64,000 nt of DNA from the NCBI RefSeq assembly GCF_021869535.1, contig NW_026262690.1:94550001-94614000 (forward strand), given 5' to 3'. The DNA is from Mytilus californianus. Its lineage: Eukaryota. A program made the translations under genes and the position numbers. The notes beneath the pieces are model-generated. The model was not told the origin of the DNA, made no database searches, and saw nothing but the letters and a program-made list of their open reading frames with translations. Of the stretch, positions 1 to 64,000 are shown in pieces; the first letter of the stretch is position 1, and every line of letters begins with the position of its first letter.

Positions 1-476
1 ACCTCATAATTTCATCATGTCGATTTTTACTGTTCACTTTCGCTTCTCATGTTTTGTAAACGGTCTTTTATTTTTAAACCCGAACCAGGCATATGCATTC
101 TGTAATTGCGCAAATATTCGTTCTTTGGTCAATTGGCTTATGGATAGTTGTATCAATTTCAACTCTTACATTATTTTTTTTTTAAATATATTTGCATTAC
201 ACATGCAATGGCAGTACCTTTCCAATTACTATTTATGTGTTGTGTCTAAATTAAAGTTGTAACACTTTATAGTGACTGGAAAGGGTAGAAAAATTCATCA
301 GATGAGAAAAGGCTGAAGATGCATGGAAACGGCACCAAATCATTAGATATTGCATCTTATAAAAAGAAACTGAGATTTGGATAGTTCCACTTCAAGGTAA
401 AAATGTTTATCTCTTGTGAAATGAAATAAAAAAATATTGTAACACTGTAGTTAATTAATAAAGATACTATTTACAT

Positions 477-589
477 GTATTTCTGTATTGGCCTTATTGT
501 TGGTCCTCGGCCAGCAGTATTGGCCTTCGGCTTCGCCTCAGACCAATACACCAAGACATGGACCAATAACAAGGACAATACAGAAATAC
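477..589. mobile_element. Short foldback (MITE-like) element with nested inverted repeats and a central GGCTTCGCCTC
   Basis: Arm GTATTTCTGTATTGGCCTTATTGTTGGTCC (477-506) pairs with GGACCAATAACAAGGACAATACAGAAATAC (560-589) with 3 mismatches. An inner stem GTATTGGCCT/AGACCAATAC closes CGGCTTCGCCTC. Superfamily not assigned. Confidence 0.6.
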
Positions 590-689
590 TTACGCAATAA
601 TATTATAGAATGACAGTATGGTTCAATAGCGGGAATCAGCCCCTCAACTACTTTTTACATAAATATTAACTTCTGGCTTCAACTCCTTG

Positions 690-1230
690 TTCGTCTTGTC
701 TGGAGATCTTGTTGTAGTTCCAGTTAGGCAAGCATTTTAGAGACGTATCCCGTCCATCCTCTCTTGACTTGTAATTTCTGGTGATAGATTTTGCCGCTTC
801 ACGTTGTATCTTTTCAAGCTTGTTTTTTTTTGTTACCGTGTAGGGGTCCCATACTATGGCTCCATATTAAATTGTAAGATCCATTCCTAAAGGTCTAGAT
901 CATTGTTCTAATCTGACACAAATTTCAATAACTGGAATGCTACCCAAGTTGAATATATGGTGACCTACTAGAACAGCATTATCACTATTGGAATTGTGTT
1001 TAATACCATGATTGTTCAATGTCATTAACTTAAATGGAGACAGACATTTGACCTGAAAGGTGGTGTGGGAGTGCAAAATCAAAAACTAACTGACTATGAT
1101 ATATGGTTAAAGAATGAATATCAATTACATGGGTCAACATGGTCAAGGGCAGAGTTGTTATGAAATAACAATATGGCAGAGAAGTGGTTTCAAGTTTCAT
1201 ATAAAGCGACCTGACTGACATGAAATAAAA
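690..1230 (-). mobile_element. Degenerate non-LTR (CR1/L2-like) LINE reverse transcriptase 3' fragment
   Basis: The minus strand around 730-870 reads YGAIVWDPYT..KLEKIQREAAKSITRNYKSREDG, matching the LEYAxxVWDPY...LExIQRRAAR C-terminal region of LINE ORF2. It is frameshifted, and the outer boundaries are approximate. Confidence 0.65.
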
Positions 1231-1506
1231 AATCAAAGGAGTATCCCTATTTGTCTAATCTTCAAGGTGAAATAAAACTAGTAAAACAATATTATACTAT
1301 TGTCTAAATCTACAGAAATATAATTTGCTTCAAGTAACAGAAATAACTAGGTCACTAGTAACTTATTTAATGAGTATGTGGGGTATAAGAGCTTGATAAC
1401 AACAGGCTCTTCATAATCATTTGGTTTGAAAAGGTTACTAGTAGTCTATATTCTTGATTTAGAAAAATGTTATTGCAAGACAAAAATCACATTACTTAGA
1501 ATACTT

Positions 1507-1763
1507 TAGATCATTCAGGTAGTCTTTATTTATATGTACAAAAGAACAGCCAGTAGTCATTGGATATTGTAGATCATTCAAATAATCTTGACCTGTTTAT
1601 TAGTACAAAAGAACAGCCAGTAGTCATTGGATATTGTAGATCATTGTGGTAGTCTTGACCTATTTATTTATAGAAAAAAACAGCCAGTAGTCATTGGATA
1701 CTGTAGATCATTCAGGTAGTCTTGACCTATACATTTGTACTAAAAAAACAGCCAGTTGTCATC
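1507..1763. repeat. Minisatellite, about 67-bp unit, about 3.8 copies
   Basis: TAGATCATT recurs at 1507, 1570, 1637 and 1704, each followed by ...AACAGCCAGTAGTCATTGGATA. Confidence 0.85.
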
Positions 1764-4700
1764 TTCACATAACACACACATATACGAATATCAATTATAT
1801 GCTTATGAGACATGTTGGAATGTTAAACTAATTACGGTATGTGAAAATCAAGACTTGCATAAAAAATATCACAATATTAGAGACAGTGGCGTCATTTTTC
1901 CTCAGAGCTTTCAGCTCTTTGATTATTTCACGTGCAGCCGTGAAAAAGGTTCGTTATTCACCGTGTTTCGTGAAATCGATAAAAAGATCAACGTGCAAGA
2001 AATTTTTAATTGTTCGTTCATCGTGAAATGGCAATTCTATTTCGCGTTCTTCCGTGCAGATACACCCCCCTCCCCTTTTACGCCCCTCCACGAAACGTGT
2101 TTTCAATGTACACACGTGTTTGAACAGAAGAATTTAGCGAAGGAATGCAGACGAAATATTCAGAAGATTCACGGTGAAATCGATATAACTAGTAGAAATT
2201 TTGAAGTCAATTTACGGTGGTGTTGAACTGCATGATGGTTTTGAACAAGAATGTTTTGTTTGCAGTAAGAAGTGCCATAATGTCATACAGGGCATCCCTA
2301 ATAATCCAGTCATTATATTACGATCGCTTCGATCACTCCATTAATTTGAATTTTCCAAATATCATGGAATTTTATTGTACTACCTGGATTGGGTAAATTT
2401 GTTCAAAAGGGCTAAATTTTGAAGGAAAAACTAATTTTAATGTATTTTTTTTAGTATTTTACTGAAAAATTAAAATGTACTCAGTTATTTGTAATGGGGG
2501 AAAGTAATTTAGACATCAATGAACATGATGAATAGCTTTTTTTTTTAACAAGACATCAATGAAAAGCTAGTATTTCTCAGTCATCAAAATTTCCTTAAAC
2601 ATGTTTAATGTATTAAATGAACAGTGGACATAATCAAGAAATGCATCAGAAGAAAAAGGTTGATTATTTCATACTGACAGAAAATACAGAAGCATGAGTA
2701 GCAAAATCTCATGTACAAAAATGTATGGAACTTATAATTTGGTACGCTAGAAATGCTACATAAAACTCAACAGTGGCACATCAATCAAAACAGAAAGAAA
2801 GTCGAATCAAATACAAAGTTGAAAGTTGAAGAACATTAACAACAGGGTTTTACTTTAGTTTAATCCATTAGATTTTTTTGTTAAATTGAGATACCGTTTT
2901 CCAAAAACTTTTCATTAATGATAGAATTTACAATCTTGCCCGCGATCATCATTTAAATGTGTGCAATTTTGGAAGACGTCTAGGATTTTAACATTTTGGG
3001 CCATATGAATCCTAAACCCTAAGAAAGAACCGATTGACTTTTGTCCCCCCCCCCCCCCCCTCCCCCCTTATGAAAATTTTTGGATCTGCCACTGTATTTA
3101 GTCTTGAACTGTATGGATAAAGTAATTTACACCCACCAAACACCAAAACATTTAAATAATAAAGATGAAGTAGGGGTAAAAGGAGAGAATACCTGCATCA
3201 TAATATTTGTTATTACATGTGCATTTTGATAAACAGGCCGTGATCAAGACACAACTAGAACTATTTTGATTATTTTTAGTGGTCACTTAATTTGGTTTTA
3301 AGTCATTTCTTTGATACTATAATATCTTAAGTTATTTGAATTACAAGGAACAAAGTTAACAAGCTCACCAAATACTGTTTTAAATTTCAAATAATTTTCT
3401 ATATTTTATATAATTAATTGCGTCCTAAAGTCAAATACAGTTTGCTACTACTGGAGTAGGATCTGTACAACTTTCCTGATCATCAGCTTTTTGGGGTTTG
3501 GGAGGGTGTTGCTTTTGCTTTAGGATTCTGTAGTATGGTTTGTATTTTCCCCTAAAACGAACACCAAGCTGTTTAGGAAGGAGTTCCGTTGTCAAAAGCT
3601 GTGAGTGAAAAGAATGGAAACAAGATTCAGCTCATTCTTAATTTCAATTTCAAAAGAATAAAACATACAATGTTCACCTGCAGCATGTGTGAATATATAG
3701 CACTGGTACCATTAAATCGCAAGACAGGATGCATGTCACATAAAAGATCTAGTGACAGAATTGTATCTTCTGAACCAAAACTTTTAAAGTGCCAGTCTTT
3801 GTAAGAATCAGGTAATTTAGAAAAATTTCAAAACATGACATAAAAAAAACCACCGATCTAACCATCCTATTTTGAAGTTAATCTCATCATGAGTTAGAAA
3901 CGGTAGGTCTTTCGTTTCTGCTTGTCTGGTAATTCGAGAAATCTCTAGATAACTTTTGGTTAGAATGATAGCAAATTACTGAGTTAGCTCCCCTTAATTG
4001 TTAATTTCTAGTGCATTTCAACCAAATTATATCTTGAATTACCAGAACAGAAAAGGAAACGAATGTTATATTCATGCACCATTATACAATTTGAACATAC
4101 ATTAATGTCAACTAGAGTGGGTTTTTGATTGTCATGTTTTCACCACTGCCTGATTCTTAGGCAGATTGGCACTTAACTCAACATGTACAGTTGTACAAAC
4201 GAAAAAAGATCGACAATTGTTGGAATTCAGAACGAAGAAATGATGGTCTTGGTCAACACAACATTGAACATGCTGCTGCCACTGAGTGGCTGGTAGGGGA
4301 TAGGGTTTGGCAAACTAGATACACGAATTACCACAGAGGTCAACCAATGTTACGAGATGCGGGATTTTAACTAGATTTTTAAACTCGACCCTCCCGGGTT
4401 GTTAATACAATCATTAGAATAAAAAAGGTTTTTAGGAGAACGTATAATAAGAATCGGGTCAGAAAAAGCACTTAATTTTTATAACGGTATTATAGCAGTC
4501 AAATCACAGGTACCAGTACAATAAAATAAAATAATAATCAAGAGTGCTTGCGGTTCCTATAAGACAATTGGAAGATACTTCATCTTTCGAAATAGAAATC
4601 ACCTTTTGAACTTTTATGCTAGTGCTATCCCTACCCAAACACTCCCCTCATTATTTATATTTCCAAACGTACGTTGGTTACCCTATACAATTATATATAC

Positions 4701-5211
4701 ACATGAATTAAATTTTTATTAAGTCTGTTTTCATTCGAACTATTGACTTGAAAATTTACTACACCCAATTAATCAATACAGATATTCAAGTAATTGACAG
4801 TTTACTGAAGAATTGATGCATGTGAGATGAATATAAAATTTAATGATGATTATTATGACATTACATTTAATTTATAGAAAAACTAAATGTGATAATTTAA
4901 TGTGAATTACCTATTATGTCGAAGTAAATTATTCATTGACTGGTCGGAAATCGATGCAAATAGAATGTACTAAGCAATAAAGAAAAAAATAAAATTCGTA
5001 ATGAATTATTATGTTTTGTAGTCACGCCATACACTGGCTGCATTTTATGTGACCTTGAGTAGAGTGTAAATATGTTATGATCAGCAGGATAAAATTAAAA
5101 GCAAAATTCAATTAAAATATATATATGTTTTTTTTTTATAATCCTAAATGCTGAGGAAAGTTTCCATGCATCATTTAGACAGAATTACGACCTCTAGATC
5201 ACAGATGCATG

Positions 5212-5420
5212 TCTATAGTGTTTAACGCCACTGTCAGCACTATTGGCTATTTCCTGGTGGTCAGTTCTTATTTGAGGAGGAATTCAGAGACTCAGAGAAC
5301 CATCGACCTTCAGCAGGAAAACTGTCAATCCTAGTCAATTATGATCGGACTCGAACACACCCGAGTTCGGCTAGCGATACAGTTGTGGAACTACTTAGAC
5401 CACTTGGCAACCGAGGCCTC
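5212..5420 (-). mobile_element. tRNA-derived SINE (V-domain-type), near full length
   Basis: Minus strand: A-box-like TTGCCAAGTGGTCTAAG, B-box GTTCGAGTCC, a degenerate GGTTCTCT..G..TCCTCC central domain and a GTGGCGTTAAACAC tail. The same family appears at 37690-37815. Confidence 0.7.
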
Positions 5421-5554
5421 TCTCTACTTTTTTTTCAAATAAACTATATATCAACAACGTATTCATACAGATACAGAAAGTATAGTATACATGTCACGAG
5501 TAATACAAAATGTTGATTTTTAGTTTTTTAGTAACTATACAAATACGAATAGTT

Positions 5555-5990
5555 TGATTGATTGATTGCTTGTTGGTTACTTAACGTCCAGTGGCAATTA
5601 TTCATGCATGTTCAGAACAAGAACAAATTAACAATAAATGCAATAGGTCAATGTAAGAGAGGACGTCCAGGATGAAGGTCGGGGAAATTTGGACTGCCAC
5701 GAATTAATGCGGGTATATTGGATAGGGAAAGAAATTTAGCCTTGCAACAGGCCACCTACGGACCCCCAAAGAGTTGTTGCAAGACACTCTCTTTACACGA
5801 GGCATCGGATTTAACGTCCCCAATTCCCATTCTGACCGGACGTGGCTGCGAACTTGTACATCTTGCACAGCCAAACGTACGCCCCACTATAGCGAGGGTT
5901 TTACTGCCGGTCGGAGGTAGACCAATGGTGACCATATTTCTATTCATCAATCACCCTTGGGTGGAAATACGAATAGAACCAAAGCACCTA
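5555..5990 (-). mobile_element. Interspersed SINE-like repeat with a (CAAT)n tail
   Basis: TTGATTGATTG..TTAACGTCCAGTGGCAA..TTCATGCAT also occurs at about 12722-12990 and 30055-30270. The body segment recurs at about 30730-30890, and GTTAAATCCGATGCCTCG recurs in the opposite orientation near 11915. ORFs 5718-6080 and 5756-5950 lie within this repeat. Confidence 0.6.
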
Positions 5991-6297
5991 TTCTCCAGAT
6001 CTCAAATCATCTCAATTTGTTGTGAACTTGCAGATGCTGGTTGTTGGTGGTTGACGTGGCTGTTGTTATATCGTGATTAATCTATTTATTTTTTTTAATT
6101 TAAATTATGTCGTTTTTTTTTTTGTATTGTGGAAGCTAAGAAACCATTGTACAAAACAATGTATTCAATCAATTGGATGCCAGGATATAATGGCTTGATC
6201 TTTTCTGTAATGTAGGCATCTCATTCAATTGACAATTATCTTCTTGCCAACTTTGACAGTTTATATTTTTGTATCAAATATTAATTTCAGAAGACTA

Positions 6298-7207
6298 TTT
6301 TCATACGCCCGTTTACGGGACGTATTATGGTATACCGTTATCCGTCCGTCTGTCCTCTGTCCTCTGTCTGTCCGTCGTCAATATGTCGGACAATAACTCA
6401 AAAACGCTTTAACCAAACTGCATGAAACTTTGGTGAATTGTTTATATTTATTGACGTGAGCTTCCTTTCGTTTTTTTTTATAATTTTAGATTTTTAGTTA
6501 CCGAGTTATGGGGTTAGATTCATTAAAAAAGGGAGATTTTCCAGTTTTCGGACAATAACTCAAAAACACTTTCACCAATTTGCAAGAAACTTTGGTGAAT
6601 TGTTTATATCTATTGACATGAGCTCCTTTTCGATTTGTATAAATTTTAGATTTTAAGTTTACGAGTTATTAGGCTTTATTCATTAAATAAAGAGGAATTT
6701 TCCAGTATTCGGACAATAACTCAAAAATGCTTTCAGCAGTTTTCATGAAACTTTGGTGAATTGTTTATATTTATTGACGTGAGCTTCCTTTCGTTTTTTT
6801 TTATAATTTTAGATTTTTAGTTACCGAGTTATGGGGTTAGATTCATTAAAAAAGGGAGATTTTCCAGTTTTCGGACAATAACTCAAAAACACTTTCACCA
6901 ATTTGCAAGAAACTTTGGTGAATTGTTTATATCTATTGACGTAAGCTCCCTTTCGATTTTTATAAATTTTAGATTTTACGTTTCCGAGTTATGGGATTTT
7001 ATTCATAAAAAGGGGGTGATTTTCCAGTTTTCGGACAATATCTTTAAAGTGCTCTGAGCAGTTTTCATTGGTGACTGGTGTATATCTACACCGGTTATAT
7101 CTACCTTTAGTTGTTCATAAATTTCTGATATGACATTGCGAAGTTATTGAACTTTATTCTTTGAAAAAGCGACGGGCGTATCATACGCTAATGGCGCAGC
7201 TGTTTGT
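6298..7207 (+). mobile_element. Non-autonomous Helentron-associated (HINE-like) element carrying a 161-bp internal satellite
   Basis: 5' subTIR TCATACGCCCGT (6301-6312) with an adjacent hairpin partner ACGGGACGTAT and a (GTCC/GTCT)n tract. CGGACAATA starts at 6387, 6549, 6710, 6872 and 7032. The 3' subTIR ACGGGCGTATCA (7172-7183) is followed by a short palindrome (CGC-TAATG-GCG) and TTT. This is the established HINE layout. Confidence 0.75.
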
Positions 7208-9450
7208 TTATTTCTGTTATTCTTTTCATATACTCTTTGAAAGTCTTTGTTAAATCATAGATGTAAAAAACTATACATCTATGGTTAAATGTATGCACAA
7301 CTTTTAGACGCGATGTGATTTAGAGATTGTTGTTACCGAATGCATAATTCTTGAAGACCGTAAACAATAAATATCTTTGTATTATTAGTTTTTTTTTTTT
7401 GTTTTTTTTTTGGGGGGGGGTGCTTTCCCATTGACACTTCTCATTTATTCACGTCTATGCTTTCTTTTATTTAAACTTTGGTGTAGGAATTGATTTCTTT
7501 AAATGTGAAGATATGACATAGATGGGTTTATGCATCTATGATATGACCATGTTCGAATAAATAATCTATGGAACAGTTTCATTAGCAGATTTCACAAACT
7601 TCGAAGGGAACTTTCTATGGGAGTTTTAACACGAAGAAACAGTCAGCACCAGCGTTATTTATTTTTTAAAGTTTTTTTCTTTTATTTTTAATCTACCCAG
7701 AAAAGGGAAAAGTTCCAGACCCCTCATTCCTTCTCATACATCCGCCAAGGAGATGAATAGTCATAATATTTACAATCTCACTTCAACAAGTAATATATGT
7801 ATATAAATGTGCAGATAAATTTTCAATAGTCTATAAATCAGATTTAAAGTTCACTCAGCAAATATCTAATAAGTATTTCTCTATAAATCTATAGGATAAA
7901 AAGTTTATTTAGTATAATGTAGTTTATATCATTCGCAGATAGGCGAGGGGATATGAACAAAAGAAAGAAAGACATTCAATTGATTGTTCTAGTCATTGTA
8001 TTCTGGCACCAAATTACTTATTTACACCTGGATACATTGCTTTCTATGGTCGCTCAGCTTCCACAACAACTGAAATACGATATCAATTAAATTAAAGAAA
8101 ACTTATAGATTATTCACGATAACAATCACCCTAAGCTTGAATACACCGCGTTAAAATATACCATTTAAAGTTTACTGTCTGATTGCATACTGTAAATTCA
8201 TTGTTTTTTGGGGGTAACAATTTTCTTGGATTGGAGAAAATTGTTGCTTGTCGATTAATGATTTTAAAAAAATGCTTCATACAAGCCTATAGAAAACTTT
8301 TATATTTATGAACAATTAAATTTGTCACCCCGGGGTAAACATTACTCATAAATTCCCCTATATTTCAGCTTAATTGAAATAGAAGCAGGACACCTTGATA
8401 CTTAAATTTACAAAATTAGGGAAAATTAGCATACATAATTTAAATCCACAGTATCAGCACTTGTGAAACATTTTGCCACACTTTTCCATGGTATTTAACA
8501 TATCAAAAATGTCTGTACCTGTATTTATCCTACAATAAGGCAACTGTTTTAAAATTTCGGGTAAACAAATAAAATTTTGCCTTATTTTGTATTGTCCCCA
8601 TGTTAACTGCTTTCATTTAAGTTAACCTGAAGATAATGTTAAAGTTATGGTGATGTATACATCAGACAACAAACGTTCAATGATATTTTCAAATAGAGTG
8701 TAATAATTCTCTATTGAATCGTGGTCTCAATACTATAGATTTCTATTGTTTCGTTGTCCTCAATCAATAGTGCTCCCCTTTAACATACGATTTTATTAGA
8801 AAACTCTTATTGATTTTTCTCTCTCTGCATCAAATTTTCAATATTTAAATTTACTATCGAATTTATATATATTGTTTACCATTTAGGACCAAATTCTGAT
8901 GTAATGTTTTATACAAACAGGGTTTATATAGATTATGTCAATACATATATTCAAAAAATGTCCATAACTAAACAATATTATCCATCAAATGTTTAATTTG
9001 CAAAGTTTCCATTTTACATTTAATTTATTAGCTTTATAAATTCCCTTGAAGTGAGAGATTAATAGCATAAAGCCCAAGTTCATTTACATTTGTATAGAGA
9101 ATGCAGATATAAATTTCCCCATGTTTTCACACTTGGCAGTTGCGTTTGTATATACCATATAAATTGTTTAATGTTTGCTTACGTATTGTTGCTTCTATCG
9201 ACAGTTGATAGACTATTGTAAAAGAAACTAAGCAAAGGTAGAGAGTGATTGGCGAATTAAAACTTTCATTCTTATTTGCTTGGATGCATCAGGAAAACTT
9301 ATACTTTTACTCTGCAAAAATGCTTTGAACTTGAAGCTATTTTTTAAAGGTTATGATATTGCAATATGTTACATGTGGGAAAAATGTTTTGAAGTTTGGT
9401 CGAGAATTTGAATAAATTTAAGGATTTTATCGCATTAAGAATTAACAAAA

Positions 9451-10107
9451 ATGAAGCAAAAGAACAGAGTTTTGAATATCAGTCCTGAACTGAAATTCAG
9501 GAAGATTCGTAGAGTTTGTGAGAACCAGATGGAACATAATTTACATTCGATTGACAAGAAATGCAATATTCAAAAGGATAAGTTGGACAATTCTATCAAG
9601 TTAGTAAAGAAGCAATTGGAAAATTTGGAATTTGAAAACAATAGGATCGGTGTAGCTCTTCCTAGGATAACTTCCAGTTCAATGTACGGTAGATTATCAG
9701 TGACTCCAGAATCACGACAGAGTATACGAAGAAGTGTTTCTTGTGTTTATGGAGTACTTAGAGATAGACAGTGTCCACACTTCCCCTGTACTGCTCCTGA
9801 TTCTTACCATACGATAGGATTTAGACTGGAACCTGAAGATACAACATGGGTTTCTTGGAAAAAGAAGAAAAAGGAACTAAGTGACGTAGTTAGGTTGTCT
9901 ATGGAAAATTCCACGTTGCTTAATTCTGGAACTTCTCGTCTTCGAACTGAAAGACGAGAAGAAATTCTGAAACAGGAAATGAAAAGGCGTCGAATTGAAC
10001 AACAAAAACAGAAACCTCCTCTATGGGAAACAAACTATGGAAAACCTACGCCTATCAGACGCATAAAATATCCTGTTAGATTATTACCATTAGACGAGAG
10101 TTTATGA
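9451..10107 (+). CDS. Uncharacterised 218-aa basic coiled-coil protein, single coding exon
   Basis: 657-nt ORF with an AAAA-ATG context, far longer than background ORFs here. AATAAA at 10130-10135. Heptad-like segments (IQKDKLDNSIKLVKKQLENLEFEN; REEILKQEMKRRRIEQQKQ). No family recognised. Confidence 0.7.
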   Translation: MKQKNRVLNISPELKFRKIRRVCENQMEHNLHSIDKKCNIQKDKLDNSIKLVKKQLENLEFENNRIGVALPRITSSSMYGRLSVTPESRQSIRRSVSCVYGVLRDRQCPHFPCTAPDSYHTIGFRLEPEDTTWVSWKKKKKELSDVVRLSMENSTLLNSGTSRLRTERREEILKQEMKRRRIEQQKQKPPLWETNYGKPTPIRRIKYPVRLLPLDESL

Positions 10108-11054
10108 TGGAATATTTCTTAGTTCTTGAAATAAATCGGTAAACAAAATCTTCATTTTTTTGTCTTGTTATAATTTTTACAAACTAATCCTCATTTTATT
10201 CGAACTTTCGCAATATACTTTCAAACTGTAGGTTACAATCTTTATGAATAAATTTTGTTGTTATAAGGATTATTTTATTCTATAGAGTGGTGATTTGATA
10301 TTATGGTAATCTGACAAAACCGACACTCGAAAATACACGGATAGTTTTAGTCTTTGTCCGAAATACCAGACTCGATAATTGAAAAACAAAAATATGATTA
10401 GGACTTTTATTACTACTTTAAGACTATTATGTCAAAAAGAAGGATTTAACTTTTTTAGTTTTACAAATATTAAAAACGTAAACACATTGATATACTCCGT
10501 TTTATTCAATTCCGAATGGTGGATTTATTCTTAGGAAATAAATCTTTATATTTGTGAAAATCTTGAGTCAAATGTTGACCAATTTATGACATATTTGTCT
10601 CTGCTAAAAAGGTAAATAATGAAAATATAAAGAACGGTTCTTTGAAATCTGAGACGTGACTGCAAATAATCGTATGTTGAAACAATTATATAAGATATTC
10701 TCATTAAAACAGAGCCACCTGTACATCACCATCTGGAAAACGAAAATATACACACAAAAATTACTAAACTGCAATTTTAAAATCACTACATCTAGATATA
10801 CTTCAATTTGAAAAGGCTTATGAAAGAATCTCCTTTTCCATATATTTTTTCAATAACACATATAATCTAAGGTAGATGATTTTTATAGTATTTTATTCTA
10901 ACAAAGAACTAGAGAAAGGCCTGAGATGCGCATACTCTTAGGTCGGTTCTTGGTGTCATTTGTCTTTATTTTAGCTGTGTTTCTTGCCATTATGATAGGT
11001 CCAACTAATTATACCAGTGTGTTTTTATGTTTGCTGTTACACCATTATCCAAGG

Positions 11055-11365
11055 TTAGGGGTTGTTGAGCGCTCAAAATCATATTTAACTCCGCCTTGTT
11101 TTCTATGTGTCTGTGTCAAACCAGAAGCTTGTTATTAAATGGTCGTTGTTGGTTGTTATCTGTTATAAATCAGAACGTTGTTTGTTTTTTCTTTTGAACT
11201 GTTTCACATTTTGTTCACATTTTGTCATGTTGGGGCCTTTTTAGCTGACTATACGGTATGGGTTTTGCCTATTGTTTAAGGCTAAAAGTGACATATAGGT
11301 GCTTACATTCACGTCATTTTGACTTTTGTGGATAGTTCTCTCATTGGCAACCATATTTCCTTATA
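11055..11365. mobile_element. Interspersed repeat (GGGTTGAG..CTCA..ATGTTTAACCCC core; TGGATAGTTGTCTCATTGGCAATCATACCACATCTCC end)
   Basis: Homologous to 62835-63180 (same orientation) and to 58970-59325 and 32480-32740 (inverted). Partial ends at about 48415-48490 and 57600-57685. Confidence 0.6.
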
Positions 11366-12631
11366 TTTAGATGAAAAGACTCTTCATTAAACAAATATCA
11401 GCAAAATGAAATGTAAATTTCAGTTATAAATATGACACAATATTAAAAGATCACCAAAGTACTCGCACACGAGGCCATGTTACTTTGGAGGTCAATAGAC
11501 ATTCAAGGACGTGGAACATGTCAATACTTTGTTTTAACATATAAATTGAGAAATCAAAATTTGAGAGAAATAATTTTTTTTTTTATTAAATTGTGTGAGC
11601 TGATAAACCTGGGAAAAAGGAAGAAGAAAAAAAACAAAAAATTGAGCCTTCAAACAAGACGAGAGAGCTGGTATAGTTGATTTGAAATAGATTGTGGTTT
11701 TGTCTCGTCTGGGAATGCGAGCGAGAAATACGGATGCTTATCCGGCGCCTACGATAGCATTTTGTATAAAACTTTATATTTCAGAAACCAAAAGGCTTGA
11801 CTGGAGTATAGAAATATTTTAATTCTCTCGTCCTGCCCTTAAATCCGCCGTAAAGTCCGTTAAGCTTTGTGGGATGTATAAAAACGCAGCCACGCCAGGT
11901 CGATATCGAGGCATTAAATCCGATGCCTCGAGTTGGATTAATGCCACACACTTTGCACGTTTAAGAACACTTGCAATTCTTAACAGATACAGAGTTTGCC
12001 TGTTGCAAGAAACGTTCAACTGCAGGTTTAAATTTATCGCCGTCCATCCCGGTCAAACTACTTTGCAGAACCCACATATTGTAACTGTCTTGTCGTCCTG
12101 AATATGCATGTATGAGAAGGTCGGCAGACAAACCTTATACCATATACATGTAGACGGATATACGAGCAGACGTAGTTAGGATAAACGGACGAATTGACGG
12201 AAGCACAGACGAACTGATGTGGGGCAATTAATATAAAGAATATAGGTAATGTTCTTCAAATTTGTATTTATAACTCAATATGCTTATTTATAGAATTTAC
12301 ACAGATACCGCTGTTGTTGAATTATTGTGTTAGTTTTTAATGAACAAAATTCGCACAGTCTTTTATTTTCATCTGTTTTGAAATTATGTACGAATTTACA
12401 TTGGACGCTGCATCGTGTCTTTAGGTAGTGCTTTTCAAAAAATTGCTGTATGAAATCTTCTTCGAAGTACAGTTGTCAATATTAAAGCCTGGTGACAGGA
12501 TTACTATCTCAAGGTTAAGAAATAGTTTGCTTCTGTTGCTATGAACATTCGTTGATATCATTTAGTATTCATTTTCAAACCATCTGACGTACGTTCAAAA
12601 AAGAGTAATTAAAATCAAAGCATATGCTTAT

Positions 12632-12671
12632 TCACTGATGAGTCTTTTGTAGACGAAACGCGCGTCTGGCG
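12632..12671 (+). ncRNA. Minimal type I hammerhead ribozyme (family 1)
   Basis: CTGATGA (12635-41), stem II GTCT/AGAC with loop TTTGT, GAAA (12655-58), palindromic CGCGCG mini-stem III, GTC cleavage triplet (after 12666). Stem I is only 3 bp in this copy (TCA/TGG). Confidence 0.75.
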
Positions 12672-14315
12672 CAAATACAAAATTTCAATCCAGGTATCTA
12701 TGATGAGTTTATTATTAAGTGATTAACTGTCGTTTGCTTGACGTCCAGTTGCAAATATTTCATACATATTCAGGACGAGTACAAGTTCACAATAAATCCG
12801 GCAGGAATTAATTACAAATGCCACCACAAAAATAGGGACAGAAATTTTGCTTTACAACAGGCCATCTACGAAACCAGCAAAGAGGTGCTGCAAGGTTTTT
12901 TTTAACATTCACAGAACATGGAGATCTTTATACAAGAGGCATCCGTGCAAACGTGGCTGCGTACTTATACATCCTGCAAAGCCACACCCCTCTCTTAAGC
13001 ATTTGTTTACAAATATATGAAAATCCAGTGATTACCATATTTCTATACCATATTCAATATTATGGGTCTCATTTGCTTGGGGCTAATGAATACAAGAAAG
13101 AAAATAAAGACAAACAATAAAACAATCAAAGGGACATAATCAAAACTGATTTAGAATAGTATTTTAACTTATGCCTATACTAAATAAGAGACGTATATTC
13201 TAATACCAGTATGATTATATTGATTAAATTTAATTTATACTAAAATGTTAAACAGGAATTATGAATGGTGTTGTCACGAGAAATGTGGGCTACAACGTCA
13301 CAGAGACTTGCCCTTTTTATCGTTATTATGAAAAATGCATTGATTTTGAGGATTTTCAAGTGTCCTGAAAATGCAAGAAATAGTATTGTCACTGGACGTT
13401 GAGCAAACAACAATTGTAAAGCATGTAATAAGCACATGCTTTTAATATTTCGTTTGATTTCCAGTGTTCCTCCTTTGCAAATGCAAGCTTAATCATTCAC
13501 AACAGTGTCTGTCTATCTCACCAATATCTTACATGGTTCTTGCATATTTTCCCATTCACATTGTTTGTCAAAATTAAGTAAATTTGACAATTTGTAAGCA
13601 AGAAATTCAATTTGTTTCATTTGAATTTTTGAACTAAAAATCTAAGCAAATGTTCACAATGTATGAAATAGAACAGGAACCGCTTACTCTTCCTGATCAC
13701 ATGAGTTTACTCATGGCTTTCGGTTGTGTTCGCTTAACACAATCATTTGGATTGTGTTATGTATGTAGACTCTTTATTTTTGTGTTTCCGTCGTTTTTCT
13801 TTTGGCCATGCATAATGTAATCTTGGTTTTTCTTCGATTTATTGTATTGGTTGACCCCTAGGTATCATCTACTCCTTTTACAGTTATTATATTTATCAAT
13901 ATTTTAAACAGCAAATTCATAGGATCCGGTAATACTTCGATTTAAGGCCTAAAACAGATTTTCAAAGCAAAAACGCACACAAGAAAAGGAAAGAAAAAGT
14001 AAAACAAACAAGAATAATTACTTGTACTCATAATATTGAATATGAGCGATAAAAACATGATAAAGATTAAATATCAAGTCCACCTTTATTAAAAAACTGA
14101 CCGTCTGCTTTATTGGTGTTGATGTTTGTTCATAATTACAATTTACAGTATTTGCACACTTAAGGTAATCTTATGAGTATATATCTACTTTTATTTATAA
14201 TGTAATGCAAACTATGCCACATATGCTAGAATGAGGTATGCAAATTGTTAGTTTTTTTTTACACTTTTACTGGTTTTTTTTGCTTTTGTTTCTTTTCTAA
14301 TAATCTTATTTTACT

Positions 14316-17300
14316 TTATTTAAAGCATTCTGGAGGTGGAATAAAGATATTTGGATCTGTGATTCCAACGTTGATATCATAGAATCTGAAATAAGTGCAT
14401 TTATTCTATTAGACAAAATTTCAAGTTTGTGTGATTCATGTGATTTGATTTTGTAAATGTAAAACGATAAGTTATTAGTACATAATAGCAACTTGTCAAT
14501 AAAGTCGCCGTATTGTAAATCAGTACAATCATGCAGTAAATGTAGTCTAAACGTGCTGCGATCCCTCTACCCTTATTGCTACTGGCCTTTTTATAAAACT
14601 AGTAAACACAAAAAGTGTGGATTTTGTGATGGATTCCATATGGAAAAAGATATGTTTTGTTTTGAATGAACAATCCCCTATCAAACATAGCTTTAAACAA
14701 GGTCAATGTCGTGATGATTTCAAGTGAAATGTGCAATTTTATAATTTTTCACTATCAAATTTAATTTCAATGTTAATTTAATGCTAACCATTTATATCGA
14801 AAATGTTTCAAAGTTACACTTTTTTTCATGATTAAACAATTCCTCACTGTTTTTGAAGTATAATCTAATCAATTGTTAGATGATGGAGGGTTGCCTCCCC
14901 TGACTCACTGTGAGACAAAATTATGTATGAATTAATGTTTATATGTAAAAACCAATTACTATTCTATCAATCTTGTATGGGGAAAGGATTTACATATGCT
15001 GAGCCAATCCATTTGTAAAAACATAATTGATTTAAACAACAAAATCTTTGAATTGAATTGATCAACCAATACGAACATTTAAAATATCATCACTAAGAAC
15101 AGGATAAATAATCATGAAAGTATGTGTTCGAGTACACAATTTGAAAAGACATCATTTGTGTTCAACAAAATACTTACGACATGGTAACTAAACCGGTGTC
15201 GTTGCTAACGAAGTTGGTTTGAACAGGGTAACAGTCAGGTGATGTAACAAAACCAAAGTATCGTGCGCCTTCACGTTGCAAATAACCTGCAAAATTTTCT
15301 ATGGTAATAAATTCTCCGGGTAGACCTGAGACCCCAAGAGTTGCAGATCCTTCAAACTCTGCATCTGGAGGTACTCCGAATGGTCGGAATGGTCTTGTCA
15401 GTTGTGTAACATTACATTGGCGCGTTTTAAAATTTAATCTGTATTCTTTTCCCTGTAAAAATAAATGCATTGTTTTTAAATTGTAAAATTATGACAAGTT
15501 TGTATATGTTTTAGATGAACTTATAAATAATACTGCCGGTTGCTCATTTTCCCCTTGATATCTTCGAGGGTCATCTTCAAGCAGTTATTGGGAATCATTC
15601 TCCAAAATTTTAGAAAAGCTTTCGATCCATACATATGAAATGTTACATAAAATACCTGTTTTTGAATATTGAAAATAGATTTATGAAATTCTATTTGTCA
15701 TATTTGGCACAACTTTTGGGAAATTTTGGTGTTCAATACTCTTCAACTTCGTTCATGGATTGGCCTTCTTATTATTTTGATTCGAGCGCCACTGACGAGT
15801 CTTATGTAGACGAAAAGCGTGTCTGGCGTACCAATATATAAACTTGGTATCTTTGATAACTTGTTTTAACATCGATAAACTACCGTTGCAATGGTATATA
15901 AAAGAAGTAATACAACATCGTAGTATAGTCCCTGTCTCCACTCTTTACTTAAAGTGGTATGCATGAAGAAAAAGAACATATAAAGTGGTAGTCTCTGTCT
16001 TCACCTATTTAATTATAATTTTATGGAGGTATAGAACATCGTAGTAATCTCTGTCTTCACCAATTAGCTTACAATGTTATGTACGAAGAGAACATCGCAG
16101 TAGTCACTGTCTTCACCAATTTACTTACAATGTTATGGAGGTATAAAACATCGTAGTAGTCTCTGTCTTCGCCAATTTACTTACAATGTTATGGAGGTAT
16201 AAAACATCGTAGTAGTCTCTGTCTTCGCCAATTTACTTACAATGTTATGGAGGTATAAAACATCGTAGTAGTCTCTGTCTTCGCCAATTTACTGACAATG
16301 TTATGGAGGTATAAAACATCGTAGTAATCTCTGTCTTCGCCAATTTACTTACAATGTTATGGAGGTATAAAATATTGCAGTAGTCCTTGTCTTCGCCAAT
16401 TTACTTACAATGTTATGGAGGAATAAAACATCGTAGTGTAAATCTGTCTTCACCAATTTACTTACAATGTTATGAAGGTATAAAACATCGTAGTAGTCTT
16501 TGTCCTGACCAATTTCTATTTCTTCTATTATCCTCACTCTCTCGTTGGTTTCATCGTAGCTGACCTTTGATCTTTCTTCAAACATTTTTGACCTGTCATA
16601 CTGTATCAAATTTAGAAAGACAGTTATTAAAATCAGCAGTTGAATTATTTTCTATTATACCTTAAACATAAATCGTAATTATTATAGGAAATCCCCCTTT
16701 TTTGCCAACCGCTTTGATTCGAGCAAAATTTTTGGTCTTATATAGATGAAACACTCGTCTGGCGTACTAAAGTATAAGCCTAGTATCGTTGGTGATTTTT
16801 TTTTAATAAATGTACCGATTGTGAAATTTTGACTGTGTGTGTGTTCGTATGGCGTATAATGTATGCACTGCAGGAAACGCTTACCCTGTCGACGCATCCG
16901 GTTCCATTCTTTTATCAGTTAATATGATTTCCTCAGTTTTTTTGTTTTTACCTTGATTTGTATGTTCTTAATGGATTTATAAGATTTGCACATCGTTAAA
17001 ATTATATTGCCTATTATCTTATATTGTCTTTTCCGACAATATATTTTTTTTGTTCTCTAAAAGTAGGAGTGATATACCAGGCTGATGAACGGTTTTTAAA
17101 ATTTCTATGGCTGTTGTTTCTATTACTTTTTATCTTTAGAATGTTTTTAAAGCTCTCTGAAACCAGATGGTCAGATAGGAAGTTTTACTTTTTTTTATGT
17201 ATAAGAAGTTTGAGCAGGCGCAACACAAATGTGTTTAGTATTTTACTGGTCTACTTACCGCTACACGTCGACCTTCCCATTGTTTTGGGGATTCTGCAAT

Positions 17301-18502
17301 GTGAGAAAACATTTAATAAACAGGCTGTTTTGTAGATAAGTGAAACTACATCAATTGCTATTTCTTACACTACAAATGGTACGATATAAAAAAAAAAGGT
17401 AATTCGAATGCTTTGTCAAACTTTTCACTTTTCAATGTTTTCCATATATTTACAACCTTATACATGTTATACGACATATGCTGAAAGTTCGGGGATTTCA
17501 TGTGAACTATATTGAAACTGCTCAATATTTGGTCTTCATTGATATGTTTTGTGGATTTTCTTTTCTTTTCCATTCAGCAATGATGTTCTATGTCTTTGTT
17601 TATGTTATAAAAAACAGACAAAGCATTGACAATTTTCCTATTATTTATTTATTCATTTGAGACATACTGATAGTTAATTGGCATTTAAGGAAAACGTATT
17701 GCGTCACTTTACTCTTAACTGTTGTAAAGAAAAAACAAGCTCAAGGTCTTATGTACACCTATGTTTGGTTTTGGAATTAAAAGATCTATTCATACCATCA
17801 TATATCGTTGAAAAAATTAAAAACATCAATGCCATCTGGTAAATTTTCTATCTATTAATTTCTGGTAAATGAATTAAATTAACTATAATTTGTAGGGTTA
17901 TGATACCTTAAATGTTTAGTTAATAGGTTCTTGTAATTTTCATCGCGCTGACTTAGAAAGGGATGAATCCTAGTTGAGCTCATTGTGGTTCGGACCCCTC
18001 CCTGTAACCGACAGAATAGTCGTCGGATCTTTACCGATTGTGTCTTATTCGCGATTGTGATATTTTAACAGAGTCGGGACTACGTGGATTGCAAGAGACG
18101 CTTACCCTGTCGACGCTCCCGGTCTAGCTTTTTAGAGTTCATGCGATTCCCTCAGATTTGTTTGTTTTTACATTTGATTTGTATAATGGATTTATGAGAT
18201 TTGAACATCGGTAACATACTGTTGCCTCTAATTTAATACATTTTTATTATTTTTGACTGCCTACTTTTGCAAATCATTAATACTTCACTATCAGTACTGC
18301 TAAGCACGTCAGTTGTGCCTCCTTTACTTAATCACCTTGCAGTGACTTCTATACATGTATTTGTAAGTGTTTGTTTTCATTCTCTGATTTAAGACCCAGT
18401 TTATTTCTAGTAATTACAATAAATGCAATAAAACTTACCACATGGTGGTGGTTCCTGGCCAAATACAACCACAAAACAGCAAATGGCAATGAAGACTTTC
18501 AT
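14316..18502 (-). CDS. EPDR: Ependymin-related protein A, 192 aa; exons 18502-18439, 17293-17259, 16600-16466, 15452-15178, 14385-14316
   Basis: Five GT-AG-bounded exons in consistent phase (64+35+135+275+70=579 nt). Signal peptide MKVFIAICCFVVVFG, then QEPPPC-ESPKQWEGR, SYDETNERVR, QCNVT, TSPDCYP and FIPPPEC. These are typical ependymin motifs with 4 mature Cys. Confidence 0.92.
15730..15856 (+). ncRNA. Retrozyme/PLE-type repeat containing a family 1 hammerhead (15786-15829), antisense in EPDR-A intron 3
   Basis: Stem I GCGCCA/TGGCGT (6 bp), core CTGACGA, stem II GTCT/AGAC, GAAA and GTC are present; the stem III palindrome is mutated to AGCGTG. The flanks are homologous to 31606-31735, and the downstream flank to 16735-16795; both of those copies have lost the core. 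Confidence 0.7.
15905..16510 (-). repeat. 56-bp minisatellite (about 10 units) built from the 3' end of EPDR-A exon 3 plus its splice donor
   Basis: The unit on the minus strand is AAATTGGCGAAGACAGAGACTACTACGATGTTTTATACCTCCATAACATT|GTAAGT. Donor G positions are 16465 (used), 16408, 16352, 16296, 16240, 16184, 16128 and 16072. Confidence 0.9.
16870..17030 (+). mobile_element. 3' tail of Penelope-like family 3
   Basis: GAAACGCTTACCCTGTCGACGC... is homologous to 18085-18235, 26340-26510, 38005-38550, 43905-43975 (minus) and 63670-63760. Confidence 0.6.
17940..18235 (+). mobile_element. 3' tail of Penelope-like family 3 in EPDR-A intron 1
   Basis: GAGACGCTTACCCTGTCGACGCTCCCGGTCT...GAGTTCATGCGATTCCCTCAG...GAGATTTGAACATCGG; multi-copy in this window. 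Confidence 0.6.
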
Positions 18503-18544
18503 GATGGATAGAGTTGACTCAAAACAGGTAAGGGAACTGAGAAT

Positions 18545-18605
18545 TATGTATATATTTCAGGTCTTTCTTATCTGTACACCCTTGACTGATTTTCTACTTA
18601 TCTGG
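18545..18605 (-). promoter_or_regulatory. Putative EPDR-A proximal promoter (two AGATAAG sites and TATATA)
   Basis: Minus-strand AGATAAG at 18603-18597 and 18573-18567; TATATA at 18554-18549, about 50 nt upstream of the ATG. Confidence 0.4.
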
Positions 18606-19035
18606 GTAGAATCCAGAGCAAAATGATGGGTTACTTGTTTGCTTGGTGACAAAAACATTAAAACCCAAATTGAGAAATAATCTTATCGGACAAATTTGTT
18701 CTCCATATAAGTACCTGAGCGGTCAAAACACTGTGATACTCAAGAGATGTACTTAGAGATATGTTTTAAGTTCAATATTTGTGACATTAACTTTAGTACA
18801 AAAGAACTATTAAAATCAAGGTCAAATGTACACCAGTAAAAATGAGTTATTCTTCTTCTGTAGCAAGTCATGACTTGAAATTCTCTTGTTCTCTCCAAAG
18901 CCAGTGTGTTATAATACGTTGTGTAGGTTGTCATTAAATATGCCTTTCAAAATCCTCTCTTTTGGGGACTTTTCTCCCTTTTCAGCATAAATAAAGCATT
19001 AGATTTAATTATTTGATAAATTGCCAAATTAAGGC

Positions 19036-19138
19036 ATTACAGCAAGATACGCTTTGCAGGTCTATCGACTATATCATATACTAGTATTACAGCAAGATAC
19101 GCTTTGCAGGTCTATCGACTATATCATATACTAGTATT
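19036..19138. repeat. Perfect 50-bp direct tandem duplication
   Basis: ATTACAGCAAGATACGCTTTGCAGGTCTATCGACTATATCATATACTAGT occurs at 19036 and 19086. Confidence 0.9.
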
Positions 19139-19754
19139 TAAAATATTTTTTAACGATTTCCAAAAACTCAAAATGCTATTCAGTGCTACAAGTTGCTGCC
19201 GAAGGCATTTTGATACAAATTTTAATTTTTTGTTGGTCAAATGCATCGAAGGACACTAACCAAAAACGAATTAATTTGTATACGAAAGACAATACATAGC
19301 TTTACTAGTACTTCAATTTAACTTTGGATTTGGTTAATGATGTCCTTCTTGTACATTTTTGAAATAAATACTCAAAATTAAGAAGAATATGTCAAAATTG
19401 TAGGCATTTATAATCTGATGATCTCTTTAAAAATATAGTCATATTTCATATGATAAGAACCCCAAAGTAGACACATCGGGCTGTGATACTGTAAGTAAAG
19501 ATTGAAAGACTTTTTAAAAATAGACATGTTGTTAAAAATTTTAATGGGGAATTAGCCTTACATCTTTTTACAACCGAAATAAGAAAATAACAAACATATA
19601 CAAATATGAATACTTTGAAAATCACTTGTACATGCATTTCAACAAAATAATTTCTACACGTTTCTTAGTCGTATGCTGCCAGTGTTATCTGTTTGTTTAT
19701 TTCTAAAAACGAATTACAATTCATTTCGTTTTTAACGTATAAATCAATTAAATT

Positions 19755-22700
19755 CTAAACTGGGCTTATAGAAATGGTAGTAAGACTATATTTAATTGGA
19801 ACTCCAAGTGTCAAATTGATACTTTTCCCCGTCGATTCATCTTCAGTTTTTAAAGTGTTCATAGCCTCCTTTGTTAACGTGATAGACAATGTTGATCTGG
19901 TAAACTGTATGTCCAAACTTCCTCCAAAATAATCGATGCCAATGACATTCATACCAGTGACGGTCAAAGGAAGCGCACCATTTACTGTCAATTTATCATC
20001 ATATACCCTGAGTCCACCATATCCAAAGAGGACAGATTGAAGATAACCACCCATTCCAGTGATGAAATTGTGTGCACCAGGCCCTTGTGAATTTTCTGAC
20101 CACGTCTTTAAAAAATAAAAAAGCAAGGATATAGATTTTGAAAATAAGTAAAAATATGATTTCAATATGTAAAATGATATAAAAGACAAGTTACCATGCA
20201 AAACGGGGTATCAAAATAACGATAAATATATAGAAACAGCCCATATGAAATAAACCACTGTTGTTCTGTTATTTCTGTAAATAAGTTTATCCTTCTTGCA
20301 TGCGAAAATAAAATGTGTACATGGAATTAAAAAAAGTATATTTCTCAAAATAAATAACAAGGTAAATTGAAGGAAAGGCAAAAATAACGGCAAAATGAAA
20401 TAAAAAAAATATGCAAAAACTATACAAGACACAAAAAATTTGCTAATTTGAAGAACAAAAAAGGGATGGAACGAATTCAGGTGTTCGGAAGAATAAGCAC
20501 TTCTTACTCCATGATTTATCTTGTTGAAAGCCTGTACCTGTGATTACATTTTTGACCTTGATATTTTTTTCTTCCAAAACTGATCCCATATTTTTTTTTT
20601 TTTTTAATTTATTTCCTTTTTGACTGGTAGTTTTTTCTTCCAAAATTAGATCTACTTCTACTGATTAATCAGCCCTTGAACTATTTATACCTTCTTTGCT
20701 TCCACTATCGTTACACTTACATAGAATGGTTCTCTGACATTGTCAAATTGTCTAGCAAATAAGGTATTTGCCTTGTCTAACTGATTAAGTTCCAGCCATC
20801 CGATAGCAAACATACCCCAAGTCATTGCTGGTCCTCCAGGTGTAACCTTGACAGATAAAATTGTTTGTCTACTGAGTACACACACTATTATTTATGACAT
20901 TATGATAATCTACTTCTTATAATAAAATGGTTGAGGATGAAAATATGTCAGTGAAAGGGCCTTTTTAATAAAATAAAACTTTACGTCTAAAATTTGAAAA
21001 TAAAACATATCGAAGAACTATATAATTAAAAAGATACGCTGACAAGAACATTACTTATGAGTAAACTTGTGCAGTTTGTGCCTCCATTAATCAGAAGTAC
21101 ATATAGCATACAATGGCACTGCGGAAAGAAAACTGGTTAACCATTTAGTTCGCTACACCTCTATGTAATCACAGATGTTTGCTAAATACTTTCATATTTC
21201 ATATCATTAAATCTAAAGATAATTAATTAATTTTGAAGTCAGTTCACTACCGGACTCTTTAGATGGTTGAAGATACAAATATGATAGCATTTTAAGGATA
21301 GGTTATTATCCCATTGTATTCTATTTTTGAAAATACTACTGAATTATGTATGTTTAAACTAAGAGGCCAGAAGTTACGTAATTAGAAATGCAAGTAATTA
21401 AGTTCACATTAAAGTTTATGTTTTTACCCTTTCGTATTGGAGAAGATCGTTCCTTCGTACTTCTTTTGATATATTCATCATTAAAGGGAAGCCAAGTAAT
21501 ATGACATCTGCTTGTTTCACAATTACATCTACAAATAACAACAATTAAAAATGCGAAGAAAAAGAAGAAGAAGAAGAATTACTATTCGCTATGATAAATG
21601 AAAATTAAAATAAATAAAAAAATCTTGAAATTTGATAAATTAGAAGTGTTGGAAAAGTGTATAGCTGGAAAGTTATGTGAAAACTAGCCATTTGATCAAG
21701 CATGCAAGAAATGGAGATATTGACATAAAAAAAGAAGAAAAAGGGACAATTGCTACGACTTAAAAATATTCTCAGCTTCAAAACGTTTGATTACCATACT
21801 ACGCTTTACTATTTGATTACCTTACTAAACTTTTACTCAAAAAGGATACCTTCTGAATAACTGTCATATTCTGGGTGCCACTGTCCTGACTTGTTGAATG
21901 GTATGAACATATTGTCAGCAATATTTTGATAGCTTGTCATTGGTTGTGTAGATTGGATTTTGTATGGCGCCTCTAAACTGATTTTAGCAACATAGTTTGT
22001 GTATGCAGAATCATTAACAGGCCAGTGATACTCATCTGGTGGCATCACACCTAAAAAATAAGAACAAATGGGAAACTCGCGCAACAATTTCTTCATGCAT
22101 AACTCATTAGTTTTCTGTTGACCAAACATTTGAGACTCCAAAAAAGATATTTCATGCACTTCTCGCATTATTTCGAAAAAAAATTATAGCGAAAGGAAAT
22201 ATTTAAAAAGGTGTGATTTTTCAACGAAGTTATACTAGTTGGATTCATTGTTTGAGAAAACATTTTTTTCACAGCAAATAATCTTGTCTTAGAGGGAAGG
22301 GGGGATAAATCTTACTGTGTAAAAAATCACTCTGATTCACCAAAAAACTCTGAAATTGACATAATCAAGATGCTTGATTTCTTGATTGACAACATATTTG
22401 TTACATTTGGAGGACGTGTTTTTTCAACAAACAATCGGCATTCCCATGGGAACAAACTGTGCCCCTCTTCTTGCCGCATTGTTCCTTTATTCATATGAGG
22501 CTGACTTCATACAGGAACTTCTTAGGAAGAAAGAAAAGAAGTTAGCAGTATCCTTTTAACTTTACTTTCCGCTATATAGATGATCTTCTCTCACTAAATA
22601 ATTCAAAATTTGGTGACTATGTTGAACGCATCTATCCCATCGAACTTCAGATAAAGGATACAACAGATACAGTTAAGTCTGCCTCATATCTTGACTTACA

Positions 22701-25700
22701 TCTATAAATTGACAATGAGGGTCTTCTACCTGACTTGCTTTTTTATTCACATAAGGCTGACTTCATACAGGAACTTCTCAGGAAGAATGAAAGAAGTTAG
22801 TAGTATCCTTTAACTTCACTTTCCGCTATAAAGATGATGTTCTCTCACTAAATAATTCAAAATTGGGTGACTATGTTGAACGCATCTATCCCATCGAACT
22901 TAAGATAAAGAATACAACAGATACAGTTAAGTCTGCCTCATATCTTGACTTACATCTATAAATTGACAATGAGGGTCGGTTGAAAACAAAACTTTACGAC
23001 AAAAGACATGATTTCAGCTTTACAATTGTGAACTTTCATTTCTATGTAGCAACATTCCAGCAGCGCCTGCATACGGAGTATATGTCTCCCAGTTGAAACG
23101 ATATTCCAGGGCTTGTATTTCCTATCATGATTTCCTTAACAGAGGGTTGCTGCTCACAAGGAAGCTATTAAACCAAGAGTTTCAAGTGGTAAAGTTGAAA
23201 TCATCCATTCTTAAGTTTTACGGACGCCATTACGAGTTGGTTGACCGTTATGGAATGTCCGTTTCACAGATGATAGCGGATATGTTCCTAATATCGTAAC
23301 TACAACCCCGTCCCCTTTTCCCGAATGTGACCTACCGAATTAGACTTATTACCGTGTGTGTACTAACATGAGCAACACGACGGTGCCACATTTGGAGCAG
23401 GATCTGCTTACCCTTCCGGAGCACCTGAGATCACCCCCAGTTTTTTGTGGGGTTCGTGTTGCTCGACTAGTCTTTAGTTTTCTATGTTGTGTTGTGTGTA
23501 CTATTGTTTGTCTGTTAGTCTTTTTCTTTTTTAGCTATAACGTCCCTCTGGTATCTTTCGCCTCTCTTTTTCAAACTTTGTTTGAAATATTGAAACTTTC
23601 TATGTAAAAAAAAATGTGAGTTTCCTCTCAAAGATAAGAATATGAACTATATCAAAATGCAAATATGATAGTCGATTTATTTTGTTCAACTTATCGATGA
23701 ACTTGGTTCAATTCATGCAATTCGAACTATTTTCATTCCCAAAACTATGTCAGAACGAACCGGTACAACATTTCAATTAACATGAATGTGCATATTACAT
23801 TGTACTTTCATATTTCGAGGTAAATGGAAAATATTTAAATGCAATAATAGGTTATTTTTTAAAGTGAAGATTATTAATACTCGTGTCAAGTAGTGTCAAG
23901 TGGTATAAACTATCTCTTAAATTTGCCATTTGTTCCAATTAAATTTCATTTTTGGCTCCTTGAGTTTTAGATTTCGCATTCTATTGATTTAAATGTATAT
24001 CTGATTCAATTCCATTTTCAGACAATATATCAACAATCCATAATAGTACCGTTTATATGATAGAGTCCAGTCTCTTTGTCTAGAGTTACTCGTGATGCCC
24101 AGAAATCAGCTATACTGCTTATGACTTCTGCACCTCTTCCTGCAGTCATAAAATCTGTATCATTTGTCATTGTCAGATAGAAATAGAAAGCCTGCGATAT
24201 GTCTCCTGTAATATGATGTTCATAGTCTGCTGTTTCGGCTGATGGTGATGTCTCAAAACCTATAAAGAAATGCATTTTGGTTTAAAAAAAGATGTGTCCA
24301 TTGTAATGGTGAATTGCATGCCATGTCTCAAAGAGTATGATTTTTAAACGGTCAAAATCTGAATCTGAAACGGATTATCTATCAATTAAAAAGATCATAC
24401 AGAAAAATTTTAATGGAAATATAAGACAACATTGTAATGAATGGTTACAGAAGAATAACATACATGTCATTTTTTGTTTGATCTGCTCTTCAAGGCTTGT
24501 ATTTTTGATTTTCAAATACTTTGTCCTCGAGCATCACTGAGGATCGATACATTATTGATTTCATGTTTAAGATTCTCCATTAATATGTAGGTAAGCTGAA
24601 TAAAAACTGACAATGTTCTCTGAATTGTATAATTTACCTGTGTATGCACTTTCCCACGGATACATAGCACCTTTATATCCTTTTTGCTTCGCTAATTGTT
24701 TAGCAGAATCAAGAGTCCGAATTCTAGATTTCAACAACGTTTTACCGAAATCTGAGTGTAGTACTTGTATTGGAGGGTACATCCAAGTTTCTTGGTCCCA
24801 AAATACATGCCCTTGGTAATCCTTAAAATAGAATGTTGAAAGTCATTATTCGCTATCGTACAGCATTTTGTTTGAAAGACTTCAATTTAATTAATAAAAC
24901 ATATTCAACAAGGATACTTTGAGGCAATCTGACAGAACCCTATGCACGACTTCAAACTAGATTTCTTTTAAGAAAGTGAGAGGGAATAATGTTTTTCGTG
25001 CGTTTTTCATGATATTATGACCAGATTCTTTGATGCGTCATCGATAAAAATGCTCCATAATTATCAAACAAAACAATGCAAAATTGTATTCATTGCTTAC
25101 AAATCATCTAGTACGTCTCGTTGTTAGTTTCACAAAAAAAACACGTTAGTACCAAAACTTATGAAATTGAAGTGACTTAGTTTCATGTAACATTAAGTTA
25201 CCATTAAAAGTTGATTGTCTAATAACAGATCAGCACATGTTGTTCCATGCGTCTTCCTTTCTCAAAGTAAGATAAAAACGAGTTGCTATTCTCATAATTG
25301 TCAAACATGTGTTCGGTCCGATCTCACTTGGAGCATTTGAAAATCAATGGTTGCACATCTTGTATTCACCAAATCTTGTCTCAAAAAAAGTAGCAGGTCA
25401 ATAACTAAATATGTTTATTGTGTTGTAACCTTAAAGTCTGATTAATTACTCCGTAACAAAATTAATATAGGAAGCTCAATGATATCTTGAACTAAAAATA
25501 CTTGCATTATCTTGAACTTATAACAATTGCCTTATCTTAAACTAATAATACTTGCCTTATAATATGACCCATGGGCAAGATCTCCTGGTGAAAGGCCGAC
25601 AAAGGACAAGTCACTATCATTAGTAATTGGGATAGAACTTATAATATAGTAGTATGCAGCATAAGTAACTTTGGCAGTCTCTGGGTCACCAATTATGTCT

Positions 25701-28700
25701 ACTCTACCATTGGCCCAAATATTTCTCCAAGCTTTAATATGTTGGTCTTCCAGTACATCATGGAAGTATTCAGACACACCTGGAAATGTTTAAGGCAAAG
25801 GAAGTCAAAATGAAGAAGTGATCGGAAACCGTCTTTAACAGCGAGAAAAATGTAATAAATAAAATGAATAAATTTCAGAGAACAATATTAACGAGTAAGA
25901 TATTAATTAACAGACAAATATTTACATAAATTTATATACCGTGTATAAAAGACCGTGAATCATTTACAGATCATCTCCGGTTTTAGTGGGGTTCGTGTCG
26001 CTTAGTCTTTAGTTTTTATGTTGTGTTGTGTATACTGTACACGTTGTTTGTCTTTTCGTCGTTTTTCGTTGTTTTTTCCCATGCATAGTCAGTTTATTTT
26101 CGACTTATGAGTTTGTATATCTCTTTGGTGTCTTCCGCCTCGCTTTAACAGAATAATGATGAAGACCAACTGAAATCGACACTACAAAAGTTTATTATTA
26201 CCATAACGAATTGGTATACCGATAGGATATATATCTGTAACTTACTAGAAACATGTTTTAGTAGTCTAAGATATTTAGATACCAAGATAGCCGTCTCATT
26301 TGTAATTTTACCGAATGTGACACTGAGTAGTGATTCATATGGCGGGTGCTGCTAATACCATGAGACGCTTTCCCTGTTGACACACCCGGTCTCGCTCCTT
26401 TTGGAGTTCATGCGATTCCCTAAGTTTTTGTTTGTTACCTTGATTTGTTTTCTTTTATCGATTTATGAACTTTGAACTTTGGCAAGCTACTGTTGCCTTT
26501 ATTCATACATTCAAGCACTTATTTACAAAAATTACCTTTATTGAACGCGTTCAGTGCTGAACCCTTTTCAGTGTCGATGGATGTCAAAAATAGATAAGAA
26601 GACTTTTGTCCTTTTTTGACAACAACCGTTCCATTTGGGGGTAGTTCTGTAGATATCATGTACATTTGCAACCCACCCACTGACCCATCTTCCAAAACTT
26701 TTGTTTTACCATAGGTGTGTCTAGAAAAGAAAATATCTTAAATTACAAAAACACGTAGTTCTATACATTATGTATCAGCACTTTACTTAAGGTCTTTGAG
26801 CTTCTTTTCGGTAGTTTAGCTTTTTATACAGTATTTTCTAAAATAGTTTTACTCTACAAAGATTTTGACATTTACGACGGATCTAGATTATTCTATAGAT
26901 TATTGACAACTTTAGGTGGACATTGTATCTCATTGAGTAGTCAAGACATCCACATATATTTTGGTGAAGACCTTATGTTGACCTTACGTGTTTATCCCGT
27001 TATTTTTTTTTAAAGCTATTGGGTTACATTAACCTAAGGATTAGAACCACAGACAGTAAGTTGACATTTAAGTATTATGAGCAAACGAAGTTATATTGCA
27101 GGTAAACAAAACTAGTCAAATACATAAATAAATGGTTTTCAAAATGTACATTCAATGAAAACTGAATACATGTACCACGAAAGGATTAATGTAAAAATAC
27201 CTGACACCACTCTCAATATGATTCCGCAAGGTAATGTCTTCAGAGTCATTGCCATAGTTCATCTCAAGGTCAACTTTGAAATCGCCAAGACAACAATTCT
27301 CAACTGTCATCTCTGTTACCATGAGCTGGTTTATAGATCTATGAGCATATTGTTTTATTTCAATGTTAAAACCTGGACCTGAACGAACTTCTATGAAGAT
27401 TCCTATCAAAGAAGCAAAATTGTACTTGTAATATGTGCGTGTTTAAAGACAAAAAGAAATTGATTTTAGTCTCAGAGTGACGTTATGCATTGTTTATTAC
27501 AGCGAGATAAACTAAAAGCTAGTTTATATAAGGGTCATTTTAGGTATAAACGGTATCTTTAAAAGAAGCACATATGAAGTAAAAAGAATAACTCCCCTAC
27601 CAAACCTTTCTATACAGTCAACAGTATTTAAAAGGCGGCAACAATATTTAAATATAGCATAACGGCCTTGAAACAAGATAAAAATCCTCTTAAAAGTAAA
27701 GAAGGAATCCTGCAAGTTTTTCTTCAGTTTTTCTTGTCAAAAGATTATGGTCCATCTAAGAAACCTTTCACTTAAAGACATTTTCTGCCGTCAATGACTA
27801 TAACAAGACTTCTTAAGGTTTTATCCGCTAATTATGAAGTTGTAACATGAGGTCCATATGCATACCGGTATAGCCTTTCATTTCCAATTTACAACGTTTA
27901 CCTCTCTAATAATTTGTGAAAAAATATTAAAGAACGGTGATTATTTTTCTATGATACGCACCTTTTTCTATATCCAATGAGTAAGACGATTTTGTAATGC
28001 GGGTGGTAGTGGATACAACTTCAATCGCACATGTTGATGGTATCCTTGCTCGGTGACTAAATACACGTAACCCATTGTAGAGACCATTCATATAGATCGT
28101 ATCTGTATAGACAACTGTGGCAATATGGCCGTTACCAAGTGTTGGTCGAGTTCTGTCATTCTCAGGAAATCTGTTCATAGATAAAATATTGAATTGGAGA
28201 AGTACCGATAAGACAATTTAAAAACCATGAGTCGAAGAGAAAAGGCATTACCATGGATACAAGTAAAAAGACGAAAAGACAAACAACAGTCCACAAAACC
28301 CTACACAGATAACTTGCTTTGTATTAGATCCATCTTTCACAATCGAGACGAGCACGCTACCACGATGATACTACTGTTATTAGAATTAATAATGAAAATT
28401 ATAATGCAGAAATTATAAAAGGAAAAGTTTTATTTAGTCTTTAAACTACAAATATTACGCGAATTTTTGTTCATCCAAAAGAAAATTAGACGCAACAAAA
28501 TATAAGTATAACCTTTATCAAAAAAAAAAAAAAAATAGAAGATGATTCCTAAACTTGCTCTTCATAAACAGTGTAACCATGGAAAACGTTGTGTGAATTT
28601 CTGCAAGGGGATCATACTTCCAAAATATATGTCTATGAGTAGTATGAAATAAAACTTACAAAGAAGTTGAAAACACGGTAAGGCTTTCATCCATCAACCG

Positions 28701-29072
28701 CCGAGGTTTAGTGAGATCTGTATATATGCTATGATGTTCATTAGCATGATTTAACCAGATCTTTTCATTAGGAACTGGAAACGTGGGTCTTTGTAAAATT
28801 CTCGTAGGAACTACTTTAGTTGTTCTAAAGCTGACGGCAACCCTACTGTGAAAGACTGCTATGGCAATTGTAGCGATGAGAATGAATATCACGCTCTCCT
28901 TAAACGAAAGAATACAAGAATAGAATATATAACACAAAAGTATGAGTATAAACAAAAGGAAAAGTATGTATTTTTTATGAAAAAAAGTATTTCCTCGATG
29001 TTTAAACTTAAAAAAAAAAACGTTTACTAGAATTTCTCTATGTTTATAGTTGAAGGTTTCCTTGTAACTCAT
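19755..29072 (-). CDS. PGGHG: Protein-glucosylgalactosylhydroxylysine glucosidase (GH65, acid trehalase-like 1), about 758 aa; exons 29072-29028 (tentative), 28898-28660, 28170-27962, 27402-27201, 26720-26536, 25779-25556, 24821-24638, 24259-24050, 22050-21850, 21528-21428, 20846-20721, 20105-19755
   Basis: Eleven exons join in consistent phase. Motifs match human PGGHG from memory: GLYNG..SHRARIPS, GLSPGDL, YQGHVFWDQETWMYP, GYKGAMYPWESA, EHHITGDI, GVMPPDEYH, VKQADVILLGFP, GPAMTWGMFAIGWL and TWSEN..GAHNFITGMGGYLQ. The three catalytic carboxylates (WDQ, PDEY, WSEN) are intact. The first exon is uncertain. Confidence 0.92.
22281..23571 (+). mobile_element. 5'-truncated Penelope-like (Naiad-type) RT element, family 1, with an internal duplication; antisense in a PGGHG intron
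   Basis: Decayed frame LIDNIFVTFGG..QQTIGIPMGTNCAPLLA.LFLYSYE..FRYIDD..YLDL..KLYDKR.DFSF..AYGVY.SQL. The ORF ends at 23299 without a GIY-YIG domain and is followed by a 3' UTR with a T-rich tail. About 245 bp are duplicated (22476-22723 and 22724-22975). Confidence 0.85.
25970..26145 (+). mobile_element. 3' tail of PLE family 1
   Basis: GATCATCTCCGGTTTTAGTGGGGTTCGTGTCGCTTAGTCTTTAG... is homologous to 23428-23571 and 53000-53175. Confidence 0.7.
26148..26510 (+). mobile_element. 3' end of PLE family 3 (RT C-terminus plus 3' UTR)
   Basis: Decayed QLKSTLQKF..HNELVYRY aligns with family 1 KLKSSLRKFYGRHHELVDRY, followed by the GAGACGCTTTCCCTG tail. Confidence 0.65.
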
Positions 29073-29344
29073 TTCTTCCCATTTATTTCCTTGGGGATCA
29101 CTGAGCTGTTTCAAATCTGACTTTTAGACCCTTTGGAAATTGACCACTGGTCTAATTTCTCATCTCCTGAAGTCATTAAATTTAATACATCTACACGTAT
29201 GTCCGTCTCCAACATCATTCAGATCCCTTTTCACACCTGCTGCGAGATGAACTGTCGATTTATTCGAACAAATCTTGTTCCGGTTGGTTAACGGAGTGCC
29301 AATGTCCATGATCCTTGTTCTATCTACATAAAGTGTCGTCAAAA

Positions 29345-29352
29345 GGGCGTGG
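29345..29352. promoter_or_regulatory. Sp/KLF GC box upstream of PGGHG
   Basis: GGGCGTGG lies about 270 nt upstream of the tentative ATG in an otherwise AT-rich region. Confidence 0.3.
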
Positions 29353-32239
29353 AGCTTAAGTTCATTTCGCTGAGTATATGACTCTAAAGGGTCAAATTAC
29401 GTCTATTATTATTACAGTAATAAAAAAATTGAATATTCTATAATCTTTTGTCAGCAGCAAACTCATTTATATGTTGTAAATGCAGTATACGTCTATTTCG
29501 ATGTTTTAATAGTATGTAATTTAGTCAGATAGTTGTATACCATCTTGAAGTCAAGACGTTCTCTGAATCCATATTCTATTGGAACTTGCGTATACAACTG
29601 TGGTGTAGCTTACCTACACAGATTATATGAATGTACAATTATGCTCCATCACAATAGGTTAATTTGTGCGATGACCCCTAATGCTTACATTTACGTCATT
29701 TTATCTATTACCACATCTCATTATTTTTATATTTTAACTTAATCAACTAAAATTGACCTTAGAATACTTTTGCAGTCATGTCTATTTTGTAGTTACACAT
29801 CGCTGGTTTTTCAAACTTTTACCAATCGGAGCGATAATTATGATGGTTGATCCAGAGTAGCGAATCGAATCGAAGGTAGCAAAATATTTTTTTAACATAC
29901 GAACATAAAACCGTTGGAATATAGAAATATAAATATAGAATGCAAGTTTCACATCAGGCAAAAAAACCCTTGCTTAAGTGGGGCGTCCGTTTGGGATTAT
30001 GGGTTGTATAAATACACAGTCACGTATGGTCGGAATAGAAACGTTTTGAAATCTTATTGATTGATTGATTGTTGCTTGTTTAACGTCCAGTGATTATTAT
30101 TTTATGCATATCAGGACGATAAACCAATAGCTATAATACAACAGGTCGGGTCTTCATGGTGGGACGACAGGGATGCAGGACGGGAAATTTGGATGCCACA
30201 GAAAAACAATAGTACCATGGATAGGGATGGAAATTTTGACGCGCATTAGGTCACGTTAACGTGCAGAGTTCGTGGCTCTCTCTGTTAATTCAATGAGTAA
30301 AGAAAACAAATTTGATTTTATATTTTCTTGTGAAGAATGTGATATTTTACTTATCATTGTTAACAATATAAGTGAAATGTATAATGAGAGAAACAATTAT
30401 AATGTCAGTATATGATCTGTGTGTGATTGGTGGCTTAACTTATAATGTTATATATAATCATAATATTTGAATTGATAATTTTATAGAGGAGGCATGCTGT
30501 CAAAAATAGTATAATACTTAATATTAATAATCTTTATTTTTTTTTTTTCAATGCTACATGTTTGTATTGTTTAATGTCTATCGTTTTGTCATTAATATGC
30601 CTGTCTGTCTGTCTGTTTGTTTGTTTTGTTTTGGTTTTGTATTGGTTGTTTATTTAGTAACAATCCTATTGTTTGGATTTTAAACTAATAAAATTCTTAT
30701 TCTTATTCTTATTATTCTCTGTTCTCGAGGCATCTTTAATGTCCTGATTCTGACAGGACGTGACTGCGAATTTATTCATCAGACATAGCCAAATGGATGC
30801 CCCATTTTGGCAAGGGTTTCGTGTCGGTCGGGAAAAGACCAAGGTGACCATATGTCTATACCACTGTCAATCTTTGGGTGCTCAGTGTGTAAGTCTTCGC
30901 TACGAATTCAAGGTGATGCACTGTTCCTATATGTTTTGCTTTTTTGTCAAGGGTGTGTGGGGTTTTGATTTTATGTTATGAGCTAATGCACCATATTCAT
31001 CTTTTTCCACTTGATACTCTTCAATCAATACAGAATTACACACTATCGGTCATTTTATAGAATGTTTGTATAAATATCTCAGATACTAAGAAAATTTTAG
31101 AGTAAACATTTGAGGATACTTAAGATAGTATCATATCGACAGAAGACTTACAACCCTTTCAAATTAGAACTCCAAATAGTTAAACAACAATCCAGCCATC
31201 ATATTACAATGTAGATCCGATGACGAATCTACTATAGATCTGAATAACATAAAAAAAATCATAAAGATCTCGGAAATTAATAATTTTATAAGTGTTGGGG
31301 GATTGCTCTCAATGTTAAATTAATTTGATGTATAGTAATGTTGGCCTCGAGTACTTCGACATAATCACCTTTTATTACTTTTTATTAGACTTAATCTAGT
31401 TCTTATTTCAGATATAAAAAAAAACACATGCACACCAACCGGTAAAGTTAAAGTTTCGTGCTCAAGATCAGCTTTAAACAGAATTAGGAAAAATTAGTCC
31501 GCGTTTAAAAATATCATTTTGTGATTTAAAAAATAACTATTTATCAATCTGAGATTGTACTAGATGGTCTTTTATTGACATTAGGGTTTGGTGTTTTTTT
31601 TTTTATTTCAATGCTCTTTAACTTCGTGATTGATTTCGCATTCCGACTGTTTTGATTTGAAAACGAGTAATTACTCTTATATATACGAAACGCGCGCCTC
31701 GCGTACTAAATCACAAGGCTGGTATCCTTGATGACATTTTTCTATTGTCACAAGTAAAATCGAGCTCAACATTACTTCTGTCAAAACAGTAACGGCCAAT
31801 AACAAGAGGCACTTAAGAGTCAATTTTTACCTTTGCAATCGGTTATGTTATTTTCGTATATTTTGTATTGCTGATAAGTTTTCAGTGCACAGTTTGCACT
31901 TATATATTATAGTTGTAAAAAATCGTCATTTAAGGACAAAAAATCCTTAAGGAATCATCCAATAGTTTCAGCCATATTGACATTTTTATAGATCTTGTAA
32001 TGCTTATCATTTTTGCCATAAACAGTTTCGACCTATCTAATATAACCATAGAATTAATAGGCAAAAATATGAAAATTAGCAAAAAATCCTCATTTTAAAG
32101 CGTTTACTTCTAAATGAGTCATTTTATAATTTTGGTGCAAACAGGAAGAAGGTAGATTTTGACATTTTGAGCTTTTTTGTTTCTGTCAGATATTCTCTAT
32201 CGATTATAGATTTCGAGATATAAAACAATTAATGCATTT

Positions 32240-32460
32240 TACTCTTATGTTCTGTTTTGAGCTATTGCAGCCATGTTTGTTCATTGACCGGGGGAAAATA
32301 TAAACTTTGTACTTTGTACCCTAAGAATCATTTACCTAAGTTTGGTTGAAAAATTAGCTCGGTAGTTTCAAAAAAAAGATCTTTGAAAAGGTGTACGACG
32401 ACGGACACCAGGTGATGGCAATAGCTAACACGGCCTTATATGGGCCTGCATAGCTTAATT
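32240..32460 (+). mobile_element. 3' end of a pearl/CvA-like (Helentron-associated) element
   Basis: GACGACGGACACCAGGTGATGGCAATAGCTAACACGGCC-TTATATG-GGCCTGCATAGCTTAA: a GACG tract, a subTIR-like TAGCT and a terminal palindrome. Confidence 0.45.
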
Positions 32461-33050
32461 TTAGTTCAATATAAAGTAAGGAGATGTAGTATGATTGCTA
32501 ATTTGTCAAGAATGCATCAGAGCCAAATTATTATGTGGATGTAAGAAACTATAGGTCACCGTACAGCCTTCAGCAATGAGTTAAACCCATACCGTATAGT
32601 AAGCCCCATTATGTTAAAGGTTCCAAAATGCGAAACAACCCAAATTGGAAAACCAATATGACAGAACAATTAAAGAAAAACAAACACAACAGACAACGAC
32701 AACCGCAGAGTCCCGATCTGGGACAAGAGGTACACAAAGAACGCGACATATGGCCGTTATTTTGGAAATAAAGTAGAAAAGTGCAAACACCTAATGATTT
32801 GTAACACTATACTTAACATTCAATGGTATTTTCAAGCGTATGATAGTATTGATCAAAAGTTCATAAAAAAGTGATTGGCTTCAGTTATGTAACATCATGT
32901 CAGTCTGCATATGACCGTGATTACCCGGGAAATGCAAAATCATCACTTTTAAGTTAATCATACGATACATAACACAGAAAACTGTGTATTGACTTCTGAA
33001 ATAAAATCATGGGGTATGCATGTGTCTTATAACGTTTCATAAGACGTTTA

Positions 33051-33090
33051 GAGATAAGATAAGAGGGATACCCGGGTCATATATAAAGAA
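33051..33090 (+). promoter_or_regulatory. EPDR-B promoter: GAGATAAGATAAG, GGGTCA, TATATAAA
   Basis: Tandem GATA motifs at 33051-63, GGGTCA at 33074-79 and a TATA box at 33080-87, 44 nt before the ATG. The same module lies upstream of EPDR-C. Confidence 0.6.
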
Positions 33091-33130
33091 GAATCCAGGT
33101 TGACCGAGTTTGTACAAATCCATCGCCATC

Positions 33131-36100
33131 ATGAAACTTATACTCCTCGCTCTCTGCTGTTTGGTCGTCGTATATGCTCAGGAGCCACGTCCATGTGGTA
33201 AGTTAGCAAATTACTTTAAAAATATCGCTTTTTTGCGATATTATTTTTCAATTTAAATAATAACAAATAAAAAATGCATGCAAACTGTATCAAGGTGATT
33301 GTAAGCTCAGTTACATTAAAATGGGATAAATAAAAGGGTCGGCCGATCAAAATTTAACGCTATGAGTACAGGTTCAAATAACTGATTAAGCTATGACTTG
33401 GTATTTTGGTGAGCAGAGAGAGACGAAGAGTAGGATATATTAAAAATTTCGAATATGTATACAAAAAAAAAACACGTACCATTATGAAATTATCTTCATC
33501 GAACAGTTAATTGTCACTTCCTTCTCTTCTCGTTTAATACCAAATCCGGTATATTTTATCGACTTTAACTTTGACTGATAACTATGTAAAGTTTATAAAT
33601 AGAGCGAATATCATGATAATCTATTATAAATAATAATAAATAATACTCATAATTACAACTTTATATTTTCCGATTATTTTTTTTTCTCTCTATGTTACTT
33701 TTTCTTTCCACTATTGCTATAATGAAAAAAAATGAAAATAACACTTTATAAATTATATGCGTCCGAAGTTATAACTATAATGCGTCCGAAGTTCTAACTA
33801 TAATGCGTCCGAAGTTCTAACTATAATGCGTCCGAAGTTCTAACTATAATGCGTCCGAAGTTCTAACTATAATGTGTCCGAAGTTCTAACTATAATGTGT
33901 CCGAAGTTCTAACTATAATGTGTCCGAAGTTCTAACTATAATGCGTCCGAAGTTATAACTATAATGCGTCCGAAGTTCTAACTATAATGCGTCCGAAGTT
34001 CTAACTATAATGCGTCCGAAGTTCTAACTATAATGTGTCCGAAGTTCTAACTATAATGTGTCCGAAGTTCTAACTATAATGCGTGTGGTGTTAGAGAACG
34101 TTGAGCAACAACTATAAAGTTCTAACTATAATGCGTGTGATATTAGTGTTCGCTGAGCAACAACTATATTTTTTTCGAGCTAATCAGAAAAACTTAAATT
34201 AAACATTTCAGCGAAGTAATTTAAGCATAGATTCATAGTACACCATTCGAAAGGTTACTGAAAATTTGATTCTTCGTAAAAGAAAATACGTTTTATAAAA
34301 GTTCATTACTAAGTTGGGACCAAACCTTCTCAAAACCAACTGCGGATCTGACTGTAGTACTCCCGTTACCAGAAAACCGTTTATATACATATAATAAAGA
34401 AGTATGTATCTTGCAAACGAATAAATTTTGCTTAACATGTCAACATTTATCCACAATCATGTTATCAAATGTGAATTTCGATTTAACATTTTGAAAATAT
34501 TCTTGCATTTTAGAATCTCCAAAGCAATGGGAAGGAAGGTTCCTTAGAGTAAGTAATAGTTTGTTCTTCTTTCAAATTCATTCATTTTTCTACAGAAGCA
34601 TGGCACGGTAGGTAAAGCGAACGAACACCATTCGAAACATAATGAAAACATACTTTAAAAGAATGAGATTTTTTAAAATCTATTTACTGCATGGATATAG
34701 TTGATCATAGTTGACCACATAATATATTTATTTATATTTATTTACATAAACAAAAATATTTGAGACATAACTAAAAAAAATAATTTAGTATTTGGATGAT
34801 ACCGTGATAGATACTTTAATTTCTTGGCAAACACACCAAAAAAAATAACAGTAATAAACATTGTGTACTATTCGTGATGAAATTGATACACTGACCACTA
34901 GTACGTAAATATAAGCTAGAGCAAACACTAAAAACTACTCCCGCATTCAACAGTTTATGTCTATCATTACAGATTAAACAATTTGAATTGGGGTTTACAA
35001 TTAGAATAAATGGGAACGATGCAAGAATTCTAATTTCTATAGACTGATCATTCATTAAAACTTAGTTCTGCACTAAAAGGTCGACGACAATATCTTCTGG
35101 AGCTTAAAATAGGCAACACTGTTTGGCTATGATGTGTTGATTAAGAGACTGAAAAAAGCAGAAAAAACGTGCGATTTAGTTATCCTTTTAGCTTTAGTGT
35201 TGTGTTTATCAAGAAGCTATTAACACTTCAATTTATATTTTTGCAGGCCGACAGAACAAAAATGTTCGGTGAATTAGCTAAACTGAGCTATGACGAAACT
35301 AACAGAAGAGCCAGAGAAATCGAGGAAGTTCAAATTGGTCAAGACAGGGAATATTATGATGTTCTTTATCTCCATAACATTGTAAGTGTTTATTTAGTTT
35401 TTTTTTCTTGTTCAGGTGAAAGGTCATAAATATGATTTACAACCAATACGATAAAAAGTTCATAATTCTATTACTAAGCACAAGTGTAATCAAAATTAAG
35501 AGTACACAAACTTGTGTTCAAAAAACGAAAACAACACGTTATAAATTTCATGCGTCCGAAGCGCTATTCTGGATATCAAAGTTGCACAAGGAAACGGGAA
35601 TAGTTGATATCTAGGGTGTGCAATTAAATCGAAAAACAACCAGCTCGACTAAGAAAGTCAACAAGGATGAATGAAACCCTGTAAACCTCATGATCAAAAT
35701 ATATCGACTTCCGGTAAGACCCGGAGACAATCTGTTTACAGTTAGAAATGCTAGATGTTGAACAATAAGTACCACTTTATTACAAAATCGCTTGAATGTT
35801 GATTAACATTGGAACCTTATTTTGATTAAAAACTTCTATTGAACATTCCTAAGTTGGATCCTTAGTATTTGGCTATTATTTTTTAAATTCTTTTTGGTCA
35901 TATAGCCCTTCACTTGTTTCGCTTCTTATACATTCTTGGCTTTGGGCGTTCCTGATGATGGTTAATCCAGAAAAGCGCTTTGGACGCATTTTTAAAGTGT
36001 TGTTTTCATTTTTTTCCACAATGTCTTCGATCTATCATCAAAACATAGAGTTAAAGTTATATTTTTATACATACAGGGAAAAGAATATAGATTGAACCTG

Positions 36101-37373
36101 AAAACAAGAAAGTGTAATGTAACAAACCTATTTAGACCATTCAGACCATATGGAGTACCCCCAAATGCCCAATTTGACGGATCTGCTACCATTGGCGCCG
36201 CTGGTGTTCCAGGAGAATCTATTGTTGTCGAGAACTGGTCTCTTACTGACGGAGACGACAAATTCTACGGAATGGTTTCATCTCCAGACTGTGTTCCAAT
36301 TGAATATGCCTTCTACTCACAAGAGTCCAGCTTAATCACTACAACGTAAGTGCTTTTAAAAAATGATTTGCAGGATATTCAGATATATGTTGCTCTTTTA
36401 TGAAATTGATAAAATATTCATTCAGTTGCATTCCTTAAAAAAAAAATCATACTTCCCACTGTTGTCCTTCTTTTTCCCAGACCCCAGCTTAATCACTACA
36501 ACGTAAGTGCTTTTAAAAAATGATTTGCAGGATATTCAGATATATGTTGCTCTTTTATGAAATTGATAAAATATTCATTCAGTTGCATTCCTTAAAAAAA
36601 AAATCATACTTCCCACTGTTGTCCTTCTTTTTCCCAGACCCCCCAATTTTTACTCCCTTTTTGCCACATCCCCAATTTTTCACCTACTGTATCTTACATC
36701 CTCGCGTTTTCATCCCCTATATCCTACATCTCAGATACTAAACTTTAATATTTCTTTCATTAAAATTTAGAGAAGCAATGTTTTAATGGATATTAAAAAG
36801 TAAAATAACAAAAATATCGAACTCAAATGAAAATTATAAACGGAAAGTCCGTTATCAAATGGCAAAATCAAAAGCTCAAACACCAAACACATCAAACGAA
36901 TGGAAAACAACTGTTATATTCCCAACTTGGTACAGACATTTCCTTGTGTAGAAAATGGTGGATTAAATCTGGTTTTTATCAAATGATATTAGATTTAAAC
37001 TATACTTTATCTTGGAATACAAAGAAAACTATGTTTGTTGTATTCAACAGATAAATGGTTCGATATAACATTTGAGCGACTTGAAACGTTTTTGATTTCA
37101 TAATCATATAAAACATAAATACTCCTCAGGACCTAATAAGAACAAAAGACAGGAGTGTGATTATATTTTCATGAGAGAATTTACTAAGTTTTCATAAATT
37201 TGATATCAAAATAAACATACATTTTGTTTTAAAATATTGTTATTTTACTTATAAATATACGCAACCAATTAATTTTACTCCTGCTTGTTTCTTTTTACAG
37301 ATTCTTTGACATCAACGTTGGAATCACAGATCCAAATGTTTTTATTCCACCTTCAGAGTGCATGATGTTATAA
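33131..37373 (+). CDS. EPDR: Ependymin-related protein B, 192 aa; exons 33131-33197, 34514-34548, 35247-35381, 36077-36345, 37301-37373
   Basis: GT-AG exons in phase (67+35+135+269+73=579 nt). MKLILLALCCLVVVYA-QEPRPC-ESPKQWEGR, SYDETNRR, KCNVT, SSPDCVP, FIPPSEC. AATAAA at 37380-85. Closest to paralogue A. Confidence 0.92.
33758..34079. repeat. 23-bp minisatellite, 14 units, in EPDR-B intron 1
   Basis: Unit TGCGTCCGAAGTTCTAACTATAA. Variant order is A BBBB CCC A BBB CC (A = GTTATA variant, C = TGTGTCC variant). Confidence 0.95.
35946..35987 (+). ncRNA. Minimal type I hammerhead ribozyme (family 2), sense in EPDR-B intron 3
   Basis: Stem I GCGTTC/GGACGC (6 bp), CTGATGA (35952-58), stem II TGG/CCA with loop TTAAT, GAAA (35970-73) and palindrome AGCGCT. 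The cleavage triplet is TTT; other copies have TTC. Confidence 0.75.
36327..36640 (+). repeat. 157-bp direct duplication of the EPDR-B exon 4 end, donor and intron start
   Basis: CCAGCTTAATCACTACAAC|GTAAGTGC...TTCCCAGACC occurs at 36327 and 36484, essentially identical. Confidence 0.9.
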
Positions 37374-37689
37374 TTTGAAAATAAAACATTTAAAATATAA
37401 TAAGTTAACCTCCATTGTTTTGTCAACAGTTTAAAACACATAAACTAATTAGTCGTTGATGGATTTTAGTATGGGCAAGACTACACAAAACTTCTGGAAA
37501 TACATCTCAGCACTAATCATTTAATTTGCTGTAATCTAAAAACCATATATGTAATAACACAACATTTTTTTCAACTGAAAATATAGTCAGATATTACATC
37601 TTTATTCATGGGTTCATGGTATCAAGAGAAAAAGAAAACGTAAATAACGATCCACAGAAGAAACGTATTTACTTATAAGCCGTTATTCT

Positions 37690-37815
37690 TCAGTTTTCTT
37701 ACCGAAGGCCAGTGGTTCTATCCGGGCACTCCGGATTCCTCCACTAATAAAAACTGCTCGCTGCGAAATAGCAAAATAGTGCTAAAATTGGCGTTAAACA
37801 CCAATCAATAAATCA
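37690..37815 (+). mobile_element. 3' half of a V-domain SINE
   Basis: GTGGTTCTATCCGGGCACTCCGGATTCCTCCAC matches the V-SINE core (TCCGGGTRCTCCGGTTTCCTCC), followed by TGGCGTTAAACACCAATCAAT. Same family as 5212-5420. Confidence 0.65.
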
Positions 37816-38042
37816 ATTAATCTACAGTCCATCAAAACAAACTGCATGAATATTATTGGTTACTTGGAGGTATATTACTATATTATTATACCACATGTCG
37901 GTAGAAGTTTTGATATCTTAAGTATGTAATTGGTCTCAACACTTGATTGCTGTTTGCTTTATATGGCAGGAATATGGAATCGTACAATGTAGGATATATA
38001 TGTATATAGCAGGAGACGCTTACCATGTCGATGACCCTTTAA

Positions 38043-38431
38043 GGATATACTTAAGTGAAATTAAAAAAATCTAGAATTTAAACTTGATATTATAAGTAAG
38101 AAGAGCATTAGTTAAGGACCAAAATAAGCTTAAAATATTGATAGGTTATGGAGCTCGTTTTCGAGATATTTTATTTTTTTTAAATGGCGGGAAAAGGATG
38201 ACTCGGACTTTTACCTTATATTTGCATTGGTATTATTTGGGTCTCAAATCGAAAGAAAAGAAATCTAGAGTTTGCTTAAATTTTGGTAAATGACCTTTTA
38301 TGAGCTATTGGGGTCTTATATGAAAAGAAAATGGGTGTTATGGGTCAAAATATTTTGCCCTGTATCGTAAGAAAAAAACCAAGGAGTCCGAACATCTGAT
38401 AAAAATTCCTAAACCTGACCTAAGTACATCC
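38043..38431. mobile_element. Non-autonomous Kolobok-like DNA transposon (389 bp), nested in a PLE family 3 tail
   Basis: TTAA TSD at 38039-42 and 38432-35. TIRs GGATATACTTAAG / CCTAAGTACATCC match 11/13 and start with GG. The interrupted PLE tail resumes immediately after the 3' TSD. Confidence 0.7.
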
Positions 38432-38572
38432 TTAAGAGTAAATGCGATTCCATCAGTTTTTTGTTTGTCTGTTAACTTTATTCGTATCTGTTTAACTGAT
38501 GTACGAGATTTGAACACCGGTAAACTACGGTAGCTTAAACCTATTACCATCAGAACATTTAATAAATTAAGA

Positions 38573-38613
38573 GGGTCCGAAGCGTTTTTCTGAATTTATC
38601 CATCATCAGGAAG
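38573..38613 (-). ncRNA. Degenerate family 2 hammerhead
   Basis: CTGATGA-TGGA-TAAA-TTCA-GAAA-AACGCT-TC-GGACCC. Core and stem II are intact; the palindrome and stem I have decayed. Confidence 0.55.
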
Positions 38614-38921
38614 AACATGCCAACCAAAAAAAAAAAAATAAAAAAATTGAACGCCAACGATGTATAAATTCGTGTATACTTGATGAGCTTTGAGATCAAA
38701 AGGAACATAAAATAATAGCCAAATACACATAAGGTAAAACTTTACCTGAGGGAGCTGTAACCTTAGTTTCTTACTATGACTGTCTATAAGTAGATGATCT
38801 TGTCTGATTTGATGTTTCCATACGTGGTCGTGTGCTACTCTGAGAGACTGGTATACTAGTATTACTTTCATATTCTGACGATTTCCTCAAATGTCATCAT
38901 CTTTTAAAACCAAACAACCTT

Positions 38922-38924
<3 letters not shown>

Positions 38925-38978
<54 letters not shown>
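38925..38978. repeat. (AT)27 microsatellite
   Basis: Perfect dinucleotide run; a shorter one lies at about 46577-46614. Confidence 0.95.
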
Positions 38979-38981
<3 letters not shown>

Positions 38982-39469
38982 ACGGTTTCTGTTAAGTCAT
39001 CGCCATTAACTACAATTTCATGGATCCTTATGTGCCCTTTTTTCATAGTTTTTGTTTCACATTTTCATATTATCTAAGCTTATATGATAGTTGAAATCTT
39101 TAAAAACAAAAGAAAAATGAACACACACAGAGCAGGAGTGAGGGACATATTGTGAACCGTAAAACCACCTGATATCAAATGTATTCACACATAAATAATC
39201 GTTTGGATGGTTAAACCTGCGCACGTTAAACCATCGTATTCATTAGCTGTAGCGGATTTGAGTGTTTGACCGAGTACTGTTACCTTGTTGTCAAGAGACG
39301 GATAAATATGTATTAGATCGAAATCGTAAATCAGAGAGCTACTGAACAATAATTTTAAAACGTTTAAATTGTTATCTGCTGACTCCAAATCTGGTTCATG
39401 GCGCCAATCGGCGTATGATATCGGAGATTTCACACCAACAAATGTTCCGGACTAACAGTTAATAGAAAC

Positions 39470-39830
39470 TAAACATTAAGTTTAATATTTTGGTGAAACA
39501 TATTTCCCTGTAATAGAGAGGCGACAGATAGCAAATGGATACCGAATTCAAACTCATAAGTCGAAAACAAACTGACAATGCCATGGCAAAATAACAAAAA
39601 ACGGCAAAAAGACAAACACCAGTACACAAAAAATAACATAGAAACTAAAGTATGAGCAGCTGATTTCATGTGCTTTGGAAGGGTAAGCAGATCCATCTCT
39701 ACGTGTGGCACCCATCGTGTTACTCGTTCAAGTACAAACCCGGCAATAAGTCTAATTCGATAGGTCACATTCGAGTAACATAGGACGGGGTTGTGGTTAC
39801 AACAATTGCAACATATTCGTCGTCATCTGT
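39470..39830 (-). mobile_element. 3' UTR/tail of PLE family 1
   Basis: Minus strand GGGTGCCACACG..GGATCTGCTTACCCTTCC..GCACATG and a T-rich tail; homologous to 23300-23571. Confidence 0.7.
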
Positions 39831-42134
39831 GAAACAAATATTTCATAACTTGGGCCAACGTCTAAATTTATGCTATTACAACTGTTAAATCATATTTGAA
39901 CAACAATTTCAAGAAATAGTTCTTTTAAAAATAATAAATGAGTGTTTTTTAAACTCATTTCATATAGGTTCTATTTCGAACTGAAGTTTTATTTCCCTTG
40001 AACAAATTTATATTTGTTATAATGAGATATCGAATGAATATAAACTGTTGCTTTGGTTCCATTACAGTAGGACAAAATTTGATTTTGATATTAAATTGCA
40101 AATGTATCATATTTTGTATTTTGAAGTTTATTTTTTAATATATTAATACATTACCGCTGAATTCATTTTATTTGACTTGTTTTTTTCGGAGTTGAAAATT
40201 TCTGTTATTTAAGTGTTATATGAATTGGGAGGCAGAAGGATATCTCTCTTTCTCTGAAGTTTTCTTACGCTATTTCCATACAAATCTTCTTTCTGAACAG
40301 GGAGACTCCGTATATATCTATAATCGATCTTAGCGCCAATCCATGAAGCATTTTAGGATGACAATTATATCACAATGTACTGCTTGAAATACATAGATTC
40401 TCCGTTTGGTGTAAGGGGAAATGCTACGGAACAGTTTTATCAATGTATATACACCCTCACTGTAGAGCTTTGGAAAGCTTTAAAAGTTTAAGAGGCATAT
40501 TGATTTTGGACTGCTCTTATTAGTATTCAGTTGAACTCAAAGTCCATATCAAGACATTCAAATAGAATATTGTTAATGTTTAATTCGACTTTTAGATGAT
40601 CGTTGAAAGTTTGCCAGATTTGAGTTCTCTGATGTCATGGATGTGTGTATTAAGAACGATAACGTAAAAAAACTTATGTCAGCGTTTTCATCGTCTGCAA
40701 TATTGGTCGTAGCATTAATCTGTGAGATTGCACATAAAAAGATCGCTTATCAAACTACTGCATTTTTGCTATTAATGGTGCATGTAAAATATAAGTTACT
40801 GTAACTCTTGTTCCAGTCGAAAAACAAAGTAACTCTTTCGATCCTATTTCTTTGGTGTGGGAGTTTTTGAGCGTATACTTAAAATACTGTAGTAAAAAGA
40901 TTTTCTAATATTATAGGAAATGTTATTCAAAAGATTCCCAGAAGATCGAATAATAACATAGATTATAATTGTTGCCTTGGTTGACGATTCTGTGGCAATA
41001 GTTCCCGAAGGAACTCGGGATCATCACCATTAATAATTCTATATAACAAAGATATTTACAACCCATATCTTTCTCAGTCACTTTCAAAATACCAGATCCG
41101 AGTCCCAGAAACAGCAATAGAACAACTACCACAAACTTCCCAACAGCAATCTAAGAGGGGTGTGACATGTAAAAGATGAAGATTGTCTAGGTATTTTTAA
41201 CCGGATTTTTCTATTGGAAACCCAATAGGAAAATCTGGTAATTAATTTGGAGTGATACGACGGATGGTCGAACGGGCGGCCCCATCAACATTCCTTAAAT
41301 TAAGAACCGTTTGACCAAGGCATATTGCACATGAAGATCTTTCGATATTGTTTAGTGAAAAGCACAGGTTTCAATCTCAATTTCTAATTTCAATCAATTG
41401 TTCTGGTAAAAAATGAATGAAAAATAGACAATGTTTCAGTTGATAAAGGCTTTTTATTTGATCTCTTACGACGTGTAAACTACTTGGTACAAAACTTCAT
41501 AGTTGCGATTATTCGAAGAATAACGAATACATTATAATTTAATTTCTTATGGCCTGCTTGATATTCATACAGGGAGATGCAGCTGATATAAAGTCTATAC
41601 TATATGTATTATGGGGACAAAATATGAACTTCCAAAAAACACCAGAGGTCATCTTTTTTTCTAAACTAATCAGAATCTGAAGTCTTGAAATCATTACATT
41701 TTATTTCAACCAATAATTTAAAGAAATATATGTACATTTGTCAAATAACATGTATAATCTTAAAATGTTCCACTTTTGAGAAATTGAATCAAAAAGAAAA
41801 AACACACAGAGCGCAATCGACAACAGTTCTAACTGTTTTTTATACACGTAAACATCTTTTATTTTACTCTTTTTTTTTACAATGAAATGACTAGAGATTC
41901 TGATTGTTTTAGATCTTACAGTCATTCCTCTTTAAATGTGTAAATGTTTCAAAAATTAAAAGATAAATGTCGTAAAATGAGTAGTTTTTAATCTCAACTT
42001 GAAGATTGTTCGGCAAAATTCAGAACGTTATGATGATAATAACTTGTTGTTGAAAGATACAATTTTGCCTGTGGACCAAAATATTTGAAGGCCACGGTTA
42101 GTACTTGGTTTTCAATCGGGTACTAGGGATGCTT

Positions 42135-42170
42135 GAGATAAGATAAAAAGTTCGCCAGGTCATATAAAAG
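42135..42170 (+). promoter_or_regulatory. EPDR-C promoter: GAGATAAGATAA, AGGTCA, TATAAAA
   Basis: GATA pair at 42135-46, AGGTCA at 42157-62 and TATAAAA at 42163-69. Same order as in EPDR-B. Confidence 0.6.
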
Positions 42171-42207
42171 TATATTGGGGAATGACCGACTTGTGACAGC
42201 CATCATC

Positions 42208-45200
42208 ATGAAACTTTTCGTAGCTCTTTGTTGTTTTGTTCTTGCACAGGCCCAGATTCCAACGCCATGTGGTAAGTTTGATATGCATATATATGAAAAT
42301 GACTAAATGTTTCTTTTATTTTTTATATTGAATCTATAGATAGGATTTATCGATTATAATATGGAAACAGTCTTTACGTCAGTTATAGATAATAATATGA
42401 CAAGTAGAAAATGTGAGATATACTAAATTGTATATATATAAAGCCTTGCCTTTTGAACGTATCAAATTTGGTATTTTTGCTTTGATAAAGCAATATAGCT
42501 TTATACGATATTTCATGATTCTGTTCTAAAAACAAGATGGCTTTAAAATGGAAATCCATGCACCTATAATTAACATATGTAGAGCATGAAAAACAAAATT
42601 TATAAAATCCGTGGAACGCTTCAGAGATGCATAGCCGCCCCATCCCTCTAACGCTGGAAATATCTGAAATGAGTTGAATATATAACTTAAGACGCAATGC
42701 ATTTGATTGTGAATACCCTAAAATGCGATAACCCTTTATATTTTTTTATGCAAAATGTGCTTCTTGTCTTACAACTATTTTTGAACCCCACTAATATATG
42801 TCTTTCGCTGTCTATGCTACGGACGCATAAACTTGAAAAGATAAGAAGAATACCAAAGCGTCTTTATCACAAGAAACCAACATGTGTAGATTCAATAGAT
42901 TTTACGAGATCAAGACAACTACACAAAAAATGGAGACCATAACTTCTCGTATAACTGAAAAAAGGTTAACCATTTACCTTAATGTTAACACCTGTTAATA
43001 CTGATGCAATGCAACCTCTCGTTGCATTAGGTGCTTCAAATGGGTAAATAACTCATCGAACAATTTTTGAAAACGTGTATCTTTATCACACCCTTTTGGA
43101 TCTTTTTTTTTCATGCCAAAAAATTTGAATCAAAAATGCATAAAGAAAACCTCAATTTCCTTCAGTGTTAAAGCAAACAAATAATAATTAAAAATTTATG
43201 AACTATGAGTCATGAAGTACCAACGAAAAGGGAAAACATCACGATTTACTGCATGAAAACACTAGTGTTCTGTGAAATATATAGTGCCAATTCACACTTT
43301 TTATTTTACAGTCACACCTCATAAAGGTCACCTTATGAGCTAAAAGCTGTATTATCAGGTCACCCTCTCCTTGTCATGATGTAGCAATACCTATACATTT
43401 TGAACCTTATTCAAAGGTCATTTCACATTTTGGTAAATTTTCTTTGATCCCAAGGGCTAACTTTACATACAGGTTTTACTGAAGTGTCTCTTATCGAAAA
43501 CAACTGTGAATGAAGTTTACAATTTTTCTTTTAACTACTCTAGATCTAGAACATTTTAAATTGGCTACTGTCGATGAAAACTCTATCCATAAGTGTGTTG
43601 TTAATATGTACTAACCTCAATATTTGAATTGTGTAATCATCAAATCTCATTTTGACCTTAAATAACATTGTTGACGGGATATGAAATCCGTCATCCCGAA
43701 GTAAATACTCAAGTAGAGAGGAGATCACATATTTTTATTTCGGATCAAAATAATAAAACTAATATAGATTGATAAATGTTTGTTCGTATATAAAGGAATA
43801 CAGTAGATTATGGCTACAGTAGTTTACTGATGTTCAGATCTATTAAAACGATTGGGAAGAGACAACTCGAGATAACAAACAATAACTTACCTTATGGAAT
43901 TGCATGAAAGGAGCGAGAGCGGGTACGTCGACAGGGTAAGCGTCTCCCGCTATGCAGGCACTGCCCAACATGCGAATTCACATTTAAACGGAAGTAGCAG
44001 GTCCCTTTCAAGTTGAATTCTTCTGTTTGTATTCTTTTTTGTTTCGGTCTCCCTATAATTTTGATCTCTGACAAAGGTCATTGTACGATCTGGAACTAAA
44101 GGATTGCACAATAGCAATTAAAAGAATAAAAACGATTAGAATAAACAAGAAAAAGAATACGTTTTACATAACATAAAATATGTTACATTATACACCTTCT
44201 GACAAAAATTATATATCTTAAATTCCAGAGTCACCAAAGCAATGGGAAGGCAACATTCTTCGCGTAAGTTATCAATTGATAATTAAGTACTTATAAACCA
44301 TTCAATTGCTATTACAATTAAACCAAACGTTTAAAAAGCCTAGATATCTATGCGAATACAGTTGCTGAGTCAAGTCAGAAAATGAAACAAAGGCATCTTT
44401 GTGAGACACCATAGACGTGTGACTTAGATACCAATGAATTATATTGGTCTTTTTTTTTTATTAAAAGAAACACCATTTTATAAGATATCACAATTTGCGC
44501 AATACTAAAAATCATTTAGCATGTGATCGTGAAAGTCCTTTATCTCACGTTTTTATATTTTTATATAATTTTATAATATTTCAATCTTCTCTCTTTATAA
44601 TCTTCATTAACAAAATGTGAATAAAAGTCAGTACATGAAAAACACATAATTATATAACAATCTGACAAAAGATAACCGATTCCGCCCCCCCCCCCTACCA
44701 CCCCCCCCCCCCCCAAAAAAAAAAATACCACCAAAAACACTAGTACAAAAACAAACTATATACACAGTACAGTATCAAAGAATGCTTGTAGCTACTGAAA
44801 GAAAGCTCAGAAAACATAACCTGCTTAAATAAAATCATGTCGCCCTTCGACAAAATATCGACGTAGTATAAAACAACGTCATAAGCAGTATAGAAAGACA
44901 TGCCCCTCCCCCACTCCCCCGTGTAATGTAAGAACATACCAACATAAACACCTATGCAGAAAAATCAAAGAAACATCTAAGTAAAATTGAGAATGGAAAC
45001 GGGGAATGTGTCGAAGGGACAACAACCCGATCAAAGAACAGAAAACAGCCCAAGGCAACCAATGGGTCTTCAACTCAACGGGAAAATCTCGCACCCGGAG
45101 GCAGGCTTCAGCTGGCCCCTAAATAAAAATGTGTACTAGTTCAGAGGAAATGGACGTCACACTAAACTCCGAAACATGTAGATGAACCAAAAAATAAAAA

Positions 45201-46575
45201 AAAACATACAAGACTAACAAAGGCCAGAAATTCCTGACTTGGGACAGGCGCAAATATGCGGCGGCGTTAAACATGTTAAATGAGATCTCAACCCTCCCCT
45301 GTACCTCTAGCCAATGTAGAATAAACAAACACATAGCAATATGCACAGTAAAACTCAGTTTAAAGGAAGTCCGAGTCTGATGTTAAAATTTAGAAGAAAC
45401 TAAGCAAAATAACAATGATAACATAAATTAACAAATGACTACTAGCAGTTCCTGACATGCCAGCTCCCGACCTCAATTAAACTGATTGAAAGGTTGTGTC
45501 TTCATCATATAAAAATCAAGCTCAATCTCTCCCGTTAGGGGTTTAGTATCATACCATCATAAAATATATGAGAAGAACATAACCCGTATCATGCCAACAA
45601 CTGGTTAAAGAATAAATGTGTTTATTTCCGATGCAAAGACCCTATGAGTGAATCAATATTAATTCCAAAAAATGCCATCTTTAATGATCTGATAACAGTA
45701 TCGTAACTATTTCTCTTCTAAATAAGTCTACATACAATAAATTGTGACAGGTTTTCTAGTGTTTTGTGTTTTAGATAAGTTCGTGTTTTACAGGTTGATA
45801 GAGGGACCCCAGTAAAGCCAGAGAATGAAAGACTTAAAGTTAGTTACGATGAAATCAACCAAAGAGTCCGAGAGATAACTGAGTACTCATTTACACCTAA
45901 ACCAGGACAAGAAACGTATGAAGTTATTTATCTACACCAAACAGTAAGTAATACTTCTATTCATGAGATAAAAGTTTTTAACGAAAAAAATTTTGATGTC
46001 TTATGTTGGCATAAGTAAAGGATAAACATACAATTTATAAAAAAAGATCATTATTTATATAAACATATGATTAGAATAATTAATAACGCACGAAATAAAT
46101 TATTTAAAAATAAATAAACCATACAATTCGATACAAATGAATAACCATACAATTAGATTCAAAAAATGAAAATAAAAAAAGAAATGCTATCTGGAGCTTT
46201 AATTTGAAAATACTCGTATTTGCGATCTTTCTACAGTGGGAAATCTAGTTACACAATATTACCTCCCCTATAAGCACTGAAAACTAAATCTTCTCAATGT
46301 TTGTCCCATTTTAGCAAGGACGCTATCAAGTATGAATCCACGGGAAAACGTTCTGGTAAATAGTACTGAAAAATAGAAATAAGTTGAAATAAAAACAAAA
46401 CTTCCATTTGATGTTATCATTTCCCTCCTTAAGTAGAAAACGACGAGTACAGCAGGCTTTTGAAGCTAGATGTAAAATTAGTTTAAAACGTTGCTATGCG
46501 AATAAATTCCTGGAGTACCAACTCCAATTTTTTTTTCTACTGGCTGTATACCTCTCTGGAACATTGTTATTATCC

Positions 46576-46617
<42 letters not shown>

Positions 46618-48639
46618 CTAGATCAGAGAATGTCGGGGAAAAATTTCCAAAGGAATCGATTGATATGCAGCAAAAATTGGCACTTTTGAAATTAAGTTAC
46701 TAAGCAAATTCAAACGGACATTATTTCGATGTAAACATTGAATGTGAAAAGATCGAGAAAACTGCAAATACATGTACAAAAAAATCGAGACGACCTTTTC
46801 TTAAAATTGTATAAAAAAATAATAAAAAGATACCTACTTTATAAGAATAGTTATCTTTAATTTCTTAACCGGCACAGACAGATTTTTAAATTCTTATATT
46901 CACGAAAAGACAATATTTCTCTATTGAATGTACATGTGAGAAGAGCAGACCGGTGTGCTCGATAACTTAGGTGTGAAAAATAAGTATACTTTGGGAAATT
47001 GTAACATGCTAAGGACTTTGTGGAACGGTCCAAAAAATTGGTGACCCGAAAGATCATTAGAATTTTGTATGTACATGATTTTTTCCAATTTTTTTTATCA
47101 ATATGCAGCAAAGATTGGCATTTTTTAAATTTCAGTTTCACAAGCTTCTACTGCAATTATCTCGATAAATACTGAACATAAAACATCGTGTATTTGCATG
47201 CATATTTCTAATAACACAGTTTAACAAATAATTTCTTTAAAATGTACAATAATTATTATTATTTAGAAATAATTTTTGATCAGTATCGTCACCGGCATTG
47301 TTTTATTATTGACTTTCTCGACTCTATCATAAGAAGAGTGAATTTTCTTTTGTTTTCGTTCACTAGGTTTCCCACTGTCTAATCATAATTAAAGTAGTAA
47401 TATCAGCAATGCATTTATATGTTGCGATAATTCAAGGTTATAGCTATTTCAAAATCCAAAATTTCGTCTGAAATAATTCGTTGATTGATTTGAGCTGTGG
47501 AAAAATCAGCATTATCCATCTTTATAAAAGATAGATACTGATATATATATTTCCCATAATTGGATTGCAGAAAAAAGAGTATAGAATCAATCTTACAACA
47601 AGAAAATGTAATGTGTCCACCTTAACAAGACCTTTCATGCCTAATGGAGTTCCTCCAAATGCTACCTTCGAAGGATTTGCAACCGTAGGTGCTGCTGGTA
47701 TCCCAGGCCAGAGTCTGAATGTACAAGACTGGAAATTTTCAGCAGGACAAGAAACGTTCTATGGCGTTGTTACAAGTCCTGACTGTGTTCCTGTTCAACA
47801 TGCACATTACATGCCACCATCAACTTTCATCGTGTCATCGTAAGTAAGACGATTTAGAATTTGTCGCCCCGAGATTTGTTGCTGCTTTTTTTCAGATGGC
47901 GTTACAGAAATGCACACAGAGATAATTTATTAAGATGTAACGAATGATTAAGGTTTGGATGATACTTGCATTTTAAACAAACCTTTTGGCAATGTTATCT
48001 CGTTTTCCCCTATATTAAAGCTATTGAACTGGGTCTTCTTTTGGACATAACACTTTTTTCTTGATTAGAGTTTTGTCGATAGTCTTTTTTAGTGTATAAA
48101 TACGTAACAAAATAGTGCAACATGATGTAACCGACTCAAATGCAGAGCTACAGAAAAAAAAAATGTTTGGTTATATTTTCTCATTGGCAGAAATAGGAAA
48201 TAATTACCTTTTCTTCATTTAGTACAGTTTGCCAAATTTAAATCGAACCAATAAAAATTCACTGTGATTATTCCCAAATTAGCGTCTATCTTCATATGAA
48301 TAAAAAACTATGTCATATCACAAAAAACATAAAAATTCCGTTCTCACGACAAGTGTTTCTGGTAAAAACTTATAGATATGTAATTAAAAAACAATAAATA
48401 TAAATGATATTCGAATGTAAAATAAGGAGATGTAGTATGATTGCCAATGAGAACCATCAACCAGAGACCAAATGCCGTAGATGTTAGCGCCGAATGATAA
48501 GTATAGAAAATATCCACATTTAGATTATTTGGAAATGCATTTCATACATCACCTTATCTTTTACAGGTTCTTTGACATAAAAGCTGGAATAAGAGATGTT
48601 AATGTATTCACACCACCAACGGAGTGTAATCAAGAATAA
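42208..48639 (+). CDS. EPDR: Ependymin-related protein C, 196 aa; exons 42208-42271, 44229-44263, 45794-45943, 47571-47839, 48567-48639
   Basis: GT-AG exons in phase (64+35+150+269+73=591 nt). MKLFVALCCFVLAQA-QIPTPC-ESPKQWEGN, VSYDEINQRVRE, KCNVS, TSPDCVP, FTPPTECNQE*. Confidence 0.92.
44980..45715 (-). mobile_element. 3' end of PLE family 2 in EPDR-C intron 2
   Basis: The reverse complement matches 56715-57470: RT C-terminus YDTV.RSLKMAFFGINIDSL.GSLHRK* plus the long 3' region. A short terminal fragment also lies at about 53405-53510. Confidence 0.75.
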
Positions 48640-51017
48640 ATTTGGTATCCTTCGCCTCTCTTATAAATCTTACTTTTTTTCAATTCCGAAAACAATTATT
48701 CTTATGATGGCAGGTTTGTTTCGTGTAAAAATTTCTGAACTAATATCAAAATATGATATGCAGTTTTCAACGTTTTACGATTGTAATAATGCTTTACTTG
48801 GCCTAGTTGATTTATAACTAATAACCGACATTCATTAGTTGTGTAAATATAAACTATATAGGTACGTTTGAGGTTGGTAGGTTACCAAGTAGATTTATAG
48901 CTGCCTTCCATTAACTGTACAATCATAGTTTTGTTTAAAAGGGGTGTTTCATTAGTTTTTAGTGTCGCATTTTGTTCTATTTTATTGTTCAGTGTTTGTG
49001 TTGGTTTGATCGGTAACAGTTTCGGCTATTCCTTGTCGTCTTTGGAAACCATATTTTCATTCCATATTTTCACATTCGGACAAGGTTTAGGGTCATATAA
49101 TTTTCTTGATCGATGGTTTATGAATTTGGTGATACAACATTCATTTGCAAATACGCTATTGTAAGATGCTTATATAAAAAAAGAAGATGTGGTATGATTG
49201 CGACTTAGCTAAGACTTTTTATTGTCTTTTATAAATTCATATTCACATAAATCATAAGAAGTATAACACAAAACAGGTTTTAACAAAACAATCTGTTAAA
49301 ACATGTTTAAATATAGATATAAGCCTTTCAAATCAAAAAGAAAAAAAGAAAAAAAGAAGAAGAATGACCTACAAGAAAGATGAGTATACAAAGATAAAAA
49401 CCAATAGCTACAAATTATTGCGTTCACAATCTTTCTGCGTTTCGAAGGCACCAAATTTATATGGTAGTATTTTTTTCTTTTGTAACACTGTGTTGATACC
49501 ACTTTTAGTGGACTGCTATTCCTCCAGAGTATCACCAGACCAGTAGCCGGCGCTTCGGTACTGACATGGTTAACAACTTTTTAATTCTTCGTTGAATTTA
49601 GAAAATTTCATGAAACCAAACTCAATCAGGCAAAGTTGACGTCAGGTGGATTTGGCTATTCTTTTAAGGTTCCCTTTGGTCATGTAGTTCATCACGTGTT
49701 TTAGTTTGAGCGAATCCAAATAAGCGCGCCGAAATCACCAAGTTTATAAATAAAGTGTAATTTTGATTTGACAGCTTAAAAAAGTCTGTTTGTTCCTTAT
49801 TAAGCTTAATCATTTGTATATGCCTGAGCGATTTAAGTCGAAATACCATGCAGTAAACTGAATATTTATTAACTATCGAACTCCTAGAATTGTTAACAAC
49901 TTATCATGATACTAAAACTAGTTTAGTAGACCTAAAAATATCGATGTTTAATCTTTGCTCCATCCAAAAAAGTTACATTTCAAAAAGTAACAGCTCTAAG
50001 AAAGAAATGTCATTCTAACATTGAAAGGTATTTCTATGCCAAAACGACCGGTCTTTGCTTTCACCTGAAAATGCTGCATGATTAGCGGAGAAGCCTCAAA
50101 TGACATTTTTTGGTTTCCCCTCAACCCCCAACGCTCAAGTCCAACACGCTGTACCTCAAGACCACTAAGGCAAATCAGAGGAAATAGGGCGATTAAAACA
50201 TATAAACACTTCACAAAGTGTACAAAGTGACCAGATTATATCAATGGATTTTAAAGTTAAATGGCCGATAGTAAGCTGATCAGTAAAAAAAAACAAAACA
50301 ACCAAAATTGGGAAAATAAAAATAAACCTTGATAGCCGTTGAAAAACTATGAATATTAGGATGTCACATATCCTGCTTGATTCATACAGGGAGATGAAGC
50401 TTAAATAAAGTCTCTAAGTATGTACATGAATGTAAATTTTATTGCTGAACGAAAATACGAACTCTTAAAAAAAACACCAAAGTTCAATTTTACTTGAACT
50501 AATTAGAATATGAAGTCTTGAAATAATTACATATTTTCACCCACTAAACGAAATGTGTTTACATTTATCAAAGGACATGCAAGATTAGTAACTGAACCAA
50601 AGGACAAAAAGAGAAAGAAAAGAAAAACACGCAATCAACTACAGCCCTTACAGATTTTCATAAACGCAACCATCTTGTATTTTACTTTTATTTTTTTAAT
50701 AAAGTGACTATCGATCATATTTATTTTAACATCTTTCAATCTTTTCCATTAAAATGTTCAGAAAAAATAAATATTTATATAATTTGATAAATATTGTAAA
50801 ATGCGTAGTTTTTAATCTCATTTTGAAAAGATTATTTGGCAAAATTCAAAACATTATGATAAACATGACTTGTTGTTCAAAATTAAAATTTGGCATGTGG
50901 ACCAAAATATTTGAAGGCCATTGTCCGTACTTGGTTTTCAATCGAGTACTAGTGATGTTTGAGATCCGACATATTAAAAGTATATCGGGGAATGACCGAC
51001 TTGTGACAGCCATCATC

Positions 51018-54000
51018 ATGAAACTTTTCGTAGCTCTTTGTTGTTTTGTTCTTGCACAGGCTCAAATTCCAACTCGATGTGGTAAGTTTGATATGCATAT
51101 TTTTGAAAACTAACAAATGTTTCTTTCATTCTTGATATTGAATCTCTCGATGTGGTTTATCGAGCAGAATATGGAAAATTAGTCTGTTATAGATGTTTAA
51201 GCGACTTTCTTTTTTAAGAACAATATGACGAGGTGAAAACAGTGTGATGTATTAAAAAATGTATTTATAAAGCTTTGTCTTTTGGACAAAGCAAATTTTG
51301 CATTTTTGCTTTGATAAAGTAATCTGGCTCTATACGGCTGTTTTTGGAGACAAAGTGACTAAAAATAGAAAACCATCATACTTATGATTAATATATCGAG
51401 AGCATAAAAAACAAAATAGATAAAATCCTCGGAACGCTAAAGAGATGCGTAGATGCCCATACCCTCTAACGCTGGAAACAATGGCACCTAAGGTGCTTCG
51501 AAAGGGTAAATAATTCATTGCTCAATTTTTGAAAACATGAAGTTGTATGCATTTTTTTTTCTTTTAAATGCCAACAGATGTGAAGCCAAAAAGCATTTCA
51601 AATATTACGTTATAAAATGAAACTCAATCTTTCCCTGTGTGACAGCAAACAAAACAGTTACCAAACAAAAGAGAGGCGAAAGATACCACAGGACATTCAC
51701 ACTCATAAGTCGAAATTAAACTGACAACGCCATGGCACAAAATGGTGATGAGGGGACAAAATGTCCACCAGCAGAGACATCGACCAAGTTGTTGTAAAAG
51801 AGAGGCGAAAATACCGAAGGGACTTTCAAACTCATAAGTCGAAAATAAACTGAAAACGCCATGGCTAAAAAAGAAAAAAACCAAAAGACAAACAACAGTA
51901 CACAAAACACAACATAGAAAACTAAAGACTAAGCTACACGAACCACACCAAAAACCGAGAGTAATCTCTGGTGCTTCGGAAGGGTTAGCAGATCATGAAA
52001 CAGGAAAAAAATCATCATTTACTACATATTAACACCAGTGTTATGTCTAATATATAGAACTATTAAGTTAAGATATTGTCTATCATCGAGAACAATTGTG
52101 AACGATGTTTCATATTCTGAAAACTTAGTGGCCAACATAGATACACGTATCTTGTCTTAGGGAGGGATAAATCGTACTTTGTAAAAAATCACTCTGATTT
52201 AAACAAAAAATTCCCTGAAACCGACATTATCAAGATGCTTGATTTATTGATTGACAAGGTATGTGTTACGTTTCGGGGATGTGCTTTTCAACAAACAATC
52301 AGCATTCGCATGGGAACCAACTGTGCTCCTCTTCTTCCTGACTTGCTCCTTTATTCACATAAGGCTGACTTCATACAGGAACTTCTTAGGAAGAATGAAA
52401 GAAGTTAGTAGTATCCTTTAACTTCACTTTCCGCTATATAGATGATGTTCTCTCACTAAATAATTCGAAATTGGGTGACCTATGTTGAACGCATCTATCC
52501 CATCGAATTTGAGATAAAGAATACAACAGATACAGTTAAGTTTGCCTCATATCTTGACTTACATCTAGAAATTGATAATGAAGGTCGGTTGAAAACAAAG
52601 CTTTAGGACAAAACCAATGATTTCAGCTTTCCAATTGTGAACTTTCCATATCTATGTAGCAGCATTCCGGCAACGCCTGCATACGGAGTATATATCTCCC
52701 AGTTGATACAATATTCCGGGGTTTGTATTTCCTATCATGACTTTCTTGATAGAGGGTTGCTGCTCAGAAGGAAGCTTTTAAACCAAGAGTTCCAAGAGGT
52801 GAAGTTGAAATCATCCTTTTGTAAATTTTACGGACGCCACCACGAGTTGGTTGACCGTTATGAAATATCCGTTTCACAATTCCGTCCCCTTTTCCCCGAA
52901 TGTGACCTTTCGAATTAGAATTATCACTGGGTTTGTAATAACATAAGCAACACAATGTACAATATGGAGCAGGATCTGCTTACCCTTCTGGAGCACCTGA
53001 GATCACCCTCATTTTTGGTGGGGTTCATGTTGCTCAGTTTTTAGTTTTCTATGTTGTGTTTTGTGTACCGTTGTTTGTCTGTTAGTTTTCTTTTCTTTTT
53101 TAGCCATGGCGTTGTCAGTTTATTTTCGACTTATGAGTTTGAATGTCCCTTTGGTATCTTTCGCCTCTCTTTTTACCTTTTTGTGCTAGATTAAGGGCAT
53201 TTTAAATAAGCCGCTGTCAATGCAAAATGTTTGCATAAGTGTGTTATCATCATCTACGAGTTACTATTTACAAAAGCTCATTTTCACCTTAATTACCATT
53301 ATTGACGGGTTTGGAGTCTGGAATTCGAAGAAATTAGATAAGTTTAGAAGAGATTAGAATTTTTGATTTCTTTTACAAATCACAATACTATTACAGCTTT
53401 TAAAATAAAATTGAAAATGGAAATGGGGAATGTGTCAAAGAGACAACAACCCGACCATAGAACAGACAACAGCAGAAGGTCACCAACAGGTCTTCAATGC
53501 AGCGAGAAATTTAAAATGTTTGTTTTAAGCTATGTGATGAAGTTGAACGACAGCTGCATCTCCCATTGAGCAATGACTTTGACGACTTCACTTTTTCTGT
53601 GTTAATGTCCTTTTCAGTTTTGATATTCAAAATGTTTCATGTATTTGGCTCCCCACACTCTTGAGGTCTGACGATGTACGCTCTAAATCCATATAATAAC
53701 AATAGAAAATAACAATAATAGTAACAAACAAGAAGACGTTTCAACATAATATATGATAGGTTACATCATACACCATTTGACAAAAATTGTCAATCTTAAT
53801 TTCCAGATCCACCAAAGCAATGGGAAGGCAACATTCTTCGTGTAAGTTAAACATGATAATTGAATTTTAGTATATATGTGACTAGATCGAACTCTTCTTG
53901 TGGACAAAAACACATATGTCTCACATTCATCTATATCATGTATAGAAGTTTCTAAAGTATACAAGAAGTACAACTCATATATTCTAGTACTTGATAGGTA

Positions 54001-57000
54001 TTGTCTTGCAAATAAGAATATATATATATATTTCAAGATGTTATAGTTTAATTTAAGTAGACTGATATATGATTCATTCAACATCACAATCATATTTACT
54101 GATGAAGGATATCTGTTATCCGAAATATTTATAAATAATTACATTTATAGTTCCTTTTTTTGTTATTGGTGTTGTTGTGTACACTTTTTAGGCGTTTATA
54201 TAATTTATTTATTGTGTACATGTATCGTTACTCGTAACGATCCAGCGCCCTCGTGGGAAAAATCGTTGACTATTATTCAGACGTTTTATATATATATATA
54301 TATTTAACAATTTGATAATATGAGTAGGTTGGACTAAAAATGTCTTTTCATAGCAGTACAGGTTATGCATGGTATAGGGGTGGGATCAGAAAAGTTTATG
54401 ATTTATTTAGCATTAACTCTAAAACCAGGAAATGTTGAATGAGAAGCTGGCATTAGGTCAAATTATATGATATGAATTAATTTCTATATAAAAAAAAGCT
54501 GAAATATGTCGTCAAAAAGTAGTTTTTATTCTGAATCTAGCATTTGAAGTAAAAAAAAAATATGTGACCCAGAATACTGACGAGAGTTGTTTGAGAAACA
54601 GAGCATTGGGGACGTCTGCCTTTGCTTGTTGAAAATAGATTACGGTTTGATACCTTCCATGCAATACATTATTTGGTGCTAACCATACTAAAAAATATAA
54701 TTTGAAACCTTTTGTTTTCCTTGATCATTTTTTTTTCGCTTCGCGCCACCACGTGTCAAACATAGCCAACACTTAGCATGTAGGTTCTACATGGTGAAAC
54801 ATAAACTGTCACAGTTGAAACAAAATTTTACAGTTTGATATGTTGATTAAATGATTAAAAAATGAAAACAACATGTTATAGTTTTCATCCGTCCAAAAAA
54901 AAAAAACAAACTTACCCGAGCGACTAATAAATCGAAGGGAGCATGGAGAAATATCTGATTTCAATTAAACGGTGTCAGTCAAATTAGTCATGGTTAAGTT
55001 TAAAACAGTTTCATTGTGAGACATGTTATTGTAAAAGAGTGACGAAATATACCAAAGGGATATTCAAACTCGTTAGTTGTGAACAAACTGAAAATACCAT
55101 GGCAAAAAACTAAAAACGACAAAAAACAGTAAACAAAACTAAACGCAACACAGAAAACTAAACGCAACACAGAAAACTAAATACTGATCAACACGCACCC
55201 CAACAAAATTCCGGGGTTGATCTAAGGGGCTCCGGAAGGGTAAGCAGATCCTGCTTCCCTAGTGGCACTCGTGTAACTTATACCAATGAATTTAATGTCT
55301 CTCTTTTCAGCTAAAAACTACCACATTGTCGTTAGATTAAACCTTCTGACACAATTCTGTGAAAGCCTTTACCAAATAATCGAGTAAAAGCACGAAAATA
55401 ACGCCCTTGCTCAATAGGGTTAAATGAAGGGAAAACATCTGATTTTCTGGTTTTATTTTCATATTTATGATAAACAGGTCGCTAGAGGAAGCTCTATAAA
55501 ACCAAAGAATGAAAGACTTAAAGTCAGTTACGATGAAACCAATCAAAGAGTCCGAGAGATAACTGAGTCTTCATTTCCACCTAAACCAGGACAAGAAATG
55601 TATAAAGTTATTTATCTACACCAAACTGTAAGTTATGCTTATATTCATGAGGTAAAAGGTGGGTTATTTTTTCAGCAGATGCGTGTCTTATCATATTCAT
55701 GAACCATACATTGAGATGAGAAAACGATTAACCACAAATTAGATATAAATGATTTAATACACGAAATTACAAAATAAATAACCATATAATTAGATGCAAA
55801 TGAATAACCATACAACTATAAACAATTTAACAACTATACAATTATAAACAAATGAACAATTTAAAAAGTCGGAATGCGAATATATATGTTCAAACTCTTT
55901 TAGGTAATATTTAGTAACAACAAACAGAAGAACTAGTTCAATAAGAACTGCTTGGATACGATAAATGCATTTGAATTCTTACTAGATAACATTTTTGTTC
56001 GCTATTGAGATTCCGTATATCGTCAAGTTATCGGAATTCCAATGGGGAAACTATGCATCACTTATTGCAGACCTGTTTCTGTATTGTTACGAGTTACAAT
56101 TTATGATCCATCGAAACAACATCTGTTACAAAAATTGAATAATACTTTTAGATATTTGGCTGATATATTGGCTCTCAGTAATGACTTCAGTATGTACAGA
56201 AAGAGATTTATCCTGCTGAACTTACTTTGAATAAAGCTAATACTAACAATAAAAACTGCCCTTCCCTGGATCTTGATATCTATATATTTTTAACGGAAAG
56301 CTATATACTAAAATTTACGATGAAAGAGATGATTTTTCAATTCCTATTGTTAATTATCCATTTTTAGATGGTGACGTTCCCTTGGCATCATCATATGGGA
56401 TTTATGTATATCAACGTGTTCGATTCGCTTGTGTATGTTACAACGTATTGGATTTTAACAAAAGATATCTCTGTATTACTGAAAGATTATTACACCAGGG
56501 TTTTCGATATCACAAACTTGTCAAAACATTTACCAAATTTTATCATCGGTACAAGGACATCATTCGTAAATATAAATCAACGTGCAGACATCTTATACGT
56601 TCAAGTATTTCACATCCCATCTTTTATTGTAATATTCTATACAAAGCACAAACATGTCGTCATTCACGTCAAAAGCTAACCAAACCTTTAAACAGACTTA
56701 TTCAGAAGGGATAATGTTACGATACTGTTGTAAAGTCATTAAAGATGGCATTTTTTGGAATTAATATTGATTCACTCAAAGGGTCTTCGCATCGGAAATA
56801 AACACATTTATTCTAAAATCAGTTATTAGCACGATACGGGTTATGTTCTTCTTGTATATTTTATGATGGTATGTTGATAAACCCCTAACTGGAGGGATTG
56901 TGCTTGATTTTCATATGATGAAAACATAATATTTCAATCAGTTTAATTGAGGTCTGGAGCTGGCATGTCAGTAACTGCTAGTAGTCATTTGATAATCTAT

Positions 57001-60000
57001 GTTGATAATTGTCATTTTGCTTAGTTTCTTCTGCTCAGTTTCTTTCGCTACCTATTCTAACATCGGACTTGTACTTCTTGTAAACTGAATTTTACTGTGC
57101 GTATTGCTGTGTGTTTGTTTATTCCACATTGGCTAGAGGTGTAGGGGTAGGGTTGGGTTCTCACAAAACATGTTTAACCCGCCGCATTTTCGCGCCTGTC
57201 CCAAGTCAGTAACCTTTGGCCTTTGTTAGTCTTGTTTGTGTTTTTTTTTATGTTTTTGGTTCATTTATATGTTTCGGAGTTTGGTATGACGTCTATTTTA
57301 ACTGAATAAGTATACATTAGTGTTTAGGGGCCAGCTAAAGCCCGCCTCCGGGTGCGGGATTCACTCGCAGTGTTGAAGACCCATTGGTGGCCTTGGGCTG
57401 TTTTCTGCTCTTTGTTCGGATTGTTGTCTCTTTGACGCATTCCCCATTTTTATTCTCAATTTTAACCATACTATTAAATACAAATGAGTAACATTACAAT
57501 TAGATTCAATGTACAGATGAATAACCATACAATTAGATACAAATGAATAATCACACAATTAGATTCAATTGAATACTAGTAACCATACAAATATAATGTA
57601 TTTTGACCTATAATTGTTACCTTTTTATACATTGTGACTTGGATGAAGAGTTGTCTCATTGGCACTTATACCACATCTTCTTATTTAAATTAAATACAAA
57701 TGAATAACCATACAATAAAGCACAATGTAACAATGAATAACCATACACTTAGATACAAATGAATAACCATAGAATTATAAACAAATGAATAACAATGCAA
57801 TTAGATACAAGATGAATAACAGTTTGATACAAGGCATAACCAAACAACTAGATTTTAATTCAAAAATGTCTATCTGGAGCTTCTATATAAAACAATATTT
57901 CATATTTGCAATCTTTTTGACCATAATTGAAGTAGTTTTGTCAGCAATATATATATATATATGCTGTCAGAATATAATGTAACAGCTTATGGGGGCCAAT
58001 GCCGTATCTGTAGTGCAATGTAATGAGACACTACAATTGTGTACCTATTCTTTTAGTTATACATTCTTATTCTTTCTTCCAAATGAAAATAAGACTTTAT
58101 AAATTTTGTGCATCCGAAACACTATTCTGGACTTACCTTCATCAGGAACGCTTAAAGCAAACAATTTGAGACCAAAGGATGTATAATTACCTAAATCAAT
58201 ATTAGCTATATGACCAAAAGGGACCTAATATTCTTTTAAGGTTAATTGTGCCGTAGGGAGTTGTAACCTAAGTTTCTTATTAATTATCTTAATTCACCGA
58301 CAAAGAATTTAATACTATGTTATAAATCATATCAGTACCACAGCACTGACTACTGAGCTTATGATACTCTCGGGGCTAACGGTCCGTTGGCGATGGTATC
58401 GTTCCAGTGATAGTGAATAAATCATACCGTTTCAAAATTCTTAGTTTGGCACTTATATAAAACCTAGAGCTAAAACCTCTTTTGAAAAATTTCAGTGCTT
58501 TATTCGCGTTTTGGAAATCAGTTGTACGCTTTCTTTTCTTTATAAAATTAGATACATTTTTCATCATTGCATTGCAGAAAAAGGAGTACAGGATCAACAT
58601 AACAACAAGAAAATGTAACGTATCCACCATAACAAGACCTTTCATGTCTATTGGAATTCCACCAAATGCCACCTTCAATGGATTTGCAACCTTAGGTGTT
58701 TCTAGTATCACTGGACAGAGTCTGAATGTACAAGACTGGGAAACATCAGTATTTAACAATAGGTTCTCTGTCGTACTAACTAGTCCTGACTGCATCCCTG
58801 TTCAGTATACACATTACATATCTCCAGCAAGTACCATCGTTTCATCGTGAGTACGACAACTAAGAATAGTGTTACTTCAAGATTTAGAAAGGATTTTATT
58901 CCGTAGGCATTTTCCTTGAATATGCGTAGATCTTAACTATTATCACGTTACAAATCATCATCGAATATAAAATAAGGAGATGTGGTATGATTCCAAATGA
59001 GACAACTATCCAGAGACCAAATGACGTAGATGTAAGCAATTGAAGGTCACTTCACAACCTTCAACAATGAGTAAACCCGATACTGTAGAGTAAGCTATAT
59101 AAGGCTCCGACATGACAATTCAAACGAAAAAACCAACGTCCTGGTTTATGACAAATTAATAAACGTAAAACAAACATGCCAGACAGCAACCAACGACAAC
59201 CACTCAACCACAGGCTCCCAAAGTAGAATGTGGTGGGGTTAAACATGTTTGTGAACGGTCAACATCTCCTTACCTGGACAGTGGTACAACAGCACAACAT
59301 AAGAAAAAACTGTAAAAACCAGTTCGAAATTAATTAATGCATTTCAAACAACATTTTTTTTTTTGAAATTAACATCTTTTTGTTCGGAATGATATCCAAA
59401 TTAAAAAAAAACAACAGTTGTTTGTGTGCAAATTAACATACTTTACAATAATAATTACAATCAAAATGACTAGAATGAAGATCGTGAGTAGTAATTTCAT
59501 ATACATTGCAGACATGGGGTGATTGAAATACGTAATTGTAATTGGCTGTAATTAATTACAATTTCTCAAGTAATTGAATGTAATGTGTAATTGAGCATTT
59601 TTTCAATTACAAGTAATTGAAAGTAATGAATTACAAAGCCAAAATTGTCTGTAACTGACAATTACTTTTCAATTACAATTCAATTACATTTGAAATTTGG
59701 GATCAGAAAGATTGAATCTTGTGTTTTCTCAAAAAATTATGAAAAGCCATGACCTTAGCAAATGTAGTTAGCTGACAAATCAAAGCCTACACAGTATACC
59801 TTCTGTAATTACACAACCATGGAAGATTCTTTATTTTGTAATGAATGAACAAAAAATTAAAAAGAAAAAAAAAATATTGTAGAACTATGCCATAATTTGT
59901 GTTTAAAAGAAACCATTAGTAAGTCACTGTCTTATACCTTAATTAGCTTGTTACCTACATGTATATTCAGATGGGTATTGTTAGACATTGATTTAACATA

Positions 60001-61240
60001 ATAAATTTGAAAGGTCATAAGTCAATCAATAAATATAACCTCTGGCTATTTGTTTTATCATAAACTATATAATGACTGTTTTTACAACATTTATGTTTGC
60101 ATGTTAAACAGGTGTTAAGCCAATTAGAGAGAGATAAATATACCCCTAGGTACATGATTTTTTTTTTTGATTAATTAATTGTGATTAAAACTACATTATA
60201 TTTTTAAAAAAGTCAGACTTTCTAAATCATATCTTTAGGAAAAATAATTTTAATAAGTTGTGATCAAAATAAAAAAATAAAATTTTATCTATAGGGCTCT
60301 CTTCTTGTATCATTTTCAATGAAATACATTAAAACATAAAATTTCAATAAGTAATTAAACAAAATTTAATATTTTCCAAATATTGAATAAGGCTTTTTAT
60401 CATTTTGCACATTAAATTAAACCAGACATCTAGTCCTAACGATTCCTGATAGACAAAGTATTATGTGCACTTCACATTTATGTTTGTTTTTTCTTTATTC
60501 CCGTAACACACCAGATATTTAACATTTACTCTTCTTTGATACTGGCTGAATTTGAAAATAGTCACTGTAGATCTCATTTGTTATTACTATAAAGCAATGT
60601 ATGATAGTTATGTACATACGATAGAATAAATGCATGTTCTAAATTTCCTTTCAAAAGTAATTGAAGTAATTAATTACATTTGCCAAGTAATTGGAAAGTA
60701 ATTAATTACATTGTCAAAAAAAGTCAAATGTAATGTGTAATTTAATTGAAGATTTTGTAATTGTTATTGAATGTAATTAATTACTTTCAAAAGTAATTGA
60801 CCCCATGTCTGATACATTGGTATATTTTTTTATTCCAAATTCAAATTGAAACGATAAAAGATTTGTGAAAAACCATCACGCCGACAAATATCCTAACACG
60901 ACATCGGTCTAGAAATGAAATAAGTTTAGCTTTAATTTTGAGACAGGGGTAAGAACAATTGTTTAAGGTGTCATGAAGCCTCAAAATTTTAAATTGGATA
61001 TCAAAAGGCTTTTAGTCAAACTTTCAATTGTCTGGAGATATTTTGAATAACCATACGTCAATTGTCAAAATGTATATCAACGTTTTGGATAAAATGGTAT
61101 TCTTCACTTATTCCCTTATCTAGATTATTTACAAATGCATTTCTTACAATGTTTTATCTTTTTACAGGTATTTCGACATAAATCTTGGAATAAACGATTT
61201 AAGTGTGTTCACACCACCCTCGGAGTGTAATCAAGAATAA
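51018..61240 (+). CDS. EPDR: Ependymin-related protein D, 196 aa; exons 51018-51081, 53807-53841, 55478-55627, 58578-58846, 61168-61240
   Basis: GT-AG exons in phase (591 nt) with the same exon sizes as paralogue C. QIPTRC-DPPKQWEGN, VSYDETNQRVRE, KCNVS, TSPDCIP, FTPPSECNQE*. The upstream region and intron 1 are homologous to C, indicating a tandem duplication. Confidence 0.92.
51655..51995 (-). mobile_element. Inverted PLE family 1 tail(s) in EPDR-D intron 1
   Basis: Minus strand GATCTGCTAACCCTTCCGAAGCACCAGAG...; the terminal segment AGAGAGGCGAAA..ACTCATAAGTCGAAA..GCCATGGC is present twice in tandem. Another minus tail lies at about 55030-55275. Confidence 0.7.
52130..53175 (+). mobile_element. 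5'-truncated Penelope-like (Naiad-type) RT element, family 1
   Basis: Decayed YLVLGRDKSYFVKNHSD..IIKMLDFLID..MGTNCAPLL..FRYIDD..AYGVYISQL..KFYGRHHELVDRY and the same 3' tail as 22281-23571. Confidence 0.85.
54093..54137 (+). ncRNA. Candidate minimal hammerhead ribozyme (family 3), sense in EPDR-D intron 2
   Basis: Stem I TATTTA/TAAATA, CTGATGA (54099-105) plus an extra A, stem II GGATA/TATCC with a 5-nt loop, GAAA (54122-25), a single-pair stem III and a TTA triplet. Confidence 0.55.
55945..57470 (+). mobile_element. 5'-truncated Penelope-like RT element, family 2, in EPDR-D intron 3
   Basis: Decayed FEFLLDNIFVR..YRQVIGIPMG..LIADLFLYCYE..FRYLADIL..PFLDLDI..KIYDERDDF..VNYPFLDGDVP..SYGIYVYQ..GFRYHKLVKTFTKFY. 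The ORF ends near 56780 with no endonuclease after it. Confidence 0.85.
57470..57830. repeat. Degenerate minisatellite of about 22 bp (AAATGAATAACCATACAATTAGAT)
   Basis: Several imperfect copies. The same motif occurs at about 55775-55860 and, at low copy, in EPDR-C intron 3 (about 46110-46160). Confidence 0.7.
58110..58151 (-). ncRNA. Degenerate family 2 hammerhead, antisense in EPDR-D intron 3
   Basis: GCGTTC-CTGATGA-AGGTAAGTCCA-GAAT-AGTGTT-TC-GGATGC. Stem I is intact, but GAAA has become GAAT and the palindrome is lost; probably inactive. Confidence 0.55.
58970..59325. mobile_element. Interspersed repeat, inverted copy of the 62835-63180 family
   Basis: AATAAGGAGATGTGGTATGATT..ATGAGACAACTATCCA..GGGGTTAAACATGTTTGTGA. 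Confidence 0.65.
59509..60811. mobile_element. Non-autonomous hAT transposon (1303 bp) in EPDR-D intron 4
   Basis: Perfect 12-bp TIR CAGACATGGGGT / ACCCCATGTCTG and perfect 8-bp TSD ATACATTG (59501-08, 60812-19). Dense subterminal GTAATT/AATTAC motifs at both ends. No transposase ORF. Confidence 0.88.
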
Positions 61241-61309
61241 ATTGAAGTGTAATCAAGAATGAATTGGAGTGTAATCAAGAATAAATTGGAGTGTAATCGA
61301 GAATAAATT
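61222..61309 (+). repeat. Four tandem 22-bp copies of the EPDR-D stop/polyA-signal segment
   Basis: GGAGTGTAATCAAGAATAAATT x4 with minor variants; single copy in paralogue C (48621-48642). Confidence 0.9.
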
Positions 61310-61843
61310 ATGACACAATAAACCTTATCTTAAAAAATAAATAAAATATTGGTGTTATGATAACAGTTTTTACTGGGGAAAAAAATAATATCAAATTTGG
61401 TATACTGTTTTCGAGGTTTTATTAGTGATGCGGTACTTCTCTTAATCTAGCACAATCGCGTTGATGAGATACATTTTGTACTCCTTTATCATTAACAGGT
61501 GGTACAACGATAGTTTATTATGCCAGCAAAAAAAAACCAAAAAAAAAAAAACCAAAAAAATATACATTTTTCAGCGATCGATCGCCGACAGGTGCATTGG
61601 TTATTTTGGATAAAGAATCATGCTCTGTTGTAACATTTGGTGCATCATTTGAAAAACCCTATGTGGTTTAAAGAATCGATAATTTGGTGATGGATTATAA
61701 TATAATGCCTCTTGGTGTGGATGATAGGTACTCCTTCTGTTTCTTGACTTATTAGATTAATTATTCCCCTACTTTATTGAGTTTCTACATAAGCTGTCCT
61801 TGTAAGAACTCCTTAACATGAATTTCGCCAGAAAGAAAAAGAT

Positions 61844-62778
61844 AAAAAAAGAAGATATTACGGTTGCATGGACTAGTTACGTTAAGCTGCATATTTAGGA
61901 ATTATGAGCCTTTAACAGTCTGTTTAAAGTCTTATTACAAGTTATTAATTATGATAATAAATCTAAACCACTGAGATAATTCAGAGGTACAAAAAGGAAC
62001 AATTATCTTATCAAATTTCATTTTTCTGAGGAAAAAAACCTGTGTGATACACAATGAATAAAGAACGTCAATAGAGTAAGGTACAACTTCAGACGTTAAA
62101 TTCAGAAAAAAAGACGACTAGTTTAACATAAATGAAGAAATAATTCTGATTTGTATGTAGACTGTTTTTGTTCTTTTAAAGATTTGGGTGTGCACGTCTG
62201 AACAGTGGTAGCAAGCAAACCCGTTGAGGTTTATAGCTCGGCATATTGTAAACATACTTGTTGTTGTTTCTCGTACCGATATTTTGAGTTAAGCAAATAA
62301 AAATAAAAAAGCAAATAAAATTAAAAAAAAAGAAGATATTACGGTTGCATGGACTAGTTACGTTAAGCTGCATATTTAGGAATTATGAGCCTTTAACAGT
62401 CTGTTTAAAGTCTTATTACAAGTTATTAATTATGATAATATATCTAAACCACTGAGATAATTCAGAGGTACAAAAAGGAACAATTATCTTATCAAATTTC
62501 ATTTTTCTGAGGAAAAAAACCTGTGTGATACACAATGAATAAAGAACGTCAATAGAGTAAGGTACAACTTAAGACGTTAAATTCAGAAAAAAGACGACTA
62601 GTTTAACATAAATGAAGAAATAATTCTTATTTGTATGTAGACTGTTTTTGTTCTTTTAAAGATTTGGGTGTGCACGTCTGAACTGTGGTAGCAAGCAAAC
62701 CCGTTGAGGTTTATAGCTCGGCATATTGTAAACATACTTGTTGTTGTTTCTCGTACCGATATTTTGAGTTAAGCAAAT
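61844..62778. repeat. Near-identical tandem duplication, period about 480 bp
   Basis: GAAGATATTACGGTTGCATGG at 61851 and 62332; ATTTTGAGTTAAGCAAAT at 62281 and 62761. Only a handful of differences. Confidence 0.9.
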
Positions 62779-62834
62779 TGCAACTAATTTTACAGTTTGT
62801 TCTTATGTTGTGCTTTTACATCACTGTCCTATGT

Positions 62835-63180
62835 TTGGAAAGGGTTGAGAGCTCACAAAAATGTTTAACCCCGCCTCGTTCTTTATGTGCCTATCCCAAG
62901 TCAGGAGCCTGTAGTTCAGTGGTTGTCGTTGGTCCATGTCTGTCATATTTGTTTTTCTTATATTGTTTTGTTATAAATTAGCTCTTTAGTTTTCTTGTTT
63001 CCCATGTGTCATGTTTTTCATGTCGAAGCCTTTTATATCCGACTTTCCGATATGATTTTTTTTCTCATTGTTGAAGGCCGTACGGTTGCCTATTGTTGCT
63101 TAATTCCACTTCATTTGAACTCTGGTGGATAGTTCGTTGTCTCATTGGCAATCATACCACATCTCCTTATTTTTATATTG
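62835..63180. mobile_element. Interspersed repeat (same family as 11055-11365)
   Basis: GGGTTGAGAGCTCACAAAAATGTTTAACCCCGCC..CCCAAGTCAGGAGCC..TGGATAGTT..TCTCATTGGCAATCATACCACATCTCC. Confidence 0.65.
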
Positions 63181-63439
63181 TTTCCTCGTTGAAGACTTTA
63201 GTTGACCTCTTAAAATGGTTTCTCAGTTTTTGTCTTTGTTGGATAGCTATCTCATCGACAAACTCCATCATCTACTTTTTAAAATTTGATCACGTTATAA
63301 ACGAACACAGCAAGTGAACTAAAACAAATAGCCCAAAGAAGCTATTACCGGGCAAATGACGTCTATCCTTATAACTGACCAGTGTTTCTTCAAGTTATAA
63401 AAACCTTATGGTGCATTAAAAAGACAAGAACAAATCTTT

Positions 63440-63760
63440 GTGAACATGACGCAAGAACTTGTTCAACAGGGATATGAGTAAGAACGACTGAAATCGACAC
63501 TTTATAAAAATCACACAACAGGTTGACCGATACAATGTGTTTGTGTCTCACTAGCGACATGTTTCCGCGGTCTTAGATCTTAAGGTGCAAGTTGGTTGTC
63601 TGATTGAAAATTTACTGATTGCGTCCTATTCCCTATTGTAATATTTTATTAAGTGTGGTTTCGCATAGCGGGGGATGTATGCATTGCAGTAGACGCTTAC
63701 CCTGTCTATGCACCATTTCTCGCTCTTTTTGAAGTTAATGTGATTCCCCCAGGTGTTGTT
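63440..63760 (+). mobile_element. 3' end of PLE family 3
   Basis: Decayed MTQELVQQGYE.ERLKSTL....VDRYNVFVS followed by the AGACGCTTACCCTGTC tail. Confidence 0.6.
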
Positions 63761-64000
63761 TTAACGCTCGTAGTTAATCATGAAGAAACTGCTAATATAT
63801 TTTAGAAATATTGTAAAACATGCGTTCTCTATCTTGGAAAGGAAGTGATTGGAAAATATTTTTGATTTCTGTCATCTACACCTATATTGTAAAGGAGGGA
63901 CAAAACTAGTCAATATGACCTTTCGTGAGATGAATCTCAATTTTGCAAGGTTATTCCATGGACTACTTGTAATGCTTCTTTCAAAGCTCTAGTTTAACCT

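What the first reader, a model, noticed from the sequence alone, without database searches (positions are those of the whole stretch)
35521..36012. Sense-strand hammerhead ribozyme in an ependymin intron, preceded by its own inverted antisense copy
Seen: 35946-35987 has every element of a minimal type I hammerhead (6-bp stem I, CUGAUGA, stem II, GAAA, AGCGCU palindrome, UUU triplet) on the strand transcribed as EPDR-B pre-mRNA. About 400 nt upstream in the same intron, 35521-35574 is an inverted partial copy complementary to the ribozyme's 3' half (CCA-GAAA, cleavage site, stem I 3' strand and about 25 nt downstream). Established: such minimal hammerheads mark Penelope-like elements and metazoan retrozymes, and need dimerisation through the palindrome. 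Inference: the inverted copy is transcribed first and could pair with the ribozyme to stop intronic self-cleavage, acting as a cis antisense lock that lets the host gene tolerate or regulate the ribozyme.
Basis: partly seen in the sequence, partly recalled or inferred. Interest (0 to 1): 0.8.

Follow-up and report, generated by a model that had tools for sequence, protein, structure and literature searches.

The report
Two decayed retrozyme fragments in intron
The hammerhead-like motif and its upstream "antisense copy" are real. They are two separately inserted, truncated fragments of a very abundant mussel mobile element (a hammerhead-carrying retrozyme) in an ependymin gene intron, and nothing found here shows that they act as a regulatory lock.

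Summary
Observation confirmed. 35520-35574 is an inverted copy of its 3' half plus tail. Both lie in a 695-nt intron (35382-36076) of a + strand ependymin gene.

Both are 5'-truncated fragments of one repeat family: 147 nt (+, 35868-36014) and 56 nt (-, 35520-35575). The family is a 353-nt, often tandem, non-coding unit. Its 25-nt core occurs 2,752 times exactly in this 1.65-Gb genome. The unit is homologous along its length (67%) to the published Mytilus galloprovincialis retrozyme Mg353. Compensatory changes in helices I and III support a shared hammerhead fold.

The two fragments look like independent insertions:
- 292 nt of single-copy DNA separate them.
- Their nearest relatives are 88% (+) and 96% (-) identical.
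- They carry different subfamily markers.
- 2 of 55 sampled family loci have an inverted partner within 500 nt.

The + copy has U instead of the family's C at the cleavage nucleotide, a CpG transition to a poor substrate.

Folding predicts that the arms pair (-58.6 kcal/mol). The hammerhead fold stays improbable when the antisense arm is scrambled.

The "antisense lock" is not supported, though not excluded. RNA data could not be obtained. Earlier scan notes report many retrozyme copies elsewhere in this genome.

The parts
35946..35987 (+). Hammerhead-like motif. Helix I is 35946-35951 paired with 35982-35987. CUGAUGA is 35952-35958. Helix II is 35959-35961 paired with 35967-35969. GAAA is 35970-35973. 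Helix III plus the GCGC loop is 35973-35980. U17 is 35981, so the putative cleavage site is 35981|35982.
   Evidence: Read directly. It is homologous to a family with 2,752 exact core copies. Helices I and III covary with the published mussel hammerhead. There is no Rfam hammerhead hit at E up to 10.
35868..36014 (+). 5'-truncated fragment (about 147 nt) of the 353-nt 'family B' retrozyme unit. It ends at the family's common 3' terminus, the T-run about 40 nt past the cleavage site.
   Evidence: blastn against a genomic unit covers 35867-36018. The part 35868-35945 scores z = 12.6 against 200 dinucleotide shuffles.
35520..35575 (-). 5'-truncated fragment (56 nt) of the same family in the opposite orientation. 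It starts in loop 2 and holds the 3' half of the hammerhead (GAAU instead of GAAA; UUC|G intact) plus the 3' tail.
   Evidence: 93% identity to unit positions 337-392. The best genomic relatives are 96% identical, and matches stop at exactly 35520 and 35574.
35576..35867 (.). Spacer of ordinary intron DNA between the two fragments.
   Evidence: It has only a self-hit in the 1.65-Gb genome. It has no similarity to the retrozyme unit on either strand (z from -0.8 to 0.9).
35382..36076 (+). Intron 2 (695 nt) of a + strand ependymin-related gene. It runs from the GTAAGT donor at 35382 to the ACAG acceptor ending at 36076.
   Evidence: splice signals and reading frames; the flanking exons align with paralogous exons in the window.
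35247..35381 (+). Exon 2 of the ependymin-related gene (inferred).
   Evidence: Open frame with canonical splice sites. It is 72% identical to a paralogous exon at 16460-16597. The 45-aa piece alone gives no Pfam hit.
36077..36345 (+). Exon 3 of the ependymin-related gene.
   Evidence: Pfam PF00811 Ependymin at E 1.6e-19, 70.7 bits. The genome-wide family search gives 86.2 bits here. The GTAAGT donor is at 36346.
33722..34084 (-). A third truncated family-B fragment (33722-33768, minus) in intron 1 of the same gene. Its 5' end has expanded into a 23-bp satellite, and each unit contains the antisense of the cleavage site plus the helix I 3' strand.
   Evidence: It is the subject of another first-reader note (s1-322424) and was not analysed further here.

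Best explanation
Intron 2 of a mussel ependymin-related gene holds two independent, dead-on-arrival insertions of a non-autonomous hammerhead retroelement: a retrozyme family, here called family B. Its unit is 353 nt, 37% GC, non-coding and often tandem.

Shown: every genomic insertion of the family ends at the same 3' site about 40 nt past the hammerhead cleavage site, and has a variable 5' end. This is the signature of reverse transcription primed at a fixed internal site with 5' truncation. The + fragment (147 nt) carries a whole hammerhead motif. The - fragment (56 nt) carries only the motif's 3' half and the tail, so the two share about 55 nt in inverted orientation.

Inferred: the copying enzyme is a Penelope-like element reverse transcriptase. 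The + fragment is the older one and has lost the family's C17 through a CpG transition (UUC|G to UUU|G). In the pre-mRNA the arms would form an imperfect duplex of about 50 bp closing a 390-nt loop, as any inverted intronic repeat pair does. The lone, short-helix-III, U17 hammerhead is unlikely to cleave at a meaningful rate with or without that duplex. The arrangement is most likely neutral transposon debris removed with the intron.
For: Family and copy number:
- 1,711 first-look candidates.
- 2,752 exact matches of the 25-nt core against 0 for the reversed control.

Unit structure and common 3' end: tandem spacing is 349-357 nt. Across 59 loci the insertions end at unit positions 37-46 and start at variable positions.

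Homology to the cloned M. galloprovincialis retrozyme Mg353:
- The Mg353 sequence is in the supplement of PMC7229834.
- The Mg353 hammerhead 32-mer occurs 1,536 times exactly in this genome.
- The global unit-to-unit alignment is 67% identical, with long conserved blocks.

Hammerhead fold shared by the two families: 98.1% of cells are paired, 3 pairs change on both sides, 0 of 500 shuffles reach the paired percentage or the covariation score, and slid controls pair at most 42%.

Independent insertions:
- The spacer is single-copy and unrelated to the unit.
- The arms are only 82% identical to each other.
- Best relatives are 88% identical for the + copy and 96% for the - copy.
- The + copy lacks a 16-nt segment, as do L003 and L027, and carries the AAAGTG tail variant, as do L018 and L020.

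Chance juxtaposition:
- 8 family-B fragments lie in this 64-kb window.
- 3 of 55 sampled loci have an opposite-strand fragment within 1.5 kb, and 2 within 500 nt. One of the three is head-to-head and two are tail-to-tail.

Decay of the + copy: UUC is the family norm, and the first 100 listed core matches are mostly UUC, roughly nine in ten. UUU is called a poor substrate in PMC6908138.

Folding:
- The arm duplex is -58.6 kcal/mol and stem probabilities in the intron are about 0.
- With the arm scrambled, stem I is still at most 0.004.
Against: - Expression, splicing, 5'-OH ends and editing are therefore untested.
- No orthologous or allelic locus could be examined, so presence or absence and conservation are unknown.
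- The age argument rests on short stretches (55-85 nt) and on nearest-relative identity, which also depends on subfamily size.
- Secondary-structure energies do not discriminate. The experimentally active canonical mussel hammerhead is also not its own minimum-energy fold (-3.4 against -13.1 kcal/mol), so folding cannot show that the + copy is inactive.
- The Mg353 hammerhead has a similar 2-bp helix III plus GCGC loop and cleaves at about 0.1 per min from a single-ribozyme construct (PMC7229834). A monomeric architecture alone therefore does not exclude activity.
- The -/+ head-to-head orientation is the one typical of Penelope-type complex insertions.
Confidence: 0.85

Rival explanations
1. 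Cis antisense lock. The upstream inverted fragment is retained because it pairs with the 3' half of the intronic hammerhead in the nascent ependymin pre-mRNA. This prevents or tunes self-cleavage.
For: The antisense arm is transcribed first. It covers the 3' strand of helix II, GAAA, helix III, the cleavage site and the helix I 3' strand. The predicted duplex is -58.6 kcal/mol, and the intron's minimum-energy fold pairs the arms. Scrambling the arm raises the predicted probability of helix II from about 0.00004 to as much as 0.3. Intron 1 of the same gene holds further antisense copies of the cleavage-site sequence.
Against: - The arm is an independent, apparently younger insertion from another subfamily.
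- Inverted neighbours occur at about the rate set by repeat density.
- Stem I stays at most 0.004 when the arm is scrambled.
- The ribozyme copy already has U17 and no tandem partner.
- There is no evidence of conservation or of cleavage.
- Unchecked scan notes list sense-oriented intronic retrozyme copies elsewhere in this genome, some of them tandem.
Confidence: 0.04
2. One complex insertion event. Both fragments were made together by a Penelope-type enzyme, which often leaves an inverted 5'-truncated copy head-to-head with the main copy. No function is implied.
For: The orientation is -/+ (head-to-head), as described for PLE insertions (PMC8557442). In this genome about 20 opposite-strand pairs of GIY-YIG endonuclease hits within 10 kb are all -/+ and none is +/-. 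The family's fixed 3' terminus downstream of the hammerhead fits internal initiation by a PLE reverse transcriptase (PMC11167929).
Against: - PLE inverted copies are described as immediately adjacent. Here 292 nt of single-copy, unrelated DNA lie between the fragments.
- The arms differ by 18% and carry subfamily-diagnostic differences.
- Their distances to nearest relatives are unequal, 88% against 96%.
- In the family sample, opposite-strand neighbours show no head-to-head bias: 1 against 2.
Confidence: 0.08
3. An active intronic ribozyme. The + copy still self-cleaves, alone or by pairing its AAGCGCUU palindrome with abundant retrozyme RNA in trans. It would thereby lower or shape ependymin mRNA output.
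For: All core nucleotides are present and U17 obeys the NUH rule. This copy has a U10.1-A11.1 pair where most family members have an A.A mismatch. The related Mg353 hammerhead is active in vitro and its RNAs are very abundant in mussel tissues (PMC7229834).
Against: - UUU is a poor substrate (PMC6908138).
- The motif fails the Rfam hammerhead model, as does its whole family, while the canonical mussel motif scores 32.5 bits.
- The predicted probability of the fold is low in every context tested.
- The copy is about 12% diverged from its nearest relatives, as expected for neutral decay.
Confidence: 0.03

Closest known systems
Metazoan non-LTR retrozymes, specifically the Mytilus galloprovincialis retrozyme Mg353 (Cervera & de la Pena 2020, Nucleic Acids Res 48:5054, PMC7229834)
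   Same: Both have a unit of about 353 nt that is low in GC (37%), non-coding and often tandem, with one type I hammerhead per unit. The units are homologous along their whole length (67% global identity, with blocks such as CACTGGGTCGAT..CTGCTGGTGGA). Both have a 2-bp helix III capped by GCGC. Both have thousands of copies. The exact Mg353 hammerhead is itself present 1,536 times in this genome.
   Different: Family B has a different helix II: A.A or U-A, then G-C, G-C, with loop UAAAU, instead of G-C, U-A, C-G with loop UUUUGUA. Helix I and helix III differ by compensatory changes, and the 3' tail differs. Rfam Hammerhead_1 scores the canonical motif at 32.5 bits and gives nothing for family B. 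The paper describes two hammerhead consensus families that differ only in loops 1 and 2 and in upper helix I, so family B is probably not one of them. That could not be checked against its figure. The window holds only truncated fragments, not a unit.
Minimal hammerheads of Penelope-like elements (Cervera & de la Pena 2014, Mol Biol Evol 31:2941, PMC4209133)
   Same: Both have a short helix III with a palindromic loop that suggests action as a dimer, an unpaired or odd nucleotide at the 5' base of helix II, and massive genomic copy number. Monomers of the PLE motifs have low activity.
   Different: No PLE reading frame or pseudo-LTR is attached here. The carrier is a 353-nt non-coding tandem unit. 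PLE min-HHRs typically have a long helix II (6-8 bp) and a short helix I, and here it is the reverse.
Conserved intronic hammerheads of amniotes (Rfam families Hammerhead_HH9 and HH10; named from memory, not tested here beyond the Rfam scan)
   Same: A hammerhead motif in the sense strand of an intron of a protein-coding gene.
   Different: Those are single-copy, deeply conserved, canonical ribozymes. This one is a diverged copy of a repeat with thousands of members. No conservation could be shown and there is no Rfam match.
Inverted intronic repeat pairs such as inverted Alu pairs (general knowledge, not tested)
   Same: Two oppositely oriented retroelement fragments in one intron that are predicted to form a long intramolecular duplex in the pre-mRNA.
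   Different: The arms here are short (about 55 nt) and imperfect (82%). No editing or splicing effect was tested.

Membership tests
Hammerhead ribozyme, type I | Conserved core: CUGANGA, then GAAA, with helix II between them | tested here: met
   CUGAUGA is at 35952-35958 and GAAA at 35970-35973. Both boxes are invariant in the alignment of 13 family-B and canonical copies.
Hammerhead ribozyme, type I | Three helices around the core, supported by covariation | tested here: met
   For helices I and III, 98.1% of cells are paired, 3 pairs change on both sides and 0 of 500 shuffles reach that. Few independent events underlie this, since only two related families were compared. Helix II is 3 bp in the window copy (U-A, G-C, G-C).
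Hammerhead ribozyme, type I | Canonical G10.1-C11.1 pair at the base of helix II | tested here: not met
   The window copy has U10.1-A11.1. The family majority has an A.A mismatch.
Hammerhead ribozyme, type I | Cleavable NUH triplet, with C17 preferred | tested here: inconclusive
   UUU is formally NUH but is described as a poor substrate (PMC6908138). The family norm is UUC.
Hammerhead ribozyme, type I | Match to the curated covariance model (Rfam RF00163, gathering score 34 bits) | tested here: not met
   There is no hammerhead hit at E up to 10 for 35300-36200, nor for seven intact family-B units in L016. The canonical mussel motif scores 32.5 bits.
Hammerhead ribozyme, type I | Site-specific self-cleavage | not testable with these tools
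   This needs transcription and cleavage assays or end-mapping of RNA.
Metazoan non-LTR retrozyme | Tandem repeats of about 170-400 nt, each with a type I hammerhead, low in GC and non-coding | tested here: met
   This holds for the family: spacing is 349-357 nt in arrays of 2 to 7 or more units, GC is 37.1%, and no sustained reading frame is present. The window's pieces are only 147-nt and 56-nt fragments.
Metazoan non-LTR retrozyme | Homology to a described retrozyme | tested here: met
   The unit is 67% identical along its full length to a genomic unit that carries the exact Mg353 hammerhead.
Metazoan non-LTR retrozyme | Expression as linear and circular RNA of unit length | not testable with these tools
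   No RNA runs could be obtained.
Penelope-like element | Reverse transcriptase plus GIY-YIG reading frame flanked by pseudo-LTRs that carry the hammerhead | tested here: not met
   In 59 family loci, the sequence upstream of the hammerhead is the 353-nt non-coding unit or unique DNA. No reading frame lies next to the window's fragments. PLE endonuclease genes are abundant elsewhere in the genome, but their 3' ends could not be fetched.

The most novel reading that the evidence does not exclude
The younger antisense fragment was retained because its duplex with the hammerhead's 3' half shields the ependymin pre-mRNA from ribozyme cleavage, or otherwise tunes splicing of this intron. That would be a host-level 'antisense lock' on an intronic self-cleaving ribozyme.
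Probability: 0.03. Interest if true: 0.6.

Novelty: new member of a known kind. Interest (0 to 1): 0.17.

Why it matters
As it stands the locus is ordinary: transposon debris in an intron. Two things may be worth keeping.

First, the repeat behind it is a high-copy sister family of the published mussel retrozyme. Its hammerhead has a non-canonical base of helix II (A.A at 10.1/11.1) and escapes the Rfam model. Motif-based censuses of animal hammerheads may therefore miss it, and it gives a natural test of how much of helix II the ribozyme needs.

Second, the family's fixed 3' terminus about 40 nt past the cleavage site, together with 5'-truncated multimers, bears on how retrozymes are copied.

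If the lock idea were true, it would be a new way for a host gene to tolerate a self-cleaving RNA. Nothing here favours it.

Tried and rejected
- **Rfam.** The scan of the whole window at gathering thresholds found 0 hits. The scan of 35300-36200 at E up to 10 found only chance matches (DUF2693, snR66, RT-17, PreQ1) and no hammerhead.
- **Composite mobile unit.** I asked whether 35520-36014 is itself a mobile foldback or MITE-like unit. Rejected: the spacer has only a self-hit in the genome.
- **Fragments abutting head-to-head.** I asked whether the spacer is diverged retrozyme sequence. Rejected: alignment scores equal those of dinucleotide shuffles. An earlier permissive alignment had suggested otherwise.
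- **Empty site in paralogues.** Only the exons of the paralogous ependymin genes in the window align; the introns do not.
- **Monomer and dimer energies as a test of activity.** Rejected as uninformative, because the experimentally active canonical hammerhead behaves the same way.
- **Autonomous partner.** Whether a PLE shares the family's 3' end remains open.
- **Other steps.** The spliced protein was not joined; exons were searched separately.
Full report
**What is in the sequence**

The + strand at 35946-35987 reads GCGUUC CUGAUGA UGG UUAAU CCA GAAA A GCGC U U U GGACGC. It has these hammerhead elements:
- a 6-bp helix I (35946-35951 with 35982-35987, one G-U pair);
- both core boxes;
- a 3-bp helix II;
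- a 2-bp helix III closed by GCGC, so that AAGCGCUU is an 8-nt palindrome;
- a UUU triplet that would place cleavage between 35981 and 35982.

The upstream inverted copy is also real. The repeat finder reports two arms: 35520-35546 with 35988-36014 (27 nt, 89%) and 35550-35574 with 35965-35989 (25 nt, 92%). The 25-mer across the cleavage site matches the minus strand at 35550-35574 with two mismatches, against none expected in shuffles.

**Gene context**

- Exon 2 (35247-35381) has an AG acceptor and a GTAAGT donor.
- Exon 3 starts at 36077 after ACAG and ends at 36345, before a GTAAGT donor.
- Exon 3 matches Pfam Ependymin at E 1.6e-19. The window holds four of the five clustered ependymin hits on this chromosome piece; the fifth lies just past its end.

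The two elements therefore lie in a 695-nt intron, on the transcribed strand as claimed.

**What the two pieces are**

The 91 nt around the motif have at least 1,711 first-look candidates in the window's own 1.65-Gb genome. The 25-nt core ATCCAGAAAAGCGCTTYGGACGCAT occurs 2,752 times exactly, against 0 for the reversed control.

I oriented and compared 59 loci. They show a unit of 353 nt (spacing 349-357) that occurs singly or in head-to-tail arrays of up to seven or more units. Every insertion ends at the same place, unit positions 37-46, which is a T-run about 40 nt past the cleavage site. The 5' ends vary. This is the pattern of a retrotransposed, 5'-truncated, non-coding element. The unit has 37% GC and no sustained reading frame.

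Measured against a genomic unit:
- The + copy in the window covers 35868-36014 (147 nt). The part upstream of the motif scores z = 12.6 against shuffles.
- The - copy covers only 35520-35575 (56 nt). It starts in loop 2, so it holds the 3' half of the hammerhead and the tail.
- The 292 nt between them have only a self-hit in the genome. They are no more similar to the unit than shuffled sequence is.

**Relation to what is published**

The supplement of Cervera & de la Pena 2020 (PMC7229834) gives the cloned Mytilus galloprovincialis retrozyme Mg353. Its hammerhead 32-mer is present 1,536 times exactly in this genome. One 5'-truncated copy lies at 12632-12713 of the window. The genome is therefore a Mytilus-type mussel, which is an inference from that identity.

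A genomic unit carrying that canonical hammerhead aligns with the family studied here along its whole length, at 67% identity with long conserved blocks. I call the present family 'family B'. It is a sister of the published retrozyme.

The two hammerheads differ in a way that preserves the fold:
- 2.1/1.1 is A-U in the canonical motif and C-G in family B.
- 15.2/16.2 is C-G in the canonical motif and A-U in family B.
- Three further helix I pairs differ by single compatible changes.

On an alignment of 13 distinct copies, 98.1% of cells in helices I and III are paired and three pairs change on both sides. None of 500 shuffles reaches the paired percentage or the covariation score. Slid controls pair at most 42%. 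These are few independent events, since only two related families were compared, but they support a genuine hammerhead ancestry.

Helix II is replaced outright. The family majority has an A.A mismatch at 10.1/11.1, then G-C and G-C. The window copy and a minority of others have U-A at 10.1/11.1. Rfam's Hammerhead_1 model scores the canonical mussel motif at 32.5 bits against a gathering score of 34. It gives nothing at E up to 10 for seven intact family-B units or for the window.

The paper describes two hammerhead consensus families that differ only in loops and upper helix I. Family B is therefore probably unreported, though I could not see the figure.

**Are the two fragments one thing or two?**

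Several observations point to two independent insertions.
- They are separated by single-copy DNA.
- The arms are only 82% identical over 55 nt.
- The + copy lacks a 16-nt segment, as do L003 and L027. It carries the AAAGTG tail variant seen in L018 and L020. The - copy has the majority tail.
- The best non-self relatives are 88% identical for the + copy and 96% for the - copy. This suggests that the ribozyme-bearing copy is older than its supposed lock. The stretches compared are short, so this is an indication and not a date.

The juxtaposition is not unusual. The window alone holds 8 family-B fragments and 5 canonical-family fragments. In 55 non-overlapping family loci, 3 have an opposite-strand fragment within 1.5 kb and 2 within 500 nt. 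One of the three is head-to-head and two are tail-to-tail. With thousands of copies, on the order of a hundred or more such inverted pairs are expected genome-wide.

A single Penelope-type complex insertion is the main mechanistic rival. PLE insertions often carry an inverted 5'-truncated copy head-to-head (PMC8557442). In this genome about 20 opposite-strand pairs of GIY-YIG hits within 10 kb are all -/+. However, those inverted copies are described as immediately adjacent. The unequal divergence, the subfamily differences and the unique spacer argue against a single event here.

**Is the + copy a working ribozyme, and would a lock matter?**

The family norm at the cleavage nucleotide is C. 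The first 100 listed exact core matches are mostly UUC, roughly nine in ten, and UUC dominates the sampled copies. The C lies in a CpG, so the window's U is the expected deamination product. UUU is described as a poor hammerhead substrate (PMC6908138).

The copy is a lone monomer with a 2-bp helix III. The literature says such motifs generally need a second copy to form an extended helix III (PMC4209133). However, the Mg353 hammerhead has a similar helix III and cleaved at about 0.1 per min from a single-ribozyme construct (PMC7229834). Architecture alone therefore does not exclude activity.

Folding results:
- The arms are predicted to form a duplex of -58.6 kcal/mol.
- The intron's minimum-energy structure pairs them.
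- The hammerhead stems have predicted probabilities near zero in the intron.
- With the antisense arm scrambled in five trials, stem I stays at or below 0.004. In local windows it is at most 0.15.

In this model the lock is redundant. The model is weak evidence, because the experimentally active canonical hammerhead is also not its own minimum-energy fold (-3.4 against -13.1 kcal/mol).

**Verdict**

The identification as a retrozyme/PLE-type hammerhead is right. The 'cis antisense lock' is physically possible but unsupported.

The most economical account is two independent, truncated insertions of an abundant retrozyme family into one intron. The older one carries a decayed hammerhead. I put 0.85 on this account, 0.08 on a single complex insertion without function, and about 0.03-0.04 each on an active intronic ribozyme and on a selected lock.

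**What could not be done**

- No related genomes are available for this assembly, so conservation is untested.

Earlier notes of this scan, which are unchecked AI notes, report many hammerhead retrozyme families in this same genome and several sense-oriented intronic copies. They agree with the present reading but were not used as evidence.

Noticed in passing
window 33722-34084: A third truncated family-B fragment (minus strand) lies in intron 1 of the same ependymin gene. Its 5' end has grown into a 23-bp satellite of about 14 units. Each unit contains ATGCGTCCGAAG, the antisense of the hammerhead cleavage site plus the helix I 3' strand. It is already the subject of note s1-322424.
   Followed up: partly
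window 12632-12713: A 5'-truncated copy of the canonical mussel retrozyme carries the exact published Mg353 hammerhead core but lacks the 5' strand of helix I. Further canonical-family fragments lie at 2756-2843 (-), 15701-15868 (+), 16713-16803 (+) and 31599-31734 (+).
   Followed up: partly
window 38555-38772, 49437-49701, 51752-51799, 54857-54897, 58081-58422: Five more family-B fragments. Six of the eight family-B pieces in the window are on the minus strand, while most ependymin genes here are on the plus strand. This may be an antisense bias of insertions in genes. The sample is far too small to test, and no annotation was available.
   Followed up: no
window 36309-36642: A 157-bp tandem duplication (96% identical) copies the last 37 nt of ependymin exon 3 together with its GTAAGT donor (36346 and again 36503). 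This creates a second potential 5' splice site downstream. It resembles the minisatellite noted in the paralogue at 15905-16600 (s1-322413).
   Followed up: no
genome-wide (coordinates): There are at least 1,480 candidate GIY-YIG endonuclease matches, many in open frames of 755 or 911 aa, so Penelope-like elements are abundant. About 20 opposite-strand pairs within 10 kb are all -/+ (head-to-head) and none is +/-. One array on C110 has a 3,927-bp spacing.
   Followed up: partly
family-B loci L002-L060: Insertions often begin at unit positions 324-331, inside or just after CUGAUGA (L008, L021, L022, L052, L053, L059). This gives a short partial hammerhead, one full unit and then the 40-nt tail. 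It may be a preferred template-switch or termination point of the copying enzyme.
   Followed up: no
L016 and L068 (genomic arrays): Rfam Hammerhead_1 places the experimentally validated type of mussel hammerhead just under its gathering score (32.5 against 34 bits) and misses family B entirely. Default Rfam annotation would therefore report no hammerheads in this retrozyme-rich genome.
   Followed up: yes
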